Virus record (IMG/VR): IMGVR_UViG_3300049846_000628
Span: 147,202-211,201 of that record
Length of the DNA stretch: 64,000 nt
Reading direction: 5' to 3' (one strand)
Part shown: positions 1 to 64,000 of the stretch, piece by piece
How positions within the stretch are numbered: position 1 is the stretch's first letter
How the letters are laid out: every line of letters begins with the position of its first letter
Program-made: the position numbers and the translations under genes
The notes under the pieces: generated by a model
Told to the model about the DNA's origin: nothing
The model's database searches: none
Seen by the model: only the letters and a program-made list of their open reading frames with translations

Positions 1-773
1 GGACACTTAGCGTTGCCCCAAGTAGGTTCAAACTTACCCTCATAGTTCAACAGAAATAGGACAGCAGATGAAACATCTTCGGCATGAATGTAATGGCGTG
101 ACCCAGGAATCGTACAGGTACTATCACTATGAATGGTTACAGTTTCACCGTCACGAATTTTACGAATACACATAGGAATAAACTTCTCTGGATGCTGACG
201 CTCACCAAAGACGTTCATCGTGTGGGTAATGTATACTGGAAGACCGTAGGTGTTCTCATAAGCAACAGAAAGTTCTTCACCACCTGCTTTAGATGCACTA
301 TAAGGATTCGTGGAGTTATAACGGTCGTTCTCCTCATACTTGATTCCATCAGGAGCAGGACCGAATACTTCATCAGTGCTAAAGTAAACAAACCTTTCAA
401 GATTAGTTTGAGTACGGGCAAACTCAAGAATGTTGCAGGTTCCTACTACATTATCAAGTACAAACTCCATAGGATATTCAATACTACGGTCAACGTGAGA
501 ACCAGCAGCAAGATGGAGAATGTAATCAACTTGACCGATTTCAGAACGGACAAGAGGATTAAGTTCAGCTTTGAGGTCATGATGAACAACACGAACACGC
601 TTACGAACTTCAGGATCGAATGAGAGCATTAGATCGTGAAGTCGATTCAAATTTCCACTGTAATCAAGACGATCAAGAGTAATAACCTCCCAATCAGTTG
701 TCTTCAAAATTTGACCAATCAGATGGTGTGCAATAAATCCAGCACCACCAGTAATCAATGCTCTCTTAGTCAT
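1..773 (-). CDS. rfbB: NAD-dependent epimerase/dehydratase, dTDP-glucose 4,6-dehydratase-like (partial, runs off window start)
   Basis: Manual translation from ATG at 773: MTKRALITGGAGFIAHH (Rossmann GxxGxxA), HLAAGSHVDRS, STDEVFG, YSASK (YxxxK). Not in the ORF track because the stop lies outside the window. Confidence 0.85.
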   Translation of the reverse strand, partial: MTKRALITGGAGFIAHHLIGQILKTTDWEVITLDRLDYSGNLNRLHDLMLSFDPEVRKRVRVVHHDLKAELNPLVRSEIGQVDYILHLAAGSHVDRSIEYPMEFVLDNVVGTCNILEFARTQTNLERFVYFSTDEVFGPAPDGIKYEENDRYNSTNPYSASKAGGEELSVAYENTYGLPVYITHTMNVFGERQHPEKFIPMCIRKIRDGETVTIHSDSTCTIPGSRHYIHAEDVSSAVLFLLNYEGKFEPTWGNAKC

Positions 774-936
774 ACTTGTAACTCAGTTGAATGTCTTTCT
801 TTTTAAGATTGTATCGGTCAATGTGCTTTTGACGATTGTGTTCGCTATCAAAATAACACTTGCGGGTTTCTTTTCCTTCTTTGTAAACCAACTTCCAAGG
901 AAACTGATCAAAGGGAAATTCTTCAGTGTAGTCCAT
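766..936 (-). CDS. small hypothetical protein (56 aa, MDYTEEFPFDQFPWKLVY...)
   Basis: Manual translation; stop overlaps the next start codon as in the rest of the operon. Confidence 0.6.
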   Translation of the reverse strand: MDYTEEFPFDQFPWKLVYKEGKETRKCYFDSEHNRQKHIDRYNLKKKDIQLSYKYD

Positions 937-1093
937 CAGGTAGGTTGCTCAACACGTTGAGTATACACGATATCAAAGAGTCCGTCAAGTATCTCATTGC
1001 ACTGCTGATACTCGTCACTATTCAGAATAGCCTTCTCAATCTGATATCGACGAACAGCAGTGTGAATGAGTTTGTAATGTTCAGGTGTAAAGT

Positions 1094-1273
1094 TCATTCC
1101 GTTCCTCCATAAATTCTTTGCCCATCTTCATAACCCACTTGATATGCTGCCTGCAACCACTTGATGATTGCTCCATAATCATTTGTTTTTGCTGCAAAAT
1201 CAAAGTCATCATAGAATCTTTCAGAGCGGAATGAGTACCCTTCCATTTCTTCAAACCAATCTTCAAATTTCAT
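1094..1273 (-). CDS. small hypothetical protein (59 aa, MKFEDWFEEMEGYSFRSERFYDD...)
   Basis: Manual translation of an ATG-started frame with overlapping junctions; preferred over the track's 1081..1266 frame. Confidence 0.6.
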   Translation of the reverse strand: MKFEDWFEEMEGYSFRSERFYDDFDFAAKTNDYGAIIKWLQAAYQVGYEDGQRIYGGTE

Positions 1274-1772
1274 TAGTCGTAAAGATTCTGCTCGTGCTGC
1301 AATCTATCTAGGTAATGATAAATCGTCTGCTCTGAATACCGAAACTCTTCAAATCGTTGCGGATTTCCTTCTTTCATTTTGTTCAGCATATTAATCCAGT
1401 CATAGTGTTTGTTCACGACCCACCCATAATGTTCATCATTCATTTTTCATAATCAGTAATTTTCCCACAATCATACCATAAAAAAGTTCACTTACCTTAT
1501 CATCGGCATTTTTCATTTGATCTTTTGTAAGACGAATTAACTCACTAATCTCAACATCAGTAAGTTTCCATTCAGTAATGTTGTGCTCGGTTACTTTCAT
1601 CATTTCAAGTGCTTTGGTTTTTCAGTATCAAATTGATAGAACTTTACATCCTTCATATCAAGACACATACGCACAGTTTCGTGCTCTCTGTGTTCTCTAT
1701 CTGTTCCTTTATATATCCCTCTGCGTTGATAAGCACAACACCAGACATTATAGTAGATTTTAGATTTATCAT

Positions 1773-1988
1773 TCATTGACCTATCCTCAACTTGCGTTCA
1801 TCTGAAATAATGATATTGTAAGGGTCATCATAAGGATAGATGTATTCCATATACCATCCCAAAGATAAACCTTCCCAGAACTCATCATATCCCCAAGTAT
1901 CACCATCATTATAACAATCCAGACAATTCCAGAAGTTATGGAAACCCTCAAGGAAGATTTCCCATTTTGTTGGATTATCAAATCTCAC
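1773..1988 (-). CDS. hypothetical protein
   Basis: ORF track; ATGA overlap with neighbour. Confidence 0.6.
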   Translation of the reverse strand: MRFDNPTKWEIFLEGFHNFWNCLDCYNDGDTWGYDEFWEGLSLGWYMEYIYPYDDPYNIIISDERKLRIGQ

Positions 1989-2173
1989 GGCGTTTCATCA
2001 CTCCAATAGTAACGCAGTTTATCACCATCGGCAGAAATATTCAAGTGATAGATTTTATCATCCTCAGTATACACACCAATCCAAAGTGTGCGTTCATTCA
2101 TACTTTCCAGGTGAAACATTTGAATGTCTTGGAGTACGATTTCGTCTGGGTTTTCAGTCCATTTTCGGGACAT
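1985..2173 (-). CDS. hypothetical protein
   Basis: ORF track; first gene downstream of the promoter motif at 2199-2256. Confidence 0.6.
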   Translation of the reverse strand: MSRKWTENPDEIVLQDIQMFHLESMNERTLWIGVYTEDDKIYHLNISADGDKLRYYWSDETP

Positions 2174-2198
2174 TAGAGTTTTCTCAATTTATAAAAGT

Positions 2199-2256
2199 AT
2201 CATATCAGAAAGGGCATCCAAAATCAACTGCCCTTATTCCAGTTCTCAAAGTGTCT
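2199..2256 (-). promoter_or_regulatory. early-type promoter: GACACTT..GAAC upstream motif, TTGATT-17-TATGAT, hairpin GGGCA/TGCCC around the -35
   Basis: Aligns position for position with the copy at 6136-6193. Confidence 0.7.
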
Positions 2257-2619
2257 TTATGATATTCTTTTTCTTTTAGAAGTATCTATATTTCTTTTTT
2301 GTTGGTATCGTGTAAGTGCCCCTGATGTAGTTATAAACCCAGTTTCAAGACACATCCATTTTTGAGAATTAGTTATTTTTGAACCTTGTTTTCCAGCATT
2401 TTTTCTTATATTATAAAGTTCTTCTGTTGATAAAGCAAAAAATCCAACACCTTTTTCATAAGATGTTTTTCCTCCTATTTTTCCACCAGGAAGAAAAGAA
2501 TGTTTATGAACTACCATTTTTCCTTCAAGTTCAAGAAAATCAATCAGTATTCTATCACACTCATAAAATTCTTTGAGGTATTGTGATACTTTTACATAAT
2601 CTATGTGTTTATCAATCAT
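2257..2619 (-). pseudogene. homing-endonuclease-like C-terminal DNA-binding remnant, no nuclease motif seen
   Basis: GGKIGGK...KWMCLETGFITTSGALTRYQQKRNIDTSKRKRI resembles C-termini of phage free-standing endonucleases; AT-rich; likely ATG at 2619. Confidence 0.5.
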
Positions 2620-2740
2620 TAGATTAAAGAAGCAATAATTACAAGAATAAAAAATCCCCAAGGAATATTCAAACTAATGACTTCTCCCTTGTCGTTTCTA
2701 TCCGCATATGGAACAAAAAACTTGATAATGTCTAAAGTGT

Positions 2741-2974
2741 TCATCGGAAACTCTTCAATACTTTACGAATAAACTGAATAGAACCATAAAACTCTTGACC
2801 ATCCTGTCCACCAATTACAATCCAATCAACTTCTTCCAGAGCAAGTTTAATTCTTTCATCTCTGGTGAGGTCTTCAAATGATTTCTTTGCGAGTTCTTGT
2901 CGTGCTGCTGCATCCATAACCTTTTCAAAGTCTTCTTCGGATACTTTTGCGGTGGTTGGTTGTTCGTCAGTCAT
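2741..2974 (-). CDS. hypothetical protein
   Basis: ORF track; overlapping junctions. Confidence 0.55.
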   Translation of the reverse strand: MTDEQPTTAKVSEEDFEKVMDAAARQELAKKSFEDLTRDERIKLALEEVDWIVIGGQDGQEFYGSIQFIRKVLKSFR

Positions 2975-3267
2975 TTTGTTCCTGGTGCAAAAGGACTGCT
3001 GCTATAAGTTTCCTTTGGTGCTTTTACATCACACCAAATATTGGGTTCATGGGGTGTAGTTTTCAAAGGAATTGGAGGAGTATAAGGAACTGCGATTGGT
3101 TGAGTAAGTGGTTGAGAGAATGAGTATTGTTTGGTCTCATAAATCCATCGTTCCAGAATGTTGCAATCCCATCCATCATAATGTTTCTTACCATATTCCA
3201 CACAATCCTCACGATTGGGGAAAGCAACAACAAAAGTGTCTTTGTAATAAAGTGCGTAGATTTTCAT
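2971..3267 (-). CDS. hypothetical protein
   Basis: ORF track; ATGA overlaps on both sides. Confidence 0.6.
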   Translation of the reverse strand: MKIYALYYKDTFVVAFPNREDCVEYGKKHYDGWDCNILERWIYETKQYSFSQPLTQPIAVPYTPPIPLKTTPHEPNIWCDVKAPKETYSSSPFAPGTK

Positions 3268-3833
3268 AATGCCTCATCAATCCACACAAAGCCCAAACAA
3301 GTTTTCATAAAGAACCTCACCAAACGATTAGGTTTATCAGGCATATAATACCTGAAATATCGTTGATTACCAATCGTATAATAACCTTTATGAGTATTTC
3401 CCTGTTTGATTACAAAAGAGGTTTCAGTATAAGGACTAGTATAAGCAGTCAATCCAGTTGTTGTATAAGCAAGTTTTAGTTCAGGTGGAAAATGTCCGTG
3501 CTCCTTTGCGTATTCAAATTTCTCAAAAATCCTATCAAACTTTCGGTTGTATCTCTCCTCGGCATGTTCTCTTGACCATTTAGAGCACATTTTGAACTTC
3601 TCTATCTGAGCACCAATCTTCTCATCAAACTCTTGTTGGATTTCATCCAGAGTTTTAGGAGGTTCTGGAATATCCAAGTATGGTTTAATTACATCAAAAT
3701 GCTCATAATCTTTGTTGAAGTAAATAAACCCAAGCAAATAAGGAAGAATACTTTGAGATGCTCCTTTGAGTTTCTCTGGATTGAGTTTATACCCCGATGT
3801 CCCTATTTTTAGTGTTCCTTGTGGTTCAATCAT
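3264..3833 (-). CDS. hypothetical protein
   Basis: 189-aa ORF in a coupled operon. Confidence 0.65.
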   Translation of the reverse strand: MIEPQGTLKIGTSGYKLNPEKLKGASQSILPYLLGFIYFNKDYEHFDVIKPYLDIPEPPKTLDEIQQEFDEKIGAQIEKFKMCSKWSREHAEERYNRKFDRIFEKFEYAKEHGHFPPELKLAYTTTGLTAYTSPYTETSFVIKQGNTHKGYYTIGNQRYFRYYMPDKPNRLVRFFMKTCLGFVWIDEAL

Positions 3834-4003
3834 CGTATTCCAGTATCAAAGAGTTTTCTCAGTTCATTATACACCAATATAATGTCGTGGTCAGTAGTCA
3901 TATGACCACGATCTTTTTCTAATTTTAGAAGATCATAAAGTTGTCGTGCTTGGTCTTCTGTGAGTGTGAGTTTATACTGCTTTTCAACTTCAATCATTTT
4001 CAA

Positions 4004-4222
4004 TCACTCCACATAATGATATAAAGGTTCTTTGTATTTTCTCAGTAGTCGTATTGCATCTTGTGCTTCTTCAAGTGTTTGGAATATAGCATCTGAATAA
4101 AGAAAATACTTTTGGTCTTTAATACTATATCTTTGAATAAAAAAATAAGGTTTCAAAGTTTTTAAATTGAGGTCTTCTACAATTCGGTAATCATATACTT
4201 TCATTATTTCCGTGCCTCCCAA
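4004..4222 (-). CDS. hypothetical protein
   Basis: ORF track; start may be the internal MKVYDY. Confidence 0.55.
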   Translation of the reverse strand: MGGTEIMKVYDYRIVEDLNLKTLKPYFFIQRYSIKDQKYFLYSDAIFQTLEEAQDAIRLLRKYKEPLYHYVE

Positions 4223-4422
4223 TACTTACCTTCTTCACTACATTTACCATAAGTTCGTCTCATCAAATCACAAAAACGACCACCTTTGACTTTTCCAGTC
4301 ACCAGATTTTCACTCAATACTGGATTGAAGCATAAGTCAAATCGGTCTCCACCACCAGTAAGATGTTCAAACCAATCTTTCTTATACCACTTACAATCTT
4401 TACAGAGCTTTAGATCAGTCAC
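4204..4422 (-). CDS. small Cys-rich hypothetical protein (CKDC...C...C...C)
   Basis: ORF track; spaced cysteines suggest metal binding. Confidence 0.55.
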   Translation of the reverse strand: MTDLKLCKDCKWYKKDWFEHLTGGGDRFDLCFNPVLSENLVTGKVKGGRFCDLMRRTYGKCSEEGKYWEARK

Positions 4423-4667
4423 TGGGATTCTCCATAATCACAATCAAAGGACAAATACTCAATCACAGGTTTCCTCAAATAGTTACAAAGGTGCCACTGT
4501 GCTTCTTCAAATGTAGAATAATCACCATCCCTATATTCGTCTACAAATAGATTATACCAAAACAATCCAAATCTTTTGTGTTGTGGATAGTATCTGGTTG
4601 AGTGTCCGTCTGTTACTTTTTTGATGCGGTAGTTTTTAGTCATTTCAAATACCTGCGTCGGCATCAA
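4419..4667 (-). CDS. hypothetical protein
   Basis: ORF track. Confidence 0.55.
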   Translation of the reverse strand: MMPTQVFEMTKNYRIKKVTDGHSTRYYPQHKRFGLFWYNLFVDEYRDGDYSTFEEAQWHLCNYLRKPVIEYLSFDCDYGESQ

Positions 4668-4845
4668 TAGTGAAGTTTGGTTTGTCTATGATGACCTCTA
4701 CACTCATACTACCCATAATCCCAGCAATCACATTCCTTACATTCTCCCTTGATTTAGCAGTATAGTATCCATTCCAGTTTGATACTGTTAGAGAATGGTT
4801 GAGTGTATCAATAATAACTGCGAGTTCGTGTGCTGTAAGTTTCAT
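4645..4845 (-). CDS. hypothetical protein
   Basis: ORF track; ATGA overlap. Confidence 0.55.
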   Translation of the reverse strand: MKLTAHELAVIIDTLNHSLTVSNWNGYYTAKSRENVRNVIAGIMGSMSVEVIIDKPNFTIDADAGI

Positions 4846-5138
4846 TTCAATACCTCATCAACATCAACACCATCATAATCATCAATACCAAGTTTGAACC
4901 TTACGAAATCAGTGAGGTCAGTAGCATCCCGTTCATACACACAATACCCACCATTATTATCACTTTCTGTGTAATTGGTGAAGTAATCATCAAATACTAC
5001 CATAATAGCAAGGGCACGGGATTGGTCGTGTTCTGTGATGGTCTTATGGGGATGTGCTACAATTTTAGTGATACACTCAAAGAGTTCCTCACGAGTGTAT
5101 GAGAATGCTTTTGCTTCTGGATTGAGTTGGTAAGTCAT
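4842..5138 (-). CDS. hypothetical protein
   Basis: ORF track; ATGA overlap. Confidence 0.6.
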   Translation of the reverse strand: MTYQLNPEAKAFSYTREELFECITKIVAHPHKTITEHDQSRALAIMVVFDDYFTNYTESDNNGGYCVYERDATDLTDFVRFKLGIDDYDGVDVDEVLK

Positions 5139-5392
5139 TTCAGTTCCTCTTCTCTTTGGAGTTCATAAAACATATCATTCAAAAATGCAAGTGCGTGTTT
5201 TCCAACAAACCAAGCATCTTTATCCTCAAAGAATCTATCACCAACAGTTCTCATATCATAACCTTCTTTGGTTTCATCAAAGAAAGCAACAACATAACAT
5301 AACTCTTTGTCGTTGCTGTCCTTATACCACTTTACGAGTTCATACTTTTTGTTGAATTCACTCCAACGGAACTCTACATCACGAAACCTCAC
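5135..5392 (-). CDS. hypothetical protein
   Basis: ORF track. Confidence 0.6.
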   Translation of the reverse strand: MRFRDVEFRWSEFNKKYELVKWYKDSNDKELCYVVAFFDETKEGYDMRTVGDRFFEDKDAWFVGKHALAFLNDMFYELQREEELK

Positions 5393-5706
5393 TCTTCATC
5401 CTCCTCATAAGGAAACATTTCATCATACTCTTCGTCAGTGAGAGTAAGATACTGAACATCAGCATTCTTGTGCTCTTCGGCATACACTAACTGGTAGTGT
5501 GCGAAAGAAGAAGGGTCTGAACTAGCAAATTCTAGCAGACCATCAACAAAACAAAGGTAGTTCATTTTAGTTCTCCAAGATTCACAGGAGGTTTGATGTC
5601 CATAAGTTCATCATACAGCATCTGGGCAAACCCGTAGTGGGGTCTTGTACCAGTTTCAATACTGGTACTGGTCGCCACTGCCCACATAATATCAAGTTCT
5701 CTTTTA

Positions 5707-6114
5707 TCAGGTAGTTTCTTCATCTTCCTCATCAGTCAGGACAGTTCCCATCGGACCCTTTTTCAATCGTGCCCAGTCTTCATCACGCTGTTTCCAGTCT
5801 TGAAACTTTTTCTCCAAGTCCTCATTCACAGTCAGGTCAAATTCATCAGCAACCTTACGCATTTCTTCAGGACTTCGCATATCATTGAAGGCAAGGGCAC
5901 AGGCACCTTTCATAATACCTTGCTCACTATGACCCATTGTGCGAGCAATCGTTCCAAAGAAACGGAACAATTGAATGCTGTTAATGTCTTCGGTAGAAAT
6001 CTCAAAAGTATAATGCTCTTCTGGAAGACTTTCATCATCATAAATTCCAGACCCACCATAGGTAGGAGTCCATTCAGCGTCAAAATGCACACGAAGTTTT
6101 GCCTTGTAAGTCAT
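5707..6114 (-). CDS. hypothetical protein
   Basis: 135-aa ORF directly downstream of promoter 6136-6193. Confidence 0.65.
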   Translation of the reverse strand: MTYKAKLRVHFDAEWTPTYGGSGIYDDESLPEEHYTFEISTEDINSIQLFRFFGTIARTMGHSEQGIMKGACALAFNDMRSPEEMRKVADEFDLTVNEDLEKKFQDWKQRDEDWARLKKGPMGTVLTDEEDEETT

Positions 6115-6135
6115 TGGTTTGTTGCTTATGAGAGT

Positions 6136-6193
6136 ATAATACCAGAAAGGGCACCTGAAATCAAGTGCCCTTGTGACGGTTCTTCAAGTGTCC
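6136..6193 (-). promoter_or_regulatory. early-type promoter: GGACACTT..GAACCG motif, TTGATT-17-TATTAT, hairpin GGGCAC/GTGCCC
   Basis: Minus strand GGACACTTGAAGAACCGTCACAAGGGCACTTGATTTCAGGTGCCCTTTCTGGTATTAT. Confidence 0.75.
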
Positions 6194-6585
6194 TCGTCGG
6201 GTAGTTCTTCATCTAAATCCACATCAATTCCATCAGTGAGTTCTTTTATTCGTTCAAAGAAATCTTCATCTAATGGAATGAGTTTCTCTTCTCCTCTATC
6301 AATTCTATCACACATTTCCATCAGATGTTCAAGAAACTCTTTTGGATAAGTCTCATCAAGGTTGATACTTGTCCAGAACCATTGATAACATTCTTCATAA
6401 GGGTCATCGGTTGGAAGTAGGGCATAATCTGCATAATTTCCACTGATGAGGTCTCTCCACATCTTGAAATTATTCCACATCTCACGCCACCCTGTTTGAA
6501 AGCAGTGACCAATGTAATACTCAAACCAGTTCATCTTTTTGGACATAGAACAATTCATCCCGCCAGTTTCTACCAGCAATATCAA
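6184..6585 (-). CDS. acidic hypothetical protein
   Basis: ORF track; likely start further in (MSKKMNWFEY). Confidence 0.6.
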   Translation of the reverse strand: MILLVETGGMNCSMSKKMNWFEYYIGHCFQTGWREMWNNFKMWRDLISGNYADYALLPTDDPYEECYQWFWTSINLDETYPKEFLEHLMEMCDRIDRGEEKLIPLDEDFFERIKELTDGIDVDLDEELPDEDT

Positions 6586-6808
6586 AAGTGAAACCTACCC
6601 TACCAATAGAAAATAAGCAGGAGAACAACTTACCATATCCCATAGAGATTTGAAGATAAGGAAACTCAATCCACTTCCCATACTCACCATAATCAATTGC
6701 AACCTGAAGAAGTGAGTATCGTTCTGTAAGAAAAAGTGCTAGATACCACTCTTTACCATAATCTTCTCTCACACCCCATTTTGCAACTTGAAAGATTTTC
6801 ATAATCAA
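6521..6808 (-). CDS. hypothetical protein
   Basis: ORF track. Confidence 0.55.
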   Translation of the reverse strand: MIMKIFQVAKWGVREDYGKEWYLALFLTERYSLLQVAIDYGEYGKWIEFPYLQISMGYGKLFSCLFSIGRVGFTFDIAGRNWRDELFYVQKDELV

Positions 6809-7011
6809 CCAAATCCTTTTTTGTCTTTTTTATCCAGAACTTCAATATGACTCACAAAGTCTGATGGAGTGTTCCACCAAGACTCCTGCACATCCTGATA
6901 GTTATCGTAAATCACTTCTTGCCCATTACTATAGACCAACTTGTAGATATGTCGGTCATACAGTTTGTCTGATGTTTGTTTGAATGTTTCAGTCACGCTG
7001 TCTCCAATCAT
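6805..7011 (-). CDS. hypothetical protein ending KKGFG
   Basis: ORF track; a KGFG tail also occurs in the 38751-38918 ORF. Confidence 0.55.
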   Translation of the reverse strand: MIGDSVTETFKQTSDKLYDRHIYKLVYSNGQEVIYDNYQDVQESWWNTPSDFVSHIEVLDKKDKKGFG

Positions 7012-7303
7012 CTGGTTTGTCTTCTGTCCACCAGTCTATCATATCATCTACACTTTCAAAACATCTTTTACCAAATCTTTCGTGACCCATTCCACCAAGA
7101 TCTAATTGGTTGAGAAAGTCATCCATCTCATCCATATCAGGATTTTCTGCTTTTCTCCTTGCCTGACGGAGTATTGTGGCGGCAGAGCGGTTTGATTTTG
7201 CAAGTTTTTCTGCCCAAATCATATCTTCTAAACTCACCTCTTCACCTTTTACAATCTTTTCGCAGATTGCTTCAAGACGCAGGCGATATTGTGTAGAGAG
7301 CAT
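6989..7303 (-). CDS. conserved cyanophage-type hypothetical protein (MLSTQYRLRLEAIC...)
   Basis: ORF track; sequence recalled from cyanomyovirus genomes. Confidence 0.7.
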   Translation of the reverse strand: MLSTQYRLRLEAICEKIVKGEEVSLEDMIWAEKLAKSNRSAATILRQARRKAENPDMDEMDDFLNQLDLGGMGHERFGKRCFESVDDMIDWWTEDKPDDWRQRD

Positions 7304-7323
7304 ATGTATTACCAGATATAAGA

Positions 7324-7557
7324 TTATTTATTTTGATATTCGTCCATTAACTCTTTTGCGAGTTTCATAGACCTACGCCATATCAAATACTTTACAATTG
7401 GATTTGCAGGGTTGTGAAGTATCCACCACTTTGTTTTTTCGTATTGAACTTGTGCAAGTTGAGACAGCATATAAAATGCCCTCGCTACTGATTGATCTGT
7501 AATAATCAGGTAAGCAATACAAAAAAATATAACAAAGTAAATGTATGATACACTCAT
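7324..7557 (-). CDS. small protein with hydrophobic N-terminus
   Basis: ORF track. Confidence 0.6.
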   Translation of the reverse strand: MSVSYIYFVIFFCIAYLIITDQSVARAFYMLSQLAQVQYEKTKWWILHNPANPIVKYLIWRRSMKLAKELMDEYQNK

Positions 7558-7727
7558 TGTCTTAGAGTTTTGAGGTATTCTAGCACATTCTCACGCACTG
7601 CCATGAGTTCATTGTAACATTTCTGATTATGAGCACAATTGCGAAGCTCAGCATCAGGTTTCAATACACTCTCTTCAAACAAGGTCAAACCACGATTCCA
7701 CTTATCTACTTGGTCTTCTTGGGTCAT
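7554..7727 (-). CDS. small hypothetical protein (57 aa, MTQEDQVDKWNRGLTLFEESVLKPD...)
   Basis: Manual translation; ATGA overlap. Confidence 0.6.
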   Translation of the reverse strand: MTQEDQVDKWNRGLTLFEESVLKPDAELRNCAHNQKCYNELMAVRENVLEYLKTLRQ

Positions 7728-7887
7728 CTTTGGTTACTCTAACAGGGCAAGAGGGGATAACTTTACGAATCTCCCGAACAATCTCAGTTTTTTGAGATTC
7801 GGTCAATCCGACAATTTTTGTGACGCGATGAATAATATTCAATGCATCGCTGCAGGAGATAATGGTTGATGCAAGTAGAACAACCAT
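7702..7887 (-). CDS. hypothetical protein
   Basis: ORF track. Confidence 0.55.
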   Translation of the reverse strand: MVVLLASTIISCSDALNIIHRVTKIVGLTESQKTEIVREIRKVIPSCPVRVTKDDPRRPSR

Positions 7888-7932
7888 AGGTTTTTTCCTA
7901 TTCTTCTATTATTTAACTGTGTTTATAATTTT

Positions 7933-8166
7933 TTAATGAATGAATGCCTCTAGGGTAGCAGTTTTCTTTTTCTTTGAGGATTTAACCTCTTTTGCAATGT
8001 AAGACCTAGCAGAATTGTAATTGTTTGCAGTATGAACCTGCTGCCCGTTGTGAAGAATCATAAACTTTTTACCAAACGGAACAGCAGCCCACATACCATC
8101 TTTAGTCACATAACCATTTGGATTGCCTGGTTTTGCATTCAAAATACCTTCGTTTTGAACGTTCAT
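7933..8166 (-). CDS. conserved cyanophage-type hypothetical protein (GYVTKDGMWAAVPFGKK)
   Basis: ORF track; motif recalled from cyanomyoviruses. Confidence 0.7.
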   Translation of the reverse strand: MNVQNEGILNAKPGNPNGYVTKDGMWAAVPFGKKFMILHNGQQVHTANNYNSARSYIAKEVKSSKKKKTATLEAFIH

Positions 8167-8306
8167 TTCATCACAGCGTTCACAGAAATGACCTTAGCAC
8201 TTGGATTGCGGGCGAGAGCAGTTTTCCTAGCATCCTGATAGTCCCGTGCTTCCACTTCCTCATAAAAGACCTTACCAGCGACGTAGAGTTGGACTTTGCA
8301 GCGCAT
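8163..8306 (-). CDS. small hypothetical protein (47 aa, MRCKVQLYVAGKVFYEEVEARDYQDA...)
   Basis: Manual translation; AAGGAG RBS and TTGTAA-17-TACAAT promoter at 8332-8360. Confidence 0.65.
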   Translation of the reverse strand: MRCKVQLYVAGKVFYEEVEARDYQDARKTALARNPSAKVISVNAVMK

Positions 8307-8346
8307 TGGATTTCTCCTTGTGTGTTTGGATATTGTAGCAGAAAAC

Positions 8347-9582
8347 TCAGCGTTTTACAACACTGATGGCGGGCTGACCCTGCTCGAACACGGTGTCCAC
8401 CACCGCCTGCACCTTTTTAGCGGTGCTGATGCCCACAGAAGAGTACACAGGGATGCAGACCAGTCCAAAGGACTTGGTGTAGTCTCCAAGGGCACCAGGG
8501 GCAATCCTGCCGCTCCTGAGCGCCTCTGCGTCGTCCTTGTGCAGGCGGATCACGCGCCCGATGGTCTGAGAGATCCCGATGTAGTCCATAGAGCGCATAA
8601 ACAGCACCGCTTCCAGACCAGAAACGTTGATTCCCTCAGAGAGAATGCTGTGGTGAAGCACAACGAATTTCTTGTCGTTGTCCTTACCCCAGGCACTCAG
8701 GGTATCAAAGAAAACCTCACGGTTAACCTTCTGACCATCAATCACGGCACCAGTCTTAGAAGTAATATACATCCAAGAGAAACCACGATCCTCCAGTTGC
8801 TTGCAGAAATCAGTCTGGGAAACCAGATTCTGAATCTGTTTGGTTGCCTTGGAGCAAACAAGAACCTTGCCCACTTCCTGAGCATCAATAGTCTGAATCA
8901 GGTTCTCACAGTCAACATCAGCAACGATCTGACCCTTAGAGAGCATCTCAAACTGCTGCACCACAACCTTAGGAGGAACGATGAAACCACCCTCCACCAG
9001 TTCGGGAGCGGGAACGTTGCAGATGACCTGCCCGTAGACAGCACCATCGTTCATCCCAGGTTTGGAAATAGTAGCAGAATGCTTAGGAGTAGCAGTGAAG
9101 AAATAGCAGCGGTCAGCAGTAGCAGCAAAGTGCTCGGTTGCTGGAAAAAAGTTACGCTGAACCGAATTGTGCGCTTCATCAAAGTAAATGGTGTTGACGT
9201 GAATATCTGCCTGCTGAAGACGTTGCAGGGAGTTGTAGGTGGTAAAGATTAGTTTGTTGCCGCGAGTTTGATCGACCCAGTTACGGATCTCATTCGGGCG
9301 AGTCGTGCTTTGGTGATGCGTTTCACCACTGTGGACGTGCAGCACCTGAGCATTGGTGATAAACTCAAGATACTCAGAAGACAGTTGCTCGGCAAGCAGA
9401 ATGCGGGGAGCAACAACTACAATCGTCTGAGGAGTCTCTTTCAGAAACTCACGCATTGCATCACAGATGCCCACAAGGGTCTTACCACCACCAGTAGGGA
9501 TAATCACTTGACCCTTCAGGTACTTAGCAAGGGCGTCAAGGGCACGTTGCTGGTGAGGTCGGAGTTGAATCACAGGTCCCAT
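8347..9582 (-). CDS. superfamily 2 helicase (type III restriction Res / DEAD-like)
   Basis: LRPHQQ Q-motif, PTGGGKT Walker A, FDEAH Walker B, TATP, LSEGINVSGL, QTIGRVIR. Confidence 0.9.
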   Translation of the reverse strand: MGPVIQLRPHQQRALDALAKYLKGQVIIPTGGGKTLVGICDAMREFLKETPQTIVVVAPRILLAEQLSSEYLEFITNAQVLHVHSGETHHQSTTRPNEIRNWVDQTRGNKLIFTTYNSLQRLQQADIHVNTIYFDEAHNSVQRNFFPATEHFAATADRCYFFTATPKHSATISKPGMNDGAVYGQVICNVPAPELVEGGFIVPPKVVVQQFEMLSKGQIVADVDCENLIQTIDAQEVGKVLVCSKATKQIQNLVSQTDFCKQLEDRGFSWMYITSKTGAVIDGQKVNREVFFDTLSAWGKDNDKKFVVLHHSILSEGINVSGLEAVLFMRSMDYIGISQTIGRVIRLHKDDAEALRSGRIAPGALGDYTKSFGLVCIPVYSSVGISTAKKVQAVVDTVFEQGQPAISVVKR

Positions 9583-9595
9583 CGCGTATGAAACT

Positions 9596-9650
9596 ATTAT
9601 AGCAGAAAACCGCCCCTGGTGCGACCCAGTGGGCGGTTCTCAAAGTGTCC
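9596..9650 (-). promoter_or_regulatory. third copy of the GGACACTT..GAACCG promoter motif with TATAAT and inverted repeat AACCGCCC/GGGCGGTT
   Basis: Minus strand GGACACTTTGAGAACCGCCCACTGGGTCGCACCAGGGGCGGTTTTCTGCTATAAT. Confidence 0.7.
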
Positions 9651-9690
9651 TATAGAAGCTCAGACTCCCATCTTCAACCCAGACAAAGGT

Positions 9691-9719
9691 AGTCTAGCAG
9701 TATTATGAGTATGAGTCAA
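9691..9719 (-). promoter_or_regulatory. sigma70-type promoter TTGACT-17-TAGACT
   Basis: Near-consensus hexamers with 17-nt spacer, intergenic. Confidence 0.6.
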
Positions 9720-9722
9720 GTG

Positions 9723-11441
9723 TTACCAGAAGCTATTCCAGTTTGTACCATCATATCCCTGGTGTCTATTTAAACTTGAGTTATAAATGACTGCTCCAGC
9801 TGTAATTCCTCCTGAGGTATAAGTATCTCTTTCTGCAGTTGTCATGATTGGTGGATAGAATGCCGAAGTAGTAATAGAACTTAAATCAAGTGCATCTGTA
9901 AGAGATAACGTTGATGAAGCTATTGATACTGCAGTAACACCAGCTACATTTACAGCTCCAGATCCATTTCCAAAATTATTCGCAGTAATTGTTGAACTGA
10001 CGCTAACGTTTGTTGCCGAAACTGTAGTTGCTGAAACCGTTGTTGCTGAAACTGTAGCAGCAGTAACAATACCACTTACTCTTAGATTTCCTAAGGAACT
10101 AATACCAACACCATTTGATCCAGAATCTGGATTAGCACCAACCTGAAGATTATAAGTTGTTGGTAAACTGCTGGTAGATACTCCTAAAGTTCCAACTAGT
10201 TGAGAATTAAGTGAAAATGCTCCAGTAACTGAGAGTGTTCCACCAATATTCAAATTACCTGAGATTGTTGAAGAACCACCAACAAATGAATTTCCAGTTA
10301 CGGTAGATGTTCCAACAACGTGAAGTGTATTAGTTGGATTTGCCTGATTGATTCCTAATTTACCATCATAAGTCAGAGTCATTAATGATGTATTTGGATT
10401 CTGCCCATAAATCCAATTGAAGTTTCCTGTACCTACACCAGCACTTCCATATTGTAGATAAGAGTTAATATTACCATCATCATAGTTTATGATATCAAGA
10501 GATTGATCTGTACTGTAATTGTAAGATAGGTTAGCATTTCCAAATCTTATTTTACCTAATCCCTTACCAGAACTATCAGATCTAGCTACGGAAACACTTG
10601 CTTCATTACTTGTACTTCTAATATGAATTGAAGATATTCCAGACTGTCTGATTTCTACTTGAGTAACTGGATTATCTGTTCCTAATCCAATTTTTCCATT
10701 TACATTTATATTGTTCGTAACTGTTGCAACTCCAATGGAAGCACCAGATACAGAAATAAATGCAGTCGTTGTAATTCCACTCGCAGTGGAAGCAGTTCCA
10801 GTTAGATTACCAACAAATGATCCTGCAGTAACGATACCAGATACAACAATATTTGATGGGAGTCTTGCAGTATCTAATGTTCCTGTAATGATATTGCTAG
10901 CATTTAAAGCAGTGATGTTTCCACCATCACCAACAAAAGCATTTGCTGTAACAATACCAGTAATTTTAGCGTCACCAGTTGAATTAAATCCAACACCAGA
11001 AGCAGCGTCTGGATTTCCACCAATTTGGAAATAGTAGTAAGGATAGTTTGTTGCTACTCCAACAGCACCTGCGGCATAAATGCTTGTTATTCCTATTCCA
11101 GTATTAACATCAACCCATTGTGATGTTGGAATATTAATAAGACCAGATCCATCACCATAGAAAGTCGCTACACCAACTGATGATGTAATAATACCTGAAC
11201 TAATTCTAACTGTTCCATCAGTCAGAGAGACAAATGTTCCAATTCCAGTTACAAGTAAATTAGAGATTGTAGCACTTGATGCAGTAATAAGACCAACAAC
11301 CTTTGCCGTTCCTCTAATATCTAATAGTTCAGTTGGTGAGGAAGTTCCAACACCAACCAAACCATTTGAATTTACAATAAAATTATCATCATCAACCTGA
11401 ACACCATTCCTAAGATTAAATGACTTTCTATAATTTGCCAT
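9723..11441 (-). CDS. tail fibre-like virion protein
   Basis: 572 aa, Gly/Ser/Thr-rich beta repeats, GIGT-x-xP fibre repeats, MANYRKSFNLRNGVQVD N-terminus typical of cyanophage fibres. Confidence 0.75.
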   Translation of the reverse strand: MANYRKSFNLRNGVQVDDDNFIVNSNGLVGVGTSSPTELLDIRGTAKVVGLITASSATISNLLVTGIGTFVSLTDGTVRISSGIITSSVGVATFYGDGSGLINIPTSQWVDVNTGIGITSIYAAGAVGVATNYPYYYFQIGGNPDAASGVGFNSTGDAKITGIVTANAFVGDGGNITALNASNIITGTLDTARLPSNIVVSGIVTAGSFVGNLTGTASTASGITTTAFISVSGASIGVATVTNNINVNGKIGLGTDNPVTQVEIRQSGISSIHIRSTSNEASVSVARSDSSGKGLGKIRFGNANLSYNYSTDQSLDIINYDDGNINSYLQYGSAGVGTGNFNWIYGQNPNTSLMTLTYDGKLGINQANPTNTLHVVGTSTVTGNSFVGGSSTISGNLNIGGTLSVTGAFSLNSQLVGTLGVSTSSLPTTYNLQVGANPDSGSNGVGISSLGNLRVSGIVTAATVSATTVSATTVSATNVSVSSTITANNFGNGSGAVNVAGVTAVSIASSTLSLTDALDLSSITTSAFYPPIMTTAERDTYTSGGITAGAVIYNSSLNRHQGYDGTNWNSFW

Positions 11442-11477
11442 TTGTAGCTGCTTTATTTGAAGTATTTATTTTTAAAA

Positions 11478-14400
11478 TCACGCATAACGAATAATGTATC
11501 CAAGAGCAATATATGGAGGTAGGTTTGCATCAGTTCCAGAAACTCCCTTATCGGCGGTTGTGAAGGTATGTGTATGGTTTTGACTCTCTCCACCAGTTCC
11601 TCCACCGTGAGAGTGGGATCCTGCGTCATTACTTCTACCAGCATCTGGTCCATTTCCTGTACCTTTAAGGGCATATCTATAATCATTATTGTTATTGAGT
11701 ATCGCAGTTCTTAATAAGAATGGAACCCCACCATTATCAACTAAATTAGTAAATCTATTTGTATCAGATCTTTCACCACTGTTAACAACAAGGTGGTTAT
11801 GGTTTCCATCTCCACTGATTCCGTGGTTATGTCCTCTATTATTACCATCAGTTGTTCCTGTATGGTTGTGAGAGACAACTACAGCATCCTTTGTACCACC
11901 CGTTCTAGTTACAGCTCCTGTAACAGTTGTTCCACCGTTTGCACTTGATCCAATAATGAATCTATCAGTTAGATTTGGAAGGTTGAAGGTTGTTGATCCG
12001 TTTCCAGCACCAAAAGTTGTTCCGGTGATTGCAAATAGAGCACTAAATGTAGTTCTAGAAACAGCAGATCCATTACATAGTAACCATCCAGTTGGAACAC
12101 TGGTCACATTTCCAGCCCACATTACAACAGATCCAATTGGTGCAATGCTCTGAGAGAAAATTTGACCAATTGTAGCAATTCCAGAAATTGAAGCATTATT
12201 TGAAACACTTAGATCTGTTGTAGTAGTAACACCAGTAACAATAGCACCAGTTGATGTTGTTTCAATTTTCTTAGAATTATTATGATAGAGTTCAGAAGAT
12301 CCATCTACACTAAACTTACTTAGTATTTCTCCACCTATTGATTCTAGAGTAATAGAACCACTGGTTGTTCTCAGGGAAAGGTTTCCAACAGCGTTATCAA
12401 CAAAGCTACCAGTACCATTAGTGTAGATTGATAGATTAACACTATCACCAAAGATTATCTTATTAGTTCCTTTGATGTTTACATTATTAAAGGCATTTGT
12501 TCCACCAAAAATATTGATAGAATCTGATGCTGTGTTAGTAAATCTTACTTTTCCACTAAAAGTAGATTGTGCTTTAATTCTAAGATCTTTGTTGAAGGTT
12601 ACAGGACCATCAAACTGAGAAAGAACTTGTCCAGAATCACCACCCTCAACAAGAAGTCTTTCCTTAATTGTAACCTCATCATATACTACACTGAGTCTTG
12701 AAGGATCTTCACCAGTGATGGTTGGATTTGGAATATCGTAGGAAACAGTTTCTCCACTTGCTGCAGAAGTTTTTGTATTTCCATTGAATACATCACCATC
12801 ACTATTCATAGCAGTGTAGACAACAACACCACCAGAACGTTCCTGAGATTGTGCTAGGAAGTCCTCTCTTTCGGTGAGAGTCTTGACTTGAATCTGTGGT
12901 AAACCAGTTGAATAGTTACCAGGACCATATCCAAGATATTCAAATGTGTGTCCAGAAGCACGAAGAATAGATGGTCTACGGAATTCAATAGCGACTGGAT
13001 CAATCTTACGAATTAGTGATCCACCATCGTGATTTTCTTGACGTGTACCGAGAGCACCACGAATAACGCTAATCTGAGCAGCATTATCACTGGTCGTCAC
13101 TCTCATAATCTCATTATCAATTTGGATATAAGATCCAAGAGGCAATCTGTTTGATGTAGCACCTACACCAGCAATTGCGAATGTTGACTCAGTTGTAATT
13201 GAAGCAGAGAGTGTAAATGTTTCACTAGCATAGAATGGAACAGATCTTGTCCCGATATTCTCTCCATTTGCATCAGAAATGCCCTGGTTTGCTGATAAAC
13301 CGTGCTTCAGGATATAACCGTTTGTTGCCGAAATTGATTGGTTGGTTATCGCACTGAATGTGTTTACGCCAACTCTTTCATAGACTAAGTAATCTCCAAG
13401 ATTATTATTGCTAGAATCAATGACTCTAAACTGGTTACCAGCAACCAATCCGTGAGCATCTGATGTAGTAAATGTGGAAATTCCTGTTGCTGAACCGTAA
13501 GAAGTTCCAGTAATTAAAACTGAAGGTCCGACTAAGAATCCATACTGACTGCTGAGAATCGTTGGATCTCCAGAAGTCTTAGCAACTGAAATAGTTGTTG
13601 CAGATCCAACTGAAGTGATTCTGTAATATCCGTCAGCGGTTGTTCCAGCACCAGTAAATTGAATTACATCACCAATATTTGTAGAAATACCTGCATTGTT
13701 AATTGCAATAGATGCATCTGCAGTTCCACCAATCTTAGCAGTATCAAAGTACAGAGTCTCTCCGCTTACATATCCAGAACCACCTGCTTGAATATCAACA
13801 CCAACAACAGATCCACCAGAAACTACAACCTTAGCAGTAGCACCATCCCAGTTTACAAGTCCTGCTTCATTATAAAGTTTAACATTGTAGAACGTTCCAT
13901 TTGTATGTCCAGTTCCACCAGTCAGTGAACTATATGTTGCGATTCCTGCAAGACCGTGATTTCTTCCAAAGGTGATCGTTGCAATTCCACTGTTAGATAC
14001 AACTGAAGATATTGTAAGACCAATACCAATATTCTTCAGCATCAAGTCGGATGCTTCTCTTGTAATACTCTTCTTCAGATCGTTTGTTATAACATCACCA
14101 ATTGGAGAACGCTTCGCAAAGGACTTCGCAGCTCTTGGGTTTGCGTCTACATTATCTCTATCCAGCTGAGGATAAAGATCTACAGGTGACTGACTGAACT
14201 TAAGATTTGTAAATTCTGATGGTATTGCATTGTTTGCATCAAGAACATATAGGTGGTAAATACCATCCTGAACATTATAAACATATGGAGAAATAATCTC
14301 ATTTCTATAAACATACAGGTTACCCTGCATATCATTTCTTTCAAATCTTGGTAGATCAATGTCTCTAACATTTACATCACTAGTGAATGTTCCTGGAGTA

Positions 14401-17165
14401 TGTGCAACTCCAAAAACGTCAGTTGTAGAATACTTAAATGTTACATCATCAGAAACAGAAACCTGGAATACACCATTATATCCAAGATTATTCTCACCAG
14501 TTGTATTGGTTGTACTCTTAACACTCTTAATCGCTACAAGATCTCCAGTTTGAAGATTATGTGGGAGTTCAGAAATAACGGTTACTGTATTTGAAGCTAC
14601 AGAGCAAGTGCTAATGAATCTTGGATTCTTATTGTATCCATAATCAGTGGTCGCAATGCTTACTCTTGTGAAATCAGCATTATTTCTAGCACCAGTTGAA
14701 CTTGAAGTTTGAATAATAAATCCAGTCTCAGGATCTTTTGCGTTTACAAGTTCTTTTGGAATTACAACTCTCATCTTGTAGAGTTTTTCATCCAAACTTC
14801 TTTCGTCAGAAATTCTCTTTACATAGATAAGATCTGTTGTAGTTCCATAAGTTTCTGTTCCACCAGACGCAAATGCATTATAAATTTGGTTATTTGCATT
14901 AGTGTGAATAAACCAGTTTGATCTAACTGGATCATATTGTACTGGTGATCCAATGTCTCCAGATTCTTTATCAGATACTCTGCTTAAAATGCTAAGGCTG
15001 GTTCCACCATAGACTGTAAGAGTCTGATTGGAGATTGAGTTAGTATATGAAGTAGCAAGTTTGATTTCAGTCGCACTAGTACGAACAGCATAATAGATAC
15101 GATGTGGTTCAATATTCTCTGGATAATCTCCATCATCACTTATGAGAATAACTCTTTCTCCAGTCTGAATCTTGTGATTTCCAAGAGTAAAGACACTAGA
15201 TGTTAATGAAGATACTGTGTATGACTTAATAGCACTAATTGTTCCAATCGCTGTTGTAAATCCACTGCTTGCGATAATATTATCGCACATATAGATATCA
15301 GCTGAGAATGTGCTTCCTGCACCAACAAAATATAGTTTATCATTTAATCTAGCACCAATTCTATATCCCTGTGTTTGAGAAGAAGGAGCACTATCTGATG
15401 CTGTAAATCCAGCTATGTATAAATGACTTGAAATACCGACAGAAGTAGTAAGACCTACATCTAAAGATAACCATTCAATATTATCTTCATTAGTAGTATT
15501 AACTGCTCTTGGAGGAATAACAGCAGTAATGAAGGCATTATTGTCCTTATCAAATGCCGCCTTTCTAAATCCTACAGAGTTTAGAGATATCTGACCAAAG
15601 TTGGAGTTGGAGTTGGTAATAGAAGCATCTCCACCACTTTCTGCATCAAAGTGTTTTGTAAATCCAATTGCAAACACCGAAACAATCTGAATGAATGCAT
15701 CATTACTGATCTTAATATGACTTGTTTCCCATCCAGATCTATAAACTGCATCTGGATCTAAGTGATAGACTTGATTTGAGTCTGTCTGTGAAGCACCTTC
15801 CGTAAGAGTGGATCCATAAACAGGAGTGATTGGGTTTACACCCTGATAAGTTCTAGATGTCTTGTTATATTTTACAAACGCACGGTCGTCTTTTTGTAGT
15901 GAAACAGCAGTAAACTGTGCAACAACGGTACTTCTAAATCCAGATGCTTTACTACCATCGGCGTGAAGACCGTTCATACCCCAAACGGAGCGCATAGAAA
16001 TATTGAAAATGTATGGCGATGCGCCAGACACTGTATCAGTTTCAATTGTTACTGTCGCAGATGCAGCACTTGGGCTTGGATTGATATTTGGATAAGATGC
16101 TAATCCAGGCAGCAAGTAGGTAAATGATGTATCGCTAAGTACATTCTGAACCTTTGTTGAAATATTATATGGTGCTGTTACACCAGATCCACTAACTCCT
16201 CTGATCTTAATTGGAGTTCCTGCATTTAATCCGTGATTTGCTGAAGTTGTTACCGTTACAACTGCACTTGCAGTGCTTCCATTTCCAGAAATGATGGAAG
16301 AAATTGTAATAGGATCTGGAGCAAAAGCACCAACAATTTCCCATTCTGAACGTTGCTTTGCAAATCCTTCCCCATCAACAGGGAACTTCTGGTCTATATC
16401 ACGAATCGCATTATATGCGTTAGAGACCTTGCTATAGTACATATCAAGATCAGTAATTCCATAATTACCAATCTTGTTTACACCATCACAGAATTCAAAA
16501 CAAGTGAGTTTGTGGTGTGAGAATGATGGAATTGATTGATATGTAGTTCCGAAGTTATCAGGGTTTGTATAAACAAGACCATTATCATCACCATCAAAAA
16601 TTGAGAACTGCCAGAAATAGCAAGCACCAGTAATTCTGAAGATAGCAGACTTGCTAACAGAAGAATCTGTTGGATTTGGTACGTACTTTGGTCTGATTTT
16701 TGTCTTACGAAGGTCAAGACCAACAATAGAAGTTCCTCTTGGAACTACAACACCACCATAATAACTGTTAAACTTATAAAGAATATTGTCTTCTTGTGTT
16801 AGGTCAAAAACAGAATCAAGACCTAACGATAATACTGAGGATGCTAAAACACCAGCGCCGCCTGCTCTGGAAACTGCATAAGCAGATCCACCATTATCAT
16901 AGATCGCAAATCCAGGTCTATTATCAACTAAGTGCTCTCCAGGGAATAACAGAATTGTAGTTTTTTCTACTAAATCGTTATTATCACCCTTAACGTAAGA
17001 GAACCTCGCTGCTTCTATAAGAGCTCTCTGAATCGTTTTGAACGGACGGGCAAGGGAATTTCCCTGATTTGTAATTGAGTCGGTAGCATCTAGATCATTG
17101 GGATTTACATATAGAATGCGACCCTCAGTGTTCTTAATAAAATTATCTAATTTGTTTAATGGCAA
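11478..17165 (-). CDS. large virion structural protein with C-terminal phage tail collar domain
   Basis: 1895 aa, TTG start; N-terminus GRILYVNPNDLDATDSITNQGNSLARPFKTIQRAL; tail collar motif PIGSVVMWAG...GWLLCNGSAVSRTTFSALF...FNLPNLTDRF. Confidence 0.85.
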   Translation of the reverse strand: MPLNKLDNFIKNTEGRILYVNPNDLDATDSITNQGNSLARPFKTIQRALIEAARFSYVKGDNNDLVEKTTILLFPGEHLVDNRPGFAIYDNGGSAYAVSRAGGAGVLASSVLSLGLDSVFDLTQEDNILYKFNSYYGGVVVPRGTSIVGLDLRKTKIRPKYVPNPTDSSVSKSAIFRITGACYFWQFSIFDGDDNGLVYTNPDNFGTTYQSIPSFSHHKLTCFEFCDGVNKIGNYGITDLDMYYSKVSNAYNAIRDIDQKFPVDGEGFAKQRSEWEIVGAFAPDPITISSIISGNGSTASAVVTVTTSANHGLNAGTPIKIRGVSGSGVTAPYNISTKVQNVLSDTSFTYLLPGLASYPNINPSPSAASATVTIETDTVSGASPYIFNISMRSVWGMNGLHADGSKASGFRSTVVAQFTAVSLQKDDRAFVKYNKTSRTYQGVNPITPVYGSTLTEGASQTDSNQVYHLDPDAVYRSGWETSHIKISNDAFIQIVSVFAIGFTKHFDAESGGDASITNSNSNFGQISLNSVGFRKAAFDKDNNAFITAVIPPRAVNTTNEDNIEWLSLDVGLTTSVGISSHLYIAGFTASDSAPSSQTQGYRIGARLNDKLYFVGAGSTFSADIYMCDNIIASSGFTTAIGTISAIKSYTVSSLTSSVFTLGNHKIQTGERVILISDDGDYPENIEPHRIYYAVRTSATEIKLATSYTNSISNQTLTVYGGTSLSILSRVSDKESGDIGSPVQYDPVRSNWFIHTNANNQIYNAFASGGTETYGTTTDLIYVKRISDERSLDEKLYKMRVVIPKELVNAKDPETGFIIQTSSSTGARNNADFTRVSIATTDYGYNKNPRFISTCSVASNTVTVISELPHNLQTGDLVAIKSVKSTTNTTGENNLGYNGVFQVSVSDDVTFKYSTTDVFGVAHTPGTFTSDVNVRDIDLPRFERNDMQGNLYVYRNEIISPYVYNVQDGIYHLYVLDANNAIPSEFTNLKFSQSPVDLYPQLDRDNVDANPRAAKSFAKRSPIGDVITNDLKKSITREASDLMLKNIGIGLTISSVVSNSGIATITFGRNHGLAGIATYSSLTGGTGHTNGTFYNVKLYNEAGLVNWDGATAKVVVSGGSVVGVDIQAGGSGYVSGETLYFDTAKIGGTADASIAINNAGISTNIGDVIQFTGAGTTADGYYRITSVGSATTISVAKTSGDPTILSSQYGFLVGPSVLITGTSYGSATGISTFTTSDAHGLVAGNQFRVIDSSNNNLGDYLVYERVGVNTFSAITNQSISATNGYILKHGLSANQGISDANGENIGTRSVPFYASETFTLSASITTESTFAIAGVGATSNRLPLGSYIQIDNEIMRVTTSDNAAQISVIRGALGTRQENHDGGSLIRKIDPVAIEFRRPSILRASGHTFEYLGYGPGNYSTGLPQIQVKTLTEREDFLAQSQERSGGVVVYTAMNSDGDVFNGNTKTSAASGETVSYDIPNPTITGEDPSRLSVVYDEVTIKERLLVEGGDSGQVLSQFDGPVTFNKDLRIKAQSTFSGKVRFTNTASDSINIFGGTNAFNNVNIKGTNKIIFGDSVNLSIYTNGTGSFVDNAVGNLSLRTTSGSITLESIGGEILSKFSVDGSSELYHNNSKKIETTSTGAIVTGVTTTTDLSVSNNASISGIATIGQIFSQSIAPIGSVVMWAGNVTSVPTGWLLCNGSAVSRTTFSALFAITGTTFGAGNGSTTFNLPNLTDRFIIGSSANGGTTVTGAVTRTGGTKDAVVVSHNHTGTTDGNNRGHNHGISGDGNHNHLVVNSGERSDTNRFTNLVDNGGVPFLLRTAILNNNNDYRYALKGTGNGPDAGRSNDAGSHSHGGGTGGESQNHTHTFTTADKGVSGTDANLPPYIALGYIIRYA

Positions 17166-17187
17166 TTTTCCGCACCAATTACTACTT

Positions 17188-17727
17188 CTATGCTTTATTT
17201 ATTATTCTTCCCAATTTATAATCTTTACCCGGACACTCTTTTGAAAACTTACATTCTACTCCATTATTCCACCATTTTTTGCCCCAAGAAGGATTCTTTT
17301 CCTTTGACATAATACCCACCATAACAGCACTCACACTCTCCCTCCATTTATCACTTGCCTTTCTTTTCTTTGCTGCTTTACTCAATGCTTTTCTATGTGC
17401 CTCACTTTTCTTTCTGCCTTTATGTGCCTCACTTAACTTCCTTTTAGTTTCCTCACTCAAAACCCTACCGGCACATCCTTCACCACCATCAGTCATATTT
17501 CTCAAAATACCTGTACCTAAATCTTTTCTACCAAGCACGGCAATCATATAAACCTCGTGCTTTCGTGCTTCTTCGTCTGTAAGGTTTTGCTTTAAGAATA
17601 TTCTTCTATCTTCTTCTGGGGGCAGATGTATTGCGTGCAGTTTATTGTTAATTCTACCTGCCTTTCCCTTACCAATGTAGTATGGAGTTCCATCTTCACG
17701 CAAGTAAGCGTAAGTATAATAATTCAT
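17188..17727 (-). mobile_element. free-standing GIY-YIG homing endonuclease with NUMOD3-like repeats
   Basis: YYTYAYLREDGTPYYIGKG motif; LSEETKRKLSEAHKG / KSEAHRKALS repeats. Confidence 0.85.
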
Positions 17728-17729
17728 TC

Positions 17730-17813
17730 TGCTTTAATCGTGGTTATGAATATTTATATGAGAAAAGGAGCATTTCTGCTCCTACTCTTTGCTTAAACAA
17801 CCACGATTAAGCA
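17730..17813 (-). promoter_or_regulatory. translation-sequestering inverted repeat enclosing a terminator and a late promoter TATAAATA
   Basis: Arms 17730-17745 and 17799-17813 (12-bp perfect core TTAATCGTGGTT); TATAAATA at 17751-17758. Confidence 0.7.
17763..17782 (-). terminator. intrinsic terminator GGAGCA-GAAA-TGCTCC-TTTT
   Basis: 6-bp stem, GNRA loop, U tract. Confidence 0.65.
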
Positions 17814-17820
17814 CTAATAT

Positions 17821-18123
17821 TTATGAAGTCAAATCTTCCCCATATTCAAGTTCAAAGTCATCTGGAAGATCCTCTGGATTTTCCAGTTCTATTGGAAACA
17901 ACATTGGATGTGCTTCTTCATCTATAAGGTAAAACGAAGATTTATATAAGTCTTCTGGATCAAATGTACGGTTTTTATCTGCTTCTCTACACAAATCTTG
18001 GTCATATAAATGTCCCTCTGGTAATTCATCAAATGTAAAAGGAACGTGATTGATGAAATACATTTTCACAATCATACTGCCGTCATTGTACCAACAATAT
18101 GCGTGATCGATACGATAAGACAT
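17821..18123 (-). CDS. conserved cyanophage-type hypothetical protein (MSYRIDHAYCWY...)
   Basis: ATG at 18123 downstream of an ATAAATA late-promoter-like site. Confidence 0.7.
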   Translation of the reverse strand: MSYRIDHAYCWYNDGSMIVKMYFINHVPFTFDELPEGHLYDQDLCREADKNRTFDPEDLYKSSFYLIDEEAHPMLFPIELENPEDLPDDFELEYGEDLTS

Positions 18124-18156
18124 AGGGATTTTCCCATATCTCTTATTTATTTTAAG

Positions 18157-18238
18157 TAGGGCGAGCGGGACTTGAACCCGCAAGGCTTGCGCCACCGGTT
18201 TTTAAGACCGGAATGTTTACCGATTTCATCACCGCCCC
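18157..18238 (-). tRNA. trnL: tRNA-Leu (anticodon TAA)
   Basis: Cloverleaf: GGGGCGG/TCGCCCT acceptor, CCGGT-CTTAAAA-ACCGG, long variable arm, GCGGG-TTCAAGT-CCCGC; no encoded CCA. Confidence 0.95.
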
Positions 18239-18251
18239 GTGATGTGAGACC

Positions 18252-18280
18252 ATTATAACTCTTTGAGTCTGAATGGTCAA
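18252..18280 (-). promoter_or_regulatory. sigma70 consensus promoter TTGACC-17-TATAAT for tRNA-Leu
   Basis: Consensus hexamers with 17-nt spacer between two tRNAs. Confidence 0.85.
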
Positions 18281-18281
18281 G

Positions 18282-18354
18282 TGCTCCTTGCGTGGATCGA
18301 ACACGCCTCAGGCGAATTATGAGTTCGCTGCATTCACCAGATTGCTAAAGGAGC
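18282..18354 (-). tRNA. tRNA with CAT anticodon (elongator Met or lysidine Ile2)
   Basis: GCTCCTT/AAGGAGC acceptor, GCGAA-CTCATAA-TTCGC, GCGTG-TTCGATC-CACGC, discriminator A; paired 1-72, so not initiator. Confidence 0.9.
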
Positions 18355-18358
18355 AAGG

Positions 18359-18446
18359 TACGAGTGCCTGGATTCGAACCAGGTCAAAGCCGCTAATCTG
18401 GCGGAAAGAGTTTATAAGACTCCTCTGACTACCAAGTCTCACTCGC
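18359..18446 (-). tRNA. atypical tRNA, anticodon TAT (nominal Ile), short D-arm, long variable arm
   Basis: GCGAGTG/CACTCGT acceptor, GAC-TTGGTA-GTC D-arm, GGAGT-CTTATAA-ACTCT, variable arm CCGC-CAGATTA-GCGG, CCTGG-TTCGAAT-CCAGG. Confidence 0.8.
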
Positions 18447-18462
18447 ATAAAAACCCTAAGTA

Positions 18463-18636
18463 TCAGGGTGCTTCGTTATTTAACTCAGTGTGTATTCGTA
18501 TGAGGTCATCATCTGCGGGCATCATAACTGCTGCCTGCCCGTCTTCGTTGATGATTCCTAAACGCTCTCCATTTTCAACTCGTTCCATCAGTTCATCAAA
18601 CCTCTCTTGAAACTCTTCCACTGTGAAAATTTCCAT
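18463..18636 (-). CDS. Phd/YefM-like antitoxin-fold small protein (57 aa)
   Basis: Manual translation MEIFTVEEFQERFDELMERVENGERLGIINEDGQAAVMMPADDD...; matches the Phd N-terminal pattern; acidic tail. Confidence 0.65.
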   Translation of the reverse strand: MEIFTVEEFQERFDELMERVENGERLGIINEDGQAAVMMPADDDLIRIHTELNNEAP

Positions 18637-18658
18637 TTTCGATATTTATATTATAGCA

Positions 18659-18859
18659 TCACTGCCCATAAATTGCAAGATCTGCATACTCAATCTGCTC
18701 AGGTTGAAGATTTGCAGTAACAACTTCCAGAACGTTCATAAATTCGTCTACAGTATCACACTCTACCAGACGTTCACTACCTCGATCACTCAAAAGCAGG
18801 AAGGTACGGGTGCATACGTCAATCACAATACCTTGTACGGTTTCTTGTGCAGTGCTCAT
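18659..18859 (-). CDS. conserved cyanophage-type hypothetical protein
   Basis: ORF track; promoter upstream. Confidence 0.7.
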   Translation of the reverse strand: MSTAQETVQGIVIDVCTRTFLLLSDRGSERLVECDTVDEFMNVLEVVTANLQPEQIEYADLAIYGQ

Positions 18860-18884
18860 TCGGTGTTCCGTTGATTACCCCCAT

Positions 18885-18913
18885 ATTATAGGGTAGATGG
18901 GTCCTGGCGTCAA
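18885..18913 (-). promoter_or_regulatory. sigma70 promoter TTGACG-17-TATAAT
   Basis: Consensus hexamers with 17-nt spacer. Confidence 0.8.
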
Positions 18914-18919
18914 GGGGTC

Positions 18920-19597
18920 TTAAGGATAATTTTTGACCACCTCAATGGACCCAATGATTCTTGTATTTTCTTCTTGAAGTTCTTTAATTGTAAAATTCTG
19001 CCCATATCTTTCAAACTCATATTCTCTTCTTTCAGTTTTAATCTGATTTGATCCAGTAACTAAACTTGTTAATTGACTTCTCAAAGATACAATTTGTGCT
19101 TGCTTTGATGTAATGGACGATGCGTGTGAAACACAAACTGAAGATGTGCAGGGTATTCCATAACAAGTAGACAAGTCACCATATAAACTTCCTATTCCGG
19201 TCTGTGTAGAATCATTTTGCGTATAAACTAGCCACGTACCTATTCCAACATTTGCTGAAATCAAAAGTGTATTAGAACTATCAAAAGGATCTTCACCATT
19301 ATAAGTTGGAGAGGACATATTTTCACTATAAACTCTCACAACATCAGGGAAAACAGTTGCAACTCCAACGGTTGTTCCACATCCAACAGCATAAGCATTC
19401 TGCGAAAGAGATACTATTTCTGTTTGAAGAGCGATAATTGATGCCGCAATAGAAACTATCTTTCTATCAACATTTATGGAAGGAGATGAAAATAGATCAA
19501 TATTTTCTTGAGACTCACTTTTACTCTCATTAAGAAAAGAGATTGCATCATTGTTTGAAACTAATTTTTCATTTAATACTTCAGTTAGAAATTTCAT
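18920..19597 (-). CDS. putative virion structural protein
   Basis: 225 aa, last gene of the baseplate-hub operon; VGVATV/GIGT motifs shared with fibre proteins. Confidence 0.6.
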   Translation of the reverse strand: MKFLTEVLNEKLVSNNDAISFLNESKSESQENIDLFSSPSINVDRKIVSIAASIIALQTEIVSLSQNAYAVGCGTTVGVATVFPDVVRVYSENMSSPTYNGEDPFDSSNTLLISANVGIGTWLVYTQNDSTQTGIGSLYGDLSTCYGIPCTSSVCVSHASSITSKQAQIVSLRSQLTSLVTGSNQIKTERREYEFERYGQNFTIKELQEENTRIIGSIEVVKNYP

Positions 19598-20252
19598 TTA
19601 TCTTCTCCTTCAGTTCTTCAATCTGTTTTTGTTGTTCTTTAATTGCTTCAATTAAGAGACCAACAATGTTTCCATATTGGACGCCCTTGTATCCATCAGG
19701 GTTTTCTCCGACAACTTCTGGTATAATTTTTTCAACTTCTTGTGCAATAACTCCAATTTGTGGTTGTTTGTTTTCTTTAAAGTCAAAAGATACTCCACGA
19801 AGAGCAGAAACTTTATCTAATGCATTTTCAATCGTATGAATATTTTCTTTGAGTCTTTCGTCAGATGATGGAAGTCTCTTCGCTAATGCAATTTCTGCTT
19901 CTAAATCTTTATTATTAATTCTAACCTTTCCAAAAAAATTAGTTCTACCAATAACAGTTAATCTTCCAGATATGTAACTTGTTCCAAATAGATAAACTCC
20001 AGAAAAATTAAGAATTTTTCCTCTGGTTCCTATGATATTAGGTGGTGTTTTTGGATTAAATGGATTCTTAAGCATCCATAAATTTCCACAAATACCTTTT
20101 TCACCAAGAGTTAAGGAATTGCTTTGTGCTACTAACTCTCCAGTGACTTTTACATTCTGATTAAAAGTACTATTGTCATGATAAAACGTTTCCTTACCCT
20201 TTACAGGAAGAGTTGGGAAACCAATAAGACTGAATAGTGATTGTATAGACAT
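19581..20252 (-). CDS. short fibre/spike protein with C-terminal peptidase S74 intramolecular chaperone
   Basis: SDERLKENIHTIENALDKV...LRGV...IGVIAQEVEKIIPEVV...YGNIVGLLIEAIKEQ. Confidence 0.85.
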   Translation of the reverse strand: MSIQSLFSLIGFPTLPVKGKETFYHDNSTFNQNVKVTGELVAQSNSLTLGEKGICGNLWMLKNPFNPKTPPNIIGTRGKILNFSGVYLFGTSYISGRLTVIGRTNFFGKVRINNKDLEAEIALAKRLPSSDERLKENIHTIENALDKVSALRGVSFDFKENKQPQIGVIAQEVEKIIPEVVGENPDGYKGVQYGNIVGLLIEAIKEQQKQIEELKEKINEISN

Positions 20253-20818
20253 TAAGCTACTCCTACAATACTACTAATTGCACCAAAGACATTAAACCCA
20301 CCAAGAAATACATCATCAATGTATTCATTTCCAACAGGTGAAAGTGCAAATGCTCTCTTACCAAATGTATTAAGAATTGCATTACCAGTAAGAGCAACCT
20401 GATCTATTTTATTTGCTTTCATAATGATTCTACCAGATCCAGATATTGCATTGATATTTCTACCTGCTTTAAGATCTAGATCTTCTAAAGCTTCAATCAT
20501 AATTGTTTTTCCTTTGATCTTCACTGTTCCATTAGATGTAGCAGTAATACAAATGTCTCCGCCTTTTCCGGTAATACATATATCTACATCACCTTCAGAT
20601 CCATTTTGACCTGCAACAATTTCAATACCTTTACTATTAATTATTTTGTAGGCACCAGATTCATTAAAAGTTTGTAGATGAATATCATTATCATTTGTAT
20701 AAGCATACATGTTATATACTGATGATCCATCCGCTCCAATCATAGGATCGTTTGTGGTAATTCTAAATTTTGGACCAACACTGATGTAATCTCTTGCTTC
20801 GTAATTTCTGTGAGTCAT
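20252..20818 (-). CDS. gp5-associated baseplate spike protein (beta-helix-like)
   Basis: Directly downstream of gp5; short beta-strand repeats. Confidence 0.55.
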   Translation of the reverse strand: MTHRNYEARDYISVGPKFRITTNDPMIGADGSSVYNMYAYTNDNDIHLQTFNESGAYKIINSKGIEIVAGQNGSEGDVDICITGKGGDICITATSNGTVKIKGKTIMIEALEDLDLKAGRNINAISGSGRIIMKANKIDQVALTGNAILNTFGKRAFALSPVGNEYIDDVFLGGFNVFGAISSIVGVA

Positions 20819-20819
20819 C

Positions 20820-22868
20820 TTATATAATACAATCTACTTGACGTTGTTCTTTTCCAGTTTGTGTAATCGGTCCAAGAATTGGTTTTAGGACTGCACCAAA
20901 TCCAGTGTTTGAATTAATTGTAATTACTGGTATACCAGTCGCTTCTACAGTATTTAGAGGTTTTGCAGAAAGTATCAGTCCATTATCAACTGTTAGTTGA
21001 TATGAATTTCCCAAGTTGTCCACAGCAATATCACCATTTGAATACTCCAATCCTGGAGTTTGAACTACAACATCAACAACTCCATATGAACCTTGTTGTT
21101 CTGGTAAGTATGGATATCCTTCTCCAGGAGAAGTTATATAAATTGAACTAATCTCACCTTTATCATTAATTGTTGCTCTTGCTCTAGCACCATATCCTAA
21201 TCCACAATCATCAACAATTTCAACAAATGGTGGAAAACGATAACCAGATCCAGCGTTAGTAACAACTGCTCCTATAATACTAGCAGTTTCAGTTACGTTA
21301 TTATAAATTGAAGTGCTCTGGACTGCTGCTCCAAGAATAGGAACTGCTGCTCCACCAATTCCTCCACCACCAAAGATGTTTAGTTTAGGTGGACCACAAG
21401 AGGTTGGAGTTCCAGTAAAACATGCCCCTGCAGCATCCAGGGCGCTTTGTAAGGACTCATTTAAAGAATCTCCACTGAAAACATTAACTACTCCCGTAGC
21501 ACTATTTTGTATTTGTTGCAACTGAGATGGAACTGATTTTGCATTTTCAACAAGAGCGTTAATATTAGAGGCAATAGTTTGAATATTTTTAAAAGCACTA
21601 TCAACGTCTAAATCTTGTTTAGGTCCAATTCCAACTTTCCATTCTTTAACTCCATCACATTTTGTATTGGTTTGATTACAGTCAAACAATCCACCTAAAC
21701 CTTGAATTGCATCGATGGTGCTTGTTACAAATTCAACAACATCAAAAACTCCACCGATTAATCCAGATACACCATCTAAAGCTGAAGATAGTCCATCAGC
21801 AACACTATCTACGATAGTGCTAAGAAGAGCACCAATAAATTGTTCAGCGGCACAGGTTGTAAAATTTTTAACATTTTGTAGAAGAGATTCTAACAACTCT
21901 ACAATTAAATCTTTTAATCCTTCTACAATTTTATTCGCAACACACGAGATTGCTTCCTCTAAAATTTTAATTGGAATCACAAAGACTTCATTTGATTTAT
22001 ATCCTGCAGTATGGGCAGCTGCTGGATTTCGTGTTGCTGCAAAAGTTGCTCCATAAACACTAACATATAATGCACTTAAAGCTCTTGGAATAATGCCTGG
22101 TTTTTCTTCAGTTCCAACTAAAAAATTATAAATTGCATCAATTATCTGACCAACTAACCAGTTTAAAGCAGTTTTAATAACTTCAGCAGTATCTTTAATT
22201 TTTTGTTTGTATTGATCTATCTTTCCTTGAGCATCTTTTAAAAATTTTAATAAATTATTAACTTCTGCCTTGATTGTTTTAACAGTTGTATTTTCGCAAG
22301 TATCGGCAAAAACAACCTCATCACCAATTCCAGGAATACCAATTTCCCCTAATCGCCTAGCAACTTCAGGAGGAACTTGTCTTGGATTTTGTTGAGCAGT
22401 AGGTGTTGCTTCGTTTGTTTGATTTGGATAATTTCTACCACTAGAACTTGGATTAACAATATTATCAGTATAACCTGTAAATGGAACAAATGGATTAGTA
22501 TATCCCGCAGTGGAATATTGACTTGTTCTTCCAAGTGCTCCCATAACAATGGGTATTTGTGCATTATCACCATCTAAAAAGAATCCAATAACAGTATCAC
22601 CTTGCTGTAACTTATGATTAATAGCATAATTAGCAGCTCCAGTTCCAGCAATTGGATCTAATAATACTTGGGCCCAAGGTAAATCTTGATTTGGTAATAA
22701 CTTATCATCTAATGGATGATATCCAAGAATTCTAACCTTAACTCTATTTCCCCACCCTTCTTTATTTGCTTGATCTGCCCAATCTTTTTTAGGAGCAATC
22801 TGTCCGATCCACCAACGGAAACCATCCCTTCCTATAAAATGACTCTGTAGTAATGATTGATCTAACAT
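20820..22868 (-). CDS. gp5: baseplate hub/spike protein gp5 (N-terminal OB fold)
   Basis: GRDGFRWWIGQ...GNRVKVRILGYH...LPWAQV...GDTVIGFFLDGDNAQIPIVMG. Confidence 0.85.
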   Translation of the reverse strand: MLDQSLLQSHFIGRDGFRWWIGQIAPKKDWADQANKEGWGNRVKVRILGYHPLDDKLLPNQDLPWAQVLLDPIAGTGAANYAINHKLQQGDTVIGFFLDGDNAQIPIVMGALGRTSQYSTAGYTNPFVPFTGYTDNIVNPSSSGRNYPNQTNEATPTAQQNPRQVPPEVARRLGEIGIPGIGDEVVFADTCENTTVKTIKAEVNNLLKFLKDAQGKIDQYKQKIKDTAEVIKTALNWLVGQIIDAIYNFLVGTEEKPGIIPRALSALYVSVYGATFAATRNPAAAHTAGYKSNEVFVIPIKILEEAISCVANKIVEGLKDLIVELLESLLQNVKNFTTCAAEQFIGALLSTIVDSVADGLSSALDGVSGLIGGVFDVVEFVTSTIDAIQGLGGLFDCNQTNTKCDGVKEWKVGIGPKQDLDVDSAFKNIQTIASNINALVENAKSVPSQLQQIQNSATGVVNVFSGDSLNESLQSALDAAGACFTGTPTSCGPPKLNIFGGGGIGGAAVPILGAAVQSTSIYNNVTETASIIGAVVTNAGSGYRFPPFVEIVDDCGLGYGARARATINDKGEISSIYITSPGEGYPYLPEQQGSYGVVDVVVQTPGLEYSNGDIAVDNLGNSYQLTVDNGLILSAKPLNTVEATGIPVITINSNTGFGAVLKPILGPITQTGKEQRQVDCII

Positions 22869-24227
22869 TTATTTCTTAATACCAAATGTATCTCTAACTA
22901 GTTTTAAAGAAGTATATGAATTTTTAGCGTCAAAATGATGACACAACTCTTTAATCATATATAGACCACTTTGATCAATGTCATATTCTCTAGCAGGATC
23001 TCGTGTAATTTTAGGGAATAAACACTCTATAACATCACCTGCTCTCAAATTTGTATTTGATGGAATCATTACATTGAGGGTTTGAACAAATAGATTATTA
23101 TATCTCATTAGTGCTTGAGATTGGTACTCTAATGGATTTGCATTCTTTGCGGTTGAAATTCCTTTATCCATTGTCCCAACATCAAGAATTCCAGTCATAA
23201 TTCTAGAAGGAAGATCGCCAAGAGTTTGATCAGAATTTTGAGAAACTCTTGGTAATCTAATTTGTTCTTGTCCTAGGGTTTTTGTCTTATCTATGTAATT
23301 TTCTAGTCTGAAATGGGCTTTATCTGGTGGGGTAATAGTACCATCAAGTGGATTGAAGAATATTCTATAGTTAGAATAAGTTCCTAATCTTAATTTTTCA
23401 AGTAAATTTTGGTTTCTCTCAATATTATAGTTCAGAATTTTAAAGTTATTGTTAATTCTTGCGCCATCAGTAGTATAAGACTGTGTTGCTTCACTATAGA
23501 TATATGTTGCTTTTGGTGCCTGTTGATTTAACAAGTCAATAGATCTGAATTGAAATCCATCCACAGTTTGGTAGAAGAAGAATCCTGCAGTTCCTTCTTG
23601 TGAATTTACAGATGTGGAACCATCACTTGAAACTATAGGAACACTCTTAGATGCTAACCAAGTCAAAACTGTAAATGGTTTTCTCAGGTTACCAATAAAT
23701 CCATATTTGTTTGATGTTTTATCAATTGTCGTAGGTTTGTCTGTCTTTAGAACATTAGTAAGAATCCGACTTACAGATTCATTAATAGGCAATGAGGGAT
23801 CAAATTTTGTTGCAACTCTTGTGGTTTCATTTGAGATAGCATCTCTAGAAACAAGATTTAATGTAAAGCTTTCTTTATTGTTCTCCGCAATTACATCACT
23901 AATGCTAGAAACATACAAATAATTTTTAGGATCAGTTGAAAAATCTAATCCAGGGTTTTTATCTGTGTTACCTGCAATTTTGATCGCAATTCTTTCTCCA
24001 CCCCTCAAAGGTAAACCATTATATATTGATTGGAGTTTACCATCCTTACTGTCTGGAGAAGCAACAGTATTTCCTGTGTTTACAACTCTTATTTTAGCAG
24101 TAATTGTTGGAGAAAATACATCTTCATAATAATCAATCATAATTGAACCAGAAGTAATGTCTACTGCTCTACTTCCGTCGTTTGATTCTATAACTATCTG
24201 TTGAAATATAGACCTTTGAATAGACAT
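22869..24227 (-). CDS. baseplate hub protein (gp27-like)
   Basis: Position upstream of gp5; LRAGDVIECLFP...SGLYMIKELCHHF...LKLVRD C-terminus typical of hub proteins. Confidence 0.6.
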   Translation of the reverse strand: MSIQRSIFQQIVIESNDGSRAVDITSGSIMIDYYEDVFSPTITAKIRVVNTGNTVASPDSKDGKLQSIYNGLPLRGGERIAIKIAGNTDKNPGLDFSTDPKNYLYVSSISDVIAENNKESFTLNLVSRDAISNETTRVATKFDPSLPINESVSRILTNVLKTDKPTTIDKTSNKYGFIGNLRKPFTVLTWLASKSVPIVSSDGSTSVNSQEGTAGFFFYQTVDGFQFRSIDLLNQQAPKATYIYSEATQSYTTDGARINNNFKILNYNIERNQNLLEKLRLGTYSNYRIFFNPLDGTITPPDKAHFRLENYIDKTKTLGQEQIRLPRVSQNSDQTLGDLPSRIMTGILDVGTMDKGISTAKNANPLEYQSQALMRYNNLFVQTLNVMIPSNTNLRAGDVIECLFPKITRDPAREYDIDQSGLYMIKELCHHFDAKNSYTSLKLVRDTFGIKK

Positions 24228-26215
24228 TAGACGTAACTTAAATCGGAGAGTAATTTGTTTTTCATAAAGTTATTTACCAAGAAAGATTCGTCAGTTGAAA
24301 GGTCAAGATCAAGAGATCCACCAGATGCTGCTACAACTTGCTGAGTCGCTGGTTGTCTATCATCAATCACAATAACTTTTCTACCAGTTCTCTCTTGCTT
24401 TACGCCTTCAAGAACACCAGCTAAGTAAGATTGTCCCTCCATATCTACCTCAGCAGCAGTCTGTGTAGCAATACTTGCACCTGCTGGTCTCATTGAGACT
24501 AATGGTTGAGAGGGTTGTGCGAATCCTTTACCAATTGGTTTATTTGTGAGGAATAGAAGGCGAACGTATTGATCCAACTTAGCAGCATAATTAGGATCAT
24601 CATTGATAGCACCACCACCACGACTACCCTTTTTAGTATCATACTCTAAGTGAATATGTGGTCCAGTAACTCTTCCAGACTTTCCTACTCTTGCAAAAGA
24701 AGTTCCTGCTGGTATTTTTCCAGATTTGATGATTACCGAACTCAAGTGAGCCATTCTTAATTGAATGCCCAAACTTGGAACCCAAACATCTATCAATAAA
24801 CCATAATCACCGTATGTTCCTTGTGCTACAACCTCACAATCAACTCTCAAGGAAATATAAGTTCCAGTAGGTGCTGCAATATCAATTCCTCCGTGACCTC
24901 TACCATCTCCAACAAGACTCGATACCTCAATATAATCAACACCTCTACCTAGAGACTTTGTAAAGACATCACCCTCCCTCAATCTTCTTTGTCCTGCTGC
25001 TCCACCGGTGAGTAATGCAAGTAGTGCTGCTGCAGGCGATCCAAATTGAGATAAAACTTGAGCGGGGGATGGTGTTTGAGATGTTGGTGTAGCAGTTGAC
25101 TTTCCTAGAGGAGTATCCTTCGCCCTATACATTATTTCTATCTCTTTTCTAGAATATTTTGAATATTTCGTCCAAGCACTAGGACCTTGAGTTTTTAATA
25201 TTCCAATCGCCAATAGATCTTGATTATTTTGATCAAACATATCAGTATCTTTTAATCCAGCAGCAGATTGTGCTGAAGGTAAAGTACCTGGTACAATCTG
25301 ATATCTTCCAGCAGCCCATAAAGTTTTTTTAACATTTTGATAATTTTTAACTTCACCAATGGTCATATCAGTAAGATTTTTTCCAAGCCATTTTTTTGAT
25401 CCTCCTGGTCTATCACCAGACTGTCCATTATTGATTGCATTATAATCTCCTCCACTTTCTGGTCCAGAAATAATATCAAGAGCCTGTTTATGAATTGGTT
25501 TTAACTTACTACCAGATACTGAAGGTTGTGCAGATGGTGGAGTTCCAGGAATCCCAGGTATTGTTGATGGTAATTGACCAAAAGCATCAGGAATCTTTTC
25601 TAACTCTTTAAATGGTTGTATGAGAACAGCAAAAGCATCACTAATTCCTCCACCAAGCTCATCAATTGATAGTTTTAAATCATTCAGAGAACTTCTTACA
25701 AGATATGAACTATCAGAAAAATCAAACTTGGAAATATTAACCAATCCTGCACTAAAAACATTTCCAATGCTAGATATAACTTCAACCAGTTCATCTCCAT
25801 ATCCACTTAGAATACTTCCAGCCGCTACAATTCTTTGTGAAAATTGTTCTCCCAAGGAAATCCAAGTTGGTAGATTACTTAATATCCATCCAGCAGAAAG
25901 ATAACCAACAAATCCAAGTAATCTATCAGTAATACTTGTACTTCTATCAGATGCTGCTAATAGTCTTGGACCTTTTGGTTTAACAGCAATGAGTGGAGCT
26001 GCTAAACGATCTCTTAAAACATTTCTATTTTCTCTTTCAATTCTTTTTTGTTTTATACTTCTAATATTAGATGATAGATTTCTTTTAGTGGATATATTCT
26101 TATTCAGTAACTTTGATAGATTAATAGCTGTATTTTTAGTTTCCTTCGTCTGCCTTTTTGTGGAAGACACTGAATCAGAAATTTTTTTAAATGAGATAGA
26201 GGGAGATATAGCCAT
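24227..26215 (-). CDS. virion protein with lysozyme-like and M23 peptidase domains
   Basis: ESGGDYNAIN...AAGRYQIVPGTL...FDQNNQD (lysozyme-like); HGGIDIAA and TGPHIHLEY (M23 HxxxD/HxH). Confidence 0.8.
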   Translation of the reverse strand: MAISPSISFKKISDSVSSTKRQTKETKNTAINLSKLLNKNISTKRNLSSNIRSIKQKRIERENRNVLRDRLAAPLIAVKPKGPRLLAASDRSTSITDRLLGFVGYLSAGWILSNLPTWISLGEQFSQRIVAAGSILSGYGDELVEVISSIGNVFSAGLVNISKFDFSDSSYLVRSSLNDLKLSIDELGGGISDAFAVLIQPFKELEKIPDAFGQLPSTIPGIPGTPPSAQPSVSGSKLKPIHKQALDIISGPESGGDYNAINNGQSGDRPGGSKKWLGKNLTDMTIGEVKNYQNVKKTLWAAGRYQIVPGTLPSAQSAAGLKDTDMFDQNNQDLLAIGILKTQGPSAWTKYSKYSRKEIEIMYRAKDTPLGKSTATPTSQTPSPAQVLSQFGSPAAALLALLTGGAAGQRRLREGDVFTKSLGRGVDYIEVSSLVGDGRGHGGIDIAAPTGTYISLRVDCEVVAQGTYGDYGLLIDVWVPSLGIQLRMAHLSSVIIKSGKIPAGTSFARVGKSGRVTGPHIHLEYDTKKGSRGGGAINDDPNYAAKLDQYVRLLFLTNKPIGKGFAQPSQPLVSMRPAGASIATQTAAEVDMEGQSYLAGVLEGVKQERTGRKVIVIDDRQPATQQVVAASGGSLDLDLSTDESFLVNNFMKNKLLSDLSYV

Positions 26216-26216
26216 C

Positions 26217-27443
26217 TTATACTACATTATAGTTGAGTTGGGAATATAATGTATAAAAATTATCAGTATTTTTTGAAGAAATCAAAGGAACATCAGTTAG
26301 TGTTTGTGGAGTAGAAACAGATGCTACCGATTGCTGCCCTTTTTGCCCAGATTGTAAATAAATTAAGTCTGGTGCTGCCTCCGGAACAGGTCCAATGTTT
26401 GGTGTTTGTAATTTTGGAGTCTGCACTTGAGAAACAAAAGCATCCATCTTGGTAGTCTTTGTTTCCTCCACCTTTGCAACAAATGTTCTCTCTGCGGGAA
26501 CATCAAGATTTGCAGCACCCATAATGTTATCCTTCATTGAAGAGAAATCAAAGTTCGGAAGTTTAAAACTTTCTGGTAGTGAAATATTCCCTGACTTTAT
26601 TCCACCACCAGTCATCATTTCATATCCAACACTTCCAATTGCTGCTGGAATTTGTAATGGTGATGGAATTGTGGCGGCACCACTCAATATCGCTCCAGGA
26701 ATATCTCCCTCTTGAATATTTTGTGCTGTTGCTACTGCACCCAATGCAGTACCCCCAACTCTTAAAGCTGTTCCACCAACACCACGCAACAACCCAGATA
26801 AACCTTCCATAGCATCATCTGCTGCAGAAGATACTGCAGATGATGCTGCTTGTGCAGAAGGTTTACCACCCTTGAATAAATTCTTAAATATTTCAGATAT
26901 TGCTTTAAATGGAGACTTTGTAAGTTCAACAGCACTTTTAGAAACTCTTTGAGTTACATTAGTAACTGAAGTAATAATAGATCCAATACCACTTCTTAAA
27001 TTCGAAAATGCCCCTGTAATAAATCCTAATGAATTTCTGACTACAGTTCCAATATTGGAAAGTGCTTGTCCAGTTTTGAGGGCACTAAATTTTATTGATC
27101 TTAGGAGTTGAAATCCTAAAACAGATGTAAATAAGTATTTTAAAGAACTTGTAATTCCTTCAAAAGTTGAAGTTAATTTATTCTCTAAATTTTTAACAGG
27201 TCGAATTAGAGAAGAGGAAATTCTTTGCTGTAATTGTTCTTCCTGCCCAATTCTAATTTCTCTTTCAGCAAGTATTCTTTCTTGCTCTCTTTCTTCACGA
27301 AGTCTTTGTTGATCTAGAAAAGAATCTGTTTGAATTAAACCCGCAATATTTTGAAGTCCAGAGTTAACCGTAAAAACTTCTGAACGAATTGTATTTAATT
27401 GTTCTTGGAGACCTACAAGAGCTGTAGCATTCTCTTTATCCAT
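26217..27443 (-). CDS. tape-measure/gp29-like baseplate hub protein
   Basis: Coiled-coil N-terminus, Gly/Ala-rich amphipathic middle; ATG at 27443 overlaps gp51 stop. Confidence 0.5.
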   Translation of the reverse strand: MDKENATALVGLQEQLNTIRSEVFTVNSGLQNIAGLIQTDSFLDQQRLREEREQERILAEREIRIGQEEQLQQRISSSLIRPVKNLENKLTSTFEGITSSLKYLFTSVLGFQLLRSIKFSALKTGQALSNIGTVVRNSLGFITGAFSNLRSGIGSIITSVTNVTQRVSKSAVELTKSPFKAISEIFKNLFKGGKPSAQAASSAVSSAADDAMEGLSGLLRGVGGTALRVGGTALGAVATAQNIQEGDIPGAILSGAATIPSPLQIPAAIGSVGYEMMTGGGIKSGNISLPESFKLPNFDFSSMKDNIMGAANLDVPAERTFVAKVEETKTTKMDAFVSQVQTPKLQTPNIGPVPEAAPDLIYLQSGQKGQQSVASVSTPQTLTDVPLISSKNTDNFYTLYSQLNYNVV

Positions 27444-27609
27444 TAGATGAATTCCTTTGGTTTTCCTCTTCAATATATTGCTGTAGGAGACCTATGTAAA
27501 TTTCTCTCTCCCACGGGATCATATTTTCTAGTTCAGTCAAAGAATATTTATGATGCTGAACGAGGGCAAAATTAGTCTTATAGTATGACGCAAGATCAAC
27601 GTGCGCCAT
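27436..27609 (-). CDS. gp51: baseplate hub assembly catalyst
   Basis: Manual translation MAHVDLASYYKTNFALVQHHKYSLTELENMIPWEREIYIGLL. Confidence 0.85.
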   Translation of the reverse strand: MAHVDLASYYKTNFALVQHHKYSLTELENMIPWEREIYIGLLQQYIEEENQRNSSNG

Positions 27610-27611
27610 CC

Positions 27612-28331
27612 CTAGACGAAAAAAGACGCTAATCCCTCCAAAACAACTTCACTTTCAACACCAGTATTTGGATTCGTAACATTGATTGTATGAGAAAGTT
27701 TAGGCATAGTTTGGAAAAACTTCTCAATCTGTTTAAATTGTTTTGAACTCAATTGCTCTAAGAATTCATTAAGTTCTTTCTTAGTTACATCTGATGCAGT
27801 CCAAGATTCTTCCTGATTATAAATTTGCTCTATGCAAGAAGAAACCATTCCAAATGTATCATCAACACTCATATCATTTTGACTTGAAAAGTTATTCTTC
27901 ACAAACTCTTGCATTGATGGATACTTCATTCTTAATGTAAGATCAGCATCCAACTGAATATCTCTAGAATGCTCTGGACTTACAACGACTTGGATATCAT
28001 CTAAATTAATACTTACAGGAACCTGAGTGACTCCATCATCAGGACAAGTAATCAGAACATCAACATCTTCCCCAACAGATTTTCCACGAATATTAAGGAA
28101 CAAATATTCAATATCAAACGTTGATAGTTCGTCAATCTTAACTCCTCTAGTAAGAATACAATTTCCGATAACTGTTTTAATTGCTTCCGAAATTTGTTTA
28201 GGATCCTCACTCTCCATCGCAATGATGAGGATCTTTTCTTCTTTAACTAGAAAGGGGCGATACTTAACTGTTTTCTTTAATGAAGGAATTTCCAACTCAT
28301 AAGTTGGCGTAGCAATTTTTGGTAAAGGCAT
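27612..28331 (-). CDS. gp26: baseplate hub subunit
   Basis: MPLPKIATPTYELEIPS...YRPFLVKEEKILIIA...FDIEYLFLNIRGKSVGE. Confidence 0.9.
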   Translation of the reverse strand: MPLPKIATPTYELEIPSLKKTVKYRPFLVKEEKILIIAMESEDPKQISEAIKTVIGNCILTRGVKIDELSTFDIEYLFLNIRGKSVGEDVDVLITCPDDGVTQVPVSINLDDIQVVVSPEHSRDIQLDADLTLRMKYPSMQEFVKNNFSSQNDMSVDDTFGMVSSCIEQIYNQEESWTASDVTKKELNEFLEQLSSKQFKQIEKFFQTMPKLSHTINVTNPNTGVESEVVLEGLASFFV

Positions 28332-28371
28332 ATCAAGATAATGATAGTCAGATAAAAATATTTAGTGGGTA

Positions 28372-29166
28372 TTATTCAATGATGGTTGGGATTACAGATC
28401 CAGCAGGAGTATAAGTTCTTCTTACACCAGGCTCATTTCCAAGAGATTGTCCCGTTCTGGGAATAAGACGATCTTGATTTTCATTTGGAAGTTGCGGAAT
28501 TGTTGGATCAAGATTAAATCCATCACCATTGAAGATGTTTATACTCATTGCTCTACCAGCAATATAACGATCATATCGGAAAGATATTGAAACTTTTAGA
28601 ACATCAGATTGAACATACGAAATTTGTGGAGAACTCATCGCTACTGGCCAAAGACCAATAAAACGATATTCAATCTCAGCATTATAATCCCTATCAAACT
28701 TAATAATTCTAGTATAGTTTGACTTATAGTATTCTGGATATTGCATCCTCGCAAAATATCCATAGTTAGCCTGACTAACCGATCCTGCTACACCATCAAT
28801 TGGATTATAAGATCCACTAGCAATAAACTCCATCCAAGACTCTATGAATTTCAAAGTTTTATAATTACTATCAACATAAAACTGTAAATCTATCTCATTG
28901 TAAAGTCTAGCAACAGCAAAGTTCTCTTGGACTCCAGTAAAGTTTCCATCAACTTGTTTTGAACTAAATGTAGATGTTGGTAAAGATGCATTAAAACACA
29001 ATAGTCCAGCATCCTCACCAATAAAGAGTGGAGAAATACCCTTGCGACTCACATAATTTCTCAATTCAACAGGCAATCCACCAAACAATACTTGATAGTG
29101 TGATGTTTGGGCTAGATTTGTAAATAGGGGTTTAATATCCGATATTTTACGGGGTTTTGCAGGCAC
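28372..29166 (-). CDS. tail tube initiator/tube-like baseplate protein (gp54/gp19 family)
   Basis: LCFNASLP...FYVDSNY...FIESWMEFI...YPEYY tube-fold motifs; GTG start. Confidence 0.7.
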   Translation of the reverse strand: MPAKPRKISDIKPLFTNLAQTSHYQVLFGGLPVELRNYVSRKGISPLFIGEDAGLLCFNASLPTSTFSSKQVDGNFTGVQENFAVARLYNEIDLQFYVDSNYKTLKFIESWMEFIASGSYNPIDGVAGSVSQANYGYFARMQYPEYYKSNYTRIIKFDRDYNAEIEYRFIGLWPVAMSSPQISYVQSDVLKVSISFRYDRYIAGRAMSINIFNGDGFNLDPTIPQLPNENQDRLIPRTGQSLGNEPGVRRTYTPAGSVIPTIIE

Positions 29167-29167
29167 T

Positions 29168-29206
29168 CTAAATACCCTATATGACTTTTATAGTATAAGT
29201 ATTTAG
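29168..29206. promoter_or_regulatory. overlapping divergent T4-type late promoters (CTAAATA on both strands)
   Basis: CTAAATA at 29168-29174 (+) and its complement at 29200-29206 (-). Confidence 0.7.
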
Positions 29207-29641
29207 ATGGCTTCTTACAAAGGAAAATATAAACCATCTTACCCACAAAAATATAAAGGAGATCCAACAAACATTGTATACAGATCTTTGTGGGAAAGAA
29301 AATTTATGGTTTATTGTGATACGAATCAAAAAATATTAGAATGGGGTAGTGAAGAGATGTATGTCTGGTATAAATCCCCCATTGATGGAAAACCTCATCG
29401 TTATTTTCCAGATTTCTACATTAAAGTCCAAGAAGGAAATGGAAGTATAAAAAAATATTTAATTGAAATCAAACCTCAGAAGCAAACTGTCCCCCCACCC
29501 AAACCACAAAGACAAACTAAAAGATACATTAGTGAAGTCTATGAGTATGCTAAAAACCAATCAAAATGGGAAGCTGCAAGAGAATGGTGTGCTGATCGTG
29601 GATATGAATTTAAAGTAATTACTGAGAATGAATTATTTTAA
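29207..29641 (+). CDS. gp4: head completion nuclease (TnsA-like)
   Basis: YKGDPTNIVYRSLWERKFM...HRYFPDFYIK...LIEIKP...NQSKWEAA. Confidence 0.9.
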   Translation: MASYKGKYKPSYPQKYKGDPTNIVYRSLWERKFMVYCDTNQKILEWGSEEMYVWYKSPIDGKPHRYFPDFYIKVQEGNGSIKKYLIEIKPQKQTVPPPKPQRQTKRYISEVYEYAKNQSKWEAAREWCADRGYEFKVITENELF

Positions 29642-29675
29642 TTATAAATAATAGTATATTATTAAAATATAAAAA

Positions 29676-30335
29676 ATGAGTGAATATTATACATATGCCT
29701 ATTTGCAAAATAATGGGTTTCCATATTATATTGGAAAAGGCAAAGGAAATAGATTATATGATCATAGAGGTAAAAATTGCAATCCACCAAAAGATAAAAG
29801 TAGAATAATAAAATTAAAACAAAATATAACTGAAGAAGAAGCGTTTAAGCACGAAATTTATATGATTGCTTTATTTGGAAAAAAATGTGATAATACAGGC
29901 ATTTTAATGAATATTGCAGATGGTGGAAATGCTCCTCCAACATACTATGGAGAAGATAGTCCAACAAAAAGGTCTGAAGTTAGAGCAAAAATTGGTGCTG
30001 CAAATAAAGTAAGTTTGAAGGGAAGAAAAATTCCAGAAGAGGTAAGAAAAAAGCAATCAAATACTTGGAAAGAGAAATTAAAAAATAATCCAAGACCAAT
30101 ATCATATTATACTGAAAATTTAAAAAAAATGGCAGAAAGAAATCGTAATGATAAAAAAAAGCATAGAAAACATAGTGAAATGATGAAAGGCAGACCAAGT
30201 GCCAATAGAAAACCTGTCATTTATGATAGAAAAATATATGCATCTATGACTGAAGCCATAGAAAAGACAAAACTATCTCGTTATCTTATCTTAAAAAATG
30301 GTGGAATGTTCCTTAATAAAGAAGATATCAAATAA
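29676..30335 (+). mobile_element. free-standing GIY-YIG homing endonuclease
   Basis: YYTYAYLQNNGFPYYIGKGKGNR; basic NUMOD-like tail; very AT-rich; sits between gp4 and gp2. Confidence 0.85.
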
Positions 30336-30712
30336 TGCCTAGAAAGACACTTCAACAAAGAAAAATAAATCGCGTTGCTCCTCTTGTTAAAAAACTGATT
30401 GGAACAGAGAATCCTGATGATTTAATGCTTCAACTGTTAAGTGTACTAACAGAAACAAGCGAACCACCTAGAGTTGGTAGATTTTATATTTTTGTTTATA
30501 ATGCTAAGACTACCAGTATAAGATATGATCAGAATCCATTTGTTGTCGTAACTGCAGTTTATGGATGGGGATTTAGAGGAATTAACTATCACTGGGGTGA
30601 AGAAAGGCAATATACTTGGGATGAGATTGCTGGGGGAATGTATGAAGTGTATAAGGAAGAAGTGGGTGATCTAAGAAGGATACCATTTGGAAATATCCGT
30701 CTAAATAGTTAG
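30335..30712 (+). CDS. gp2: DNA end protector-like protein
   Basis: FYIFVYNAKT...YDQNPFV...GFRGINYHW; cyanophage gene order gp4-gp2-gp48-gp53. Confidence 0.7.
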   Translation: MPRKTLQQRKINRVAPLVKKLIGTENPDDLMLQLLSVLTETSEPPRVGRFYIFVYNAKTTSIRYDQNPFVVVTAVYGWGFRGINYHWGEERQYTWDEIAGGMYEVYKEEVGDLRRIPFGNIRLNS

Positions 30713-30721
30713 AAAACATAA

Positions 30722-31762
30722 ATGGCGGACTCATATACAACTGGACAAAGTATTAGTTCATACGGTTCATTTGGAACCACTTCGCCTACTTCTAATTCTA
30801 CTACTATTACTTCTGGACAAAGTATTAGTGAGTTTGGATCTTTTCAATCTCCTGGAAATACAAAAACGAGTTATTTTAATTATAGATATCCACTCACAAA
30901 ACTTACATCAGCAGACGATTATTTAAAGATTGATATATTTGAATATATTCCTCCAGGATTTGAATCTGCAGAAGGAAATTTTGCATTGCCATCTTCAGAT
31001 ACTGTGGGATATAATAATCCTATAGGAACGATTATGCTTCCAGTTCCAGAAAGTATCGGAGATAATAATTATACTAATTGGGGAACAAGTGAATTTAATC
31101 CACTTCAAGCAGCAGCTGCTAGAGTTGCTGGTGGTGTAATTGACGCGAAAACAGCGCAAGATGCACTCAATACAATGACTGGAGAAGTTGATAGAGTTTT
31201 TAAAGCAGCAAAATCTGGAACAACTCAAAAATATTTACAAGCACTTGGAATTAGTTTTGCTTCAAACATTGTTCTTGGTCGTGGAAGTGTAGGGAACATA
31301 AATGAAGTAGCATCCCGTTATGCTGGTGTAGTCGTTAACTCTAACGTTGAACTAGTCTTTACTGGCGTTAAACTGAGAGATGGATTTGTTTTTACTTTTG
31401 ATATCGTTCCTCGTTCCAAGAAAGAATCAGACGAAGTTAAAAAAATTATCAAAACTTTCAAACAAGCAAGTGCTGCTAAAAAAGGAGTTACGGGAGCAGG
31501 AGCTGCTGGATTGTTCTTAAAAGCACCAAATGTATTTAAGATTCAATATATGAGTGGAGGTAGACCACACCCATACTTAAATAAATTTAAAATATGCGCT
31601 CTTCAAGGAGTTGGTGTTGACTATACAGGATCTGGAACTTATGCTACTTACTCAGATTCTACGCCAGTTAATATGAAATTAACTTTAGCATTCCAAGAAC
31701 TCACACCAATTTATGCTGAAGATTATGATACTGCAGAGGGTCAACAAGGAGTTGGTTACTAA
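30722..31762 (+). CDS. gp48: baseplate tail tube cap
   Basis: YRYP...DYLKIDIFEY; NSNVELVFTG...FTFDIVPRSKKES...IIKTFK; FLKAPNVFKIQY; CTAAATA at 30701. Confidence 0.9.
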   Translation: MADSYTTGQSISSYGSFGTTSPTSNSTTITSGQSISEFGSFQSPGNTKTSYFNYRYPLTKLTSADDYLKIDIFEYIPPGFESAEGNFALPSSDTVGYNNPIGTIMLPVPESIGDNNYTNWGTSEFNPLQAAAARVAGGVIDAKTAQDALNTMTGEVDRVFKAAKSGTTQKYLQALGISFASNIVLGRGSVGNINEVASRYAGVVVNSNVELVFTGVKLRDGFVFTFDIVPRSKKESDEVKKIIKTFKQASAAKKGVTGAGAAGLFLKAPNVFKIQYMSGGRPHPYLNKFKICALQGVGVDYTGSGTYATYSDSTPVNMKLTLAFQELTPIYAEDYDTAEGQQGVGY

Positions 31763-32412
31763 TGTCTTACTTCAGAGAACTTCCAAACTTACAATACCAA
31801 TCATTTCTTCCAGATAGTCAATCGTCAGATGATTACATTCTGATTAAAAATCTATTTCGTCGCGTAAAACTTCGTGATGATCTTCAGAATGTCTTTACCG
31901 TGTTTGATAAGTATGAAATTGTTGATGGTGCTCGCCCAGACACAGTTGCAGAAGAAGTTTATGGTAGTTCCCAATATGATTGGGTTGTTATCATTGGTGC
32001 TGGTATTACACGAGTCAGAGATGAATGGCCTCTAAGTGATAAAGAACTTTATGATTATGCTGTCGAATTATATGGTGATGATTTAAATAGCATTCATCAT
32101 TATGAAACAACAGAAGTAAAAGATTCGAAAGGAAGACTCATCCTACCTGCTGGGAAAGTAGTTGATCCAACTTTTACAATTTCTGATCCTGCAGTTCCAA
32201 CAACGACATTAAACCCTGTGGTTGGAATAAGTAACTATGAATATGAAGTTCTAAGAAATAATAAAAAAAGATCTATCTATATTCTAAAACCACAATACTT
32301 ACAGCAAGTTCTTTTAGATACAAGAAGAGAGATGACTTACGACCAGTCATCTCAATATGTAAGTAATAACGTAATTAAGACTGAAAATACTAAATCATCA
32401 AACCCATTTTAG
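31762..32412 (+). CDS. gp53: baseplate wedge subunit
   Basis: MSYFRELPN...KNLFRRVKLR...GARPDTVAEEVYGSSQYDWVV...EWP...IHHYET. Confidence 0.9.
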   Translation: MSYFRELPNLQYQSFLPDSQSSDDYILIKNLFRRVKLRDDLQNVFTVFDKYEIVDGARPDTVAEEVYGSSQYDWVVIIGAGITRVRDEWPLSDKELYDYAVELYGDDLNSIHHYETTEVKDSKGRLILPAGKVVDPTFTISDPAVPTTTLNPVVGISNYEYEVLRNNKKRSIYILKPQYLQQVLLDTRREMTYDQSSQYVSNNVIKTENTKSSNPF

Positions 32413-32988
32413 ATTTAAGTTCTTATCAAAGATCATTACATATCGGTGCTTGCGGGAGCGTTCTTTCCACTCTCCTTCAGCACCTTTTACTTTTCCGCGA
32501 GAGTGTTTAGTTCCGTCTGCAAAGTAGAAATCTTTTTTTGGATCTGTGAGACCTGCATACTTAAAGTTACAAGCCCGATAGATTGTACCACTATGCAAAC
32601 TGCTATCAGCATAAGATATAATTGCTGATACTTTTGTGTCCTTCCGAAACTGTTTAATCGCTTTTGCAACGAACCAAGAAGTAATGTTGTACTCTTGTGA
32701 CTGGACATCTGGATGGATACAAAGTCTGGAGAGTTCAAAGAGTCCTTGTTGTTCATTTCTTTCTAACCCAAACGCTCCTTGTGCTATTTCTGGAACAGGG
32801 AGTCCAGTAAAAATACAAACTCCCTGGATACCACCTATATTTAACGGACAGAACTCATTTTTCTTGAAAAGACCGTAGTTATATCCTGATTTAAAATCTT
32901 TTGAAATATCTTTGAGATAATGAAACCGCAGAAGTAACTCTGCGGCTTCGGATTTACTTACACGGTCAATGTAGTAATCGGATTTCAC
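32398..32988 (-). CDS. mom: Mom-like GNAT-fold DNA modification protein
   Basis: HYL...GVCIF...LFELSRLC...SWFVAKAIK...IISYADS..H.GTIYRACNF pattern of the phage Mu Mom family. Confidence 0.75.
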   Translation of the reverse strand: MKSDYYIDRVSKSEAAELLLRFHYLKDISKDFKSGYNYGLFKKNEFCPLNIGGIQGVCIFTGLPVPEIAQGAFGLERNEQQGLFELSRLCIHPDVQSQEYNITSWFVAKAIKQFRKDTKVSAIISYADSSLHSGTIYRACNFKYAGLTDPKKDFYFADGTKHSRGKVKGAEGEWKERSRKHRYVMIFDKNLNLKWV

Positions 32989-33908
32989 TCCTCAGCAAGA
33001 CGTGCGAAATAACTGAGTGCATCATCATCTTCATCCTCTTCTACTGCCGCAGCACGGCGGGTAGGTTGAAGATTGTTGAGTTCAGTGCGAAGATCTTCAT
33101 CAAGATCTTTCACAGGACCACGGGTGTTATCCTCATCAAACTCTTCAGGATCCTGATAACGGGGAGTACCTTTATTACCCAGCACATAGTCCAGACGCTT
33201 TTTCAGTTCATCATAAGATTTGAACTGATCAGCAGCAATATGCTCAGCAAGAGAATATTGCTTACGCCATACTGCTTCCAGAGCCTCATCATCGTCTAGA
33301 AGAGGAGAAGGATTAGCAAACTCACTGGAATCATAGTTACGATAACCAGCAACGTTCTTCGCCTTCAGTTTGAAGTTAGCACCCTTCCAGAAGTCAAAGG
33401 GATCAATTGCTTCCTCATCTTCAAACTCAGGTTGCATTGCAGCAGTGAGTTTATCAAAGATCTTCTTACCATACTTGAACAGGAAGACCTTACCTTCGTT
33501 TGCAGGATTAGCAGGATCCTTCACCACATAGATGTTGGACACATAGGTGAGTTTACGCTTCTGCTTACGGGCAAGTTCTTTACCAGCATCAGTACCGTTG
33601 TTCCACAGTTCGGAGTTCAGTTCCGACACGGGATCCTTCTGACCCAGAGTAGTCAGAGAATTCTCAATATACCAACCACCAGGACCTTGGAATGCGTGAC
33701 TGTAGAGTTTCACGAAGGGCAGGTCTTCACCTTCGGGAGCGGGAAGGAAACGGATAACGGCATAACCATTGCCGCTTTTATCTACATCCAGTTTCCACAG
33801 ACGGTCATCACTAGAACCGCTGTTAGTATTCATTTTTTCAACTTCCTTGACCAGTTTGGCGGTCAGGGAACCAAGTTTAGACTGTTTCTTAAGATCGGCA
33901 AAGCCCAT
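32985..33908 (-). CDS. gp32: single-stranded DNA-binding protein
   Basis: DDRLWKLDVDKSGNGYAVIRFLP...HAFQGPGGWYIENSLTT...GANFKLK...acidic C-terminus SYFARLAEE. Confidence 0.97.
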   Translation of the reverse strand: MGFADLKKQSKLGSLTAKLVKEVEKMNTNSGSSDDRLWKLDVDKSGNGYAVIRFLPAPEGEDLPFVKLYSHAFQGPGGWYIENSLTTLGQKDPVSELNSELWNNGTDAGKELARKQKRKLTYVSNIYVVKDPANPANEGKVFLFKYGKKIFDKLTAAMQPEFEDEEAIDPFDFWKGANFKLKAKNVAGYRNYDSSEFANPSPLLDDDEALEAVWRKQYSLAEHIAADQFKSYDELKKRLDYVLGNKGTPRYQDPEEFDEDNTRGPVKDLDEDLRTELNNLQPTRRAAAVEEDEDDDALSYFARLAEE

Positions 33909-33950
33909 TTAGATACCTCGGATAGTTTGGATTCGGGGGATTACTCGGAT

Positions 33951-33979
33951 AGTATAACAGGGTTTCTCTCAGCGGTCAA
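33951..33979 (-). promoter_or_regulatory. sigma70 promoter TTGACC-17-TATACT for gene 32
   Basis: Consensus hexamers with 17-nt spacer. Confidence 0.75.
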
Positions 33980-34301
33980 TGTATTGCTTGAGAGATTCAA
34001 TCGTCTTGTTCATACTACTGAATAAAACTTGCATATCAGTCTCTGGTGGGAAACCCATCAGGGCAACTGACTTGCGTAGGTTCTCTTTCATTTCAACCGC
34101 TTGAGGGTCGTCTGAAAGGGATAACCTAGTATACATCACTCTCTGCTTTTCTAGCAAGAGCTCAAGTTTCTCAATGTGTTTCAATTTGGTCTCACGGGGC
34201 ATTCCACCGAAAGTTAAAATACTTCCGTAGATTTCTTCTTGTAACTTATTAATTTCTTTCAGTTCTTCCTGAATGATATCTGAGTCAAAAAAGTTACTCA
34301 T
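33969..34301 (-). CDS. conserved cyanophage protein upstream of gene 32
   Basis: MSNFFDSDIIQEEL...QRVMYTRLSLSDDP; recalled from cyanomyoviruses. Confidence 0.75.
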   Translation of the reverse strand: MSNFFDSDIIQEELKEINKLQEEIYGSILTFGGMPRETKLKHIEKLELLLEKQRVMYTRLSLSDDPQAVEMKENLRKSVALMGFPPETDMQVLFSSMNKTIESLKQYIDR

Positions 34302-34353
34302 CTATGATTTCCCGTAAAATTTTCTTATAATTGAACACATCAATATTTAGAAA
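34294..34353 (-). pseudogene. stranded original 3' end of gene 59 (FLNIDVFNYKKILREIIDE*)
   Basis: Manual translation; 10/18 identical to the present gp59 tail; stop overlaps ATG of the next gene. Confidence 0.8.
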
Positions 34354-34652
34354 CTGTTTTTTATCCTTTGTTTTCTTTCTCTTGCCCGTTTTTTACGGGT
34401 TTCCCTATCTTTATTATTTTCCCAATACCTCTTTTTTTCTCTAGCCCGTCTAGCTAAAACTTGTTCTTCAGTTAATCCCTTTGCCCACCTTTTCTTTTCA
34501 TAATCTGGATTTTTTTCTCTCCATTTTTGACGAGATTGTTCTCTTTGAACTTCTCTAGATGGAAATTTTTCAGAATCTGTAATTGATATGTCTTCTATAA
34601 AGTCAGGACCATCAATATTAAGGGCACGGTTAATACCTGATACATTTAACAT
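34347..34652 (-). mobile_element. basic 101-aa ORF of an insert in gene 59; no nuclease motif
   Basis: Arg/Lys-rich C-half; lies between new and old gene 59 tails; own promoters. Confidence 0.65.
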
Positions 34653-34661
34653 ATTCTTTTA

Positions 34662-34737
34662 GTAGGGGTAATACTATTTATATTGTAAAGGCGGGACTTA
34701 CACAAGTCAAATACCCCTACCCGACTTTGCTGCCCGC
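34662..34737 (-). promoter_or_regulatory. insert control region: TTGACT-17-TACAAT, overlapping late TATAAATA, nested inverted repeats
   Basis: -35 at 34705-34710, -10 at 34682-34687, TATAAATA 34675-34682, GTAGGGGTA/TACCCCTAC arms 34662-34670 and 34712-34720, plus GGCGGG/CCCGCC. Confidence 0.7.
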
Positions 34738-34740
34738 CAA

Positions 34741-35337
34741 TTATAAAATTATTTCTTTGAGTATTTTTTTATAACTAGAAATATCTACTTGAATGAAAGG
34801 AGAATACTTCTTAATCTTTAAGGAAACACACTCCCACACTGGGTCCAAAAGTTTCTTATCAAAATCTACGGAGAAACGGAATATTTTTTCGTAGATTGTT
34901 AAAGTTTCTAGCGATAACTGCCCGCTTAGAAACTTTTTGAGGACTATTGGATGCCCCTTTGAACAATTCAAAGCATCCTCTAATTTTGTCCCCAAGAACA
35001 ATTCGCTGCTTTGTTCTTTGAATAAGTAACTCAAACTCTGTTGTCTTCGCATCCACTCTGAGTATGTTCTTTCTCCAGAATTGATAATTTCTCCAATCCA
35101 TAAGTTCTGTGGGTTATCTGCTGATACAAAGTTTGATACTAGAAAATCTATAATTTCTTTATCTGAAAATTTGCGACTTGTGCGTTCGAAAAAATATTTA
35201 TCTTTGCGTCGATTAAACGAAGTCATACTCGCACGAGTCTTCGCACCATACTTAAAGAAGTCGTATTTGGGGTTTGTGAAATGATTTTTTAAAGACAAAT
35301 AATGTTGATAGGTTTCAAAGGGTGTCACTTTCAGCAT
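34741..35337 (-). CDS. gp59: helicase loader
   Basis: YLSLKNHFTNPKYDFFKYG...FNRRKDKYFFE...FLVSNFV...WIG. Confidence 0.9.
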   Translation of the reverse strand: MLKVTPFETYQHYLSLKNHFTNPKYDFFKYGAKTRASMTSFNRRKDKYFFERTSRKFSDKEIIDFLVSNFVSADNPQNLWIGEIINSGERTYSEWMRRQQSLSYLFKEQSSELFLGTKLEDALNCSKGHPIVLKKFLSGQLSLETLTIYEKIFRFSVDFDKKLLDPVWECVSLKIKKYSPFIQVDISSYKKILKEIIL

Positions 35338-35524
35338 CTACAAATCCAGCAAATTCAATATCTTCAATACAATCAACTGTGACTTGGTGTTCACCAATAC
35401 GATACCAGTGTTGATTGAGACCCAAAGTATCTGGATAATAACCAAGATATTCTAAGTCATTCGATTTATTTTCACGCAACCAAGCTTGAAGGCGATGGTG
35501 CATTAGTTCATCACGAGAAATCAT
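35315..35524 (-). CDS. hypothetical protein
   Basis: ORF track; between gp33 and gp59. Confidence 0.6.
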   Translation of the reverse strand: MISRDELMHHRLQAWLRENKSNDLEYLGYYPDTLGLNQHWYRIGEHQVTVDCIEDIEFAGFVDAESDTL

Positions 35525-35781
35525 AGGGGCAACTTCGCACGCGATGTTTTCTTCATAAAGTTAAGACGAATAGCGTCCCACTTTAACCGTTCCTTTAAAG
35601 GTTTTGAAATGAGTTTTGTTACTGATTCTACTTCAAGATTATTGATTTCGCAATAATGAACAATCGCATCAATATAATTGAGGTTTTCTTCAACAACAAT
35701 CTTTTCAATCTCAAGAGCAAACTTGGAAGGAGTTAGAAACTTGTTCTCAATAACTTGTTCTAGTTCTTTATTCGTTTCCAT
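35521..35781 (-). CDS. gp33: late transcription coactivator
   Basis: FALEIEKIV...YIDAIVHYCE...ISKPLKERLKWDAIRLNFMK; ATG at 35781. Confidence 0.85.
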   Translation of the reverse strand: METNKELEQVIENKFLTPSKFALEIEKIVVEENLNYIDAIVHYCEINNLEVESVTKLISKPLKERLKWDAIRLNFMKKTSRAKLPL

Positions 35782-36451
35782 AGAGTTCCAGTTTATCTCT
35801 AACAAACTTTCTAATGTATTCTGTGAGAAGTTTGATGTATTTTGATTTGTTTCGTTCTTCATAGACGACGCATTCTCCATTTTCACAAGCCATAATGATT
35901 ACAAGTTTTTTGACTGAAATACCAGTCAGTTCGTATAGCATACATCCGTAAGCCATACATTGAACAAAATAATGTTCGATCCACTCTCGTGGTTTTGGTT
36001 TTTTAGAAGTCTTAAAGTCGATTATTGCTAGTTCACCATCGTATTCGGCAATGCAGTCAACAGTTCCAGCAATGCCTAGTTGTTTACTATATAAAGACCC
36101 TTCAAGGGCGTAAATATTATTTATACGATTTAAATCTGTCTTTGCAATCTTAAACAGAAAGTCAGATATTGGTTGAACGGGGGGCAGATTTTTATTGTAA
36201 AGATAATTCTCTACAAGAGTATGCATATCAGTTCCACGACTTGTTGCCGCTTTTGTGATACGCTCTGCCTCTTCATTCCCAACTTTCTTTCTCCAATTAA
36301 CAAAAATTTCTTTATTAAAATGACTGGTCACCGAAGTGATGGAGACCAGTCGGAGAAGTTCTTCTTCTGTGGGAACTTTGTAATACCTTACACCATCAAT
36401 AGTCTCCCTTTCAAGGTCGGGGAGGTCAATATCAATATGTTTGAACATCAA
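35768..36451 (-). CDS. PD-(D/E)xK exonuclease (RecB/Cas4-like phage family)
   Basis: RGTDMH...E..LYS..LGIAGTVDCIAE...IIDFKTS...QCMAY. Confidence 0.85.
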   Translation of the reverse strand: MMFKHIDIDLPDLERETIDGVRYYKVPTEEELLRLVSITSVTSHFNKEIFVNWRKKVGNEEAERITKAATSRGTDMHTLVENYLYNKNLPPVQPISDFLFKIAKTDLNRINNIYALEGSLYSKQLGIAGTVDCIAEYDGELAIIDFKTSKKPKPREWIEHYFVQCMAYGCMLYELTGISVKKLVIIMACENGECVVYEERNKSKYIKLLTEYIRKFVRDKLELYGNE

Positions 36452-37203
36452 AAACCAGCTTCCATTTTTGCAAGGATGTATTCTTTAACAAGTCCAGAGC
36501 GGACAATATCATCTACACCAAATTCAATTATATCAAAGGAAGGCATTTTACGCAATACCGTCATAAAGTCTACAATACCATTGCGTTCATTTGTTTTCTG
36601 CAAGTCAGACTGAGAAGCATCACCACAGAAACAAATTTTAGTATTTTCACCAACACGAGTGATGATTGAATCTAATTCGTGGAAATTGAGGTTTTGGAAT
36701 TCATCTACAATGATAATGGAATTATCCAAAGTTGTTCCACGAAGGAATGAAGTTGACCAGAACTTAATCGTTTCTTGTGCTTTAAGATTTCCATAAAGCA
36801 TTTCAAACTCGCTGTCGCTAGGCATTTGGAACATATACTTCACCATATTCTTATAGGGAATCTGGTAGATGTCTGCCTTATCATCGTGAGAACCAGGAAG
36901 AAATCCAATTTCACGAGTAGCAACTAAAGAACGAACAATGTAGACTTTTTCGTAAGGACTTCTTTCGTTCAATACATCTTGAATAGCATTATAGAGTGTG
37001 ATAAAAGTCTTACCAGTTCCAGCGCACCCATAAGCGACGATATGCTTTTGGTCTTTATAAGAATCAAATAATCTTTTTTGATTATCTGTGAGTGGTTCAA
37101 TATCTACAAGATATTCAGAACTTAATGGTTTTCTACGCTTCATTTGACGGGTTGTTAAACCAACCCCTATTGGTTGGTCGTTCGTCCTTTTTCTTCTAGC
37201 CAT
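36448..37203 (-). CDS. phoH: PhoH-family ATPase
   Basis: GCAGTGKT, REIGFLPG, FLRGTTLD, IIVDEFQN, GDASQSDL, DIVRSGLV. Confidence 0.95.
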   Translation of the reverse strand: MARRKRTNDQPIGVGLTTRQMKRRKPLSSEYLVDIEPLTDNQKRLFDSYKDQKHIVAYGCAGTGKTFITLYNAIQDVLNERSPYEKVYIVRSLVATREIGFLPGSHDDKADIYQIPYKNMVKYMFQMPSDSEFEMLYGNLKAQETIKFWSTSFLRGTTLDNSIIIVDEFQNLNFHELDSIITRVGENTKICFCGDASQSDLQKTNERNGIVDFMTVLRKMPSFDIIEFGVDDIVRSGLVKEYILAKMEAGF

Positions 37204-37204
37204 A

Positions 37205-37804
37205 TTAGAGTTTTTGATGATTTGCTATTTTTAAAATATGGTTCATAAATGAAGAAACATTCATATCACTTTTCATATAGTTACATTTAGTACAACAGGG
37301 GACACAATTTTCTTTTTCATATCCTCTCATACTATCTATTCGGTCAATTCCATTGTAAGGAACAGGAACACCTACATATTTCCCCCTACCTCTGTGAGGT
37401 TGCTTTAACTCTGGTTCTGAACCACAATAATAACAATTTCGTTTAATAATTTCAAGATATTCTTCTTTTGATAAATCAAAATTTATATTTCTAGTTTTTG
37501 CTCCAGATTGATATTGTTCGTAAATGTATCTATAGACACTTTCTGGTTTTCTTCTTTTTTGAGCATTAAAGTTGTTTCTGTAAGTATGTTTGCAACCACA
37601 ACTTTTTGCTCTGTCTAGTTCATTTTTACACACAAAACTATCATATCTAAAAACTTTTTCTGTTCCACAAACACATCTACACAAAAGTTTTTTTCTTTTT
37701 CTGCCATTTGAATAAGTTTCATAAAAAGGATTAGATATAACTTCAAGATGATAAAATTTATCGCCCACCTTTATCTCAGGGTGTTTTTTATATTCTCTAG
37801 TCAT
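37205..37804 (-). mobile_element. free-standing HNH homing endonuclease
   Basis: CRCVCG...SCGC N-terminal module; CYYCG...GIDRIDSMRGYEKENCVPCCTKCNYMK HNH core. Confidence 0.85.
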
Positions 37805-37859
37805 ATTATAAACCAGGTTGGAATGTTTAAATTATTTATATTATAACCTGGTTTATAAT
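37805..37859 (-). promoter_or_regulatory. 15-bp perfect inverted repeat abutting the HNH start codon, late promoter in the loop
   Basis: ATTATAAACCAGGTT 37805-37819 / AACCTGGTTTATAAT 37845-37859; TATAAATA 37833-37840. Confidence 0.8.
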
Positions 37860-38092
37860 TTTTTTACTGTTGATCCTGGAGCTCTGCTGGCTTTTTCAAG
37901 GACAGTGTTCCAGGAAGGATGTTTGGAGGTGAGTTTATTCCTCCAATCACCCACTTCACCAACATTCATTTGTGTTGGAATAAGTGGTTTAAGGTGAGGA
38001 TTTTCTTTAAGATATGGTTCCTTTTCTGCCATAAGCATCCATTTTTCAAAGATTTCACCAGTTTCTGTATTTTCAAATCTATAGGTCGGCAT
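37853..38092 (-). CDS. conserved small protein with FmdB-like N-terminus (MPTYRFEN..TGE.FE)
   Basis: ORF track; usual neighbour of phoH in cyanomyoviruses. Confidence 0.75.
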   Translation of the reverse strand: MPTYRFENTETGEIFEKWMLMAEKEPYLKENPHLKPLIPTQMNVGEVGDWRNKLTSKHPSWNTVLEKASRAPGSTVKKL

Positions 38093-38118
38093 AAAGTTAC
38101 GAATTCAAGATAATTTAT

Positions 38119-38754
38119 TTAGATCCACTCTAGAGCTTCAGACACTGAGGGGAATTGCTCCTTAAAAACTTCTTTGCAAGCAAGTGCAATATCCATATGC
38201 TCTTTCTGAGTACCGTTTGCAGAACGCAGATTGATATAATGTATCCACGAACGGCAAGAACCGGTCATATAGATGCGTGTGGGCGTCGCCAAGGGCAATA
38301 CAAACCTTGAACACTCCTTTGCTACTCCGTGAGCAAGAAGTTCCTTGTAGAGGCGCATAGACTGTGCAAAATGCTCTTGAATTTTACTCTGCAAAGTCAG
38401 TTTCTCATACTCAGGAATATCATCAATTGAGTTCTGACGATTCTTAGTATCCTGACGACGAAGTTCTGGTACAGGAATGTATTCGGAAATCAGAGAAGTA
38501 TCAGCATACCGTTGCGAAAATTCTTGATATGTAAATGAACGGTGACGAAGGATTTGAGCTGCGATTCCACGATTTGTTTCAATCTCAAGAGTCATAGAAG
38601 ACTGTTCAAAAACAGACCAATGATTGTGATTAATACAATAAGCAAGCAACTTGGCATAGTTTTCGTTGTCTTGATTCGCAGGATTAGAAACTCGCGCAAT
38701 ATACGCCATTGTTTTTTCTGCATCGGGAGTCACCGAAATAAGTTTTACAGTCAT
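38119..38754 (-). CDS. thyX: FAD-dependent thymidylate synthase
   Basis: HWSVFEQ, QILRHRSFTYQEFSQRY (RHRx7S), SRFVLP, LRSANGTQKEH. Confidence 0.97.
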   Translation of the reverse strand: MTVKLISVTPDAEKTMAYIARVSNPANQDNENYAKLLAYCINHNHWSVFEQSSMTLEIETNRGIAAQILRHRSFTYQEFSQRYADTSLISEYIPVPELRRQDTKNRQNSIDDIPEYEKLTLQSKIQEHFAQSMRLYKELLAHGVAKECSRFVLPLATPTRIYMTGSCRSWIHYINLRSANGTQKEHMDIALACKEVFKEQFPSVSEALEWI

Positions 38755-38918
38755 TTCTTTCCAAATCCTTTTGATGTTTTTGCTTCGAGTTCTGCGAGTT
38801 CTTCTTTTAGTGCTCGCAGTTGTTGTTTCATTTCTAAAATTTTTTCATCTGTATAAAGATGCTCTTGCTTCACAAGGCGTTCAAGCAACTTTATAAGTTT
38901 CCGTGCTCTACTAGTCAT
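38751..38918 (-). CDS. small coiled-coil hypothetical protein (55 aa)
   Basis: Manual translation MTSRARKLIKLLERL...SKGFGKK. Confidence 0.65.
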   Translation of the reverse strand: MTSRARKLIKLLERLVKQEHLYTDEKILEMKQQLRALKEELAELEAKTSKGFGKK

Positions 38919-39084
38919 CTAAATCAGAGTCCTCAAAAATTTCGTCGTAATCTAAAATCGGTCTTTTTCTCACATCTGGTTCTGTGTATTTGTATGCAGA
39001 TGTATCAGAATAAACTTCTGCTTTCAGAGAATCAACCAATAATTCAAGATTACGGACAATCAGTTTTAGTTTGTCCTTGTCCAT
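38911..39084 (-). CDS. conserved small hypothetical protein (57 aa, MDKDKLKLIVRNLELLVDSLKAEVYSD...)
   Basis: Manual translation; promoter TTGATC-17-TAAAAT at 39106-39134. Confidence 0.7.
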   Translation of the reverse strand: MDKDKLKLIVRNLELLVDSLKAEVYSDTSAYKYTEPDVRKRPILDYDEIFEDSDLDD

Positions 39085-39195
39085 AAGATACCATTCTCTC
39101 TCAGGATTTTAGCATAAAAAAAGGAGGGGATCAACCCTATAATTATATAAGTTTTTTTGTAATATTTGTTACAATTTTATAAAATCTTAAGGGAC

Positions 39196-39223
39196 AAAAA
39201 AATTGCCGGGAATTTTTCCCAGC
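39196..39223 (-). terminator. intrinsic terminator GCTGGGA-AAAAT-TCCCGGC then U tract
   Basis: GC stem followed by AATTTTTTT just after the 39234 stop. Confidence 0.6.
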
Positions 39224-39233
39224 ATTTGGTAAA

Positions 39234-39602
39234 TCACTTTCGCTTTTTCTTTTCGGGTGACTTGTAACCCCACAGTTTTGGATTGACTCGCCCATATCCA
39301 AAGTCAATACTCTTCAGATTCCCACGAAACTTGTCCCAGTACATATCAAACAAACGAACTCTTGTTCCTCTTGTAAGATCAAAACAAATTTTATCATCCA
39401 CAGAATACTTGATGATATAAGCATCGTTGGGTGCATCTTTCGTACAGACTTCAGCATAAGAACTGTTTTCAATTAGAATATCACATCCGTAGCGTGACTT
39501 ACAGGTTTCTTTTTCTGCTGATGTCCAGTGGTCCATATGCTTTTCTATATTTTGTGGTGTTTGAGTTACATCACGAACTTGACTCACGAACGACCTCCCC
39601 AA
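39234..39602 (-). CDS. conserved cyanophage-type hypothetical protein
   Basis: ORF track; LFDMYWDKF...GYGRVNPKLWGY; start probably GTG near 39587. Confidence 0.7.
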   Translation of the reverse strand: MGRSFVSQVRDVTQTPQNIEKHMDHWTSAEKETCKSRYGCDILIENSSYAEVCTKDAPNDAYIIKYSVDDKICFDLTRGTRVRLFDMYWDKFRGNLKSIDFGYGRVNPKLWGYKSPEKKKRK

Positions 39603-40222
39603 TGAATATCTGGATAAGCTTCAGCAACGATCTCTTTTGTGATCTTATACTTATCACCAAGTTTTTTATCCTTTACAAGGCAAACAATTTCTGCTTCAAG
39701 AGGATGAAGCCCTTCAAGGATTGAAATGAACATTGATTCTCTACGAATATTATTCAGTCCATCATTACCACCTTTTACAAAGTGATAGAAGTTCTTGAAC
39801 TCTTTACGGATTGTTGTACGTCCCTGATTATCACTAGATCCAAGAGAGAAGGATCCAGTCTCGTGCATCTTACGGACTTCCTCAGTGATTTTAGTGCTTA
39901 AGGTTCCATTGTAGGAAGTTTGATCCGAGTATCCTGAGTAAGGAACTGGTCCTTCAGGAAGCATTGAAATTACAGTCTCATCAAAGTTCCAAATGAGAAC
40001 TGCTTTCAACGATGGATGCTCATACTTTTTAAGGATCTCCACCTTTTTAGCATTTGACCTTTGCCTTGATACAAGATCAAAAATCTCAAATGTAAAAGGA
40101 TTTGATGGGAGATTATCTACAACTGCTGGAGTTGTGGGTTTTTTTGTCTGAACTACCTTTGCTTTAGGCGTCGTCGTCTTCTTCTGTGTCGTAGTCATAA
40201 TAGTTTTCAAAATTAAATGCAA
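39584..40222 (-). CDS. conserved T4-like phage hypothetical protein
   Basis: LPEGPVPY...RESMFISILEGLHPLEAE motif. Confidence 0.75.
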   Translation of the reverse strand: MHLILKTIMTTTQKKTTTPKAKVVQTKKPTTPAVVDNLPSNPFTFEIFDLVSRQRSNAKKVEILKKYEHPSLKAVLIWNFDETVISMLPEGPVPYSGYSDQTSYNGTLSTKITEEVRKMHETGSFSLGSSDNQGRTTIRKEFKNFYHFVKGGNDGLNNIRRESMFISILEGLHPLEAEIVCLVKDKKLGDKYKITKEIVAEAYPDIHWGGRS

Positions 40223-40391
40223 TTACTTCGTCAGGTATAAGATTACCTTGTTGGTCGAACATCTCAGGATGAGGTCTAGGAATTTCCCGATAGTTCATCA
40301 TATATTCTCTTGCTACCCAACCAGTTACAAGTCCCACTATAAGAAACAAAACGGTTAAAAATGAACCGAAAACTAGGCTAACTGCGAGCAT
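40164..40391 (-). CDS. small membrane protein
   Basis: N-terminal hydrophobic helix; HPEMFDQQGNL. Confidence 0.65.
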   Translation of the reverse strand: MLAVSLVFGSFLTVLFLIVGLVTGWVAREYMMNYREIPRPHPEMFDQQGNLIPDEVIAFNFENYYDYDTEEDDDA

Positions 40392-40593
40392 TTTTCTTTC
40401 TCCGGGAAACTACTGTTTTTTTCTTTACATCTAAAGAAAATTCAAAATAGATGGTTACTTCCCGATGGAGAAAGCAAACCAATTTCTGAAAAATAATGTG
40501 GAAGTATTTGGGTTGCTTTCTTTTCCCTCCATTTAGAAAAATTTCAACACCACGATTCCTGTGGTTAAACTTATTTATGTTCGTATCAGACAA
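40378..40593 (-). CDS. hypothetical protein
   Basis: ORF track; NRGVEIFLNGG. Confidence 0.6.
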   Translation of the reverse strand: MSDTNINKFNHRNRGVEIFLNGGKRKQPKYFHIIFQKLVCFLHREVTIYFEFSLDVKKKTVVSRRKKNARS

Positions 40594-40822
40594 TTTGTTT
40601 TTCTTTCAGGAATTTTACAGTGTCCGTACACCCACCCAATTTTTGATTATCACAGATAACTTGAGGGAATGTAGTTCCTTCACCAAACTCAGCATAAAAT
40701 TCATCTTTGGTGAAGTGCTCATCAAGATTATACACTACAAAGTTGCTTCCCGTCAACTCTAATACTTGTTTGACCTTGTAACAATAAGGACAATTATCTT
40801 TTGAATATACAGTGAAATTCAT
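40586..40822 (-). CDS. nrdC: glutaredoxin
   Basis: YSKDNCPYC, TFPQV, GGCTD; ATG at 40822. Confidence 0.92.
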   Translation of the reverse strand: MNFTVYSKDNCPYCYKVKQVLELTGSNFVVYNLDEHFTKDEFYAEFGEGTTFPQVICDNQKLGGCTDTVKFLKEKQIV

Positions 40823-40862
40823 ATCTGAACAAGACAAAATAAGATTTAATATAATTTATAAG

Positions 40863-40963
40863 AAAAAAGAGGAGGTAAAATCCTCCTCTCATTATACCAC
40901 CAACTCACCTCTCCCACCACAGAGAGGGTCTTCATTCCCAAAGTTACAAGGATATTGAAGACT
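40863..40963 (-). ncRNA. candidate ~100-nt structured small RNA with own promoter and terminator
   Basis: Hairpins GTCTTCA/TGAAGAC and CCTCTCT/GGAGAGG, terminator GAGGAGG-ATTTTA-CCTCCTC-T6. Confidence 0.7.
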
Positions 40964-40968
40964 TGAAT

Positions 40969-40997
40969 ATTATAAGGTATTTTCACAAAAAAGTCAA
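40969..40997 (-). promoter_or_regulatory. sigma70 promoter TTGACT-17-TATAAT
   Basis: Near-consensus; drives the candidate sRNA. Confidence 0.85.
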
Positions 40998-41362
40998 GTG
41001 GTTTGTAAAGACTGAATATAGTCTTTGGAATTTTGAATATCTGCCTCAACAGCAGCAATTTGCTCTTCAAGACGAGTATATTCATCAGTCCCTTCTTCAA
41101 GACCAGAAAGTTCTTCTCTAAGAGTGGTTAAGTATTGTTCATTATTTGTAATTCTTTCTTGATGAGCTGCGATATCCCCTTCTACAGTATAAGGAGGTGG
41201 AACTGGATGAGTAATCGTTGCTTCAATTTCAAATTCTCCACCCTTCTCATCAATAAGAGCCTGGACTTCTTCTAGAGTATATCCAGTATCATTATTACCA
41301 TCAGCAGTCAAATAGTAAAGATGATTTAAAGGTAGAGTAAGCGTTGTCGTTTCAGTTGCCAT
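40994..41362 (-). CDS. acidic coiled-coil hypothetical protein
   Basis: MATETTTLTLPL...; ATAAATA late-like site upstream. Confidence 0.65.
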   Translation of the reverse strand: MATETTTLTLPLNHLYYLTADGNNDTGYTLEEVQALIDEKGGEFEIEATITHPVPPPYTVEGDIAAHQERITNNEQYLTTLREELSGLEEGTDEYTRLEEQIAAVEADIQNSKDYIQSLQTT

Positions 41363-41391
41363 AGTTTTATATTTTGTTTTTTTTTTATTTA

Positions 41392-42144
41392 TCAATATGT
41401 TAAGTGCCTAAGAGAGTTTTTATGCTCTTGTGCAATTAAAAATGGTTGAGATGCAACTTGTTGAAAAACTTCAAAGATATCATTTTGATTTGATTTCCAA
41501 TGAGTTCCACCGCCATCTTGTTTTTGCTTAAAACTTGTGCGGTCTTGATGTCTTTTCACCATCGTCTCAAAATCAAAACGATGAAGGTGTGCAATGTAAC
41601 AATCACGATGATAGTTATTGTTTTTACCTTTCAGTGAGTGAAATCCCCAGTTCCATTCAAGAGAAATTTTAGACATCAATGTTTTATCTTCAGCAGCATC
41701 TTTATACCAGATGTTTCTTTTTTCAAAAATAAAATCTCCAGTTTGAAGCGCAGGTTCATTTTGAATATCTTGAATTACACTATAACCACTGAAGGTTAGG
41801 TATAAGTCATCACCAGCAATAAACTCATCTATTGTTTGATTGAATGGTTTTTCAAGAGAGTATAAAATCTCATCACTCTCTGCAAAAATCACACACTCAT
41901 AATCTTTCAAAAGTTCTTTTTGAAAGTCTTGTGCAATTTTAACTAACCACTCATGGTCATTTACATAATCATTTGCAACAGTTCTTACATTGACTGGAAG
42001 ATTTGAAGTAGACCCATCTGTGGAATGATGGTCTAGAACATAAATGTCTTGATTATTAAAATACTGCTGATAATGCCTTAACCAAATCGGTAAAAAAATA
42101 CTTTCATTTTTTACTGTTGTAAATACGGCACACTTCTTTTTCAT
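41392..42144 (-). CDS. GT-A fold glycosyltransferase (GT2-like)
   Basis: FTTVKNESIFLPIWLRHY...YVLDHHSTDGS...FAESDEI. Confidence 0.75.
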   Translation of the reverse strand: MKKKCAVFTTVKNESIFLPIWLRHYQQYFNNQDIYVLDHHSTDGSTSNLPVNVRTVANDYVNDHEWLVKIAQDFQKELLKDYECVIFAESDEILYSLEKPFNQTIDEFIAGDDLYLTFSGYSVIQDIQNEPALQTGDFIFEKRNIWYKDAAEDKTLMSKISLEWNWGFHSLKGKNNNYHRDCYIAHLHRFDFETMVKRHQDRTSFKQKQDGGGTHWKSNQNDIFEVFQQVASQPFLIAQEHKNSLRHLTY

Positions 42145-43226
42145 TCAATATCTCCAAACTTATTCATTGCTGACTTAATAGTTGCGTCCATGTCCATATA
42201 CTTATACTCACAAAGTCTACCACCAAATATAAAATTGGTCAATATTTTGGACTTGTCTTTGTATAATTGATATAACTTTTGATTATCTTCATTATTAATT
42301 GGGTAATATGGAATCATTCCTTTTTGATAATCTTGTGGATACTCATAAGAAATTATTGTATGAGGTGTATTAATAGATTGAAAATGTTTATGCTCTATAA
42401 TTCGGGTATGATTAAATGATTTATCACAGTAATTAATGACTGCATTGCCTTGAAAATTATCCACAGAATGATATTCTTCTTTGAAGTCTAAAGAACGATA
42501 CTCAAGACTTCCATACTCATAATCAAAAAATTCATCAATACAACCAGTATAAACAACTTGATTTGAAATTGAGTTAAAGTATTCTTTGTTAGAAAAATAA
42601 TCAGTATTAAGTTTGACTTCAATATTATCCAACATCTTGTTTATCATTTGAGTATATCCATCCGTTGGAATACCTTGATACTTATCGTTGAAGTAATTAT
42701 TGTTAAAAGTAAATCTCAATGGAAGTCTTTTAATAATAAATGCGGGAAGTTCTATTGCTGATTTACCCCATTGCTTTTCTGTATATTCTTTAATCAAAGT
42801 GTTGTAAATATCAGACCCAACCAAATATAATGCTTGCTCTTCTAAATTGGTTGGATTAATTTGAAGTGTCTGTTTTTCAATAATTTTTTTTGCTTCTTGT
42901 GGATTTGTAACTCCCCATAACTCATAAAAAGTATTCATATTAAAAGGAAGTGAATATAACTTCCCCTTTGAAAATGCTTTGGGTGAATTGATAAAAGAAT
43001 TAAAAGACGCAAAACGATTTACAAAGTTCCATACTTTTTCATTACTTGTATGAAAAATATGTGCTCCGTATTTGTGTATATGAATGTCTTCTATCTTTTC
43101 TGTATAACAATTACCACCAATATGAGACCTTTTATCAATGACTAAACAAGACTTACCACTATCAGCAGCAAGTCTTGCGAATGTTGCACCGAATAAACCA
43201 GCACCAACAATTAGATAATCATACAA
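42141..43226 (-). CDS. glf: UDP-galactopyranose mutase
   Basis: IVGAGLFG, HIGGNCY, HKYGAHIFHT, YTEKQWG, IIKRLPLR, YQGIP, RIIEHKHF, PYYPIN, GRLCEYKYMDM. Confidence 0.95.
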   Translation of the reverse strand: MYDYLIVGAGLFGATFARLAADSGKSCLVIDKRSHIGGNCYTEKIEDIHIHKYGAHIFHTSNEKVWNFVNRFASFNSFINSPKAFSKGKLYSLPFNMNTFYELWGVTNPQEAKKIIEKQTLQINPTNLEEQALYLVGSDIYNTLIKEYTEKQWGKSAIELPAFIIKRLPLRFTFNNNYFNDKYQGIPTDGYTQMINKMLDNIEVKLNTDYFSNKEYFNSISNQVVYTGCIDEFFDYEYGSLEYRSLDFKEEYHSVDNFQGNAVINYCDKSFNHTRIIEHKHFQSINTPHTIISYEYPQDYQKGMIPYYPINNEDNQKLYQLYKDKSKILTNFIFGGRLCEYKYMDMDATIKSAMNKFGDIE

Positions 43227-45074
43227 TTATCCTTTCCTCCACAACTCCTTAGAGAATTGAACCCAGTCTTTCACTCTGGTTTCCCAACTATAATACTCAT
43301 TACAAATTTCAACCTGTCTTGTATTATCAAACTCACCATTACGATACTCAGTAATGGTTCTCTTGAGTTCTCTAGTAAATCGTTCAATATGTTTTTGACG
43401 GTCTGGAATAAAACCATAGTGTCTTGCAAACCCAAGACCAGTCTCAGGAAGTGCAGCAAGGTTAGAAGAAAGCACAGAGCATCCAGCACACAATGCTTCA
43501 ATCATACAAATACAAGATGTTTCCATAAAGTAAGTTGGATAAGCAAAGATGTGAGTATTCATCAGTTGCTCACGAATCTTAGAATTATTTGTGCGTGTGT
43601 GACGAACAACTCTCTTATCCTGATTTGCAAGACTTAAACAATACCGAAGAAACTGTTCTTCTTGTGGATTAATATGTGAGTATTCGTAAGTTTGAAGACC
43701 CTGTTGGAATTGTTTTTTCCTTTCATCAGGGTCAAGTTCATGGAAAATGTGAAGTTCAAAGTCTTCTTCTGGAATGAGTTTAATACTTTCAAGAAGAATA
43801 TCCAATCCACGAATTGGATTTGAATGGAACATCAGTTGCAGTTTTCCTTCTGGTTTCTTATGAACTGGGAATGGTTGCGTTGCATTTTTCAGAACATAAC
43901 ACTTCTCCATCGGCAGTTGAAGTCTTTCACCAAACCTCTCATACTGCCAGTTAGAGACAAACACGTATGCCTTAAAGTGTTTCTGGAATTCCTTATCTAA
44001 TAGTCGTTCAATACCCTCTTCCATATGGTGAGGGTGTAACCACACGATATTAGAACTATCGGGAGACAAAGTATTATCACCTGGAATGACTGCCCAGTGC
44101 CAGTCAGCAAGGTCAGGAGCAGCAGGAAGAACATAGTCTTGCCAGGAGCGACCCATAAGTTCGGTGCCACCTACACCATCAGGGTTGAGAACTGCTTCCA
44201 GAAGTGGAGGCATATTATTATGAAGATATTCTGGTTTTGTAATTACTTCTGGTTGCATCATTTCATAAAACTCCTTTGGAAATATTTTTGTAATCAGACT
44301 TCTTAATTCTTCTGGAAAGTTACTAAAGTTGTAGTCTTTAAAGTTTTCATTCCTACCGAACAAATCTTTTTTAGATTCAATCGCATTCAAAATATTACTA
44401 TCATTAATTATAGCATCTTTATTGAATTCTTGGTGTGCAAATGATTGTAATTTGGTTCTAATTCTTTCGGTGTCACCAAAATATGAGAAGTGCCACCCAC
44501 CTTGTTCAACAAAAGGAAACTCATATGCTTTGTATCTTAAGAAATCACATCCCTTCTCAGTCGCATTTGAAACTGTAGTGAAGACAGTTCCTCCCCAAAG
44601 ACTATCGTGAAAGGTCTTAAAGTTATAATAAAACAAATCACACTTTGCGGTTGCAACAAAATCTCTTTCAAGTCTTTGTTGACTCAAATACTGAATTGCT
44701 TCTGCCCTTGGAATCTCATCAGCATCACTCACCATAAACAAATCATCTGGTGAAAACTGTTTCAAACCTTCTATGATATGTGCTCGTTGACCCCTCTCAA
44801 TCTTCCAAAATCCAGATTCAAAATTACATTCATCACGATTTGAAAAGTCATAATCAGTAATATCTGGTTCATACTTCAGACGAATAATCTTTCTACGAAT
44901 ATCTTCATCAAACTCACCAAGAACCTCATCAAGATAATAAGGTTTTGGATTACCTGCGTGAGTATAGTTGCACTCACTAATTACAAAGTAATCAACAACA
45001 TTCTTAAGATAATTCAATCGCAGTTTGACTATATCAAACTCATTAAAGAATAAAAAACTATCAATGACTTTCAT
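43227..45074 (-). CDS. fusion: GT17 (MGAT3-like) domain plus GT-B glycosyltransferase
   Basis: N: DSFLFFNEFDIVKLRL...VDYFVISE...SDADEIP...GGWHFSYFGD...SFAHQE; C: GGTE...SNWQ...RGLDIL...HIFAYPTYFMETSCICMIEALCAG. Confidence 0.85.
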   Translation of the reverse strand: MKVIDSFLFFNEFDIVKLRLNYLKNVVDYFVISECNYTHAGNPKPYYLDEVLGEFDEDIRRKIIRLKYEPDITDYDFSNRDECNFESGFWKIERGQRAHIIEGLKQFSPDDLFMVSDADEIPRAEAIQYLSQQRLERDFVATAKCDLFYYNFKTFHDSLWGGTVFTTVSNATEKGCDFLRYKAYEFPFVEQGGWHFSYFGDTERIRTKLQSFAHQEFNKDAIINDSNILNAIESKKDLFGRNENFKDYNFSNFPEELRSLITKIFPKEFYEMMQPEVITKPEYLHNNMPPLLEAVLNPDGVGGTELMGRSWQDYVLPAAPDLADWHWAVIPGDNTLSPDSSNIVWLHPHHMEEGIERLLDKEFQKHFKAYVFVSNWQYERFGERLQLPMEKCYVLKNATQPFPVHKKPEGKLQLMFHSNPIRGLDILLESIKLIPEEDFELHIFHELDPDERKKQFQQGLQTYEYSHINPQEEQFLRYCLSLANQDKRVVRHTRTNNSKIREQLMNTHIFAYPTYFMETSCICMIEALCAGCSVLSSNLAALPETGLGFARHYGFIPDRQKHIERFTRELKRTITEYRNGEFDNTRQVEICNEYYSWETRVKDWVQFSKELWRKG

Positions 45075-45704
45075 TTATTTCTTCTCGTAGACGTAACAAT
45101 CATAACCAGCAAGTACATTTTGATTTCCCAGTGTTTCTCTCACCGCACGATAAGCACTACTTGCATTTGAATTATAATAATGATCTAGTTCATAACTATT
45201 TCCAGTTGGTCTCATACCCCAAGAAGTGGGTTGAGGTGGAAAATAATAATCGTGTCCCGCAAGAACACCACCTCTTTTTACTTTAGGCAACCAAGAAATA
45301 ATATCATCTTTAATGTCCTCATATTCGTGAGAACCATCAATAAAAACAAAATCAAGACTTTCATCCTGAAACTTTTGAACTGCTTCCATAGAAGACATTC
45401 TCATATCTTGGTAATAACCTTCAACAGATTTCATATTATCTTTAAAGATATTATAAAGACGTGGTAGTTCTGGATTGTTTTGATGTTCTACACTTCCTTC
45501 AAAAGTATCTACACAATAGAAGTCAATTTGCTTTCCAGAATTAGCAATCTCAACACACATAAAAGCAGAAGACTTACCTTTCCATGACCCAATTTCAACA
45601 AATTTACTACCAGAAGGAAACCTGTTTACCATATCCTTATAAAGTTCTGGATAAGTAAACCAGTCTTCACCAAACTCAGGTTGATGGTAAATATGAGGGA
45701 TCAT
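45075..45704 (-). CDS. class I SAM-dependent methyltransferase (Methyltransf_24-like)
   Basis: VEIGSWKGKS...DTFEGS...LDFVFIDGSHEYE...GGVLAGHDY. Confidence 0.88.
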   Translation of the reverse strand: MIPHIYHQPEFGEDWFTYPELYKDMVNRFPSGSKFVEIGSWKGKSSAFMCVEIANSGKQIDFYCVDTFEGSVEHQNNPELPRLYNIFKDNMKSVEGYYQDMRMSSMEAVQKFQDESLDFVFIDGSHEYEDIKDDIISWLPKVKRGGVLAGHDYYFPPQPTSWGMRPTGNSYELDHYYNSNASSAYRAVRETLGNQNVLAGYDCYVYEKK

Positions 45705-46543
45705 AAAACCTCCTTTAAGAAGTTTTCCATTGGAGACTTCTTAAAGATTTCAAGACCTTTTTCTGCTTGTGCGTCAAGTTCTTCTGGTTTCTTGAGAAGT
45801 CTGTAAGCAGTATCCACAAAACGATTGTAAGTTGAAGTGAATACCGTGTCTTCCATATAATCAGGGAAGTCTGTATCAGGGTTTCTTTCTGCAAGAACTG
45901 GAACTTTGTTTTGAATCAAATGAGATACACGAACCATTTCAAAGATTTGATTATCGTGATTATGAAGGTTGATGACTAACTTTGCTCTCTTGATATATTC
46001 ATCTCGTTCATCACCATAAGTTGATTGAATATGAACAAAGTTCAGTTTTGGATTGTTTGAAAACTGCTCCATAATATGAACTCTTCGTGGTGAAGGGCAT
46101 CCATAAAACAGAATATCAATATCACGGTCTTGTGGTTTATTTCTTTCAAAGTATGAAATCTCTGGAACATAACCAATCTTACAGTACTTAATATTCTCCA
46201 CACCTGCCTTTTGAAGAACCTCTACATTACGAAGAGAATAATCCCATACTTCAAGACCACGATACTTACGACACCAACGCATACACTCTGGTTGGTCTTT
46301 CATTTGTTCCAGAGAATAAACAATTGTTCCTTTTGGAATATCATGTCTTACCACATCAACAGGACAGTGATGCATTCCAAACACGATATTTCTTCGGTCT
46401 GATGCAAATTGATTTGTGCTATTTGTTACATCATGTCCCAATCGTTGTAGAGAAAAAAACATTGCTGCTTCAATCTCATGAAAGACTTGTGCGTGAACAT
46501 CAAATCCATTATCAGGAACAATTCTTACTAAATTAAATTTCAC
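45701..46543 (-). CDS. GT-B-like glycosyltransferase
   Basis: YSLEQ...VWDYS...DIDILFYG...RAKLVINLH...FEMVRVSHL; probable GTG start at 46543. Confidence 0.65.
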   Translation of the reverse strand: MKFNLVRIVPDNGFDVHAQVFHEIEAAMFFSLQRLGHDVTNSTNQFASDRRNIVFGMHHCPVDVVRHDIPKGTIVYSLEQMKDQPECMRWCRKYRGLEVWDYSLRNVEVLQKAGVENIKYCKIGYVPEISYFERNKPQDRDIDILFYGCPSPRRVHIMEQFSNNPKLNFVHIQSTYGDERDEYIKRAKLVINLHNHDNQIFEMVRVSHLIQNKVPVLAERNPDTDFPDYMEDTVFTSTYNRFVDTAYRLLKKPEELDAQAEKGLEIFKKSPMENFLKEVL

Positions 46544-47966
46544 GGATAAACTCTCCAAAATTCTTTTTAATTTCATTAATGAGATTTATATCTCCAGCAA
46601 CTACACCCAATCCATTACAATGCCCAAAGTTTGTTTTAGGTAAATTAATTTCTTTAAAGAATCTACTCACACCAAACTTAGGGTCATCAACCATAGTATC
46701 ATGCATTAATATTATACCATTTTCTTTTACAAATGGAATCCACTTTTCAAAATCATTTCTGACTGCTTCATAAGTATGAAGACCATCAATATGCAAAATA
46801 TCAATTGGTTTATTCCAAGTTTTAACAACATCGTCAAAGAACCCTTTGATAATTGTAACATTATTCAATTCAAGTTCTTTAACTTTATCTCTCACATATT
46901 CATAAGTATCTCTTTCTCCAGCACAAATATCTCCTTCAAAACTATCAATACCATAAACTTGACCGATTTCTGGAAGTGCAAAACAGAATGTTGAGTATCC
47001 ATAATCCACACCCAAATCAACAATTGTTTCTGGTTGCTTTCTACGAACTAACCAATCTGCAAACTGTCTATGGTCTCTCCAGTTGAATAAGTTTTTACTT
47101 CCAACTTCCATTAATACATCTAACTTATTCCTATTATATTTCGTCTCATCTTTTTCAACATCATCACGATACATTTCTGGAGGATAATAAGTGAAGTATC
47201 TTTCAAGACCTTGATTATCGTATTGATGATGACGACGATAATGGAAACAATGTTGCTTTGGAAGTCCTGTAGCCATCCATAATTCAAAACAATAACGATA
47301 GTTCTGTAACTCTCTCATCATTGCTTCTACATCCATATACTCTTCAATTTTGAGTGGATGCTTCAGTTTGCGGATGTAATCATTTCGTGCCCACCAGAAG
47401 TTTCCTGCATAATGTTGAACAACAAAATCAAGTTTGATGTCGTGTCTTTCTACCCAGTCAACACCACAACAATCATAACCTTCGTCTAGTTTTGCAATAC
47501 AGTCTTCCCACTTTTCAATATTATAATACTGCATATAGTGTCTCCAGTCCTTGATCGCACCAGGAATATGGGTTGAATAAGAACTCATTCCTTTATTATG
47601 GAAGTAGAAGACATAACCATCCTCTTGAAGACAATGCTCATAAATCTTTGCAAGTGTTTGACCTTCATAAAGATTTGGTTGTTCCCCCACACCTCTCATA
47701 TCAATGATGTTTACAAATGGGAATCTGTCTTTGATATATCCAGTCACCATTTGGTCATATGAATGTCCTGTTTTGGAATTATAAAGACCAAGAGGTAGGG
47801 TAATACACATATTAATGGTTGCCTTATCAGCAAGACCAGTGGACTTCAACAGACTCATCTGTTCATCCACCCACCAAATCCACATATTGTTGGTGTCTGG
47901 AATATAAAGATGATAGAAAACTGCGATAGTTTTTGGATTTTTCTTTTCGTTAGTATAATTCAACAT
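46533..47966 (-). CDS. fusion: glycosyltransferase-like N-domain plus SAM methyltransferase
   Basis: N: FYFHNKG...HYAGNFWWARNDYI; C: IVDLGVDYGYS...IDILHIDGLHTYEAV...GIILMHD. Confidence 0.75.
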   Translation of the reverse strand: MLNYTNEKKNPKTIAVFYHLYIPDTNNMWIWWVDEQMSLLKSTGLADKATINMCITLPLGLYNSKTGHSYDQMVTGYIKDRFPFVNIIDMRGVGEQPNLYEGQTLAKIYEHCLQEDGYVFYFHNKGMSSYSTHIPGAIKDWRHYMQYYNIEKWEDCIAKLDEGYDCCGVDWVERHDIKLDFVVQHYAGNFWWARNDYIRKLKHPLKIEEYMDVEAMMRELQNYRYCFELWMATGLPKQHCFHYRRHHQYDNQGLERYFTYYPPEMYRDDVEKDETKYNRNKLDVLMEVGSKNLFNWRDHRQFADWLVRRKQPETIVDLGVDYGYSTFCFALPEIGQVYGIDSFEGDICAGERDTYEYVRDKVKELELNNVTIIKGFFDDVVKTWNKPIDILHIDGLHTYEAVRNDFEKWIPFVKENGIILMHDTMVDDPKFGVSRFFKEINLPKTNFGHCNGLGVVAGDINLINEIKKNFGEFIREI

Positions 47967-48655
47967 ACAATATTACTCTTAATGTGTCCAACAATAATGT
48001 TGGGGTCTACATAAACCTTATGACCCTGCTCTGCGACCCTCTCACAGAAGTATAAGTCTTCTCCAAGTGGAAGTTCATAAGTTACTCCATCTACCTCTTG
48101 AATGACCTTCCCAAGACCAAACCAGGGTCTTTTGAGTGATTCAAAGACACCAGACTTGATGCACATAAATCCCATACCAACACCATAAACTTCAATCGGT
48201 TCTCCTAGTTGTTGAAGAAGTTGAAGTTCTTCTCTTGTGGTTGGTTTAAAATCATTTTTTTGTTTGTGTATCATTGCATCATTTCCCTGTGCCTCAAAGT
48301 ACACAGCAGAAATAACTGACTTATCACTTGCATAAAGTCTTAGAAACTGCTCTGGATTCCAGACAATATCACTATCAATACAGAAGATTTTATCATAAGT
48401 GTATTGACCTTTACCTGGTGCAGAATTAAAGACTTCTAGATTTCTTGAACCTGTAATCGTTGCTTCTCTTGCATTTGTAATAATAGAAGCATACTCGTTC
48501 TGGTATAACCAAGAAATATTATTTGCTTGAAGTGTATGAATCGTTGCGAGCAGACACTTTACATAGTCCGCACACATTGAATTACCTGGAGTTGTAATCA
48601 CCACATTAAAATGTGGTTTTGTCTCTTGTTGCTGTGAATTAGAATAATTTAGCAT
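47960..48655 (-). CDS. GT-A fold glycosyltransferase (GT2-like)
   Basis: FCIDSDIVW (DxD), GMGFMCIKSGVFE, LGEDLYFC, GHIK; ATG at 48655. Confidence 0.8.
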   Translation of the reverse strand: MLNYSNSQQQETKPHFNVVITTPGNSMCADYVKCLLATIHTLQANNISWLYQNEYASIITNAREATITGSRNLEVFNSAPGKGQYTYDKIFCIDSDIVWNPEQFLRLYASDKSVISAVYFEAQGNDAMIHKQKNDFKPTTREELQLLQQLGEPIEVYGVGMGFMCIKSGVFESLKRPWFGLGKVIQEVDGVTYELPLGEDLYFCERVAEQGHKVYVDPNIIVGHIKSNIVC

Positions 48656-48660
48656 AAGAT

Positions 48661-49383
48661 TTAAATAGTAATCATTTTCTGGTGACCGACACGAACTTTT
48701 GGATGAACCCAAATATCAAACCCATACTTGCGGAAGTCTTCACACATAGAGATGTCTTCAGAGCAGACATCTTCAAGAATAGTCCCATCTGGTTTCTTGA
48801 GTTGAATCACTCTCGGAACAAACCAAGGATAAGGAATTTTTTCATAGACACCTTTCTTAATCAACATCCAACCAAAACCACAATAATCTACTTTAAAAGG
48901 TTCTGTTCTGCGAGACATATCTTCAACAGTCTCATACTTATTAGAACCTTTCTCATAAAGTTCTTGTTGATTCATTCTTTCTACAACAGTAGATTGATTG
49001 GAAAGAATCCCACCATTTGATTGAACATACCAACCAGCAGCAATATCCTTATTCATTTTAAGAAGTTCAATCAGGTCTTCTGTCTTGAAGATAATATCAC
49101 TATCAATCCACATAATATAATCATAAGGAACCTGTCCTCTAAAAGGAGTGAGCATCGTTCCTGCATAATTATCTGCCTGCAAACAATCAGTTCGTGCGTG
49201 ATTCACCATTGAACTGTATTGTTGGGAGATATAAAAATTAATTCCTTGTTGATTCAGGTCAAACAGTAATCTTATGAACTGAGTCATAAAAGTTCCAGAA
49301 TACATCAATCCTGGAAGACAGAAAGCAATGGTTTTTCCTTTAAGACTTGTACTTGTCGTTTGATTTGTATAATTCAGGGGCAT
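48661..49383 (-). CDS. GT-A fold glycosyltransferase (GT2-like), paralogue of the neighbour
   Basis: MWIDSDIIF (DxD), GFGWMLIKKGVYE, SEDISMC, GHQK. Confidence 0.8.
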   Translation of the reverse strand: MPLNYTNQTTSTSLKGKTIAFCLPGLMYSGTFMTQFIRLLFDLNQQGINFYISQQYSSMVNHARTDCLQADNYAGTMLTPFRGQVPYDYIMWIDSDIIFKTEDLIELLKMNKDIAAGWYVQSNGGILSNQSTVVERMNQQELYEKGSNKYETVEDMSRRTEPFKVDYCGFGWMLIKKGVYEKIPYPWFVPRVIQLKKPDGTILEDVCSEDISMCEDFRKYGFDIWVHPKVRVGHQKMITI

Positions 49384-49428
49384 ACAATAAAGTCATATTG
49401 AATTCATTCTATCATATCTAGGCAAGTT

Positions 49429-52400
49429 TTACCACCAGGTAATTTTTACGTATCCATTTCCACCATCACCACCAACACCAAATTTGTTTTGTTCTATGGA
49501 GTATCCACCTCCACCTCCACCACCACCACGAGTTCCATTTCCTCCGTGTCCTGCTGCTGATGCTGTGGTGTCTGATGCTGTTATAAGTCCACCACTAGTA
49601 CCACCAGATACAAAAAGATTATTACCAAAAATAATATTATTTAAAACAAAAGAAACCCCAGTAGTTCTAGCAATCCACACAATAGTATCAGTTGAAGTTC
49701 TCAATTGAGAAGAATCACCACATAAAACATAGATATTATTCCCATATGTAAGTCCCCTTAAAGTATTTCCAGAAAATCCAACAGTTCTTAATTGCCAAGT
49801 GATTGCATCAGTTGAGATATTTACAGTCATGGGGAAAGTACCACCACCAGCAACATAGAGATTGTTTGCGTAGGTGATCGCAGTAATACCATTAGAACCA
49901 AAACTAGCAGTTCTTAAGGTCCAGGTGATTGTATCTGTTGAGGTGTTTAATACTCCAGAAGCACCACCAGCAACATAAGTATTGTTTCCAAAAGTGATAT
50001 TATTAATAGCATTACCACCAAAACCAGAAGTTCTTAAGGTCCAAGTAATTGTGTCTGTTGATGTACTTAACCTTCCACTAATACCACCAACAATATGAAT
50101 ACCATTACCAAAAGTAAGAGTATACCAAGTACCACCATACCCAGAAGTTCTTAACTCCCAAGTGATTGCGTCTGTTGAAGTGTTTAATGTTCCACCATTA
50201 TCTGCAGTGATATAAGTATTGTTTGCAAAAATAATAGCATTAATACTCGCAGTAGAATTCCCAGAAGTTCTTAAGGTCCAAGTGATTGCGTCTGTTGAAG
50301 TATTTAATGTACCATTAGCACCAGCAGCAACATAAGTATTGTTTCCAAAAGTGATATTATTAATAGCATTACCACCAAAACCAGCAGTTCTTGCATACCA
50401 ACTATTAATTCCAGTGCTCAAAGCACCTCCACCACCTCCACCAGAACCATAAGACCCAGTATAACTTCCAGGAATACCATCAGCACCATTACCACCAGTA
50501 TTACTTCCACCACTCGTTGTAGCAGTATTTCCATAATAATAAGAAACTGAATTACCTCCTGTATTGGTATTATATGCTCCTCCTCCACCACCAGAAACTT
50601 GGAATGCACTTGCTTGTGTAGAAGAGTTTGAAGTTGCTAATGCTGATAATCCAGCACCACCAGCACCACCAGCAGTAGTATAAAGATTATTTGTTGTTGC
50701 AACTAAAGATGAACCTTGGGTTCCTGCTGTGGTTGCTGTATCACTTGCTCCACCACCAGTAGCAGCAGTTAATTGATAAGTCGCAGTACCTGTTGGAGTA
50801 TTTCCAATCCAAGTAACACTTGATCCACTACCAGAACTTCCACCACCAGAACTAACACCACCAGCAACAAAGACTGTTCCGTATGTGAGTGCGTTGATGT
50901 TTTGTGCCTTAAAGAGTGAGGTTCTTTGCGTCCAAGTGATTGTGTCTGTAGATGATGCAAGAACTCCAGAAGCACCTGCTGTTATGTAGAGATTGTTTGT
51001 GTATGAGAGGGCATTTAATTGTGTGGTGGTTCCTGAAGTTCTTAAAGTCCAAACAATTGTATCTGTTGAGGTTACTATGACTCCAAGAGTACTACCAGCA
51101 ACATAAAGATTATTTCCAAATATTAATCCTAATATAGTATTAATTATTCCAGAAGTTCTTAAAGTCCATTGAATTGCGTTTGTTGAAGTGTTTAATACTC
51201 CAGAATCACCAGCAACAACATAAGTATTATTTGCAAAAGTGAGAGCATAAAAAGTTTGTGCAGTATTTGAAGTTCTTAAAGTCCAGGTGATTGCGTCTGT
51301 TGAAGTAAGTAATCTTCCAGCAGGGCAACCAGCAACGTAAGTATTATTTGCAAAAACAAGAGCATTATGAGATACAGTAGTACCAGCAGTTCTTAAAGTC
51401 CAAATAATTGTGTCCGTTGAAGTTATCAGTCTACCAGCATTATCACCTGCAACATAAGTATCAGTAGGACTATTACCATAAGTTAACGATGAAAAAGTTG
51501 TAATTGAAGAATAACCAGTTGTTCTAATTCTCCAAGTAACTCCATTATCAGTAGATACTGTAATTCCAGATGCCGTAAAAAGTGCAACATAGTATGGATT
51601 ATTATACAATAGTTTTTGAACTGAATAAGTAAGACCAGATCCACCAGGAACAGTCTCCCATACAATTCCATCAGTACTCGTACTCATTCCACGATTGTTT
51701 CCACCACGACCACCAGCACCAACAGTCACGGTCATCGTAGAAGCACTTCCAAGTTCTCCACGACGAATTAACCAAGAATTATAAGCACCAGAACCACCAC
51801 CACCACCAGAACCTAATGTTCCCGTAACTCTTCCTGATGCTCCGCCTCCACCACCACCGATTGCTTCAATGTAAAACTGGGTTGCTGTTGGAGGAATAAA
51901 GAATGTTCCAGAACTTGTGAATTCTTGAGAACCTTTGTATGATACTGGGTCTTGTGGTGTGGTTGTTGTAGCATTTATGGGTTCCCAGATTTTTTGAGTT
52001 GCTTGGGAAGTTATTATTTCACCACCACCAACAAATGCAGTATAAGCATTGTTTGCAAAAACTATTCCATTAATAGAATTAGTAACTAAAGAAGTTCTTA
52101 TGGACCAAATAATAGTATCTGTTGAAGTAATTAATGTTCCATTAGAACCACCAGCAACGTAAGTATTATTTCCATAAGTAAGATTTCTTATATTTTGACC
52201 AGTACCAGTAGTTCTTAAGGTCCAAGTGATTGCATCGGTTGAGGTACTTAATTTTCCAGAACCACCACCAGCAACATAAGCGTTATTAAGAAAATTGAGA
52301 ACGATAATAGCATCACCACCAAAACCAGAAGTTCTTGCGACCCATACAATTCCATTTATTGAAGTCTTTATAATTCCAGCAACACCACCAGCAACATAAG

Positions 52401-52971
52401 TATTATTTGCAAAAGTAACACTTTGAATATATTGAGAACCACCAAAGTTAGAAGTTCTTAAGGTCCAAGTAATAGCATCTGTTGAAGTGTTTAATACTCC
52501 ACTATCACCAGCAGCAATATAAAGATTATTAGCAAAAGTAAGAGCATAAATGATAGTAGTAGCAAAACCAGAAGTTCTTAAGGTCCAAGTGATTGCGTCT
52601 GTTGAAGTGTTTAAGATACCAGAAAAACCACCAGCAACATAAAAAGTTGAATAAGTAAGAGCATTGATATTAGAGAGACCAAATCCAGAAGTTCTTGAAG
52701 TCCAGGTAACTGCGTCTGTTGAGGTATTCAATCTTCCAGAAACACCACCAGCAACATAAAAAGTTGTGTAAACATTAGCACCTAAACCTGACACAGAACC
52801 AGAAGTCCTCAACACCCAATACTGAGCACCAGGATAAACTGCTAAAAATCTTCCAGCATTTCCAGTTAAACTTGGAAGAGCATTATCATCAAGATATTGA
52901 CGATTTACAGCATCAGTCGTACCAGATACTACACTTACACTAGTAACCTTATTGCTGTCTAATGTTGCCAT
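49429..52971 (-). CDS. fibre/adhesin with beta-propeller repeats inside a glycine-rich domain
   Basis: DAVNRQYLD fibre motif; STDAITWTLRT repeats; C-terminal GGNGYVKITWW. Confidence 0.8.
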   Translation of the reverse strand: MATLDSNKVTSVSVVSGTTDAVNRQYLDDNALPSLTGNAGRFLAVYPGAQYWVLRTSGSVSGLGANVYTTFYVAGGVSGRLNTSTDAVTWTSRTSGFGLSNINALTYSTFYVAGGFSGILNTSTDAITWTLRTSGFATTIIYALTFANNLYIAAGDSGVLNTSTDAITWTLRTSNFGGSQYIQSVTFANNTYVAGGVAGIIKTSINGIVWVARTSGFGGDAIIVLNFLNNAYVAGGGSGKLSTSTDAITWTLRTTGTGQNIRNLTYGNNTYVAGGSNGTLITSTDTIIWSIRTSLVTNSINGIVFANNAYTAFVGGGEIITSQATQKIWEPINATTTTPQDPVSYKGSQEFTSSGTFFIPPTATQFYIEAIGGGGGGASGRVTGTLGSGGGGGSGAYNSWLIRRGELGSASTMTVTVGAGGRGGNNRGMSTSTDGIVWETVPGGSGLTYSVQKLLYNNPYYVALFTASGITVSTDNGVTWRIRTTGYSSITTFSSLTYGNSPTDTYVAGDNAGRLITSTDTIIWTLRTAGTTVSHNALVFANNTYVAGCPAGRLLTSTDAITWTLRTSNTAQTFYALTFANNTYVVAGDSGVLNTSTNAIQWTLRTSGIINTILGLIFGNNLYVAGSTLGVIVTSTDTIVWTLRTSGTTTQLNALSYTNNLYITAGASGVLASSTDTITWTQRTSLFKAQNINALTYGTVFVAGGVSSGGGSSGSGSSVTWIGNTPTGTATYQLTAATGGGASDTATTAGTQGSSLVATTNNLYTTAGGAGGAGLSALATSNSSTQASAFQVSGGGGGAYNTNTGGNSVSYYYGNTATTSGGSNTGGNGADGIPGSYTGSYGSGGGGGGALSTGINSWYARTAGFGGNAINNITFGNNTYVAAGANGTLNTSTDAITWTLRTSGNSTASINAIIFANNTYITADNGGTLNTSTDAITWELRTSGYGGTWYTLTFGNGIHIVGGISGRLSTSTDTITWTLRTSGFGGNAINNITFGNNTYVAGGASGVLNTSTDTITWTLRTASFGSNGITAITYANNLYVAGGGTFPMTVNISTDAITWQLRTVGFSGNTLRGLTYGNNIYVLCGDSSQLRTSTDTIVWIARTTGVSFVLNNIIFGNNLFVSGGTSGGLITASDTTASAAGHGGNGTRGGGGGGGGYSIEQNKFGVGGDGGNGYVKITWW

Positions 52972-53000
52972 TGTCTTCTATCTTCCATAAGGGTATTTAT

Positions 53001-54776
53001 TTACCACCAGGTAATCTTCACGTAACCATCACCACCATTTCCACCAGAACCAAAAGTAGAACCGATAGAAGCACCACCACCTCCACCACCACCACGAGCA
53101 CCATTTCCACCAGTTGCTGCAATAGAAACACTTGCACCTCCACCACCTCCACCAGAACCATAAGGAAGTCCAGAGATTACAATAGCATTAGTTCCATTTG
53201 TTCCTGTAGAGTCTCCACCAGATGCTGATGTTGTGATTCCATATACGTTGATTACTCCACCAGAACCACCAGCACTTGAAGTAGAACCAGCACCACTTCC
53301 ACCACCTGTTGGTTGGAATTGATTAGTTTGTGCTGTTGCTGTGATACCTATTCCTGGAGATTGATTTGCCCCAGAAAGTCCTGCAGTGGTATAAAAAGAA
53401 CTTGATTGACTTGTGAGTTGTGCTGCTCCTGCTGCTGTTCCAGAACCACCAGATGCTGTGATTGTATAAGTTCCTCCAGGTCCAGTCCAGGATACTGTGG
53501 TTCCTGCTCCTGCTGAACCTGTTGCTGCGTCTGTGGTTGCTCCTGCTCCACCAACACCAGGATTGATTGTGAGGTTTGATGATACAATTGCTTTTGGAAT
53601 ATACCAGGAAGTATAAGAACCTGCACCTCCTCCTGCTCCTGATGCTTGGGAGTATGAGGTGTGTAATGAAGTTGGACCACCTGAACCTGAAAAAAGGAAT
53701 GTATTGTTTCCATAAGTAGAACTTATTAATAATGTCGTACTAACAAAAGTTCTTAAGGTCCAAGTGATTGCGTCTGTTGAAGTATTGAGTCTTCCCGAAT
53801 CACCACCAGCAACATAAATGTTGTTTCCAAAGGTAAGAGTACGAATATTATTAGCACCAAAACCAGAAGTTCTCAGAGTCCAAGTGATTGCGTCTGTTGA
53901 GGTATTTAAGACTCCACTATTACCACCAGCAACATAAAAAGTTGTATAAGTAAAAACATTAATAGTAGTATTAAACCCAGAAGTTCTTAAGGTCCAAGTG
54001 ATTGCGTCTGTTGAAGTGTTTAAGATACCAGAAAAACCACCAGCAAGAAAAATACCATTTCCAAAACCAACAGAAGACGAACCTCCAATACCTCCACCAG
54101 TTCTCAGAGTCCAATTTATGGTATCGGTTGATGATTCTAAAGGTAGACCAGTACCAGTGGCGAGGTAAATACTATTTCCAAAGGTAATTCCAGTTACCAT
54201 ACCTGCAGTAGTTCTCAATATCCAAGTGATTGTATCTGTCGATGTAGTTAAAAATACATTTCCACCAACAAAATAATTACCATTAAGATACTCTGCAGAA
54301 GATGGACTAGTATTGAATACAGCAGTTCTCAAAATCCAAGAAATTGCATCTGTTGATACGACTATTGTGTTAGAATTTACTCCAGAAATAAACAGAGAAT
54401 TTCCAAAAGTAACATTACCACCACCAGAACTAGATATGTTTATAGCAGTTCTAATTGTCCAAGTAACTCCTGCCTGTGCTGTTGTCTGCCCCGCACTTCC
54501 TCCACCGCCAGCACCAACTGCTTCAATAAACAAAAGGTTTGTATAACTTGGAACTGTAAAAGTCTGTGCTCCAGTTGATGTAAATTCCTGATAGTTAGAA
54601 ACATAATCCCAAGAAAGACTTGTTCCATCAGTTGTAAGTAAAAACTTACCAGCATTACCAGTTTGTGATGGTAAGGGTTGTGCATTAGCATCTACATAAT
54701 CCTTATTGACTACATCAGTTGAAGCAAAGACTGTTGTAGTAATACCAGAAATAAAATTAGAACCTGCGGTAGTCAT
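53001..54776 (-). CDS. fibre/adhesin with beta-propeller repeats, paralogue
   Basis: DVVNKDYVD, LPSQTGNAGKFL, QEFTSTG...IEAVGAGGGG, STDAITWTLRT repeats, GGDGYVKITWW. Confidence 0.8.
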   Translation of the reverse strand: MTTAGSNFISGITTTVFASTDVVNKDYVDANAQPLPSQTGNAGKFLLTTDGTSLSWDYVSNYQEFTSTGAQTFTVPSYTNLLFIEAVGAGGGGSAGQTTAQAGVTWTIRTAINISSSGGGNVTFGNSLFISGVNSNTIVVSTDAISWILRTAVFNTSPSSAEYLNGNYFVGGNVFLTTSTDTITWILRTTAGMVTGITFGNSIYLATGTGLPLESSTDTINWTLRTGGGIGGSSSVGFGNGIFLAGGFSGILNTSTDAITWTLRTSGFNTTINVFTYTTFYVAGGNSGVLNTSTDAITWTLRTSGFGANNIRTLTFGNNIYVAGGDSGRLNTSTDAITWTLRTFVSTTLLISSTYGNNTFLFSGSGGPTSLHTSYSQASGAGGGAGSYTSWYIPKAIVSSNLTINPGVGGAGATTDAATGSAGAGTTVSWTGPGGTYTITASGGSGTAAGAAQLTSQSSSFYTTAGLSGANQSPGIGITATAQTNQFQPTGGGSGAGSTSSAGGSGGVINVYGITTSASGGDSTGTNGTNAIVISGLPYGSGGGGGGASVSIAATGGNGARGGGGGGGASIGSTFGSGGNGGDGYVKITWW

Positions 54777-54790
54777 TTAGTTATCCTCCT

Positions 54791-57700
54791 TTAGTACCAA
54801 CTGATACGAACATATCCATCACCACCAGTTCCTCCAGTACCTGCGGTGTTTGTGGTTTCTTCATATCCACCTCCACCACCTCCACCACCTTTAGAACCAG
54901 CACCTCCTGCTCCTGCGGTAATTGTTGGTGAAGTATATAATGCTCCAGTTAGACCAGCAGCAACATAAGTATTATTTCCGTATGTGAAAGCATACGGAGT
55001 AGGATTAGACCCTACAGTTCTTGCAGTCCAAACAATTGCGTCTGTAGATGCATGTAATCTAAATGTTCCACCATAAAGATATAAATTATTTTGATAGATA
55101 AGGGCATTAATACCAGAACTCTCACTAGAAGTTCTTAAAGTCCAAGTGATTGCGTCTGTTGAAGTAGTTAATACTCCAGAAGCACCAGCAGAAACATAAA
55201 TATTATTTCCAAAAGTAAATGCATTAATATTATTAGTAGCAAACCCAGAAGTTCTTAAAGTCCAAGTGATTGCGTCTGTTGAAGTGTTTAATACTCCAGA
55301 AGAACCACCAGCAACATAAAAAGTTGTGTAAATAAGAACATTAAGTTGAGTAGTAGCACTAGAAGTTCTTAAAGTCCAAGTGATTGCGTCTGTTGAAGTA
55401 TTTAATGTTCCAGAAACACCACCAGCAACATAAGTATTATTTCCAAAAGTAAGAGCATTAATACCCAAAGGTAATCCAGAAGTTCTTAAAGTCCAAGTGA
55501 TTGCGTCTGTTGAAGTGTTTAATACTCCAGAAGAACCACCAGCAACATAAAAAGTTGTGTAAATAAGAACATTAAGTTGAGTAGTAGCACTAGAAGTTCT
55601 TAAAGTCCAAGTGATTGCGTCTGTTGAAGTATTTAATGTTCCAGAAACACCACCAGCAACATAAGTATTATTTCCAAAAGTGAGAGCATAAAGATTATTA
55701 CCACCAGTATTAGAAGTTCTTGTAGTCCATAAAAGTGCATTATCACTTGCAGCACCTCCACCACTTCCACCACCACCATAAGAAAGTCCAGTAACATTAG
55801 GTCCTAAACTTCCATTCACTTCAATTGATGTATTTGCTGCTGTGTTTGCATAATAATTAATCGTTCCTGCACCACCACCAAGAACACCAGCATTTACATT
55901 ATAAACAATTGAATGAGAACCAGAACCACCACCAGTTGTTTGATATGAAAGTGTTGATGTTGCTGCTGCCGTTGGTGTTGTACCTGGATAAAGAGAAGAT
56001 GCACCAGCAGCACCTGCACTTGCTCTTAAGTAATTAAAGTTTCTATTTGGAACTGTACCACCAGCACCAGCACCATAAGCAGTAGCACCAGAACCACCAT
56101 TCGCAGTGACTGTATAAGTTCCAGCAGGTCCAGTCCAGGATACTGTAGTGTTTGAACCTGCTTGTGCTGATAGGTCTAGTGCTGTGAGAGTTCCTGATTC
56201 TCCTCCAGCAAGATAAGTATTGTTTCCAAAAGTAAGAGCATAAATGAAATTAGTACCAAATCCAGAAGTTCTTAAAGTCCAAACAATTGCATTTGTTGAA
56301 GTGTTTAATACTCCTCCACTACCAGCAACAAAGTAATTACCGTTTTGGTAAATGAAATTACTATAAATTCCATTAGTACCAAATCCAGAGGTTCTTAAAG
56401 TCCAAACAATTGCATCTGTTGATGTTACTAAACTAGCAGTTCCTCCACCAGAAGGAACTGAACCTGCAAGATATAGATTATTTGCATAAAAAACACTTTT
56501 AACTTGATTAGTTACTAATGAAGAAGTTCTTAAAGTCCATTCAATTGCATTTGTTGAAGTGATTATTATTCCATTAAGACATCCAGCAACATAAGTATTA
56601 TTTCCAAAAGTAATAGAATAAATTGTATCTAAACCAATACCAGCAGTTCTTAAAGTCCAAGTGATTGCGTCTGTTGAAGTATTAATTTTTCCATTATCAC
56701 CACCAACAACATAAGTATTGTTTGCGAAAGTAAGAACATTAATTTGAGTAGTACCAAACCCAGAAGTTCTTAAGATCCAAGTGATTGCGTCTGTTGAAGT
56801 GTTTAATGGACTAGGAAAACTACCACCAAGAATATAGAATGATGTATAGAGGAGAGTACGAACAGAAGCAATAGCACCAGAACCAGCAGTTCTTAAGGTC
56901 CAAGTGATTGTGTCTGTTGACGTAATTAATCTTCCACTAAGACCACCAACAACATAAAGATTACTTGCATAAATTGCTGATAGATAAATTGATGTAGTAC
57001 CAGAAGTTCTTAAAGTCCAACTATTAGATATGTTTTGCCCACCACCAGTTCCACCAGCACCAACACTTACATTAAATGAAGACCCTGTGATTTGAGTTCT
57101 ATCAAGTTCCCAAGTCACTGATGCTCCACCCCCACCACCAGGACCACCAGAACCAAGACGAACTGGAGAAGCAGAAAGAGCACCAGAAGCACCAGCAGTT
57201 ATAAAGGTATTACCGACACCAACATCACCAATTAAGTTTGCGGTAGTACCAGAAGTTCTTGCAATCCAAGTAATTGCATCTGTTGAGGATAAAATACGTC
57301 CAGAGTCTCCATTTGCTACATAAGTGGAACCACTGAAAGAAAGACCACGAAGAATTGATGTTGTACCTGAAGTTCTTAGAGTCCAAGTATTAGAATCCGT
57401 AGAAGTTACAATTGCACCAGAACCACCAGCAGCAACATAAAGATTGTTTCCATAAACAACTGCATTTAGGTTTTGTGTGGTATTTGATACTATTGCACCA
57501 CTTGCAGTCCAAATAATTGCATCAGTAGAAGTATTAATTGCTCCACTATTACGAACCGCAACATAATTACTTGAAGGTGTTGCAGTATATACTAAACCAT
57601 TAATTGAATTTGATGTATCTGTTGTAGTTCTAAAAGACCAAGTAATTGTGTCTGTGGATGTTTGAAGAACACCGTTTTGTACTAGGTCTGTAAGACTTGA

Positions 57701-60091
57701 ATAAGTAGCAGTGTTTAATACTCCATTAGCACCACCAGCAACATAAAGATTGTTTCCAAAAGTAAGAGCAGTAAGATTTTGTATAGTGTTTGAAGTTCTT
57801 GCAGTCCAAATAATTGTGTCTGTTGAAATACTTATTACTCCAGAATTACCCCCTACAACATAGAGATTATTTGCAAATGTAAGAGCATTAATTTGAGTAG
57901 TACCAAACCCAGAAGTTCTTATGGTCCAAACAATTGCATCTGTTGATGCAGTTATTCTCCCACCACCATGACCAGCAACATAAGTATTATTTGCATAAGT
58001 AATTACAAAAACAGTAGCATTGTTATTATTAGAAGTTCTTAAAGTCCAGATGATTGCGTCTGTTGAAGTGTTTAATACTCCAGCAGCACCACCAGCAACA
58101 TAAAGACCACCACCATAACCAAAAGAATTAACAGCATTGCTACCAAATCCAGAGGTTCTTAAAGTCCAAGTAATTGCATCTGTTGAGGTACTTAATGTTC
58201 CAATATTAGCACCAGCAACATAAGTATTGTTTACAAAAGTAAGAGCATTAAGAGTTTGTGTTATACCAGAAGTTCTTAAAATCCAAGTGATTGCATCTGT
58301 TGAAGTGTTTAGTACTCCAAAACTACCACCAGCAAGATAAGTATTGTTTCCGTAAGAACTTGCAAGTAGAATAGCCGAACCATTAAATGCAAAAGTTCTT
58401 AAAGTCCAAGTGATTGCGTCTGTTGAGGTTGCTATCGTATTATTACTACTAGTAATAAGATAAGAATTTGTTTGGTCTGAGGCATAACTAATAGTATTAA
58501 TACCACCAAGACCTAAACCAGAAGTTCTTGCAGTCCACTGAACCGTAGGAGTTCCTAAATTACCCCCAGCAACATAAACATTACCATAAACAACACTGTT
58601 AATCGTTGCATTACCAAACCCTGTAGTTCTCAATAACCAATTGATTCCATCTGTAGTTACTGAAATTCTACCACCATTACCAAGTATATCACTACCTCCC
58701 GCAACAATATAATCGTTACTGGTTCCTATACTATTAATTGTTTGACTTAGAGTAGTTGTGCGAAGTATCCAATATATGGTGTCTGTAGAAGTGGAGAAAT
58801 ATGCACCGAATCCTTCATCATTCGTTAATGTAGAATAATTTGAGGTGTGTAATACTCCAGAAGCACCACCAGCAAGATAAATATCATTTCCAAAGGTAAG
58901 TGCATTCACTTGAGCATTAGAAAGAGAAGTTCTTAAGGTCCAAGTGATTGTGTCTGTTGAGGTAGTTAATATTCCACTCCCACCACCAGCAACATAAAGA
59001 TTGTTTGCGTAGGTGAGAGCATTAAAAATAGTAGTACCACTAGTAGTTCTCAGTACCCAAGTGATTGCATCTGTTGAGGTGCTTACTCTTCCAGCAGCAC
59101 CACCACAATACAAATATAAACTATTTGCAAAAATAAGAGTATTAATTTGACTCGCAGAACCAGAAGTTCTTAAAGTCCAGATGATTGCGTCTGTTGAAGT
59201 GTTTAATACTCCAGCAGCACCACCAGCAACATAAAGACCACCACCATAACCAAAAGAATTAACAGCATTGCTACCAAATCCAGAGGTTCTTAAAGTCCAG
59301 ATGATTGCGTCTGTTGAGGTTATTAATTTTCCAGTTTGACCACCAGCAACATAAGTGTTGTTTGCAAAAGTAAGTGCATTAATTTGACCAGTACCAAACC
59401 CAGTAGTTCTTGTACTCCAAGTGATTGCATCTGTTGATGTAGTTAAAAATTCATTTACACCGCCAGCAAAAAGACCTGCAATTATGTAAAGATTATTTGC
59501 ATAAGAAATTACCCAATTAACATTAGTATTACCTGAAGTCCTTGCTATCCAAACGATTGCATCCGTTGAAGTTCTTAAGTTTCCACCATTACCAACAACA
59601 AAATAAGTATTATTTTCATAAGTAAGACCATTAAGGGGAGAAGTAGTACCAGAAGTCCTTAAAGTCCAATAAAAAATTCCTGCTCCAGTTCCACCTAAAA
59701 GGAATGAATTATTTCTAAATCCAAGCGCATTCAGTTGTGTAGTTGTTCCCGCAGTTCTTAGTGACCACAAAGAACCAGGAACATATGCAGACAACATTGC
59801 ATTTCCACTTTCTCCACCACCACCAGCACCCGTTGCTTCAATCGTAAATTTCTTTGCTTGTGTTGGAAAGTTAAAAGTATAAGACCCTGCTGCAGTATAT
59901 TCTTGACTTGCCTGTATTGGTTCCCACGATACTGTGCTTCCATCCGTAAAGAGAAACTCATTCTCATTACCGTAAATGGTTGGAAGTGCTGCTCCTAATC
60001 TATTATCAACATACTCTTTGTAAGCAGCATCAGTACCACTTGTTGCTGTGGAAACTCCAGTGATTGAACTTAGACCTACAACAACAGGCAT
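54791..60091 (-). CDS. fibre/adhesin with multiple beta-propellers, paralogue
   Basis: DAAYKEYVD, QEYTAAG...IEATGAGGGG, many STDAITWTLRT repeats, GGDGYVRISWY. Confidence 0.8.
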   Translation of the reverse strand: MPVVVGLSSITGVSTATSGTDAAYKEYVDNRLGAALPTIYGNENEFLFTDGSTVSWEPIQASQEYTAAGSYTFNFPTQAKKFTIEATGAGGGGESGNAMLSAYVPGSLWSLRTAGTTTQLNALGFRNNSFLLGGTGAGIFYWTLRTSGTTSPLNGLTYENNTYFVVGNGGNLRTSTDAIVWIARTSGNTNVNWVISYANNLYIIAGLFAGGVNEFLTTSTDAITWSTRTTGFGTGQINALTFANNTYVAGGQTGKLITSTDAIIWTLRTSGFGSNAVNSFGYGGGLYVAGGAAGVLNTSTDAIIWTLRTSGSASQINTLIFANSLYLYCGGAAGRVSTSTDAITWVLRTTSGTTIFNALTYANNLYVAGGGSGILTTSTDTITWTLRTSLSNAQVNALTFGNDIYLAGGASGVLHTSNYSTLTNDEGFGAYFSTSTDTIYWILRTTTLSQTINSIGTSNDYIVAGGSDILGNGGRISVTTDGINWLLRTTGFGNATINSVVYGNVYVAGGNLGTPTVQWTARTSGLGLGGINTISYASDQTNSYLITSSNNTIATSTDAITWTLRTFAFNGSAILLASSYGNNTYLAGGSFGVLNTSTDAITWILRTSGITQTLNALTFVNNTYVAGANIGTLSTSTDAITWTLRTSGFGSNAVNSFGYGGGLYVAGGAAGVLNTSTDAIIWTLRTSNNNNATVFVITYANNTYVAGHGGGRITASTDAIVWTIRTSGFGTTQINALTFANNLYVVGGNSGVISISTDTIIWTARTSNTIQNLTALTFGNNLYVAGGANGVLNTATYSSLTDLVQNGVLQTSTDTITWSFRTTTDTSNSINGLVYTATPSSNYVAVRNSGAINTSTDAIIWTASGAIVSNTTQNLNAVVYGNNLYVAAGGSGAIVTSTDSNTWTLRTSGTTSILRGLSFSGSTYVANGDSGRILSSTDAITWIARTSGTTANLIGDVGVGNTFITAGASGALSASPVRLGSGGPGGGGGASVTWELDRTQITGSSFNVSVGAGGTGGGQNISNSWTLRTSGTTSIYLSAIYASNLYVVGGLSGRLITSTDTITWTLRTAGSGAIASVRTLLYTSFYILGGSFPSPLNTSTDAITWILRTSGFGTTQINVLTFANNTYVVGGDNGKINTSTDAITWTLRTAGIGLDTIYSITFGNNTYVAGCLNGIIITSTNAIEWTLRTSSLVTNQVKSVFYANNLYLAGSVPSGGGTASLVTSTDAIVWTLRTSGFGTNGIYSNFIYQNGNYFVAGSGGVLNTSTNAIVWTLRTSGFGTNFIYALTFGNNTYLAGGESGTLTALDLSAQAGSNTTVSWTGPAGTYTVTANGGSGATAYGAGAGGTVPNRNFNYLRASAGAAGASSLYPGTTPTAAATSTLSYQTTGGGSGSHSIVYNVNAGVLGGGAGTINYYANTAANTSIEVNGSLGPNVTGLSYGGGGSGGGAASDNALLWTTRTSNTGGNNLYALTFGNNTYVAGGVSGTLNTSTDAITWTLRTSSATTQLNVLIYTTFYVAGGSSGVLNTSTDAITWTLRTSGLPLGINALTFGNNTYVAGGVSGTLNTSTDAITWTLRTSSATTQLNVLIYTTFYVAGGSSGVLNTSTDAITWTLRTSGFATNNINAFTFGNNIYVSAGASGVLTTSTDAITWTLRTSSESSGINALIYQNNLYLYGGTFRLHASTDAIVWTARTVGSNPTPYAFTYGNNTYVAAGLTGALYTSPTITAGAGGAGSKGGGGGGGGYEETTNTAGTGGTGGDGYVRISWY
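55245..55681. repeat. tandem duplication, 231-nt period, 206 nt identical
   Basis: 55245-55450 equals 55476-55681 by direct comparison. Confidence 0.85.
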
Positions 60092-60092
60092 A

Positions 60093-63000
60093 TCAACCCT
60101 CCTCCAGTCTTCTCTTCAGTTCTTGTATCTCTTTGTTTTGTTCTTTGATTGCTTCAATCAAGAGACCTACAATGTTTCCATAAGCAACTGATTTAGTTTC
60201 ATTATTTGGTGCTGGTTGTTTTGGATATACAACCTCAGGAATAATCTCTTCAACTTCTTGTGCAATCACACCAATTTGTTTATCTCCATTATCTATACGA
60301 GTAAATTCAACTCCTCTGAGAGATAGAACTTTTTCAAGAGCATTTTCAATTGTTTGAACATCTGTCTTCAGTTTTTTATCGGAGTTTGCTGTGACTGTAC
60401 CACCAGCAACTAAGTTTCCTGTTGATGGGTTGAATGTGAGTTTTGTAGATGATACATTAATAGATGTAACTGTCCCACTTGTAGCATCATCAAATAAAAC
60501 ATAACGTGTTGCGTTTGTTGAAGTATCATCAGTAACCGTTAGACCAGCACTAATACCAGTTAAGCTTGAACCATCTCCAAAATAAGTAACACCAATACCA
60601 CCTACTGTTGCACCTGTTCCAACTGGTGTGATGCGGAAGTTTCCAATCGTTGAAATACCAGAAATTGAAAGTCCAGTACCAACAATGTTATCTGAGATTG
60701 TGATTGTTGCAATACCTGTAGCAGCAGTAGCAGTAGCAATTACATTAGAACCAACGAAGTTTAACTGAGATATACTATTAGCAGCACCAATGATTGTACC
60801 TTCATCTCTAACTGTTAAACCAGTAATAGCATTGGATGGTGCCGCATTAACCCAAGAAGGAGCACTAGTTCCTCCATTAGACTGTAATATTTGTCCAGAA
60901 GAACCGTTTGCTAAGAATGCCGTTGTGTCAGCAGCAGATTGGTAAACAATTGTTCCACCAGATCCACCTTTGAGGTTTGTTGATATACCAGCACTAGTAG
61001 CGAAAGTTGCTATGCCTGCTACATTAGAATATCCTGAGAACGTAGAGAATCCTGATGTATTTGAGTATCCTGAGAACGTAGAGAACCCAGAAACACCAGA
61101 GTAGGTTGATACTCCAGCCGTTACTGCATAAGTAGAAACACCTGATGTATTTGAGTATCCAGAGAAGGTAGAGAATCCTGATGTATTAGCGTATCCAGAG
61201 AAAGTAGAAACACCTGATGTATTAGCGTATCCTGAGAACGTAGAGAATCCTGATGTATTTGAGTATCCTGAGAAAGTAGAGAACCCAGAAACACCAGAGT
61301 AGGTTGATACTCCAGCCGTTACTGCATAAGTAGCAATACCAGATACGTTAGCGTATCCAGAGAAGGTAGAGAACCCAGAAACACCAGAGTAGGTTGATAC
61401 TCCAGCCGTTACTGCATAAGTAGAAACACCTGATGTATTAGCGTACCCAGAGAAGGTAGAGAATCCAGATACGTTAGCGTATCCAGAGAAAGTAGAAACA
61501 CCTGATGTATTAGCATAAGTAGCAATACCAGATACGTTAGCGTATCCTGAGAAAGTAGAAACACCTGATGTATTAGCATAAGTAGCAATACCAGATACAT
61601 TAGCGTACCCAGAGAAGGTAGAGAATCCAGATACGTTAGCGTATCCAGAGAACGTAGAGAATCCAGATACATTAGAATAAGTTGCTACACCTGCTACATT
61701 AGAATACCCAGAGAACGTAGAGAATCCAGATACATTAGCGTACCCAGAGAAGGTAGAGAATCCAGATACGTTAGCGTATCCAGAGAAAGTAGAAACACCT
61801 GATGTATTAGCGTATCCAGAGAACGTAGAGAATCCAGATACATTAGAATAAGTTGCTACACCTGCTACATTAGAATACCCAGAGAACGTAGAGAATCCAG
61901 ATACATTAGCGTACCCAGAGAAGGTAGAGAATCCAGATACGTTAGCGTATCCAGAGAAAGTAGAAACACCTGATGTATTAGCATAAGTAGCAATACCAGA
62001 TACGTTAGCGTATCCTGAGAAAGTAGAAACACCTGATGTATTAGCATAAGTAGCAATACCAGATACGTTAGCGTATCCTGAGAAAGTAGAAACACCTGAT
62101 GTATTTGAGTATCCAGAGAACGTAGAGAATCCAGATACATTAGCGTACCCAGAGAAGGTAGAGAATCCAGATACATTAGAATAAGTTGCTACACCAGATG
62201 CATTAGAATAAGTTGCTACACCTGCTACATTAGAATACCCAGAGAACGTAGAGAATCCTGATGTGTTAGAGTACCCAGAGAACGTAGAGAATCCAGATAC
62301 ATTAGAATAAGTTGCTACACCAGATGCATTAGAATAAGTTGCTACACCTGCTACATTAGAATACCCAGAGAACGTAGAGAATCCAGATACGTTAGCGTAT
62401 CCTGAGAAGGTAGAGAATCCTGATGTGTTAGAGTACCCAGAGAACGTAGAGAATCCTGATGTGTTAGAGTACCCAGAGAACGTAGAGAATCCTGCTACAT
62501 TAGCATAAGTTGCGCTTGTAGCATTACCGCTAAATGATGCAGCAGTAATAATACCAGAGGCATTAATATTCCTTACAACTGCTAAGTCTCTTTCTGTAAA
62601 TTGAACTGAACCAGCAGCAAGTCTGGTTCCTGATGGGAATTGTGTTGAACCAATACCAATCGCGTAGTTACTTAACCAAGCGTCAGTATTCAGTCCAGCA
62701 AAAGCACCTGCCTGGAACCACATAAATTTCTTATATGTGGCGGGTAAGGACTCACCAATTGCTACATTAACAAGTTGAACTAATGGATTTCCTTCAGTAG
62801 ATGCAATTGCAATACCACCGTGATTTGCTGTAGTATCTGTAGAAGCATCTTGATTTGAACTGTTAGTAGTAAATCCAAGGATTATATCAGCATCACTAAC
62901 TCTAAAATCCTGTACGATAACATAAGCAGATGTACCACCAACAGTAATATTACCAGTTACATTTAAATTATTGTTAACTTGTAAATCATTTCCAATTGTT

Positions 63001-64000
63001 ACATTTCCACCAATGGTTGGGTTTGGTGAAAAAGAGATAACAGGCGTTGAACCTTCGCCAGTTCCTCCAGTAACAGTTATTTGACCTACAGTTCCAGAAA
63101 TTGACTGAACATAATCTCCAGTAGTGTCACTACCTAAAGCAACACTATTAGGTTGAATAGTTGCCGCTAATGATACATTACCAGTTCCATTGAAACTGAT
63201 TGGAGACGCAATAATATCACCAGTGATTTCGAATGTTCTTGAGTTTTGAAGTGCGGTCGCTACACCTGCCGTGGAAGCATAAGTAGCAATACCACTTGAG
63301 GTTGCATAAGTTGCTACACCTGCCGTGGAAGCATAAGTAGCAATACCACTTGAGGTTGCATAAGTTGCTATACCAGCATAAGTAGCATAAGTTGCTATAC
63401 CAGCATTAGTAGCATAAGTTGCTATACCAGCATAAGTAGCATAAGTTGCTATACCACTTGAGGTTGCATAAGTTGCTATACCACTTGAGGTTGCATAAGT
63501 TGCTATACCAGCATTAGTAGCATAAGTTGCTATACCAGCATAAGTAGCATAAGTTGCTATACCAGCATTAGTAGCATAAGTTGCTACACCTGCCGTGGAA
63601 GCATAAGTAGCAATACCACTTGAGGTTGCATAAGTTGCTATACCAGCATTAGTAGCATAAGTTGCTATACCAGCATAAGTAGCATAAGACACAATACCAG
63701 CATTAGTAGCATAAGTTGCTACACCTGCCGTGGAAGCATAAGTAGCAATACCAGCATAAGTAGCATAAGTTGCTATACCAGCATAAGTAGCATAAGTTGC
63801 TACACCTGCCGTGGAAGCATAAGTAGCAATACCAGCATTAGTAGCATAAGTTGCTATACCAGCATAAGTAGCATAAGTTGCTATACCAGCATAAGTAGCA
63901 TAAGTTGCTACACCTGCCGTGGAAGCATAAGTAGCAATACCAGCATTAGTAGCATAAGTTGCTATACCAGCATAAGTAGCATAAGTTGCTATACCAGCAT
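60093..64000 (-). CDS. long tail fibre with tandem peptide repeats and C-terminal S74 chaperone (partial, start beyond window)
   Basis: Frame stays open from 63692 to 64000 (AGIATYATY...); SDKKLKTDVQTIENAL...IGVIAQEVEEIIPEVV...YGNIVGLLIEAIKEQ. Confidence 0.88.
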   Translation of the reverse strand, partial: AGIATYATYAGIATYATNAGIATYASTAGVATYATYAGIATYATYAGIATYATNAGIATYASTAGVATYATYAGIATYATYAGIATYASTAGVATYATNAGIVSYATYAGIATYATNAGIATYATSSGIATYASTAGVATYATNAGIATYATYAGIATYATNAGIATYATSSGIATYATSSGIATYATYAGIATYATNAGIATYATYAGIATYATSSGIATYASTAGVATYATSSGIATYASTAGVATALQNSRTFEITGDIIASPISFNGTGNVSLAATIQPNSVALGSDTTGDYVQSISGTVGQITVTGGTGEGSTPVISFSPNPTIGGNVTIGNDLQVNNNLNVTGNITVGGTSAYVIVQDFRVSDADIILGFTTNSSNQDASTDTTANHGGIAIASTEGNPLVQLVNVAIGESLPATYKKFMWFQAGAFAGLNTDAWLSNYAIGIGSTQFPSGTRLAAGSVQFTERDLAVVRNINASGIITAASFSGNATSATYANVAGFSTFSGYSNTSGFSTFSGYSNTSGFSTFSGYANVSGFSTFSGYSNVAGVATYSNASGVATYSNVSGFSTFSGYSNTSGFSTFSGYSNVAGVATYSNASGVATYSNVSGFSTFSGYANVSGFSTFSGYSNTSGVSTFSGYANVSGIATYANTSGVSTFSGYANVSGIATYANTSGVSTFSGYANVSGFSTFSGYANVSGFSTFSGYSNVAGVATYSNVSGFSTFSGYANTSGVSTFSGYANVSGFSTFSGYANVSGFSTFSGYSNVAGVATYSNVSGFSTFSGYANVSGFSTFSGYANVSGIATYANTSGVSTFSGYANVSGIATYANTSGVSTFSGYANVSGFSTFSGYANTSGVSTYAVTAGVSTYSGVSGFSTFSGYANVSGIATYAVTAGVSTYSGVSGFSTFSGYSNTSGFSTFSGYANTSGVSTFSGYANTSGFSTFSGYSNTSGVSTYAVTAGVSTYSGVSGFSTFSGYSNTSGFSTFSGYSNVAGIATFATSAGISTNLKGGSGGTIVYQSAADTTAFLANGSSGQILQSNGGTSAPSWVNAAPSNAITGLTVRDEGTIIGAANSISQLNFVGSNVIATATAATGIATITISDNIVGTGLSISGISTIGNFRITPVGTGATVGGIGVTYFGDGSSLTGISAGLTVTDDTSTNATRYVLFDDATSGTVTSINVSSTKLTFNPSTGNLVAGGTVTANSDKKLKTDVQTIENALEKVLSLRGVEFTRIDNGDKQIGVIAQEVEEIIPEVVYPKQPAPNNETKSVAYGNIVGLLIEAIKEQNKEIQELKRRLEEG
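60990..62520 (-). repeat. tandem 27/36-nt repeats encoding SGFSTFSGYANV / SGIATYANT / AGVATYSNV units
   Basis: Directly visible. Confidence 0.92.
63250..64000 (-). repeat. tandem 18/27-nt repeats encoding ATYAGI / ATYATNAGI / ATYASTAGV / ATYATSSGI
   Basis: Directly visible; continues past window end. Confidence 0.95.

What the first reader, a model, noticed from the sequence alone, without database searches (positions are those of the whole stretch)
34294..34797. Mobile insert in gene 59 that carries a recoded replacement C-terminus and a nuclease-less ORF
Seen: gp59 now ends FIQVDISSYKKILKEIIL* (34741-34797). Exactly 444 nt downstream and in the same frame lies FLNIDVFNYKKILREIIDE* (34294-34353), whose stop still overlaps the next gene's ATG. 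The two tails share 10/18 residues, but none of the shared residues except D, one K and E use the same codon, so this is not a fresh target-site duplication. Between them are a promoter/hairpin block and a 101-aa Arg/Lys-rich ORF with no GIY-YIG, HNH or transposase motif. Inference: an element that invades an essential gene without splicing by repairing it with a divergent, possibly cleavage-immune allele. It is either a non-autonomous passenger of the other endonucleases or an unrecognised mobile family.
Basis: partly seen in the sequence, partly recalled or inferred. Interest (0 to 1): 0.8.

Follow-up and report, generated by a model that had tools for sequence, protein, structure and literature searches.

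The report
Decayed homing-endonuclease cassette in gp59
A selfish DNA cassette related to phage T4's SegG homing endonuclease sits inside the end of the helicase-loader gene gp59 of a freshwater cyanophage, brings its own replacement gene end, and here has lost its DNA-cutting domain while keeping a conserved DNA-binding protein.

Summary
gp59 (34741-35337, minus strand) ends in a replacement tail. 444 nt downstream lies the native tail (34294-34353), whose stop still overlaps the DUF1825 start. In 74 related "empty" loci gp59 runs straight into DUF1825 with that native tail. All 24 "filled" loci of that set carry a distinct replacement tail, an insert and a relic.

The insert is not a new mobile family. 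ORF101 matches the C-terminal half of a 177-aa protein found at the same site in other phages. The N-terminal domain of that protein resembles T4 SegG, which occupies the same 59|32 slot in T4. Full-length, internally deleted and ORF-less forms all occur at this site.

The cassette is patchy on the backbone tree. In one pair it is far younger than its flanks (dS 0.20 against 1.1-2.0). A filled/empty pair shows a sharp right junction and about 420 nt of co-converted gp59.

The architecture matches the C-terminus-replacing endonuclease ORFs of fungal mitochondria.

Two points are unusual:
- The nuclease-less ORF is under purifying selection (dN/dS 0.1-0.2).
- The 88-nt hairpin/late-promoter leader has a 41-nt invariant core that also precedes unrelated GIY-YIG and HNH endonuclease genes.

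No cleavage, binding or transcript mapping was tested.

The parts
34741..35337 (-). gp59 (helicase loader), 198 aa, in the 'filled' allele
   Evidence: Pfam T4_Gp59_N, E 4e-15. 77% aa identity to S-SRM01 gp59.
34798..34860 (-). 3' part of the gp59 body that travels with the cassette (co-conversion tract; boundary approximate)
   Evidence: Identity between the window and L067/L021 rises from about 60-89% to 93-100% at about 34860. In the L009/L079 pair the converted tract is about 420 nt. In DNA run X9 a loose end (sequence unlike the window) is reported at 34863; whether it belongs to the contig laid at 34834-35043 is unclear.
34741..34797 (-). Replacement C-terminus of gp59, FIQVDISSYKKILKEIIL plus stop
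   Evidence: All 24 filled loci carry the ...PF[LI]Q[VI]D...EII[LS]* type and none of the 74 empty ones does. It resembles the native tail of the S-SCSM1 lineage, FLNIDIFKYKKILKEIVL*.
34653..34740 (-). Regulatory leader of the cassette: hairpin plus promoters plus 5' UTR
   Evidence: 41 nt are invariant in 20 distinct copies. An exact 23-mer occurs in 44 IMG/VR loci, upstream of five or more unrelated ORF types. No Rfam family matched.
34690..34738 (-). Hairpin (GGCGGG...CCCGCC base) whose 3' arm holds the -35-like TTGACT (34705-34710)
   Evidence: -22.2 kcal/mol. The basal stem has 4 of 6 pairs with compensatory changes, 93% of cells paired, and 0/500 shuffles reach the covariation score.
34712..34720 (-). 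GTAGGGGTA in the hairpin loop, complementary to 34662-34670
   Evidence: A 9-bp duplex of -14.4 kcal/mol. Both arms are invariant, so covariation gives no test.
34675..34682 (-). TATAAATA, the T4-type late promoter motif. It overlaps the last base of the -10-like TACAAT (34682-34687).
   Evidence: TAAATA is invariant in all 20 copies. The same motif lies between inverted-repeat arms upstream of P0009 and of the window endonuclease gene at 17727.
34662..34670 (-). TACCCCTAC, 3' partner of the loop. It ends 9 nt before the ATG.
   Evidence: The arrangement resembles the T4 I-TevI, segB and mobE leaders (PMC2988022).
34347..34652 (-). ORF101, the nuclease-less cargo: a 22-aa N-terminal peptide (34587-34652) plus a basic helical domain (34350-34583) homologous to the C-terminal domain of the full-length endonuclease
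   Evidence: 66% identity to P0009 residues 88-175. Eight further relatives besides the window's own protein (P0001), all between gp59 and DUF1825. dN/dS is 0.1-0.2 in the pairs with enough divergence (dS at least 0.15). The model is helical, with a low-confidence N-terminus. An RNA-library contig covers 34444-34658.
34294..34353 (-). Relic of the native gp59 C-terminus, FLNIDVFNYKKILREIIDE plus stop. It also carries the ORF101 stop and the DUF1825 start region.
   Evidence: 19/19 aa identical to the tails of L025 and L060. A relic is present in every filled locus and is decayed in L005, L021 and L121. An empty-allele contig in run X9 joins ...KYSP directly to 34353.
33969..34301 (-). DUF1825 gene, the right-hand homology flank
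   Evidence: Pfam DUF1825, E 2e-15. About 99% nt identity between filled L009 and empty L079 from the relic onward.

Best explanation
The region 34354 to about 34860 is a free-standing homing-endonuclease cassette of the T4 SegG-like (GIY-YIG) lineage. It is lodged between the codons for ...KYSP and FLNID... of gp59.

How it spreads (inferred). A full-length endonuclease of this lineage cuts the empty gp59/DUF1825 allele of a co-infecting phage. The break is repaired from the filled genome. The left homology arm is the gp59 body. The right arm is the donor's relic tail plus DUF1825. The recipient's own tail pairs with the donor's relic, so it ends up downstream as a new relic. The cassette then supplies a foreign, sequence-divergent tail that keeps gp59 whole and no longer resembles the target.

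How it is expressed (inferred). The leader is a hairpin with a T4-type late promoter placed between two complementary segments. As in T4 I-TevI, segB and mobE, it probably keeps the ORF silent on read-through gp59 transcripts and lets it be translated from late transcripts.

State in this genome. The catalytic domain has been replaced by a 22-aa peptide, so the cassette cannot cut. It can only be copied when a full-length relative cuts (trans-homing) or by ordinary recombination. The retained DNA-binding protein is kept by selection. It most likely acts as a site-specific DNA binder, either a regulator or autorepressor or a binder of the homing site.

What is shown: the anatomy, the homology, the polymorphism, horizontal transfer, the co-conversion tracts and purifying selection. 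What is inferred: cleavage, immunity of the new tail, the regulatory logic and the role of ORF101.
For: - Empty alleles have gp59 overlapping DUF1825 by 8 nt.
- 24 filled loci and 74 empty loci show complete linkage of the replacement tail with the insert.
- Every filled locus keeps a relic, and the relic matches its own backbone. L245 keeps ...KEIVLGGA*, the tail type of its own divergent lineage.
- ORF101 is homologous to the C-terminal domain of P0009 (177 aa), which sits at the same site.
- The P0009 N-domain belongs to a family of 1196 representatives. NUMOD3 is found in 33 of 57 sampled members and TIGR01453 in 24 of 57.
- That domain aligns with T4 SegG at E 8e-5. Its model finds the GIY-YIG folds of UvrC, I-TevI and Slx1 as top Foldseek hits.
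- T4 SegG lies in the same 59|32 slot (PMC2988022).
- A degeneration series occurs at this site: full length (L005, L245, L120), internally deleted (L121) and ORF-less scar (L104, L114).
- Filled loci are scattered on the backbone tree, needing 6 changes, at least 5 of them forced by supported branches.
- Between the window and L068, dS is 0.20 for ORF101 against 2.0 for the gp59 body and 1.1 for gp32, with DUF1825 saturated.
- The L009/L079 pair shows a sharp right junction and about 420 nt of converted gp59.
- Filled and empty alleles co-occur in one DNA run.
- dN/dS of ORF101 is 0.1-0.2 in the pairs with enough divergence (dS at least 0.15).
- The leader is conserved and its stem covaries. 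The same architecture with different sequence precedes P0009 and the window endonuclease gene at 17727.
Against: - No nuclease activity, target site or DNA binding has been measured for any member.
- The GIY-YIG assignment of the P0009 N-domain is only moderate. Pfam GIY-YIG does not hit. The profile comparison with the N-domain alone against SegG gives E 0.003 and probability 11%. There is no match to I-TevI-type domains. All Foldseek E-values are 1 or higher.
- No SegG-like nuclease domain lies in this 64-kb window. A trans-acting partner in this genome is therefore unproven.
- Only the window/L068 pair gives a clear dS discordance. The other pairs fit vertical descent.
- Strong purifying selection on ORF101 and on its N-peptide is not expected of a merely decaying element.
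- L103 keeps LNID in its working tail. The N-to-Q and I-to-V changes are therefore not obligatory.
Confidence: 0.78

Rival explanations
1. ORF101 is still the targeting subunit of an active, two-part homing system. Its conserved 22-aa N-terminal peptide recruits a catalytic partner made elsewhere, such as a stand-alone nuclease domain or a phage or host nuclease. On this view the cassette is autonomous in its genome.
For: - Purifying selection acts on both the peptide (dN/dS about 0.2-0.4) and the DNA-binding domain (0.04-0.16).
- The same kind of peptide (LN..L.I.GP.[YF]I.D) heads two or three other nuclease-less proteins with different HEG-type DNA-binding modules at the same site.
- The nuclease-less form spread recently into a divergent backbone.
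- Short forms far outnumber full-length ones among the loci found.
Against: - No partner has been identified.
- No SegG-like domain lies in the window.
- The peptide is modelled with low confidence (pLDDT 50-60).
- No protein combining this peptide with a nuclease domain was found.
- I know of no precedent for a split free-standing homing endonuclease.
Confidence: 0.1
2. No endonuclease was ever involved in placing this copy. A promoter/stem-loop (PeSL-type) cassette carrying a small ORF was shuffled into the gp59/DUF1825 junction by recombination at the conserved leader. ORF101 is an ordinary accessory ('moron') DNA-binding protein.
For: - The leader has the make-up of a PeSL: a stem-loop plus a sigma-70-like promoter (PMC2839356, PMC4122927).
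- The same leader precedes many different cargos, and cargo differs behind an identical tail plus leader. The window and L021 are 96-100% identical up to the start codon and then diverge.
- L108 and L135 carry GIY-YIG and HNH genes in one slot behind the same leader.
Against: - Nearly all cargos behind this leader are homing endonucleases or their DNA-binding halves.
- Full-length nucleases occur at this exact site in two very divergent backbones.
- Site specificity to one codon boundary and one-sided co-conversion tracts are the marks of break repair.
- The window holds only one copy of the leader. PeSLs are described as multi-copy within a genome.
Confidence: 0.09
3. The downstream tail is still used. 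A frameshift, read-through or RNA-level removal of the 447-nt in-frame insert restores or fuses the native tail.
For: - In the window, and in L009, L030 and L067, the insert is a multiple of 3 (447 or 438 nt).
- The window has A AAA AAC six bases before the ORF101 stop. A -1 slip there would read into the relic (sequence).
Against: - The ORF101 frame relative to the relic differs between loci (window against L009). The relic is out of frame in L005, L021 and L245 and truncated in L005, L021, L103 and L121.
- gp59 has its own complete, conserved tail and stop.
- No Rfam intron or ribozyme matched.
- No skipping joints were seen in RNA or DNA contigs.
- Being in frame twice by chance has odds of about 1 in 9.
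Confidence: 0.02

Closest known systems
T4 SegG and the other free-standing Seg (GIY-YIG) homing endonucleases ('intronless homing')
   Same: - Same genomic slot: T4 has 59 - segG - 32 (PMC2988022 Table 1).
- The N-domain of the full-length relative aligns with SegG.
- Same orientation as the neighbouring genes.
- Presence/absence polymorphism.
- Co-conversion of flanking markers that extends hundreds of nt on one side. SegG acts from a distant cleavage site according to the title of Liu et al. 2003, listed in PMC3037559.
   Different: - T4 segG lies between intact genes and targets gene 32. This cassette lies inside the 3' end of gp59, replaces its last 18-19 codons and leaves a relic.
- This copy has no catalytic domain.
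- T4 segG is described as lacking a promoter cassette of its own in the non-coding leader (PMC2988022). This one carries a dedicated, highly conserved leader.
Mobile endonuclease ORFs (mORFs) of fungal mitochondria that insert a foreign C-terminus: Allomyces macrogynus atp6; Glomus atp6, atp9, cox2, nad3
   Same: - Identical architecture: gene core, then an inserted foreign C-terminus in phase, then an endonuclease ORF, then the native C*-terminal relic.
- The native relic is closer to relatives than the inserted copy is (PMC3630166). Here the figures are 82-93% against about 51% nt identity.
   Different: - A different host system (a T4-like cyanophage) and a different target gene (gp59).
- Whether the endonuclease is related to the mitochondrial ones was not examined here.
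- The duplicated segment is very short (57-60 nt).
- The nuclease-less derivative is conserved.
- I know of no published phage example of this architecture; that statement rests on my own knowledge.
Defunct I-TevIII mobilised in trans by MobE in T4 (Wilson and Edgell 2009)
   Same: A homing-endonuclease gene that has lost activity can still be inherited preferentially when a nearby active endonuclease cuts the recipient (abstract of PMC2790892). This is a precedent for the non-autonomous spread proposed here.
   Different: In T4 the helper sits next to the defunct element in the same genome. Here no helper is seen in the window, so the cognate nuclease would have to come from another genome or from outside the 64 kb.
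Late-promoter-in-hairpin control of T4 I-TevI, I-TevII, I-TevIII, segB and Aeh1 mobE; PeSL promoter/stem-loop cassettes of T4-type phages
   Same: - A late promoter lies between complementary segments just upstream of the start codon. Long transcripts could therefore fold while late ones could not (PMC2988022).
- Stem-loop plus sigma-70-like promoter, linked with modular exchange of the downstream ORF (PMC2839356, PMC4122927).
   Different: - The upstream partner lies in the loop of a separate, covarying hairpin, giving a pseudoknot-like geometry.
- A 41-nt core is invariant across phages and across GIY-YIG, HNH and nuclease-less cargos.
- Only one copy lies in this 64-kb window.
- The PeSL paper consulted does not mention cyanophages.
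Domesticated homing-endonuclease DNA-binding domains (the CapR domain of phage satellites, as discussed in PMC10448857)
   Same: A DNA-binding module of HEG type kept without a nuclease and used as a DNA-binding protein.
   Different: There is no sequence relation. CapR is a zinc-finger module. ORF101 is a basic helical module of the 'W/Y..N.EK' repeat kind, which is also attached to GIY-YIG and HNH nucleases. The function of ORF101 is unknown.

Membership tests
Free-standing GIY-YIG (Seg-type) homing endonuclease gene | Encodes a GIY-YIG catalytic domain | tested here: not met
   ORF101 has only a 22-aa peptide where relatives have the roughly 95-aa domain. For the full-length relative P0009 the assignment is probable but not firm: SegG E 8e-5, N-domain alone E 0.003, no Pfam hit, GIY-YIG folds on top of the Foldseek list with E of 1 or higher.
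Free-standing GIY-YIG (Seg-type) homing endonuclease gene | C-terminal DNA-binding domain joined to the nuclease | tested here: met
   ORF101 residues about 24-101 are 66-70% identical to the C-terminal domain of P0009. The same repeat type is attached to GIY-YIG and HNH nucleases. DNA binding itself was not tested.
Free-standing GIY-YIG (Seg-type) homing endonuclease gene | Present or absent at one fixed site among close relatives, with flanking markers co-converted | tested here: met
   24 filled and 74 empty loci at the same codon boundary. Scattered on the tree. Conversion tract in L009/L079.
Free-standing GIY-YIG (Seg-type) homing endonuclease gene | Site-specific cleavage of the allele that lacks the gene, and resistance of the allele that has it | not testable with these tools
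   Indirect only: the replacement tail scores 3 bits and the relic 28 bits against the empty-site matrix.
C-terminus-replacing mobile endonuclease ORF (mitochondrial mORF type) | An inserted C-terminus in phase with the gene core, followed by the mobile ORF, followed by the native C-terminal relic | tested here: met
   Description of the type in PMC3630166.
C-terminus-replacing mobile endonuclease ORF (mitochondrial mORF type) | The native relic is closer to the relatives' genes than the inserted C-terminus is (foreign origin) | tested here: met
   The relic is 49/60 nt identical on average (up to 56/60) and the inserted tail 27.6/54. The inserted tail resembles the S-SCSM1-lineage tail.
C-terminus-replacing mobile endonuclease ORF (mitochondrial mORF type) | The mobile ORF encodes an active endonuclease | tested here: not met
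   The catalytic domain is absent in the window copy. It is present in the relatives L005, L245 and L120. Activity was not tested.
PeSL (promoter-early stem-loop) regulatory cassette | A stem-loop joined to a sigma-70-like promoter | tested here: met
   Hairpin 34690-34738 with a covarying base. TTGACT-17-TACAAT, 10 of 12 matches.
PeSL (promoter-early stem-loop) regulatory cassette | Many near-identical copies within one genome, concentrated in hyperplastic regions | tested here: not met
   One copy in the 64-kb window. The rest of the genome was not available.
Group I intron or intein in gp59 | A self-splicing RNA or protein element that restores the host gene product | tested here: not met
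   No Rfam match. gp59 has its own stop. The insert is out of frame in other loci. No skipping joints in RNA contigs.

The most novel reading that the evidence does not exclude
The nuclease-less proteins at this site form a functional class of their own. Each has a conserved 22-30-aa N-terminal peptide joined to an interchangeable HEG-type DNA-binding module, and each is expressed from the shared endonuclease leader. They could be the targeting subunit of a split homing system that recruits a catalytic partner in trans. Alternatively they could be a nuclease-free competitive element that binds the rival phage's gp59/DUF1825 junction. Either way the cassette would still be selfish and active, not a decaying remnant.
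Probability: 0.12. Interest if true: 0.85.

Novelty: new variant of a known kind. Interest (0 to 1): 0.55.

Why it matters
- It shows in a phage the trick known from fungal mitochondria. A homing element can live inside a replication gene without an intron or intein because it carries a spare gene end.
- Public metagenomes already hold the empty, full, truncated and scar states of the cassette at one codon boundary. That gives a natural system for studying how homing endonuclease genes invade, decay and are reused.
- Two features could change how such elements are read. A nuclease-less derivative is kept by selection and still moves between backbones. A near-invariant leader is shared by unrelated endonuclease families, which suggests a portable expression and exchange module for selfish genes in cyanophages.
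- For annotation, the last 18-40 codons of gp59 in these phages are of foreign origin. They should be left out of gp59 phylogenies.

Tried and rejected
Searches on ORF101 that gave nothing:
- Pfam and PHROGs.
- tblastn against 50,697 phage records.
- Foldseek of its model against PDB.
- ESM Atlas, which gave only unnamed look-alikes scoring 0.87.

Searches on P0009:
- Pfam: no family.
- PDB sequence search with P0009, and with the family profile A1: nothing useful.
- PHROGs: only weak hits, homing-endonuclease phrog_314 at E 0.11.

Other negative results:
- Rfam on 34200-34900: only chance-level hits.
- A copy of the insert or its leader elsewhere in the window: none.
- A SegG-like nuclease domain in the window: none.
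- Profile comparison of the P0009 N-domain with I-TevI-type GIY-YIG domains: no match.

Attempts that could not answer the question:
- I tried to learn whether the window's own 211-kb genome encodes a SegG-like domain elsewhere, using a degenerate DNA pattern. It did show that these genes cluster around gp59-DUF1825-gp32 in 37 of 117 loci.

Ideas rejected:
- Frameshift fusion of ORF101 to the relic: rejected because frames differ between loci.
- Codons 11-15 of ORF101 (CTTAATATTGATGG) as a copy of the target core (CTAAATATTGATGT) serving as an operator: not significant, since 139 of 1000 shuffles score as well.

Weak evidence not relied on:
- RNAfold alone does not make the long-range loop/5'-UTR pairing the best fold (-22.1 against -25.8 kcal/mol). 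The pseudoknot could not be scored.
- All RNA-level evidence comes from Logan contigs of metatranscriptome runs. These carry no strand information and cannot exclude contaminating DNA.
Full report
**Setting.** All genes here lie on the minus strand. In transcription order they are:
- gp33 (35521-35886)
- a 69-aa ORF (35315-35524)
- gp59 (34741-35337, 198 aa)
- an 88-nt non-coding block (34653-34740)
- ORF101 (34347-34652)
- a 60-nt stretch (34294-34353)
- DUF1825 (33969-34301)
- gp32 (32985-33908)

The phage is a T4-like cyanomyovirus with no close relative among 50,697 deposited phage genomes. The best gp59 match is S-SRM01, a freshwater Synechococcus phage, at 77% aa identity. Near-identical DNA stands in freshwater, drinking-water and sediment metagenomes.

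**1. The observation.**
- gp59 ends ...PFIQVDISSYKKILKEIIL*.
- 444 nt downstream (447 nt stop to stop) and in the same frame lies FLNIDVFNYKKILREIIDE*.
- The TAA of that second tail overlaps the DUF1825 ATG by 8 nt (ATGAGTAA).
- That overlap is exactly how intact gp59 meets DUF1825 in P-SSM2, S-SRM01 and S-SKS1.
- The tails share 10 of 18 residues. Four of these (D, Y, K, E), not three, use the same codon. Nucleotide identity is 30/54.

The downstream peptide is not a chance match. It is 19/19 identical to the working gp59 tails of L025 and L060 and up to 56/60 nt identical. Over 74 empty alleles the relic averages 49/60 nt identity, while the working tail of this window averages 27.6/54.

**2. 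Filled and empty alleles.** I fetched 80 IMG/VR loci with gp59 76-100% identical to the window's, plus loci found through ORF101 homologues. The pattern is clean.
- In 74 loci gp59 ends ...PF[LI]N[IT]D.F..KK.LR.I..E* (with minor variants) and overlaps DUF1825.
- In 24 loci (this window included) an insert of 431-978 nt is present, and gp59 ends ...PF[LI]Q[VI]D...YKK.L[KR]EII[LS]*.
- No empty locus has the Q-type tail.
- Every filled locus keeps a relic of the native tail just before DUF1825.
- The relic follows the backbone, not the insert. In L245 and in L103/L105/L119/L127, which belong to a distant lineage (DUF1825 about 50% identical), it is of the ...VL.F.KILKEI[IV]LG..* type of that lineage.
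- A DNA run (X9) holds both the filled form and a contig in which ...KYSP is joined directly to position 34353. The insertion point is therefore between 34354 and 34353.

**3. What the insert is.** ORF101 has nine relatives, its own cluster P0001 included, among 5.8 billion proteins. Every contig examined places them between gp59 and DUF1825.
- One relative, P0009 (177 aa), carries the ORF101-like domain at its C-terminus (66-70% identity). Its N-terminus is a 95-aa domain reading YHYTYYSYEEWG.GYFGSRSCDC...YFGS...KPTHKIIL...E...NPHFAN.
- That domain defines a large family: 1196 representatives at E up to 0.001.
- Members of the family usually continue into NUMOD3 repeats (33 of 57). 24 of 57 hit TIGR01453, 'group I intron endonuclease'.
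- The family profile aligns with T4 SegG over the YIGS / KP..KII / E / NP.[YF]FN motifs, at E 8e-5 and probability 61%. With the N-domain alone the figures are E 0.003 and 11%.
- An AlphaFold model (pLDDT 90) finds UvrC, I-TevI, Slx1 and UPF0213 GIY-YIG domains as its best PDB matches. The scores are weak: E of 1 or higher, TM up to 0.52 on the target.
- Pfam GIY-YIG and I-TevI-type profiles do not match.

I therefore call the domain SegG-like and probably GIY-YIG, but not proven.

In T4 itself, segG lies between genes 59 and 32 (PMC2988022, Table 1). In 37 of 117 further loci with this domain the gene lies around gp59, DUF1825 or gp32. The examples checked sit upstream of gp59, between DUF1825 and gp32, or after gp32.

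The K/R-rich 'W/Y..N.EK' helical repeats of ORF101 also occur fused to ordinary GIY-YIG and HNH nucleases. ORF101 is thus the DNA-binding half of a homing endonuclease. The catalytic domain is replaced by 22 residues, MLNVSGINRALNIDGPDFIEDI.

**4. A life cycle at one site.** The same codon boundary holds several states:
- Full-length genes: L005-L008, L245 and L120.
- A gene with an internal deletion in the nuclease domain: L121.
- Nuclease-less forms of three kinds: the ORF101 type, and two peptide+NUMOD3+K-rich types as in L021/L109 and L105.
- Scars with only tail, leader fragment and relic: L104 and L114.

These states are documented. Relatives without the ORF that carry both tails do exist, but they still hold the leader, so they are decayed inserts rather than counter-examples.

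**5. Mobility.**
- On a tree of gp59 body + DUF1825 + gp32, the six distinct filled backbones are scattered. Six changes are needed, as many as for shuffled labels, and at least five are forced by supported branches. Each filled locus has empty nearest relatives.
- Loss by recombination between the two tails would leave chimeric tails, which were not seen. Repeated gain is therefore the simpler reading.
- Between the window and L068, dS is 0.20 for ORF101 against 2.0 for the gp59 body and 1.1 for gp32, with DUF1825 saturated.
- The sliding identity for that pair rises to 93-100% from about 34860, through the tail, leader and ORF, and falls at the relic.
- The full-length gene is 86% identical over 879 nt between L005 and L245, whose flanks barely align.
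- In the closest filled/empty pair (L009/L079), the first 100 nt of gp59 and everything from the relic onward are 99-100% identical. The roughly 420 nt of gp59 before the insert are only about 85% identical.

That last pattern, a sharp right junction with a long one-sided conversion tract, is what repair of a break from a filled template would give. For other pairs dS of the ORF is similar to that of the flanks, so much of the distribution is also vertical.

**6. The replacement tail.** It resembles native tails of another cyanophage lineage. S-SCSM1 has FLNIDIFKYKKILKEIVL*, and L067 has FLQVDIFKYKKILKEIIL*, which is 15 of 18 identical. The difference is N-I changed to Q-V/I in the best-conserved part of the empty site. 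Against a matrix built from 58 empty sites the relic scores 28.5 bits and the working junction 3.0 bits. This fits a foreign, target-destroying allele carried with the element, as in Allomyces atp6 and Glomus atp6/atp9/cox2/nad3 (PMC3630166). Immunity is not shown, and L103 keeps LNID.

**7. The leader.**
- An exact 23-mer from it occurs in 44 IMG/VR loci.
- 36 of these are at gp59 tails. Eight are elsewhere, in front of two other GIY-YIG types, an HNH gene and another nuclease-less NUMOD3 protein.
- In 20 distinct copies, 41 consecutive nt, the TAAATA of the late-promoter motif, and ACCCCTACTAAAAGAAT before the ATG are invariant or nearly so. This sample was selected through the 23-mer.
- The variable base of the hairpin shows compensatory changes in 4 of 6 pairs.
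- The loop sequence GTAGGGGTA is complementary to TACCCCTAC, which ends 9 nt before the ATG. TATAAATA lies between them.
- P0009 and the window's own GIY-YIG gene at 17727 have unrelated sequences with the same layout: arm, inner hairpin, TATAAATA, arm, about 10 nt, ATG.

This is the logic described for I-TevI, segB and mobE, where only late transcripts escape an inhibitory fold (PMC2988022). The composition also resembles PeSL cassettes (PMC2839356, PMC4122927). The window and L021 are 96-100% identical up to the start codon and then diverge into different cargos. L108 and L135 hold GIY-YIG and HNH genes in one slot behind the same leader. The leader therefore also marks a point of cargo exchange. 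No Rfam family matches.

**8. ORF101 is maintained.**
- Across seven distinct sequences, dN/dS is 0.09-0.22 in the pairs with enough divergence to estimate it (dS 0.15-0.89). For the peptide it is 0.10-0.39 and for the DNA-binding domain 0.04-0.20.
- The model is a set of basic helices with an uncertain N-terminus and no structural neighbour.
- A contig of a metatranscriptome library covers 34444-34658 at 100% identity. Its depth is like that of gp59 and about a tenth of that over DUF1825. This is only weak evidence of expression.

**9. Conclusion.** The finding is a real, mobile, C-terminus-replacing homing-endonuclease cassette. It belongs to a known lineage (SegG-like) and has a known architecture (mitochondrial mORF type). 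In this genome it is in a nuclease-less state. It is non-autonomous for cleavage as far as the window shows.

Why its DNA-binding protein and N-terminal peptide are conserved is the open question. The leading ideas are a regulator or site binder, or, less likely, a targeting subunit for a partner nuclease.

Noticed in passing
window 17203-17727 (-) and leader 17728-17815: A GIY-YIG + NUMOD3 endonuclease-like gene, 44-46% identical to the L108 and L005 genes. Its leader has the same layout as the gp59 cassette but a different sequence: taatcgtggtt, an inner hairpin, TATAAATA, then aaccacgatta about 8 nt before the ATG. The leader model gives a marginal hit (E 0.018).
   Followed up: partly
window 29682-30071 (+): A second GIY-YIG endonuclease-like ORF (46-55% identical over its N-terminal 100-147 residues to the same genes). 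TATAAATA lies about 35 nt upstream, with no obvious inverted repeat.
   Followed up: no
window about 2263-2487 (-): A stretch 50% identical to the C-terminal 44 residues of S-PM2p178 and 35% to the C-terminus of the L134 endonuclease. It may be another endonuclease DNA-binding remnant.
   Followed up: no
window 35315-35524 (-): A 69-aa ORF (phrog_2020) lies between gp33 and gp59. In S-SRM01, S-SKS1, L005 and L009, gp33 overlaps gp59 directly. This is a second insertion/deletion difference at gp59, on its upstream side.
   Followed up: no
L021 about 263-265 (IMGVR_UViG_3300006917_000567): gp59 of this filled locus has an in-frame TAA where relatives have Ser (...DFLV*NFV...). It could be a sequencing error, a pseudogene or a recoded stop; this was not resolved.
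   Followed up: no
L085 3103-3259: A different, unrelated 156-nt insert at the gp59/DUF1825 junction, with gp59 ending ...KKILKEIISYGT*. The junction seems to be a general hot spot.
   Followed up: no
window 34304: In metatranscriptome run X8 a contig over DUF1825 (depth 226, against about 24 over ORF101 and gp59) ends at 34304, 3 nt before the DUF1825 AUG, and continues into Illumina adapter sequence. This hints at a discrete RNA end inside the relic tail.
   Followed up: no
L108 2599-3272 and L135 6771-7338: The same genomic slot, with homologous flanking ORFs, holds a GIY-YIG/NUMOD3 gene in one phage and an HNH gene in another. Both lie behind the same conserved leader.
   Followed up: partly
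window 34609-34622 against 34337-34350: Codons 11-15 of ORF101 (CTTAATATTGATGG, ...LNIDG...) match the relic/target core (CTAAATATTGATGT, ...LNIDV...) at 12 of 14 nt. The match is not significant in a matrix/shuffle test (139 of 1000).
   Followed up: yes
L103 about 300-480: One filled locus keeps LNID (FLNIDVLKYKKILKEIVL*) in the working gp59 tail upstream of the leader. It is the only exception seen to the Q-type replacement tail.
   Followed up: partly
L099 2495-3124 (S-PM2p178): The unnamed ORF next to the characterised endonuclease F-CphI, between psbA and psbD of S-PM2, has the same SegG-like N-domain (58% identical to P0009). That locus therefore appears to hold two endonuclease genes side by side.
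   Followed up: no

What the first reader, a model, noticed from the sequence alone, without database searches (positions are those of the whole stretch)
40863..40997. Self-contained ~100-nt structured RNA gene with two UGGUG motifs
Seen: a near-consensus promoter, two hairpins, a single-stranded GAGTTGGTGGTATAAT linker and a strong terminator, with no credible ORF. TGGTG occurs in the loop of hairpin 2 and again in the linker. Known: cyanophage RNA motifs exist (the wcaG motif has UGGYG elements), but I cannot match this sequence to one from memory. Inference: an early sRNA acting as a protein sponge or antisense regulator; exposed GGAG/CCUCC tracts could target ribosome-binding sites.
Basis: partly seen in the sequence, partly recalled or inferred. 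Interest (0 to 1): 0.65.

Follow-up and report, generated by a model that had tools for sequence, protein, structure and literature searches.

The report
New cyanophage small RNA gene
A roughly 100-base structured RNA gene with its own strong promoter and terminator sits just upstream of the glutaredoxin gene in a group of freshwater cyanobacterial viruses; the RNA family is real, conserved and, as far as I could find, undescribed, but what it does is unknown.

Summary
The order is: -35 TTGACT (40997-40992), 17 nt, -10 TATAAT (40974-40969), hairpin 1 (40962-40928), hairpin 2 (40927-40908, loop GUGGUG), a single-stranded linker UGAGUUGGUGGUAUAAU (40907-40891), and an intrinsic terminator (40890-40867 plus a U tract). 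It lies between a 133-aa ORF and nrdC (glutaredoxin).

The window is an uncultured relative of the freshwater Synechococcus myovirus S-SRM01. A covariance model finds 68 distinct homologues in S-SRM01 and IMG/VR contigs. In these, 98.6% of pair cells are paired, 13 of 25 pairs show compensatory changes, and 63 of 65 keep the promoter at a fixed distance. No ORF is conserved.

Rfam 15 has no match, including wcaG, manA and T-box. A pattern scan of 185,579 bacterial and archaeal genomes found no copy.

The element is optional: 47 of 80 nrdC loci carry it. nrdC keeps its own TATAAAT box downstream of the terminator, and no antiterminator fold exists.

The best reading is a stand-alone early small RNA. 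Its conserved exposed parts are two UGGUG(G) boxes and the loop of hairpin 1, and these probably bind a partner in trans. The partner is unknown.

The parts
40992..40997 (-). -35 hexamer TTGACT of promoter P1; the TGA stop codon of the upstream 133-aa ORF (40994-41395) lies inside it
   Evidence: The hexamer is TTGACA, TTGACG or TTGACT in 63 of 65 homologues.
40969..40974 (-). -10 hexamer TATAAT of P1, 17 nt after the -35
   Evidence: The spacer is 17 nt in 63 of 63 parsed homologues, and there are always 6 nt between the -10 and the G of GUCUU.
40928..40962 (-). Hairpin 1: outer stem GUCUUC/GAAGAC, internal loop, inner stem UCCU/GGGA, and a conserved 9-nt loop UGUAACUUU. The predicted 5' end of the RNA is at or next to 40962.
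   Evidence: Fold. Covariation at pair 9/38 (CG 48, GC 10, UG 10) and pair 18/30 (CG 49, UA 16).
40908..40927 (-). Hairpin 2: stem CCUCUCU/GGAGAGG with the nearly invariant loop GUGGUG (40915-40920), the first UGGUG box
   Evidence: 4 of 6 pairs have changes on both sides. Loop conservation; unpaired probability about 0.9.
40891..40907 (-). Single-stranded linker UGAGUUGGUGGUAUAAU. The conserved core UGGUGGU (40896-40902) is the second UGGUG box. UGGUAUAAU (40891-40899) also reads as an extended -10 element.
   Evidence: GGTGGT is kept in 42 of 47 elements of the unbiased set, while TATAAT is lost in 15 of 47.
40859..40890 (-). Intrinsic terminator: stem GAGAGGAGG/CCUCCUCU(U) at 40890-40867 with a 6-nt loop, then UUUUUUCUU
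   Evidence: 7 of 9 pairs have compensatory changes across the family, in two sequence types (AGAGGAGAG/CUCUCCUCU and GGAGGGU/ACCCUCC).
40853..40860 (-). TATAAATT box directly after the terminator. It resembles the T4-type late promoter core TATAAAT and is probably nrdC's own promoter, not part of the RNA.
   Evidence: TATAAATTA is present in 63 of 65 homologues. It is also present in front of nrdC in relatives that lack the RNA element. The late-promoter core is quoted in PMC3037559.
40586..40822 (-). nrdC (glutaredoxin, 78 aa, MNFTVYSK...), the usual downstream neighbour. It is context, not part of the RNA.
   Evidence: 62 of 65 full elements are followed by nrdC after 27-40 nt.

Best explanation
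This is a stand-alone gene for a roughly 100-nt non-coding RNA of a clade of freshwater T4-like cyanophages (S-SRM01-like Kyanoviridae).

Proposed course of events: host RNA polymerase with its primary sigma factor starts at a near-consensus promoter immediately after infection. The transcript begins at the foot of hairpin 1, folds into two stacked hairpins and ends at a strong intrinsic terminator.

The RNA displays three conserved unpaired segments: the loop of hairpin 1 (UGURWCUUY), the loop of hairpin 2 (GUGGUG) and the linker core (UGGUGGU). I propose that it acts in trans through the two UGGUG(G) boxes. Either they base-pair with CACCA-containing RNA, or they hold a protein that binds G/U-rich RNA.

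Shown: the promoter, structure and terminator anatomy; its conservation and covariation; the absence of coding potential; its independence from nrdC.

Inferred: that a discrete transcript exists, that it is made early, that it acts in trans, and the nature of the partner.
For: - Anatomy and fold.
- Family size: 68 distinct homologues found with covariance model R1, scoring 55-126 bits.
- Structure support: 98.6% of pair cells are paired. 13 of 25 pairs have changes on both sides. The covariation score is 0.386, against 0.201 +/- 0.007 in shuffles (0 of 500 reach it) and at most 0.167 when partners are slid. An independent MAFFT plus RNAalifold run gives the same helices.
- Strand: G-U pairs are frequent on this strand, and the minus strand folds 5 kcal/mol better than the plus strand.
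- Promoter: TTGACN-17-TATAAT-like in 63 of 65, always 6 nt before hairpin 1.
- Other promoters: the other two exact consensus promoters in the window lie within and about 440 nt upstream of the tRNA cluster.
- No conserved ORF.
- Exposed motifs: the loop and linker motifs are nearly invariant and predicted to be unpaired. GGTGGT is kept even where the linker's TATAAT has decayed.
- Independence from nrdC:
  - 47 of 80 nrdC loci carry the element and about 32 do not, yet those keep the TATAAAT box in front of nrdC.
  - The element persists when another gene follows it. This is a 212-aa gene in L022, L211 and L173 (truncated to 74 aa), a 76-aa gene in L175 and L180, and a 325-aa gene in L013.
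  - Upstream genes differ in more than 25 ways.
- No alternative antiterminator fold: the mean gain is -0.6 kcal/mol and the window's gain is 0.0.
Against: - There are no expression data, so a discrete transcript is inferred only.
- No partner or target was found. The only notable complementarity inside the window (-32.4 kcal/mol, upstream of the M23-peptidase gene at 24227-26215) is matched by 1 of 30 shuffled probes, and that region has no DNA-level match in any isolate phage genome, S-SRM01 included.
- The element is almost always 27-40 nt upstream of nrdC and in the same orientation. That also fits a cis role.
- Terminators leak, so P1 may contribute early nrdC transcription.
- The first 66 homologues were fetched with patterns that required the linker and loop motifs. 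Only the nrdC-anchored set is unbiased.
- A6 was aligned to the model's own structure, which leans pair counts towards that structure.
Confidence: 0.6

Rival explanations
1. It is a cis-acting leader. P1 is an early promoter for nrdC and the genes after it. The two hairpins and the UGGUG boxes would be a control element that decides whether polymerase stops at the terminator. The control could be factor-dependent or RNA-mediated processive antitermination, in the manner of lambda PR'-tR' or HK022 put (both from my own knowledge), or a riboswitch.
For: The order is promoter, structured RNA, terminator, gene. 62 of 65 full elements are followed by nrdC within 27-40 nt on the same strand. The two hairpins abut with no spacer, as in put RNA (my own knowledge). 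A -10-like element sits just before the terminator.
Against: No mutually exclusive antiterminator helix exists. When the terminator's 3' arm is blocked, the consensus fold leaves the 5' arm unpaired. The mean per-sequence gain is -0.6 kcal/mol and exceeds 2 kcal/mol in only 7 of 68. There is no covariation between hairpin 2 and the terminator arms. nrdC has its own TATAAAT box downstream of the terminator and keeps it in the roughly 32 relatives that lack the element. The downstream gene can differ. No Rfam riboswitch matches. Factor-dependent processive antitermination is not excluded.
Confidence: 0.17
2. It is mainly a DNA-level regulatory and recombination cassette at the edge of a hyperplastic region. 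It would be comparable to the PeSL promoter-plus-stem-loop cassettes of T4-type phages. A second, nested promoter (the extended -10 TGGTATAAT in the linker) would start inside the terminator's 5' arm and so escape termination to express nrdC.
For: Upstream genes are hypervariable, and their stop codon often lies inside the -35 hexamer. L202 shows a promoter remnant fused directly to the TATAAAT box with the RNA removed. L029 carries a second, partial copy (P1, hairpin 1 and half of hairpin 2) elsewhere on the contig. TGGTATAAT is a perfect extended -10, and a start 7 nt downstream of it falls at about 40884, inside the stem arm 40890-40882. PeSLs are described in PMC2839356 and PMC4122927.
Against: PeSLs occur about 50 times per genome (PMC2839356). 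This element occurs once in 64 kb even with all search filters off. Compensatory changes in four helices and frequent G-U pairs point to selection on a folded RNA, not on DNA identity. The linker's TATAAT is lost in 15 of 47 unbiased members (GGTTAAT, GGTTACT, GGTTAGT, GGTCAAT, GGTTCATA), and all 15 keep GGTGGT. A nested promoter therefore cannot be the conserved function, although it may operate in some members, including this window.
Confidence: 0.13
3. Hairpin 1 mimics a CRISPR repeat (an RNA anti-CRISPR or solitary repeat unit). It is 35 nt, has GUCUUC...GAAGAC ends and a small internal GGG/CCC-type stem. As I recall them, cyanobacterial repeats end in ...GGGAYUGAAAC.
For: The support is a resemblance recalled from memory only. 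The element has its own promoter, as described for phage RNA anti-CRISPRs (my own knowledge).
Against: A scan of 241 million metagenome records for two hairpin-1-like units at spacer distance gave 89 loci, all consistent with chance, and no array (best unit-to-unit identity 18 of 35). The outer stem covaries (CG with GC), which is not expected of a conserved crRNA handle. The idea explains neither hairpin 2 nor the linker. The test was narrow, because it required near-identity to hairpin 1.
Confidence: 0.03

Closest known systems
Phage-encoded trans-acting small RNAs with their own promoter and terminator (for example lambda OOP and P22 sar; cyanophage S-PM2 CfrI; the functionally unassigned stable RNAs C and D of T4, from my own knowledge)
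   Same: A short non-coding transcript made from a host-type promoter and ended by an intrinsic terminator, encoded in a lytic phage genome. Like T4 RNAs C and D, it has no assigned function.
   Different: There is no sequence or Rfam relationship. It is not antisense to a neighbouring gene, because all local genes are on the same strand. Its conserved parts are two UGGUG boxes rather than a long complementary stretch.
Csr/Rsm-type sponge RNAs (CsrB, RsmZ): a short motif repeated in hairpin loops and in linkers (my own knowledge)
   Same: The same short motif is displayed once in a hairpin loop and once in the adjoining single-stranded linker, followed by a terminator. The motif is more conserved than the stems.
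   Different: The motif is UGGUG(G), not GGA. There are only two copies. As far as I know, cyanobacteria have no CsrA. No binding protein is known or predicted here.
PeSL cassettes (promoter-early stem-loop) of T4-type phages (PMC2839356, PMC4122927)
   Same: A consensus sigma-70 promoter combined with a terminator stem-loop within about 140 bp, at the border of a region where genes are swapped. There are degraded or partial copies (L029, L202).
   Different: It is single-copy, not about 50 per genome. About 95 nt of covarying structured RNA with conserved loops lie between the promoter and the terminator. In PeSLs the stem-loop lies within or next to the promoter.
Cyanophage-associated Rfam motifs wcaG (RF01761), manA (RF01745), glnA/glutamine riboswitch (RF01739) and PhotoRC-II (RF01717) (PMC2864571)
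   Same: A conserved structured RNA in T4-like cyanophage intergenic regions. manA is reported upstream of nucleotide-synthesis genes.
   Different: None of these models matches the element even at E <= 10 with permissive filters, nor in six relatives at E <= 1. Those motifs are 5'-UTR elements without a promoter-terminator pair of their own.
Promoter-proximal terminated transcripts used for antitermination control (lambda PR'-tR' '6S' transcript; HK022 put RNA; my own knowledge)
   Same: A strong promoter, a short structured transcript and an intrinsic terminator upstream of a gene block. The two hairpins are directly adjacent, as in put.
   Different: No Q-like or N-like factor, or any other antitermination factor, was identified. 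The downstream gene has its own promoter-like box. The element is dispensable in about 40% of close relatives.
T-box discriminator (UGGN pairs with the tRNA 3' NCCA end; T-box core ...GGUGGUA...; my own knowledge)
   Same: UGGUGG is the exact complement of CCACCA, and GGUGGUA is shared with the T-box core as I recall it.
   Different: The Rfam T-box model does not match. There is no Stem I or specifier loop, and no antiterminator bulge. As far as I know, T-boxes are not reported in cyanobacteria or their phages.

Membership tests
Any Rfam 15 family (4227 covariance models) | Score at or above the family's gathering threshold | tested here: not met
   In the whole window at gathering thresholds, only two tRNAs match. 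In 40700-41100 at E <= 10, only chance matches appear (SNORD25 18 bits, SraG 16 bits, ST7-OT3 17 bits), all far below their thresholds. Six relatives at E <= 1 give nothing at the element.
wcaG RNA motif (RF01761) | Match to the wcaG covariance model | tested here: not met
   No wcaG hit, even at E <= 10 with permissive filters.
manA RNA motif (RF01745) | Match to the manA covariance model; located in the 5' UTR of the regulated gene | tested here: not met
   No hit. The element also has its own terminator before the gene.
T-box leader (RF00230) | Stem I with specifier loop, plus an antiterminator whose bulge carries UGGN and which competes with the terminator | tested here: not met
   No Rfam hit. 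No alternative helix involves the terminator's 5' arm.
Transcription-attenuating riboswitch or leader | Mutually exclusive terminator and antiterminator structures | tested here: not met
   The consensus fold with the terminator's 3' arm blocked shows no pairing of the 5' arm. The mean gain is -0.6 kcal/mol and the window's gain is 0.0.
Transcription-attenuating riboswitch or leader | The regulated gene depends on the leader's promoter | tested here: not met
   A TATAAAT box lies between the terminator and nrdC in 63 of 65 members. The same box precedes nrdC in relatives without the element.
PeSL cassette | Many dispersed copies per genome (about 50) flanking ORFans | tested here: not met
   There is one copy in the 64 kb window with filters off; the next best score is 13.7 bits. 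Only L029 shows an extra partial copy among 100 sources.
PeSL cassette | Consensus sigma-70 promoter plus a stem-loop terminator, at sites of gene insertion or deletion | tested here: met
   see also L202.
Stand-alone bacterial or phage sRNA gene | Own promoter, intrinsic terminator, no conserved ORF, and conserved structure with covariation | tested here: met
Stand-alone bacterial or phage sRNA gene | A discrete transcript detected in cells | not testable with these tools
   No transcriptome data for S-SRM01 or its relatives were available. The S-SRM01 genome paper does not mention promoters or sRNAs.
RNA anti-CRISPR / solitary repeat unit | Similarity to the repeat of a CRISPR array in hosts | tested here: inconclusive
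   No array of hairpin-1-like repeats was found in the metagenome collection. The pattern required near-identity, and no host genome could be searched.

The most novel reading that the evidence does not exclude
The two UGGUGG boxes are exact complements of CCACCA, the 3' end of tRNAs that begin with GG and carry discriminator A (my own knowledge). The RNA could therefore be a trans-acting tRNA 3'-end binder, using the same UGGN-NCCA pairing as T-box leaders and RNase P RNA. A phage could use it early in infection to sense, sequester or shield uncharged tRNA acceptor ends, for example against host toxins that attack CCA ends. Nothing here tests this idea. It rests only on the motif and on its exposure in duplicate.
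Probability: 0.05. Interest if true: 0.85.

Novelty: new member of a known kind. Interest (0 to 1): 0.5.

Why it matters
Very few small RNAs of cyanophages are known. Those mentioned in the papers read here are the antisense RNA CfrI and a handful of cis-regulatory motifs (PMC12197685, PMC2864571).

This is a well-supported new family. It has 68 distinct sequences, a clear structure, its own consensus promoter and terminator, and sharply conserved exposed motifs. One member lies in a cultured phage-host pair (S-SRM01 and Synechococcus KCZYC6), so it can be tested directly.

Because it is probably transcribed by unmodified host polymerase, it is a candidate early host-takeover factor. It would give a first handle on RNA-based regulation in freshwater picocyanobacterial infections.

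It also marks the fixed border of a gene-swapping region, which may be useful for understanding how these genomes shuffle accessory genes.

Tried and rejected
1. Rfam at gathering and permissive thresholds on the window, the locus and six relatives: no family.

2. Literature searches: by keyword, for S-SRM01, in the 10,000-viral-RNA catalogue, and for the motif string itself. No description was found. The supplements of PMC10690425 are not held, so an unnamed entry in that catalogue cannot be excluded.

3. Host origin: a pattern scan of 185,579 species genomes gave 7 hits in gut and other MAGs, none cyanobacterial. The highest model score at a pattern-match position was 16.9 bits (L126); the overall top hit across the seven loci, 20.1 bits in L127, lies away from the pattern match. 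All are chance.

4. Coding potential: rejected.

5. Linker as a conserved extended -10 promoter: rejected as the family's conserved function, because TATAAT is lost in 15 of 47 unbiased members. It is not excluded for this window.

6. Antiterminator or riboswitch switch: no alternative fold.

7. Pseudoknots between loops and linker: mutual information shows only the four helices. The motifs are too invariant to covary.

8. Targets within the phage:
   - The strong duplexes are on the plus strand, opposite Gly-codon runs of minus-strand genes, so they are unlikely to be transcribed.
   - A look-alike at 17270-17340 lies inside a 179-aa ORF.
   - The best hit at a translation-initiation region (the M23-peptidase gene) is not significant, and the region has no DNA-level match in any isolate phage genome.

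9. CRISPR-repeat mimicry of hairpin 1: no arrays found.

10. Presence next to nrdC in marine and estuarine isolates (S-T4, S-SKS1, AG-345-L05, S-CREM1, P-SSM2, S-PM2): absent, best score 13.5 bits.

Full report
**What is there.** All local genes lie on the minus strand, and so does the feature. It occupies the gap between a 133-aa ORF (40994-41395) and nrdC, a glutaredoxin whose ATG is at 40822.

Reading the minus strand, the order is:
- -35 TTGACT (40997-40992), a 17-nt spacer, then -10 TATAAT (40974-40969);
- six bases, then hairpin 1 (40962-40928), which has an outer and an inner stem separated by an internal loop;
- with no spacer, hairpin 2 (40927-40908), whose 6-nt loop is GUGGUG;
- an unpaired linker UGAGUUGGUGGUAUAAU (40907-40891);
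- a terminator with a 9-bp stem (40890-40867) and the tail UUUUUUCUU.

The promoter matches 11 of 12 consensus positions. It ties for the top score among promoter-like sites in a 10 kb scan, and the terminator is the top terminator-like site. The 103-nt RNA folds at -37.3 kcal/mol, z = -3.4. The strand and the exact limits are the only refinements.

**What the window is.** The nearest isolate is the freshwater Synechococcus myovirus S-SRM01 (Kyanoviridae, Serangoonvirus), with about 77-80% DNA identity in conserved stretches. The locus is base-for-base identical to part of IMG/VR contig 3300049846_000628, which is 211 kb long.

**A family, not a one-off.** S-SRM01 has the same element in an unannotated 228-bp gap before its glutaredoxin gene. 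Two pattern scans of IMG/VR, plus an nrdC-anchored fetch, supplied more loci. A covariance model built from the first 20 sequences then found 68 distinct full-length members scoring 55-126 bits. Their pairwise identity ranges from 55% to 99%.

The structure is well supported on this set:
- 98.6% of pair cells form standard pairs.
- 13 of 25 pairs show changes on both sides.
- The covariation score is 0.386. Column shuffles give 0.201 +/- 0.007 (0 of 500 reach the observed value), and slid partners give at most 0.167.
- The terminator exists in two sequence versions, AGAGGAGAG/CUCUCCUCU and GGAGGGU/ACCCUCC, so it is conserved as a structure.

An independent MAFFT plus RNAalifold analysis found the same helices. 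G-U pairs are frequent on this strand. The minus strand folds 5 kcal/mol better than its complement. Together with the promoter and the U tract, this fixes the transcribed strand.

**Promoter and ends.** In 63 of 65 members with enough upstream sequence, the promoter reads TTGAC(A/G/T)-17 nt-TATAAT (or a one-base variant). It is always 6 nt before the G of GUCUU. The RNA should therefore begin at the foot of hairpin 1 and be about 101 nt long.

The window has only three exact TTGAC-N18-TATAAT sites. One of the other two lies between two tRNA genes and the other is about 440 nt upstream of the tRNA cluster. Sigma-70-type promoters are taken as early promoters in T4-like cyanophages (PMC3037559). 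Early expression here is an inference from that.

**Not coding.** The longest ORF inside the element varies from 12 to 34 codons, with different starts and frames. The AUG within AUGAAGAC is present in only 38 of 68 members.

**What is conserved.** Apart from the stems, the nearly invariant positions are the hairpin 1 loop (UGURWCUUY), the hairpin 2 loop (GUGGUG) and the linker core UGGUGGU. All are predicted to be unpaired across the family.

The first two fetches required these motifs, so the fair test is the nrdC-anchored set. There, GGTGGT is kept in 42 of 47 elements. The TATAAT that follows it is lost in 15 of 47 (GGTTAAT, GGTTACT, GGTTAGT, GGTCAAT, GGTTCATA), and all 15 keep GGTGGT. This matters because UGGUAUAAU is also a perfect extended -10 element, and a start 7 nt downstream of it would fall inside the terminator's 5' arm. 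Such a nested promoter may work in this window, but it cannot be what the family conserves.

**Relation to nrdC.** 62 of 65 full elements are followed by nrdC after 27-40 nt. This looks cis-regulatory, but four observations argue against that.
1. A TATAAATTA box lies between the terminator and the gene in 63 of 65 members. It resembles the T4-type late promoter core TATAAAT (PMC3037559).
2. Of the 80 closest nrdC loci, 47 carry the element and about 32 do not. The loci without it mostly keep a similar TATAAAT-type box in front of nrdC.
3. The element persists when another gene follows it: a 212-aa gene in L022, L211 and L173 (truncated to 74 aa), a 76-aa gene in L175 and L180, and a 325-aa gene with no nrdC in L013.
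4. There is no antiterminator. With the terminator's 3' arm blocked, the consensus fold leaves the 5' arm free. The mean energy gain from pairing it upstream is -0.6 kcal/mol, and it is 0.0 for the window.

The element is absent next to nrdC in six marine or estuarine isolates and is single-copy in the window.

**Where it sits in the genome.** The genes upstream of the element differ in more than 25 ways among the homologues. Their stop codon often lies inside the -35 hexamer (the TGA of TTGACA), as it does in the window. The element therefore marks the fixed edge of a gene-swapping region.

This recalls the PeSL promoter-plus-stem-loop cassettes of T4-type phages (PMC2839356, PMC4122927). PeSLs, however, occur about 50 times per genome and have no covarying transcribed structure. 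A partial second copy (promoter, hairpin 1 and half of hairpin 2) in L029, and a remnant in L202, fit occasional recombination at the element.

**Known families.** No Rfam 15 family matches at any threshold tried. wcaG, manA, T-box and 6S are specifically absent. A scan of one genome for each of 185,579 bacterial and archaeal species, using a pattern that every pattern-fetched member (alignment A4) satisfies, gave seven loci, none cyanobacterial. The model scored at most 16.9 bits at a pattern-match position and at most 20.1 bits anywhere in those loci. There is no sign of a host-encoded original. Literature searches found no description. The large viral RNA catalogue of PMC10690425 could not be checked, because its supplements are not held.

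**How it most likely works.** The shown facts fit a stand-alone small RNA: transcribed by host polymerase, protected by a 5'-terminal hairpin and a 3' terminator, and presenting the same short motif twice, once in a loop and once in the neighbouring linker. This layout is typical of RNAs that bind a partner through repeated exposed motifs, either a protein (as in Csr/Rsm sponges, from my own knowledge) or complementary RNA.

I could not identify the partner. Within the window, the strong complementarities are on the plus strand, opposite Gly-codon runs of minus-strand genes, so they are unlikely to be transcribed. The best site at a translation start (the M23-peptidase gene at 24227-26215, -32.4 kcal/mol) is equalled by 1 of 30 shuffled probes, and that region has no DNA-level match in any isolate phage genome, S-SRM01 included.

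UGGUGG is the exact complement of the tRNA end CCACCA. That gives a speculative but testable reading, which I rate at about 5%.

**Rivals and my estimates.**
- Stand-alone trans-acting sRNA: about 0.6.
- Cis-acting control of early read-through into nrdC, for example processive antitermination: about 0.17.
- A mainly DNA-level promoter/terminator/recombination cassette with a nested promoter: about 0.13.
- CRISPR-repeat mimic: about 0.03. No matching arrays were found.
- The remaining probability, about 0.07, is left unassigned.

**Verdict.** It is a new family of a known kind, a phage-encoded small RNA, in a cultivable phage-host system. Interest is moderate (0.5). It is solid and testable, but not surprising in kind, and its function is still open.

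Noticed in passing
window 18156-18446 (-), 18252-18280 (-), 18885-18913 (-): A cluster of three tRNA genes: Leu-taa, Met-cat and Ile-tat. The third is found by ARAGORN only, not by Rfam at the gathering threshold. The window's only other exact consensus promoters (TTGAC-N18-TATAAT) lie here, one between tRNA-Met and tRNA-Leu and one about 440 nt upstream of the cluster.
   Followed up: partly
L029:12584-12720 (-): A second, partial copy of the element on one IMG/VR contig. It has a consensus promoter, an intact hairpin 1 and the 5' half of hairpin 2, then breaks at GTGGTGG into a Gly-codon-rich stretch with no evident start codon. It looks like a recombination remnant at the GGTGG microhomology.
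   Followed up: partly
L202 (upstream of nrdC, shown): The sequence TTGACAGTCGTGCTATAATGTATAAATTATT reads as a -35, a 7-nt gap and a TATAAT fused directly to the TATAAAT box. This looks like a clean deletion of the RNA body in a relative that keeps the flanks.
   Followed up: no
window 40994-40997 and homologous loci: The stop codon of the upstream gene lies inside the -35 hexamer (the TGA of TTGACN) in the window and in many homologues, even though the upstream genes are unrelated (more than 25 different C-termini). The element is the fixed border of a hypervariable gene region.
   Followed up: partly
L003:3320-3369 and L001:4454-4505 (S-SRM01); window 38000-40900: A glutamine riboswitch (RF01739) lies about 1.9 kb downstream of the element in two relatives. 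It scores 38.3 bits in L003, above the gathering threshold, and 28.9 bits in S-SRM01, below it. The corresponding stretch of the window has none at E <= 1.
   Followed up: partly
window 39085-39233 (-): An intergenic stretch after a terminator (39224-39204) contains a promoter-like site: TTGATC-17 nt-TAAAAT, preceded by TG (39134-39106). In S-SRM01 the syntenic gap holds the glutamine riboswitch.
   Followed up: no
window 40853-40860 (-) and relatives: A TATAAATTA box directly upstream of nrdC is conserved whether or not the RNA element is present. It is probably a T4-late-type promoter for nrdC. TATAAATW is not enriched in the window as a whole (18 sites against 12 expected).
   Followed up: partly
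window 17188-17727 (-): A 179-aa ORF with repeated SEAHK/KKxSEAH-like basic motifs, possibly a NUMOD-type homing-endonuclease module (my reading; not searched). It contains a chance look-alike of the hairpin 2/linker sequence at about 17270-17340.
   Followed up: no
window 24227-26215 (-): A 662-aa protein with a Peptidase_M23 domain (E = 2.9e-11). The 18 nt at -35 to -18 before its start codon are complementary to the sRNA linker, but not significantly so, and the region has no DNA-level match in any isolate phage genome, S-SRM01 included.
   Followed up: yes
window 39584-40222 (-): The 212-aa ORF two genes downstream of nrdC matches Pfam DUF6433 (E = 3.5e-40). Its synteny with nrdC is kept in relatives.
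   Followed up: no
L022:967-1605, L211:846-1484, L173:1136-1360: A 212-aa gene (MSIVASKSQRRLI...), truncated to 74 aa in L173, is inserted between the RNA element and nrdC in some relatives. It may be a mobile endonuclease-type insertion; it was not searched.
   Followed up: no

What the first reader, a model, noticed from the sequence alone, without database searches (positions are those of the whole stretch)
41392..49383. Eight-gene galactofuranose/methylated-glycan pathway directly downstream of Ser/Thr-rich fibre genes
Seen: contiguous, mostly overlapping genes for two GT2-like paralogues, a GT-methyltransferase fusion, a GT-B-like enzyme, a methyltransferase, a GT17-GT-B fusion, Glf and another GT-A enzyme. 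They follow about 15 kb of extremely Ser/Thr-rich fibre genes on the same strand. No flippase, polymerase or membrane-anchored enzyme is evident. Known: Glf makes UDP-Galf, and Methyltransf_24 enzymes often cap glycans. Inference: a soluble cytoplasmic system building an O-methylated Galf-containing glycan on virion proteins (or on DNA), rather than host LPS conversion. That would be an undescribed phage glycosylation pathway.
Basis: partly seen in the sequence, partly recalled or inferred. Interest (0 to 1): 0.72.

Follow-up and report, generated by a model that had tools for sequence, protein, structure and literature searches.

The report
Cyanophage glycan-building cassette behind tail fibres
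An uncultured freshwater T4-like cyanophage carries eight intact, membrane-free sugar-transferase, methyltransferase and UDP-galactofuranose genes that always sit directly behind its propeller-type tail-fibre genes; they most likely decorate virion fibres with a methylated glycan, but altering the host surface is not excluded.

Summary
Eight contiguous minus-strand genes (41392-49383) encode two GT-A paralogues, a GT-A-like (DUF8361)/O-methyltransferase fusion, a GT-B-like protein, a second O-methyltransferase, a GT17/GT-B fusion, a bona fide UDP-galactopyranose mutase and a Glf-linked GT-A. Catalytic motifs are intact. No gene has a transmembrane segment.

The window is the end of a 211-kb T4-like cyanomyovirus (psbA, psbD, gp32) from freshwater.

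Five genes (g8-g7-g6-g5-GT-B) form a core under strong purifying selection. In 26 of 26 informative related loci they start right after the last Asp-box-propeller fibre gene. The second methyltransferase, Glf, its partner GT and the GT17 domain are swappable accessory modules.

No T4-type late promoter or convincing terminator separates fibre f1 from the cassette, so late read-through is likely. Known routes to a DNA acceptor are absent (ThyA homologue and C5-methylase; the TET/JBP search was uninformative). The genome has no flippase, polymerase or lipid-carrier enzyme.

Best reading (about 0.4): cytoplasmic glycosylation of virion fibres. Main rival (about 0.35): remodelling of host envelope glycans.

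Glycosyltransferase clusters in this hypervariable fibre region of cyano- and pelagimyophages, and virion glycosylation in mycobacteriophages, are already described. This is a new variant, not a new kind.

The parts
60093..64000 (-). Fibre f4, C-terminal part. It has a Peptidase_S74 intramolecular chaperone at its end. The gene runs over the record end and its N-terminal 355 aa lie at G000:C1:3-1067.
54791..60091 (-). Fibre f3, 1766 aa. It has 27 Asp-box-like propeller blades and a Gly-rich C-terminus ending GYVRISWY.
53001..54776 (-). Fibre f2, 591 aa. It has 6 Asp-box-like blades and a Gly_rich_2 C-terminal domain ending GYVKITWW.
52994..53000 (-). T4-type late-promoter motif ATAAATA, 29 nt upstream of the f1 start codon. 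It is the last such motif before the cassette.
   Evidence: 35 of 74 genome copies lie 20-39 nt upstream of an ATG ORF
49429..52971 (-). Fibre f1, 1180 aa. It has 16 Asp-box-like blades and two Gly-rich domains.
48661..49383 (-). g8: GT-A glycosyltransferase of the phrog_1574 family. It has a D94-S-D96 motif and the N-terminal tag MPLNYTN. It starts 45 nt after the f1 stop.
47960..48655 (-). g7: a paralogue of g8 (27% identical) with a D113-S-D115 motif. The probable true start is Met20 (MLNYSN); the ORF as listed extends to 48712.
46533..47966 (-). g6: a fusion of DUF8361 and Methyltransf_24.
- DUF8361 (residues 1 to about 280) has a GT-A fold, no DXD, and a conserved YxFHNKG motif.
- The Methyltransf_24 half is a cation-dependent sugar O-methyltransferase fold.
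- The N-terminal tag is MLNYTN.
45701..46576 (-). g5: GT-B-like (Glyco_trans_1_2-like) protein from a narrow viral family. In other phages it is fused to DUF8361.
45075..45704 (-). g4: stand-alone Methyltransf_24 O-methyltransferase. It is an accessory gene, absent from most relatives.
43227..45074 (-). g3: a fusion of a GT17 domain and a GT-B domain.
- The GT17 domain (residues 1 to about 270, D117-A-D119) is accessory.
- The GT-B domain (residues from about 276 to 615, E518-x7-E526) is part of the core.
42141..43226 (-). g2: UDP-galactopyranose mutase (Glf). Accessory module.
41392..42144 (-). g1: Glyco_tranf_2_4 GT-A with an E89-S-D91-E motif. Its orthologues (at least 49% identical) are always next to glf, so it is a candidate galactofuranosyltransferase. 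Accessory module.
40994..41362 (-). o133: a small acidic coiled-coil-like protein of unknown function. It always follows the cassette and has its own ATAAATA motif (41386-41392) 30 nt upstream of its ATG.
40867..40890 (-). First strong intrinsic terminator downstream of the cassette. It belongs to a conserved putative small RNA.

Best explanation
The locus is a late-expressed, entirely cytoplasmic glycan-assembly cassette of a lytic T4-like freshwater cyanomyovirus.

Proposed mechanism:
1. A conserved five-gene core builds a methylated oligosaccharide from host nucleotide sugars and SAM. The core is two GT-A paralogues (g8, g7), the GT-A-like/O-methyltransferase fusion g6, the GT-B-like g5 and the GT-B domain of g3.
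2. Swappable accessory modules vary its outer part. These are the GT17 domain of g3, the extra O-methyltransferase g4, and the pair Glf plus g1.
3. In this genome Glf converts host UDP-Galp to UDP-Galf, and g1 is the candidate galactofuranosyltransferase.
4. The most likely acceptor is the set of phage Asp-box-propeller tail fibres encoded immediately upstream. They would be glycosylated in the cytoplasm as they are made.

Status of each step:
- Shown: gene content, intact motifs, folds, synteny, selection, and the absence of membrane and DNA-acceptor machinery.
- Inferred: co-transcription, the order of enzyme action, the donor sugars other than Galf, and above all the acceptor.
For: Enzymes real and intact:
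- DXD, EX7E and SAM motifs are present.
- dN/dS of core genes is 0.03-0.14, against 0.4-0.7 for the fibres.

Sugar methylation:
- The methyltransferase domain has Z of 19 to cation-dependent O-methyltransferases. These include the mycobacterial sugar 1-O-methyltransferase MeT1 and the rhamnosyl O-methyltransferase SpnH.
- There are weak RMNT_CmcI and TylF hits across the family.

Galf use:
- g1 orthologues lie next to glf in 5 of 5 independent contexts.

Link to fibres:
- With the fibre as an independent query, g8 starts just after the last fibre gene in 26 of 26 loci that extend far enough. The gap is about 50 bp in most of them and up to about 520 bp.
- The link persists in a relative whose g6 is only 57% identical. 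There the upstream gene is a 4380-aa propeller fibre.
- The same GT family has a second copy just upstream of the baseplate module here and in P-SSM2 and S-SRM01.

Late co-expression:
- ATAAATA motifs mark late genes genome-wide (35 of 74 copies lie 20-39 nt before an ATG). One precedes f1 and none lies between f1 and g1.
- There is no strong terminator before 40890.
- A 100%-identical contig in a freshwater RNA library bridges the f1/g8 junction.

Soluble and self-contained:
- None of the eight proteins has a transmembrane segment, and the whole genome has no candidate flippase, polymerase or lipid-carrier enzyme.

Precedent:
- OMT plus three GTs glycosylate the capsid and tail tube of cluster O mycobacteriophages (PMC11600133, citing Freeman 2023).
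Against: - No direct evidence for any acceptor.
- The fibres' Ser/Thr content is explained by structured Asp-box blades, so it does not argue for O-glycosylation.
- Adjacency to receptor-binding genes is also typical of receptor-modifying genes (my knowledge: T5 llp, P22 and epsilon15 conversion genes).
- Peripheral, TM-less GTs are normal in O-antigen synthesis, and the host could supply carrier lipid and export.
- The same genome carries a classical 'LPS-like' 12-gene cluster that is not next to the fibres.
- The RNA-library contigs may derive from contaminating DNA.
- A weak terminator-like hairpin lies inside g8 at 49316-49293.
Confidence: 0.4

Rival explanations
1. Host envelope remodelling. 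The soluble enzymes act at the inner face of the host membrane on host lipid-linked O-antigen, LPS-core or other envelope glycan intermediates. They add methylated and Galf residues, and host machinery exports the product. This alters the very receptor that the adjacent fibres recognise, giving superinfection exclusion or less loss of progeny on debris.
For: - This is the long-standing published hypothesis for cyanomyovirus and pelagimyophage 'LPS' clusters (PMC1079782, PMC3037559, PMC7029224, PMC12801897).
- The GT families involved (GT2-like, GT4-like, GT17, Glf) are typical of polysaccharide synthesis.
- A 63%-identical g1 sits beside a glf (63% identical to g2), with a Methyltransf_24 gene next to them, in a contig that looks cellular.
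- Modular gain and loss of terminal enzymes resembles O-antigen serotype variation.
- A second LPS-like cluster lies elsewhere in the genome.
- Receptor-modifying genes next to receptor-binding genes are known in other phages (my knowledge).
Against: - No initiating phosphoglycosyltransferase, flippase, ABC transporter, polymerase or ligase is present in the phage.
- The cassette has no promoter of its own and sits behind a late promoter. That is late for changing the surface of a cell about to lyse.
- The core enzymes are highly conserved while the fibres, and presumably the receptors, diversify fast.
- None of the seven GT/MT proteins matches an NCBIfam bacterial family.
Confidence: 0.35
2. 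DNA hypermodification. The glycan, including galactose supplied through Glf, is attached to modified bases of phage DNA to evade restriction. This is as proposed for the galactosyl-glucosyl-5-hydroxycytosine of Rhizobium phage RL38J1.
For: - A phage Glf is part of the proposed DNA-glycosylation pathway of RL38J1 and the Pootjesviridae (PMC13326640).
- Glf occurs in many Rhizobium and Aeromonas T4-like phages.
- PHROGs labels the methyltransferase family 'DNA methyltransferase'.
Against: - The whole genome has no thymidylate-synthase homologue (5hmC/5hoC/5hmU synthase).
- It has no C5 DNA methyltransferase.
- No TET/JBP match was found, but that search rang in no control genome, so it does not show absence.
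- The methyltransferases have the fold of small-molecule and sugar O-methyltransferases, not of DNA methyltransferases.
- Glf is accessory and absent from most relatives that keep the core.
- An eight-enzyme methylated glycan on DNA has no precedent.
Confidence: 0.03
3. Another acceptor. The cassette makes a free or differently anchored product. Examples are a soluble polymethylated oligo- or polysaccharide, a glycolipid or small-molecule glycoside, or a glycan on a non-fibre protein such as capsid, baseplate, o133 or a host protein.
For: - The closest solved relative of the methyltransferase is MeT1 of the cytoplasmic methylmannose-polysaccharide pathway.
- o133 always follows the cassette and has its own late promoter.
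- g8, g7 and g6 share a unique N-terminal MLNY(T/S)N tag of unknown role.
Against: - No positive evidence for such a product.
- It does not explain the invariant position behind the fibre genes better than the two main readings do.
Confidence: 0.12

Closest known systems
'LPS / cell-wall modification' gene clusters of T4-like cyanomyoviruses and pelagimyophages (P-SSM2, S-SSM7, S-SM2, S-SCSM2R; the hypervariable tail-fibre region of pelagimyophages)
   Same: - Same virus group (Kyanoviridae-like; gp32 75-76% identical to S-SRM01 and P-SSM2).
- Multi-gene GT and sugar-nucleotide clusters in the hyperplastic region that also holds fibre genes.
- Function never tested (PMC1079782, PMC3037559, PMC7029224, PMC12801897).
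- The second cluster of this genome (GT10, GT11, Gmd, DegT) is of exactly that type.
   Different: - This cassette has a different enzyme set: phrog_1574 x2, DUF8361-MT, g5, GT17/GT-B, with or without MT-Glf-GT2_4.
- It is fixed immediately behind propeller fibres in a freshwater clade.
- It has no counterpart in cultured phage genomes. There was no megablast hit. g6 matched only through its methyltransferase part. The fibre type is absent from isolates.
Mycobacteriophage virion glycosylation (Che8, Corndog / cluster O: an O-methyltransferase followed by three GTs)
   Same: - Phage-encoded soluble GTs plus an O-methyltransferase.
- No membrane machinery.
- The glycan is put on virion proteins in the cytoplasm (PMC11600133, PMC12619734, both citing Freeman et al. 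2023).
   Different: - The host is an actinobacterium.
- The acceptors there are capsid and tail-tube C-termini, not fibres.
- No sequence relationship was shown here beyond a weak match of the methyltransferase to cluster-K-type phage methyltransferases.
- Glycosylation here is not demonstrated.
Giant-virus capsid and fibril glycosylation enzymes, e.g. chlorovirus PBCV-1 A064R (GT-GT-methyltransferase) and Mimivirus fibril GTs
   Same: - Virus-encoded cytoplasmic assembly of methylated glycans on virion proteins.
- GT and methyltransferase domains fused in one polypeptide (my knowledge).
- A Mimivirus GT-A (R699, 9dyt) is among the structural matches of DUF8361, with Z of 10.2.
   Different: - Those are eukaryotic viruses.
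- No specific homology was established; the fold match is generic GT-A.
Glf-dependent DNA glycosylation proposed for Rhizobium phage RL38J1 (Pootjesviridae)
   Same: A phage-encoded UDP-galactopyranose mutase in a T4-like phage.
   Different: That pathway needs a ThyA-family 5hodCMP synthase, a nucleotide kinase and a dCTPase. This genome has no ThyA homologue.
Seroconversion systems of temperate phages (gtrABC, O-acetylases, polymerase inhibitors)
   Same: A phage changes surface glycans; the genes often lie near tailspike or fibre genes (my knowledge).
   Different: Those use membrane proteins (GtrA, GtrB, GtrC) and act in lysogens. This is a T4-like lytic phage with no candidate membrane enzyme of that kind.

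Membership tests
UDP-galactopyranose mutase (Glf) | Full-length match above the curated equivalog threshold | tested here: met
   TIGR00031 scores 405 bits against a cut-off of 303.75. Pfam GLF gives E 9e-80 over positions 2-203 of 203.
UDP-galactopyranose mutase (Glf) | N-terminal FAD-binding Rossmann motif and end-to-end similarity to solved mutases | tested here: met
   NAD_binding_8 gives E 2e-22 and the VGAGLFG motif is present. E is 1e-139 to 4mo2 and 1e-135 to E. coli 1i8t over residues 1-356. Positions 59 and 168 are His and Lys as in E. coli UGM, not Arg and Arg as in the C. jejuni UNGM sequence. The link of these residues to specificity is from memory.
UDP-galactopyranose mutase (Glf) | Interconversion of UDP-Galp and UDP-Galf | not testable with these tools
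   Needs an enzyme assay.
GT-A glycosyltransferases (g8, g7, GT17 domain of g3, g1) | DXD (or EXD) metal/nucleotide-sugar motif after a hydrophobic strand | tested here: met
   g8 has IDSD, g7 has IDSD, g3 has SDAD, and g1 has AESDE.
GT-A glycosyltransferases (g8, g7, GT17 domain of g3, g1) | Family-level profile match | tested here: met
   - g3 matches GT17 at E 4e-20.
- g1 matches Glyco_tranf_2_4 at 29.6 bits against a cut-off of 27.5.
- g8 and g7 match phrog_1574 at E 5e-72 and 7e-47, plus GT PHROGs.
- Atlas neighbours are GT2/Anp1.
- The folds of g8, g7 and g1 were not modelled.
GT-A fold for DUF8361 (N-terminal domain of g6) | Nucleotide-diphospho-sugar transferase fold | tested here: met
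   The AF2 model has pTM 0.82. Foldseek gives E 1e-5 to GtrB and SpsA. VIA gives Z of 10-11 to many GT-A enzymes. TM-scores are only about 0.4, so it is a divergent member.
GT-A fold for DUF8361 (N-terminal domain of g6) | DXD motif | tested here: not met
   There is no DXD. A near-invariant YxFHNKG sits at the end of the strand where DXD normally lies. It may be metal-independent or may use another chemistry; activity is untested.
Retaining GT4-type GT-B (C-terminal half of g3; g5) | Glycos_transf_1-type profile above threshold and an EX7E motif | tested here: inconclusive
   - g3 has E518-x7-E526 and matches phrog_2170 glycosyltransferase at E 1e-20, but its Pfam hits are below cut-off.
- g5 has only Glyco_trans_1_2 at 19 bits against a cut-off of 25, plus Atlas neighbours.
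Methyltransf_24 / cation-dependent class I O-methyltransferases (g4, C-terminal domain of g6) | Profile above threshold, SAM-binding motif I, and the class I fold | tested here: met
   Scores are 77.6 and 76.1 bits against a cut-off of 26.3. Motif I and IDGxH are present. The g6 domain has Z of 19-20 to O-methyltransferases, including MeT1.
Phage virion-glycosylation system (mycobacteriophage type) | Phage-encoded soluble GTs, with or without an OMT, linked to structural genes | tested here: met
Phage virion-glycosylation system (mycobacteriophage type) | Glycan detected on virion proteins | not testable with these tools
   Needs glycoproteomics. The phage is uncultured.
gtrABC-type or Wzx/Wzy/ABC-type host O-antigen machinery encoded by the phage | Membrane-embedded flippase, bactoprenol GT, polymerase, ligase, or an initiating phosphoglycosyltransferase | tested here: not met
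   A hydropathy scan of all ORFs of at least 60 aa found, besides psbA/psbD, only a shadow ORF and an unexamined 115-aa ORF, which is too short for such enzymes. Use of host machinery cannot be excluded.
DNA base glycosylation pathway | An enzyme that creates a hydroxyl acceptor on DNA or nucleotides (ThyA-family hydroxymethylase/hydroxylase, or C5-methylase plus TET/JBP) | tested here: not met
   No PF00303 match and no PF00145 match. No PF12851 match either, but that search rang in no control genome, so it is weak.

The most novel reading that the evidence does not exclude
The cassette is the first tail-fibre glycosylation system of a T4-like (Gram-negative/cyanobacterial) phage. A conserved cytoplasmic five-enzyme line includes a DXD-less GT-A/O-methyltransferase fusion and three enzymes that share an MLNY(T/S)N docking tag. 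It coats Asp-box-propeller receptor-binding fibres with a methylated glycan. The outer residues (Galf, extra methyl groups, a GT17-added sugar) are swapped between strains. This would give the 20-year-old puzzle of cyanophage 'LPS genes' a virion-directed answer.
Probability: 0.35. Interest if true: 0.8.

Novelty: new variant of a known kind. Interest (0 to 1): 0.55.

Why it matters
- Large glycosyltransferase clusters in marine and freshwater T4-like phages have been called 'LPS genes' since 2005. They were even suspected to be stuffer DNA, and no function has been tested.
- This locus offers a tractable case. The core is small, strongly selected and membrane-free. It is invariably coupled to one fibre type and probably co-transcribed with it.
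- If the fibres are the acceptor, phage receptor-binding proteins of abundant aquatic phages would carry strain-variable glycan coats. That would bear on host range, grazing or adsorption losses, and defence evasion.
- If the host surface is the acceptor, the locus would be a lytic-phage receptor-editing system genetically coupled to its own receptor-binding genes.
- Either way it defines DUF8361 as a GT-A-like domain and proposes a Glf-linked GT subfamily as galactofuranosyltransferases.

Tried and rejected
- Megablast of the 8-kb cassette against cultured phage genomes gave no match.
- PDB sequence searches for g3 and g8, and a DUF8361 profile, gave nothing useful.
- Fold search with the whole g6 model was swamped by the methyltransferase domain, so the N-terminal domain was folded separately (then 70-77).
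- A complex prediction of g5 with the DUF8361 domain, prompted by their fusion in other phages, returned no verdict. It is no evidence either way.
- A 518-aa six-TM ORF at G000:C1:74358-75914 was rejected as a shadow of a 724-aa gene on the opposite strand.
- Distant cellular homologues of g1 (31-44% identical; Actinomycetota, Planctomycetota and others) are not next to glf (0 of 37). The Glf link therefore holds only for the orthologous subfamily.
- The idea that phrog_1574 is a universal cyanomyovirus core gene was dropped. It is found in 107 phage records, against several hundred cyanophage records with gp32.
- A 2OG-Fe(II) oxygenase neighbour of the canonical copy, as in P-SSM2, was not found next to the copy in this genome.
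- Rfam found nothing in 38-54 kb.
- Freeman et al. 2023 could not be read.

Full report
**What the window is**

The window is the last 64 kb of a 211,201-bp IMG/VR virus record rated complete.
- The genome carries psbA and psbD.
- Its gp32 is 75-76% identical to those of Synechococcus phage S-SRM01 and Prochlorococcus phage P-SSM2.
- It also has T4-type baseplate, tail and fibre genes, ThyX, PhoH and a glutaredoxin.

It is therefore a T4-like cyanomyovirus. RNA libraries that hold near-identical sequence are freshwater and riverine. The nearest cultured relative by gp32 is a freshwater phage.

The record is circularly permuted. Fibre f4 runs over the record end and starts at G000:C1:1067.

**The observation**

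Eight minus-strand ORFs fill 41392-49383, abutting or overlapping one another. Their assignments are as follows.

- **g8 and g7.**
  - They are paralogues, 27% identical, of PHROG 1574.
  - That family is found in 107 cultured-phage records, nearly all cyanophages.
  - They also hit glycosyltransferase PHROGs.
  - Each has a canonical DSD motif after a hydrophobic strand.
- **g6, C-terminal domain.**
  - It is a Methyltransf_24 domain.
  - In the model it superposes on cation-dependent O-methyltransferases at Z of 19-20.
  - The matches include the mycobacterial sugar 1-O-methyltransferase MeT1 (6g7d) and the rhamnosyl O-methyltransferase SpnH.
- **g6, N-terminal 280 residues.**
  - They are the recently defined DUF8361.
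  - Folded alone (pTM 0.82), the domain is a divergent GT-A fold: Foldseek E of 1e-5 to GtrB and SpsA, and VIA Z of 10-11 to many GT-A enzymes.
  - It has no DXD.
  - A near-invariant YxFHNKG motif occupies that place.
- **g5.**
  - It has only a sub-threshold Glyco_trans_1_2 match.
  - Its atlas neighbours are of that family.
  - It belongs to a family of 70 clusters, almost all from this phage clade.
- **g4.** A stand-alone Methyltransf_24 enzyme.
- **g3.** It fuses a GT17 domain (E 4e-20, motif SDAD) to a GT-B half (phrog_2170, EX7E motif).
- **g2.**
  - It is a genuine UDP-galactopyranose mutase.
  - It scores above the NCBIfam equivalog cut-off.
  - It has E of 1e-139 to solved enzymes over its full length.
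- **g1.** A Glyco_tranf_2_4 GT-A, just above the Pfam cut-off.

No segment in any of the eight proteins approaches transmembrane hydrophobicity.

Only 'GT-B-like' for g5 rests on weak evidence.

**The fibres**

- f1 to f3 have S+T of 27-30% and Gly of 14-19%.
- Read directly, they are tandem ~40-residue blades carrying an Asp-box-like motif (consensus NTSTDAITWTLRTSG). There are 16, 6 and 27 blades respectively.
- The blades alternate with glycine-rich domains, and the proteins end in GYVKITWW or a close variant.
- Pfam sees DUF6242, Kelch and Gly_rich_2.

The Ser/Thr richness is thus a property of a structured beta-propeller repeat. It is not a mucin-like linker, and it is not in itself a sign of O-glycosylation.

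This fibre type is absent from cultured phage genomes.

**Comparative anatomy**

The GT17/GT-B fusion was used as a query against viral contigs, and the fibre f2 was used independently. The same layout recurs throughout an uncultured clade: fibres, g8, g7, g6, g5, GT-B, o133, glutaredoxin, DUF6433, ThyX.

- In all 26 fibre-seeded loci that extend beyond the last fibre gene, g8 begins just after it. The gap is about 50 bp in most loci and up to about 520 bp. The other seven loci end inside fibre sequence.
- The stand-alone methyltransferase g4, Glf and g1 are missing from most relatives.
- The GT17 domain of g3 is present in some relatives and absent in others.
- Some relatives carry an extra ~230-aa gene between g7 and g6.
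- The Glf-g1 pair reappears in a subset: L038, L100/L101 and L112.
- A more distant relative (g6 57% identical) has an even larger GT/methyltransferase array directly behind a 4380-aa fibre of the same propeller type.
- Elsewhere, DUF8361 is fused to a g5-type domain in 541-aa proteins. This is a Rosetta-stone link between g6 and g5.

Selection:
- Core genes evolve under strong purifying selection (pairwise dN/dS of 0.03-0.14).
- The fibres diverge fast (57-66% identity, dN/dS of 0.4-0.7).

The cassette is functional. It is not stuffer DNA.

**Galf branch**

- Orthologues of g1 (49-83% identical) lie beside or within one gene of glf in five independent contexts. These include a 351-kb jumbo-phage contig and a contig that looks cellular.
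- The wider family (31-44% identical, mostly Actinomycetota) is never within 6 kb of glf (0 of 37).

g1 is therefore the best candidate for the galactofuranosyltransferase. This is an inference from subfamily-specific gene pairing.

**Expression**

- The T4-type late-promoter core ATAAATA occurs 74 times in the genome. Thirty-five copies lie 20-39 nt upstream of an ATG ORF of at least 100 aa.
- In the window the motif precedes f1 (at 53000), two other tail or fibre genes, and o133. None lies between f1 and the end of g1.
- The 45-nt f1-g8 spacer has neither a promoter of that type nor a terminator.
- The first strong terminator is at 40890-40867. Strong sigma70-type promoters appear only after o133.
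- A weak terminator-like hairpin inside g8 (49316-49293) is a caveat.
- In a freshwater metatranscriptome, contigs identical to the window cover g5 and g6-g7-g8, and one bridges the g8/f1 junction. DNA carry-over cannot be excluded.

Late read-through from the fibre promoter is thus likely but not shown.

**What the acceptor is not likely to be**

DNA:
- The genome has no thymidylate-synthase-family enzyme.
- It has no C5 DNA methyltransferase.
- No TET/JBP match was found, but that search's controls were silent.
- These are the known sources of a hydroxyl acceptor for DNA glycosylation. They include the 5-hydroxycytosine route in which a phage Glf has been implicated (PMC13326640).
- The genome does encode a Mom-family protein, a different kind of DNA modification.

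A self-sufficient polysaccharide export pathway:
- A hydropathy scan of all ORFs found no flippase, polymerase, ligase or initiating transferase candidate.

**What the acceptor may be**

Two readings remain.

1. Virion proteins, above all the fibres made from the same transcript.
   - This fits the invariant coupling to one fibre type at several depths of divergence, the likely late co-expression, and the membrane-free enzyme set.
   - A second copy of the g8 family sits next to the baseplate module here and in P-SSM2 and S-SRM01.
   - Mycobacteriophages provide a precedent: an O-methyltransferase and three GTs modify capsid and tail tube (PMC11600133).
   - From memory, chlorovirus and mimivirus virion glycosylation by GT-methyltransferase fusion proteins is a further precedent.
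2. Host envelope glycans.
   - This is the standing hypothesis for cyanophage 'LPS genes' (PMC1079782, PMC7029224, PMC12801897).
   - O-antigen GTs are normally peripheral proteins without TM segments.
   - The host can supply carrier lipid and export.
   - Receptor-modifying genes are often placed next to receptor-binding genes.
   - The modular gain and loss of outer enzymes resembles serotype variation.
   - The same genome has a classical fucose/perosamine-type cluster of 12 genes (GT10, 2x GT11, FUT8-like, GT2, FkbM methyltransferase, DegT, Gmd, Fcl-like) at G000:C1:14381-25735, away from the fibres.

I rate reading 1 at about 0.4, reading 2 at about 0.35, another acceptor at about 0.12 and DNA at about 0.03.

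**Novelty and verdict**

- The gene content and position are real and non-random.
- The kind of feature is published: GT clusters in the hypervariable fibre region of T4-like aquatic phages, with function unknown. Phage virion glycosylation as a phenomenon is known.
- New here:
  - this specific, tightly fibre-coupled cassette of a freshwater clade;
  - its core/accessory structure;
  - the assignment of DUF8361 as a DXD-less GT-A-like domain fused to a sugar O-methyltransferase;
  - a Glf-linked GT subfamily;
  - a shared N-terminal MLNY(T/S)N tag on three consecutive enzymes.
Two of its supports are weaker than stated: the Ser/Thr richness, and the description of the cassette as an eight-gene pathway.

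Noticed in passing
window 40865-40997, minus strand: A conserved putative small RNA of about 100 nt lies between o133 and the glutaredoxin gene.
- It has a near-consensus sigma70-type promoter (TTGACT-17-TATAAT), three hairpins and an intrinsic terminator.
- It is conserved in eight related phages, with compensatory changes in hairpin 2 and the terminator stem.
- It has no Rfam match.
   Followed up: partly
G000:C1:14381-25735 (outside the window; loci L085, L079-L082): A second, 12-gene glycan cluster on the same strand. It holds two GT11, a GT7C-like, an FkbM methyltransferase, GT10, GT2, a FUT8-like, a DegT aminotransferase, a GDP-fucose-synthase-like epimerase and GDP-mannose 4,6-dehydratase. 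This is the classical cyanomyovirus 'LPS' cluster.
   Followed up: partly
window 3-773, minus strand (the gene continues upstream of the window): A dTDP-glucose 4,6-dehydratase-like SDR. It scores below the equivalog cut-off and stands apart from both glycan clusters.
   Followed up: partly
window 48640-48655, 47949-47966 and 49363-49383 (starts of g7, g6 and g8): Three consecutive enzymes begin with the same hexapeptide M(P)LNY(T/S)N.
- The Leu codons differ, so the selection is at the peptide level.
- The motif occurs at no other ORF start in the genome.
- It is conserved in relatives but absent from the canonical third paralogue and from the P-SSM2 and S-SRM01 homologues.
- It may be a docking or targeting tag.
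   Followed up: partly
window 32398-32988, minus strand: A Mom-family protein gene (E 1e-24) overlaps the end of gp32. This suggests a Mom-type adenine modification of the phage DNA; a relative has the same arrangement.
   Followed up: no
G000:C1:127653-128315 (locus L031 7642-8406): A third paralogue of g8 (47% identical). It lies about 1.6 kb upstream of the gp25/gp6 baseplate genes, with a 196-aa ORF and an AdoMet decarboxylase gene between, and an HNH endonuclease gene upstream. This is the position of PSSM2_106 in P-SSM2 and gp186 in S-SRM01.
   Followed up: partly
window 18156-18446, minus strand: Three clustered tRNA genes (Leu-taa, Met-cat, Ile-tat) lie near several late-promoter motifs.
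   Followed up: no
window 40994-41362: o133 is a small acidic protein with a Thr-rich N-terminus and a coiled-coil-like C-terminus.
- It always follows the cassette. In some relatives the called gene at that position is only 65 aa.
- It has its own late-promoter motif.
- It has no family match.
   Followed up: partly
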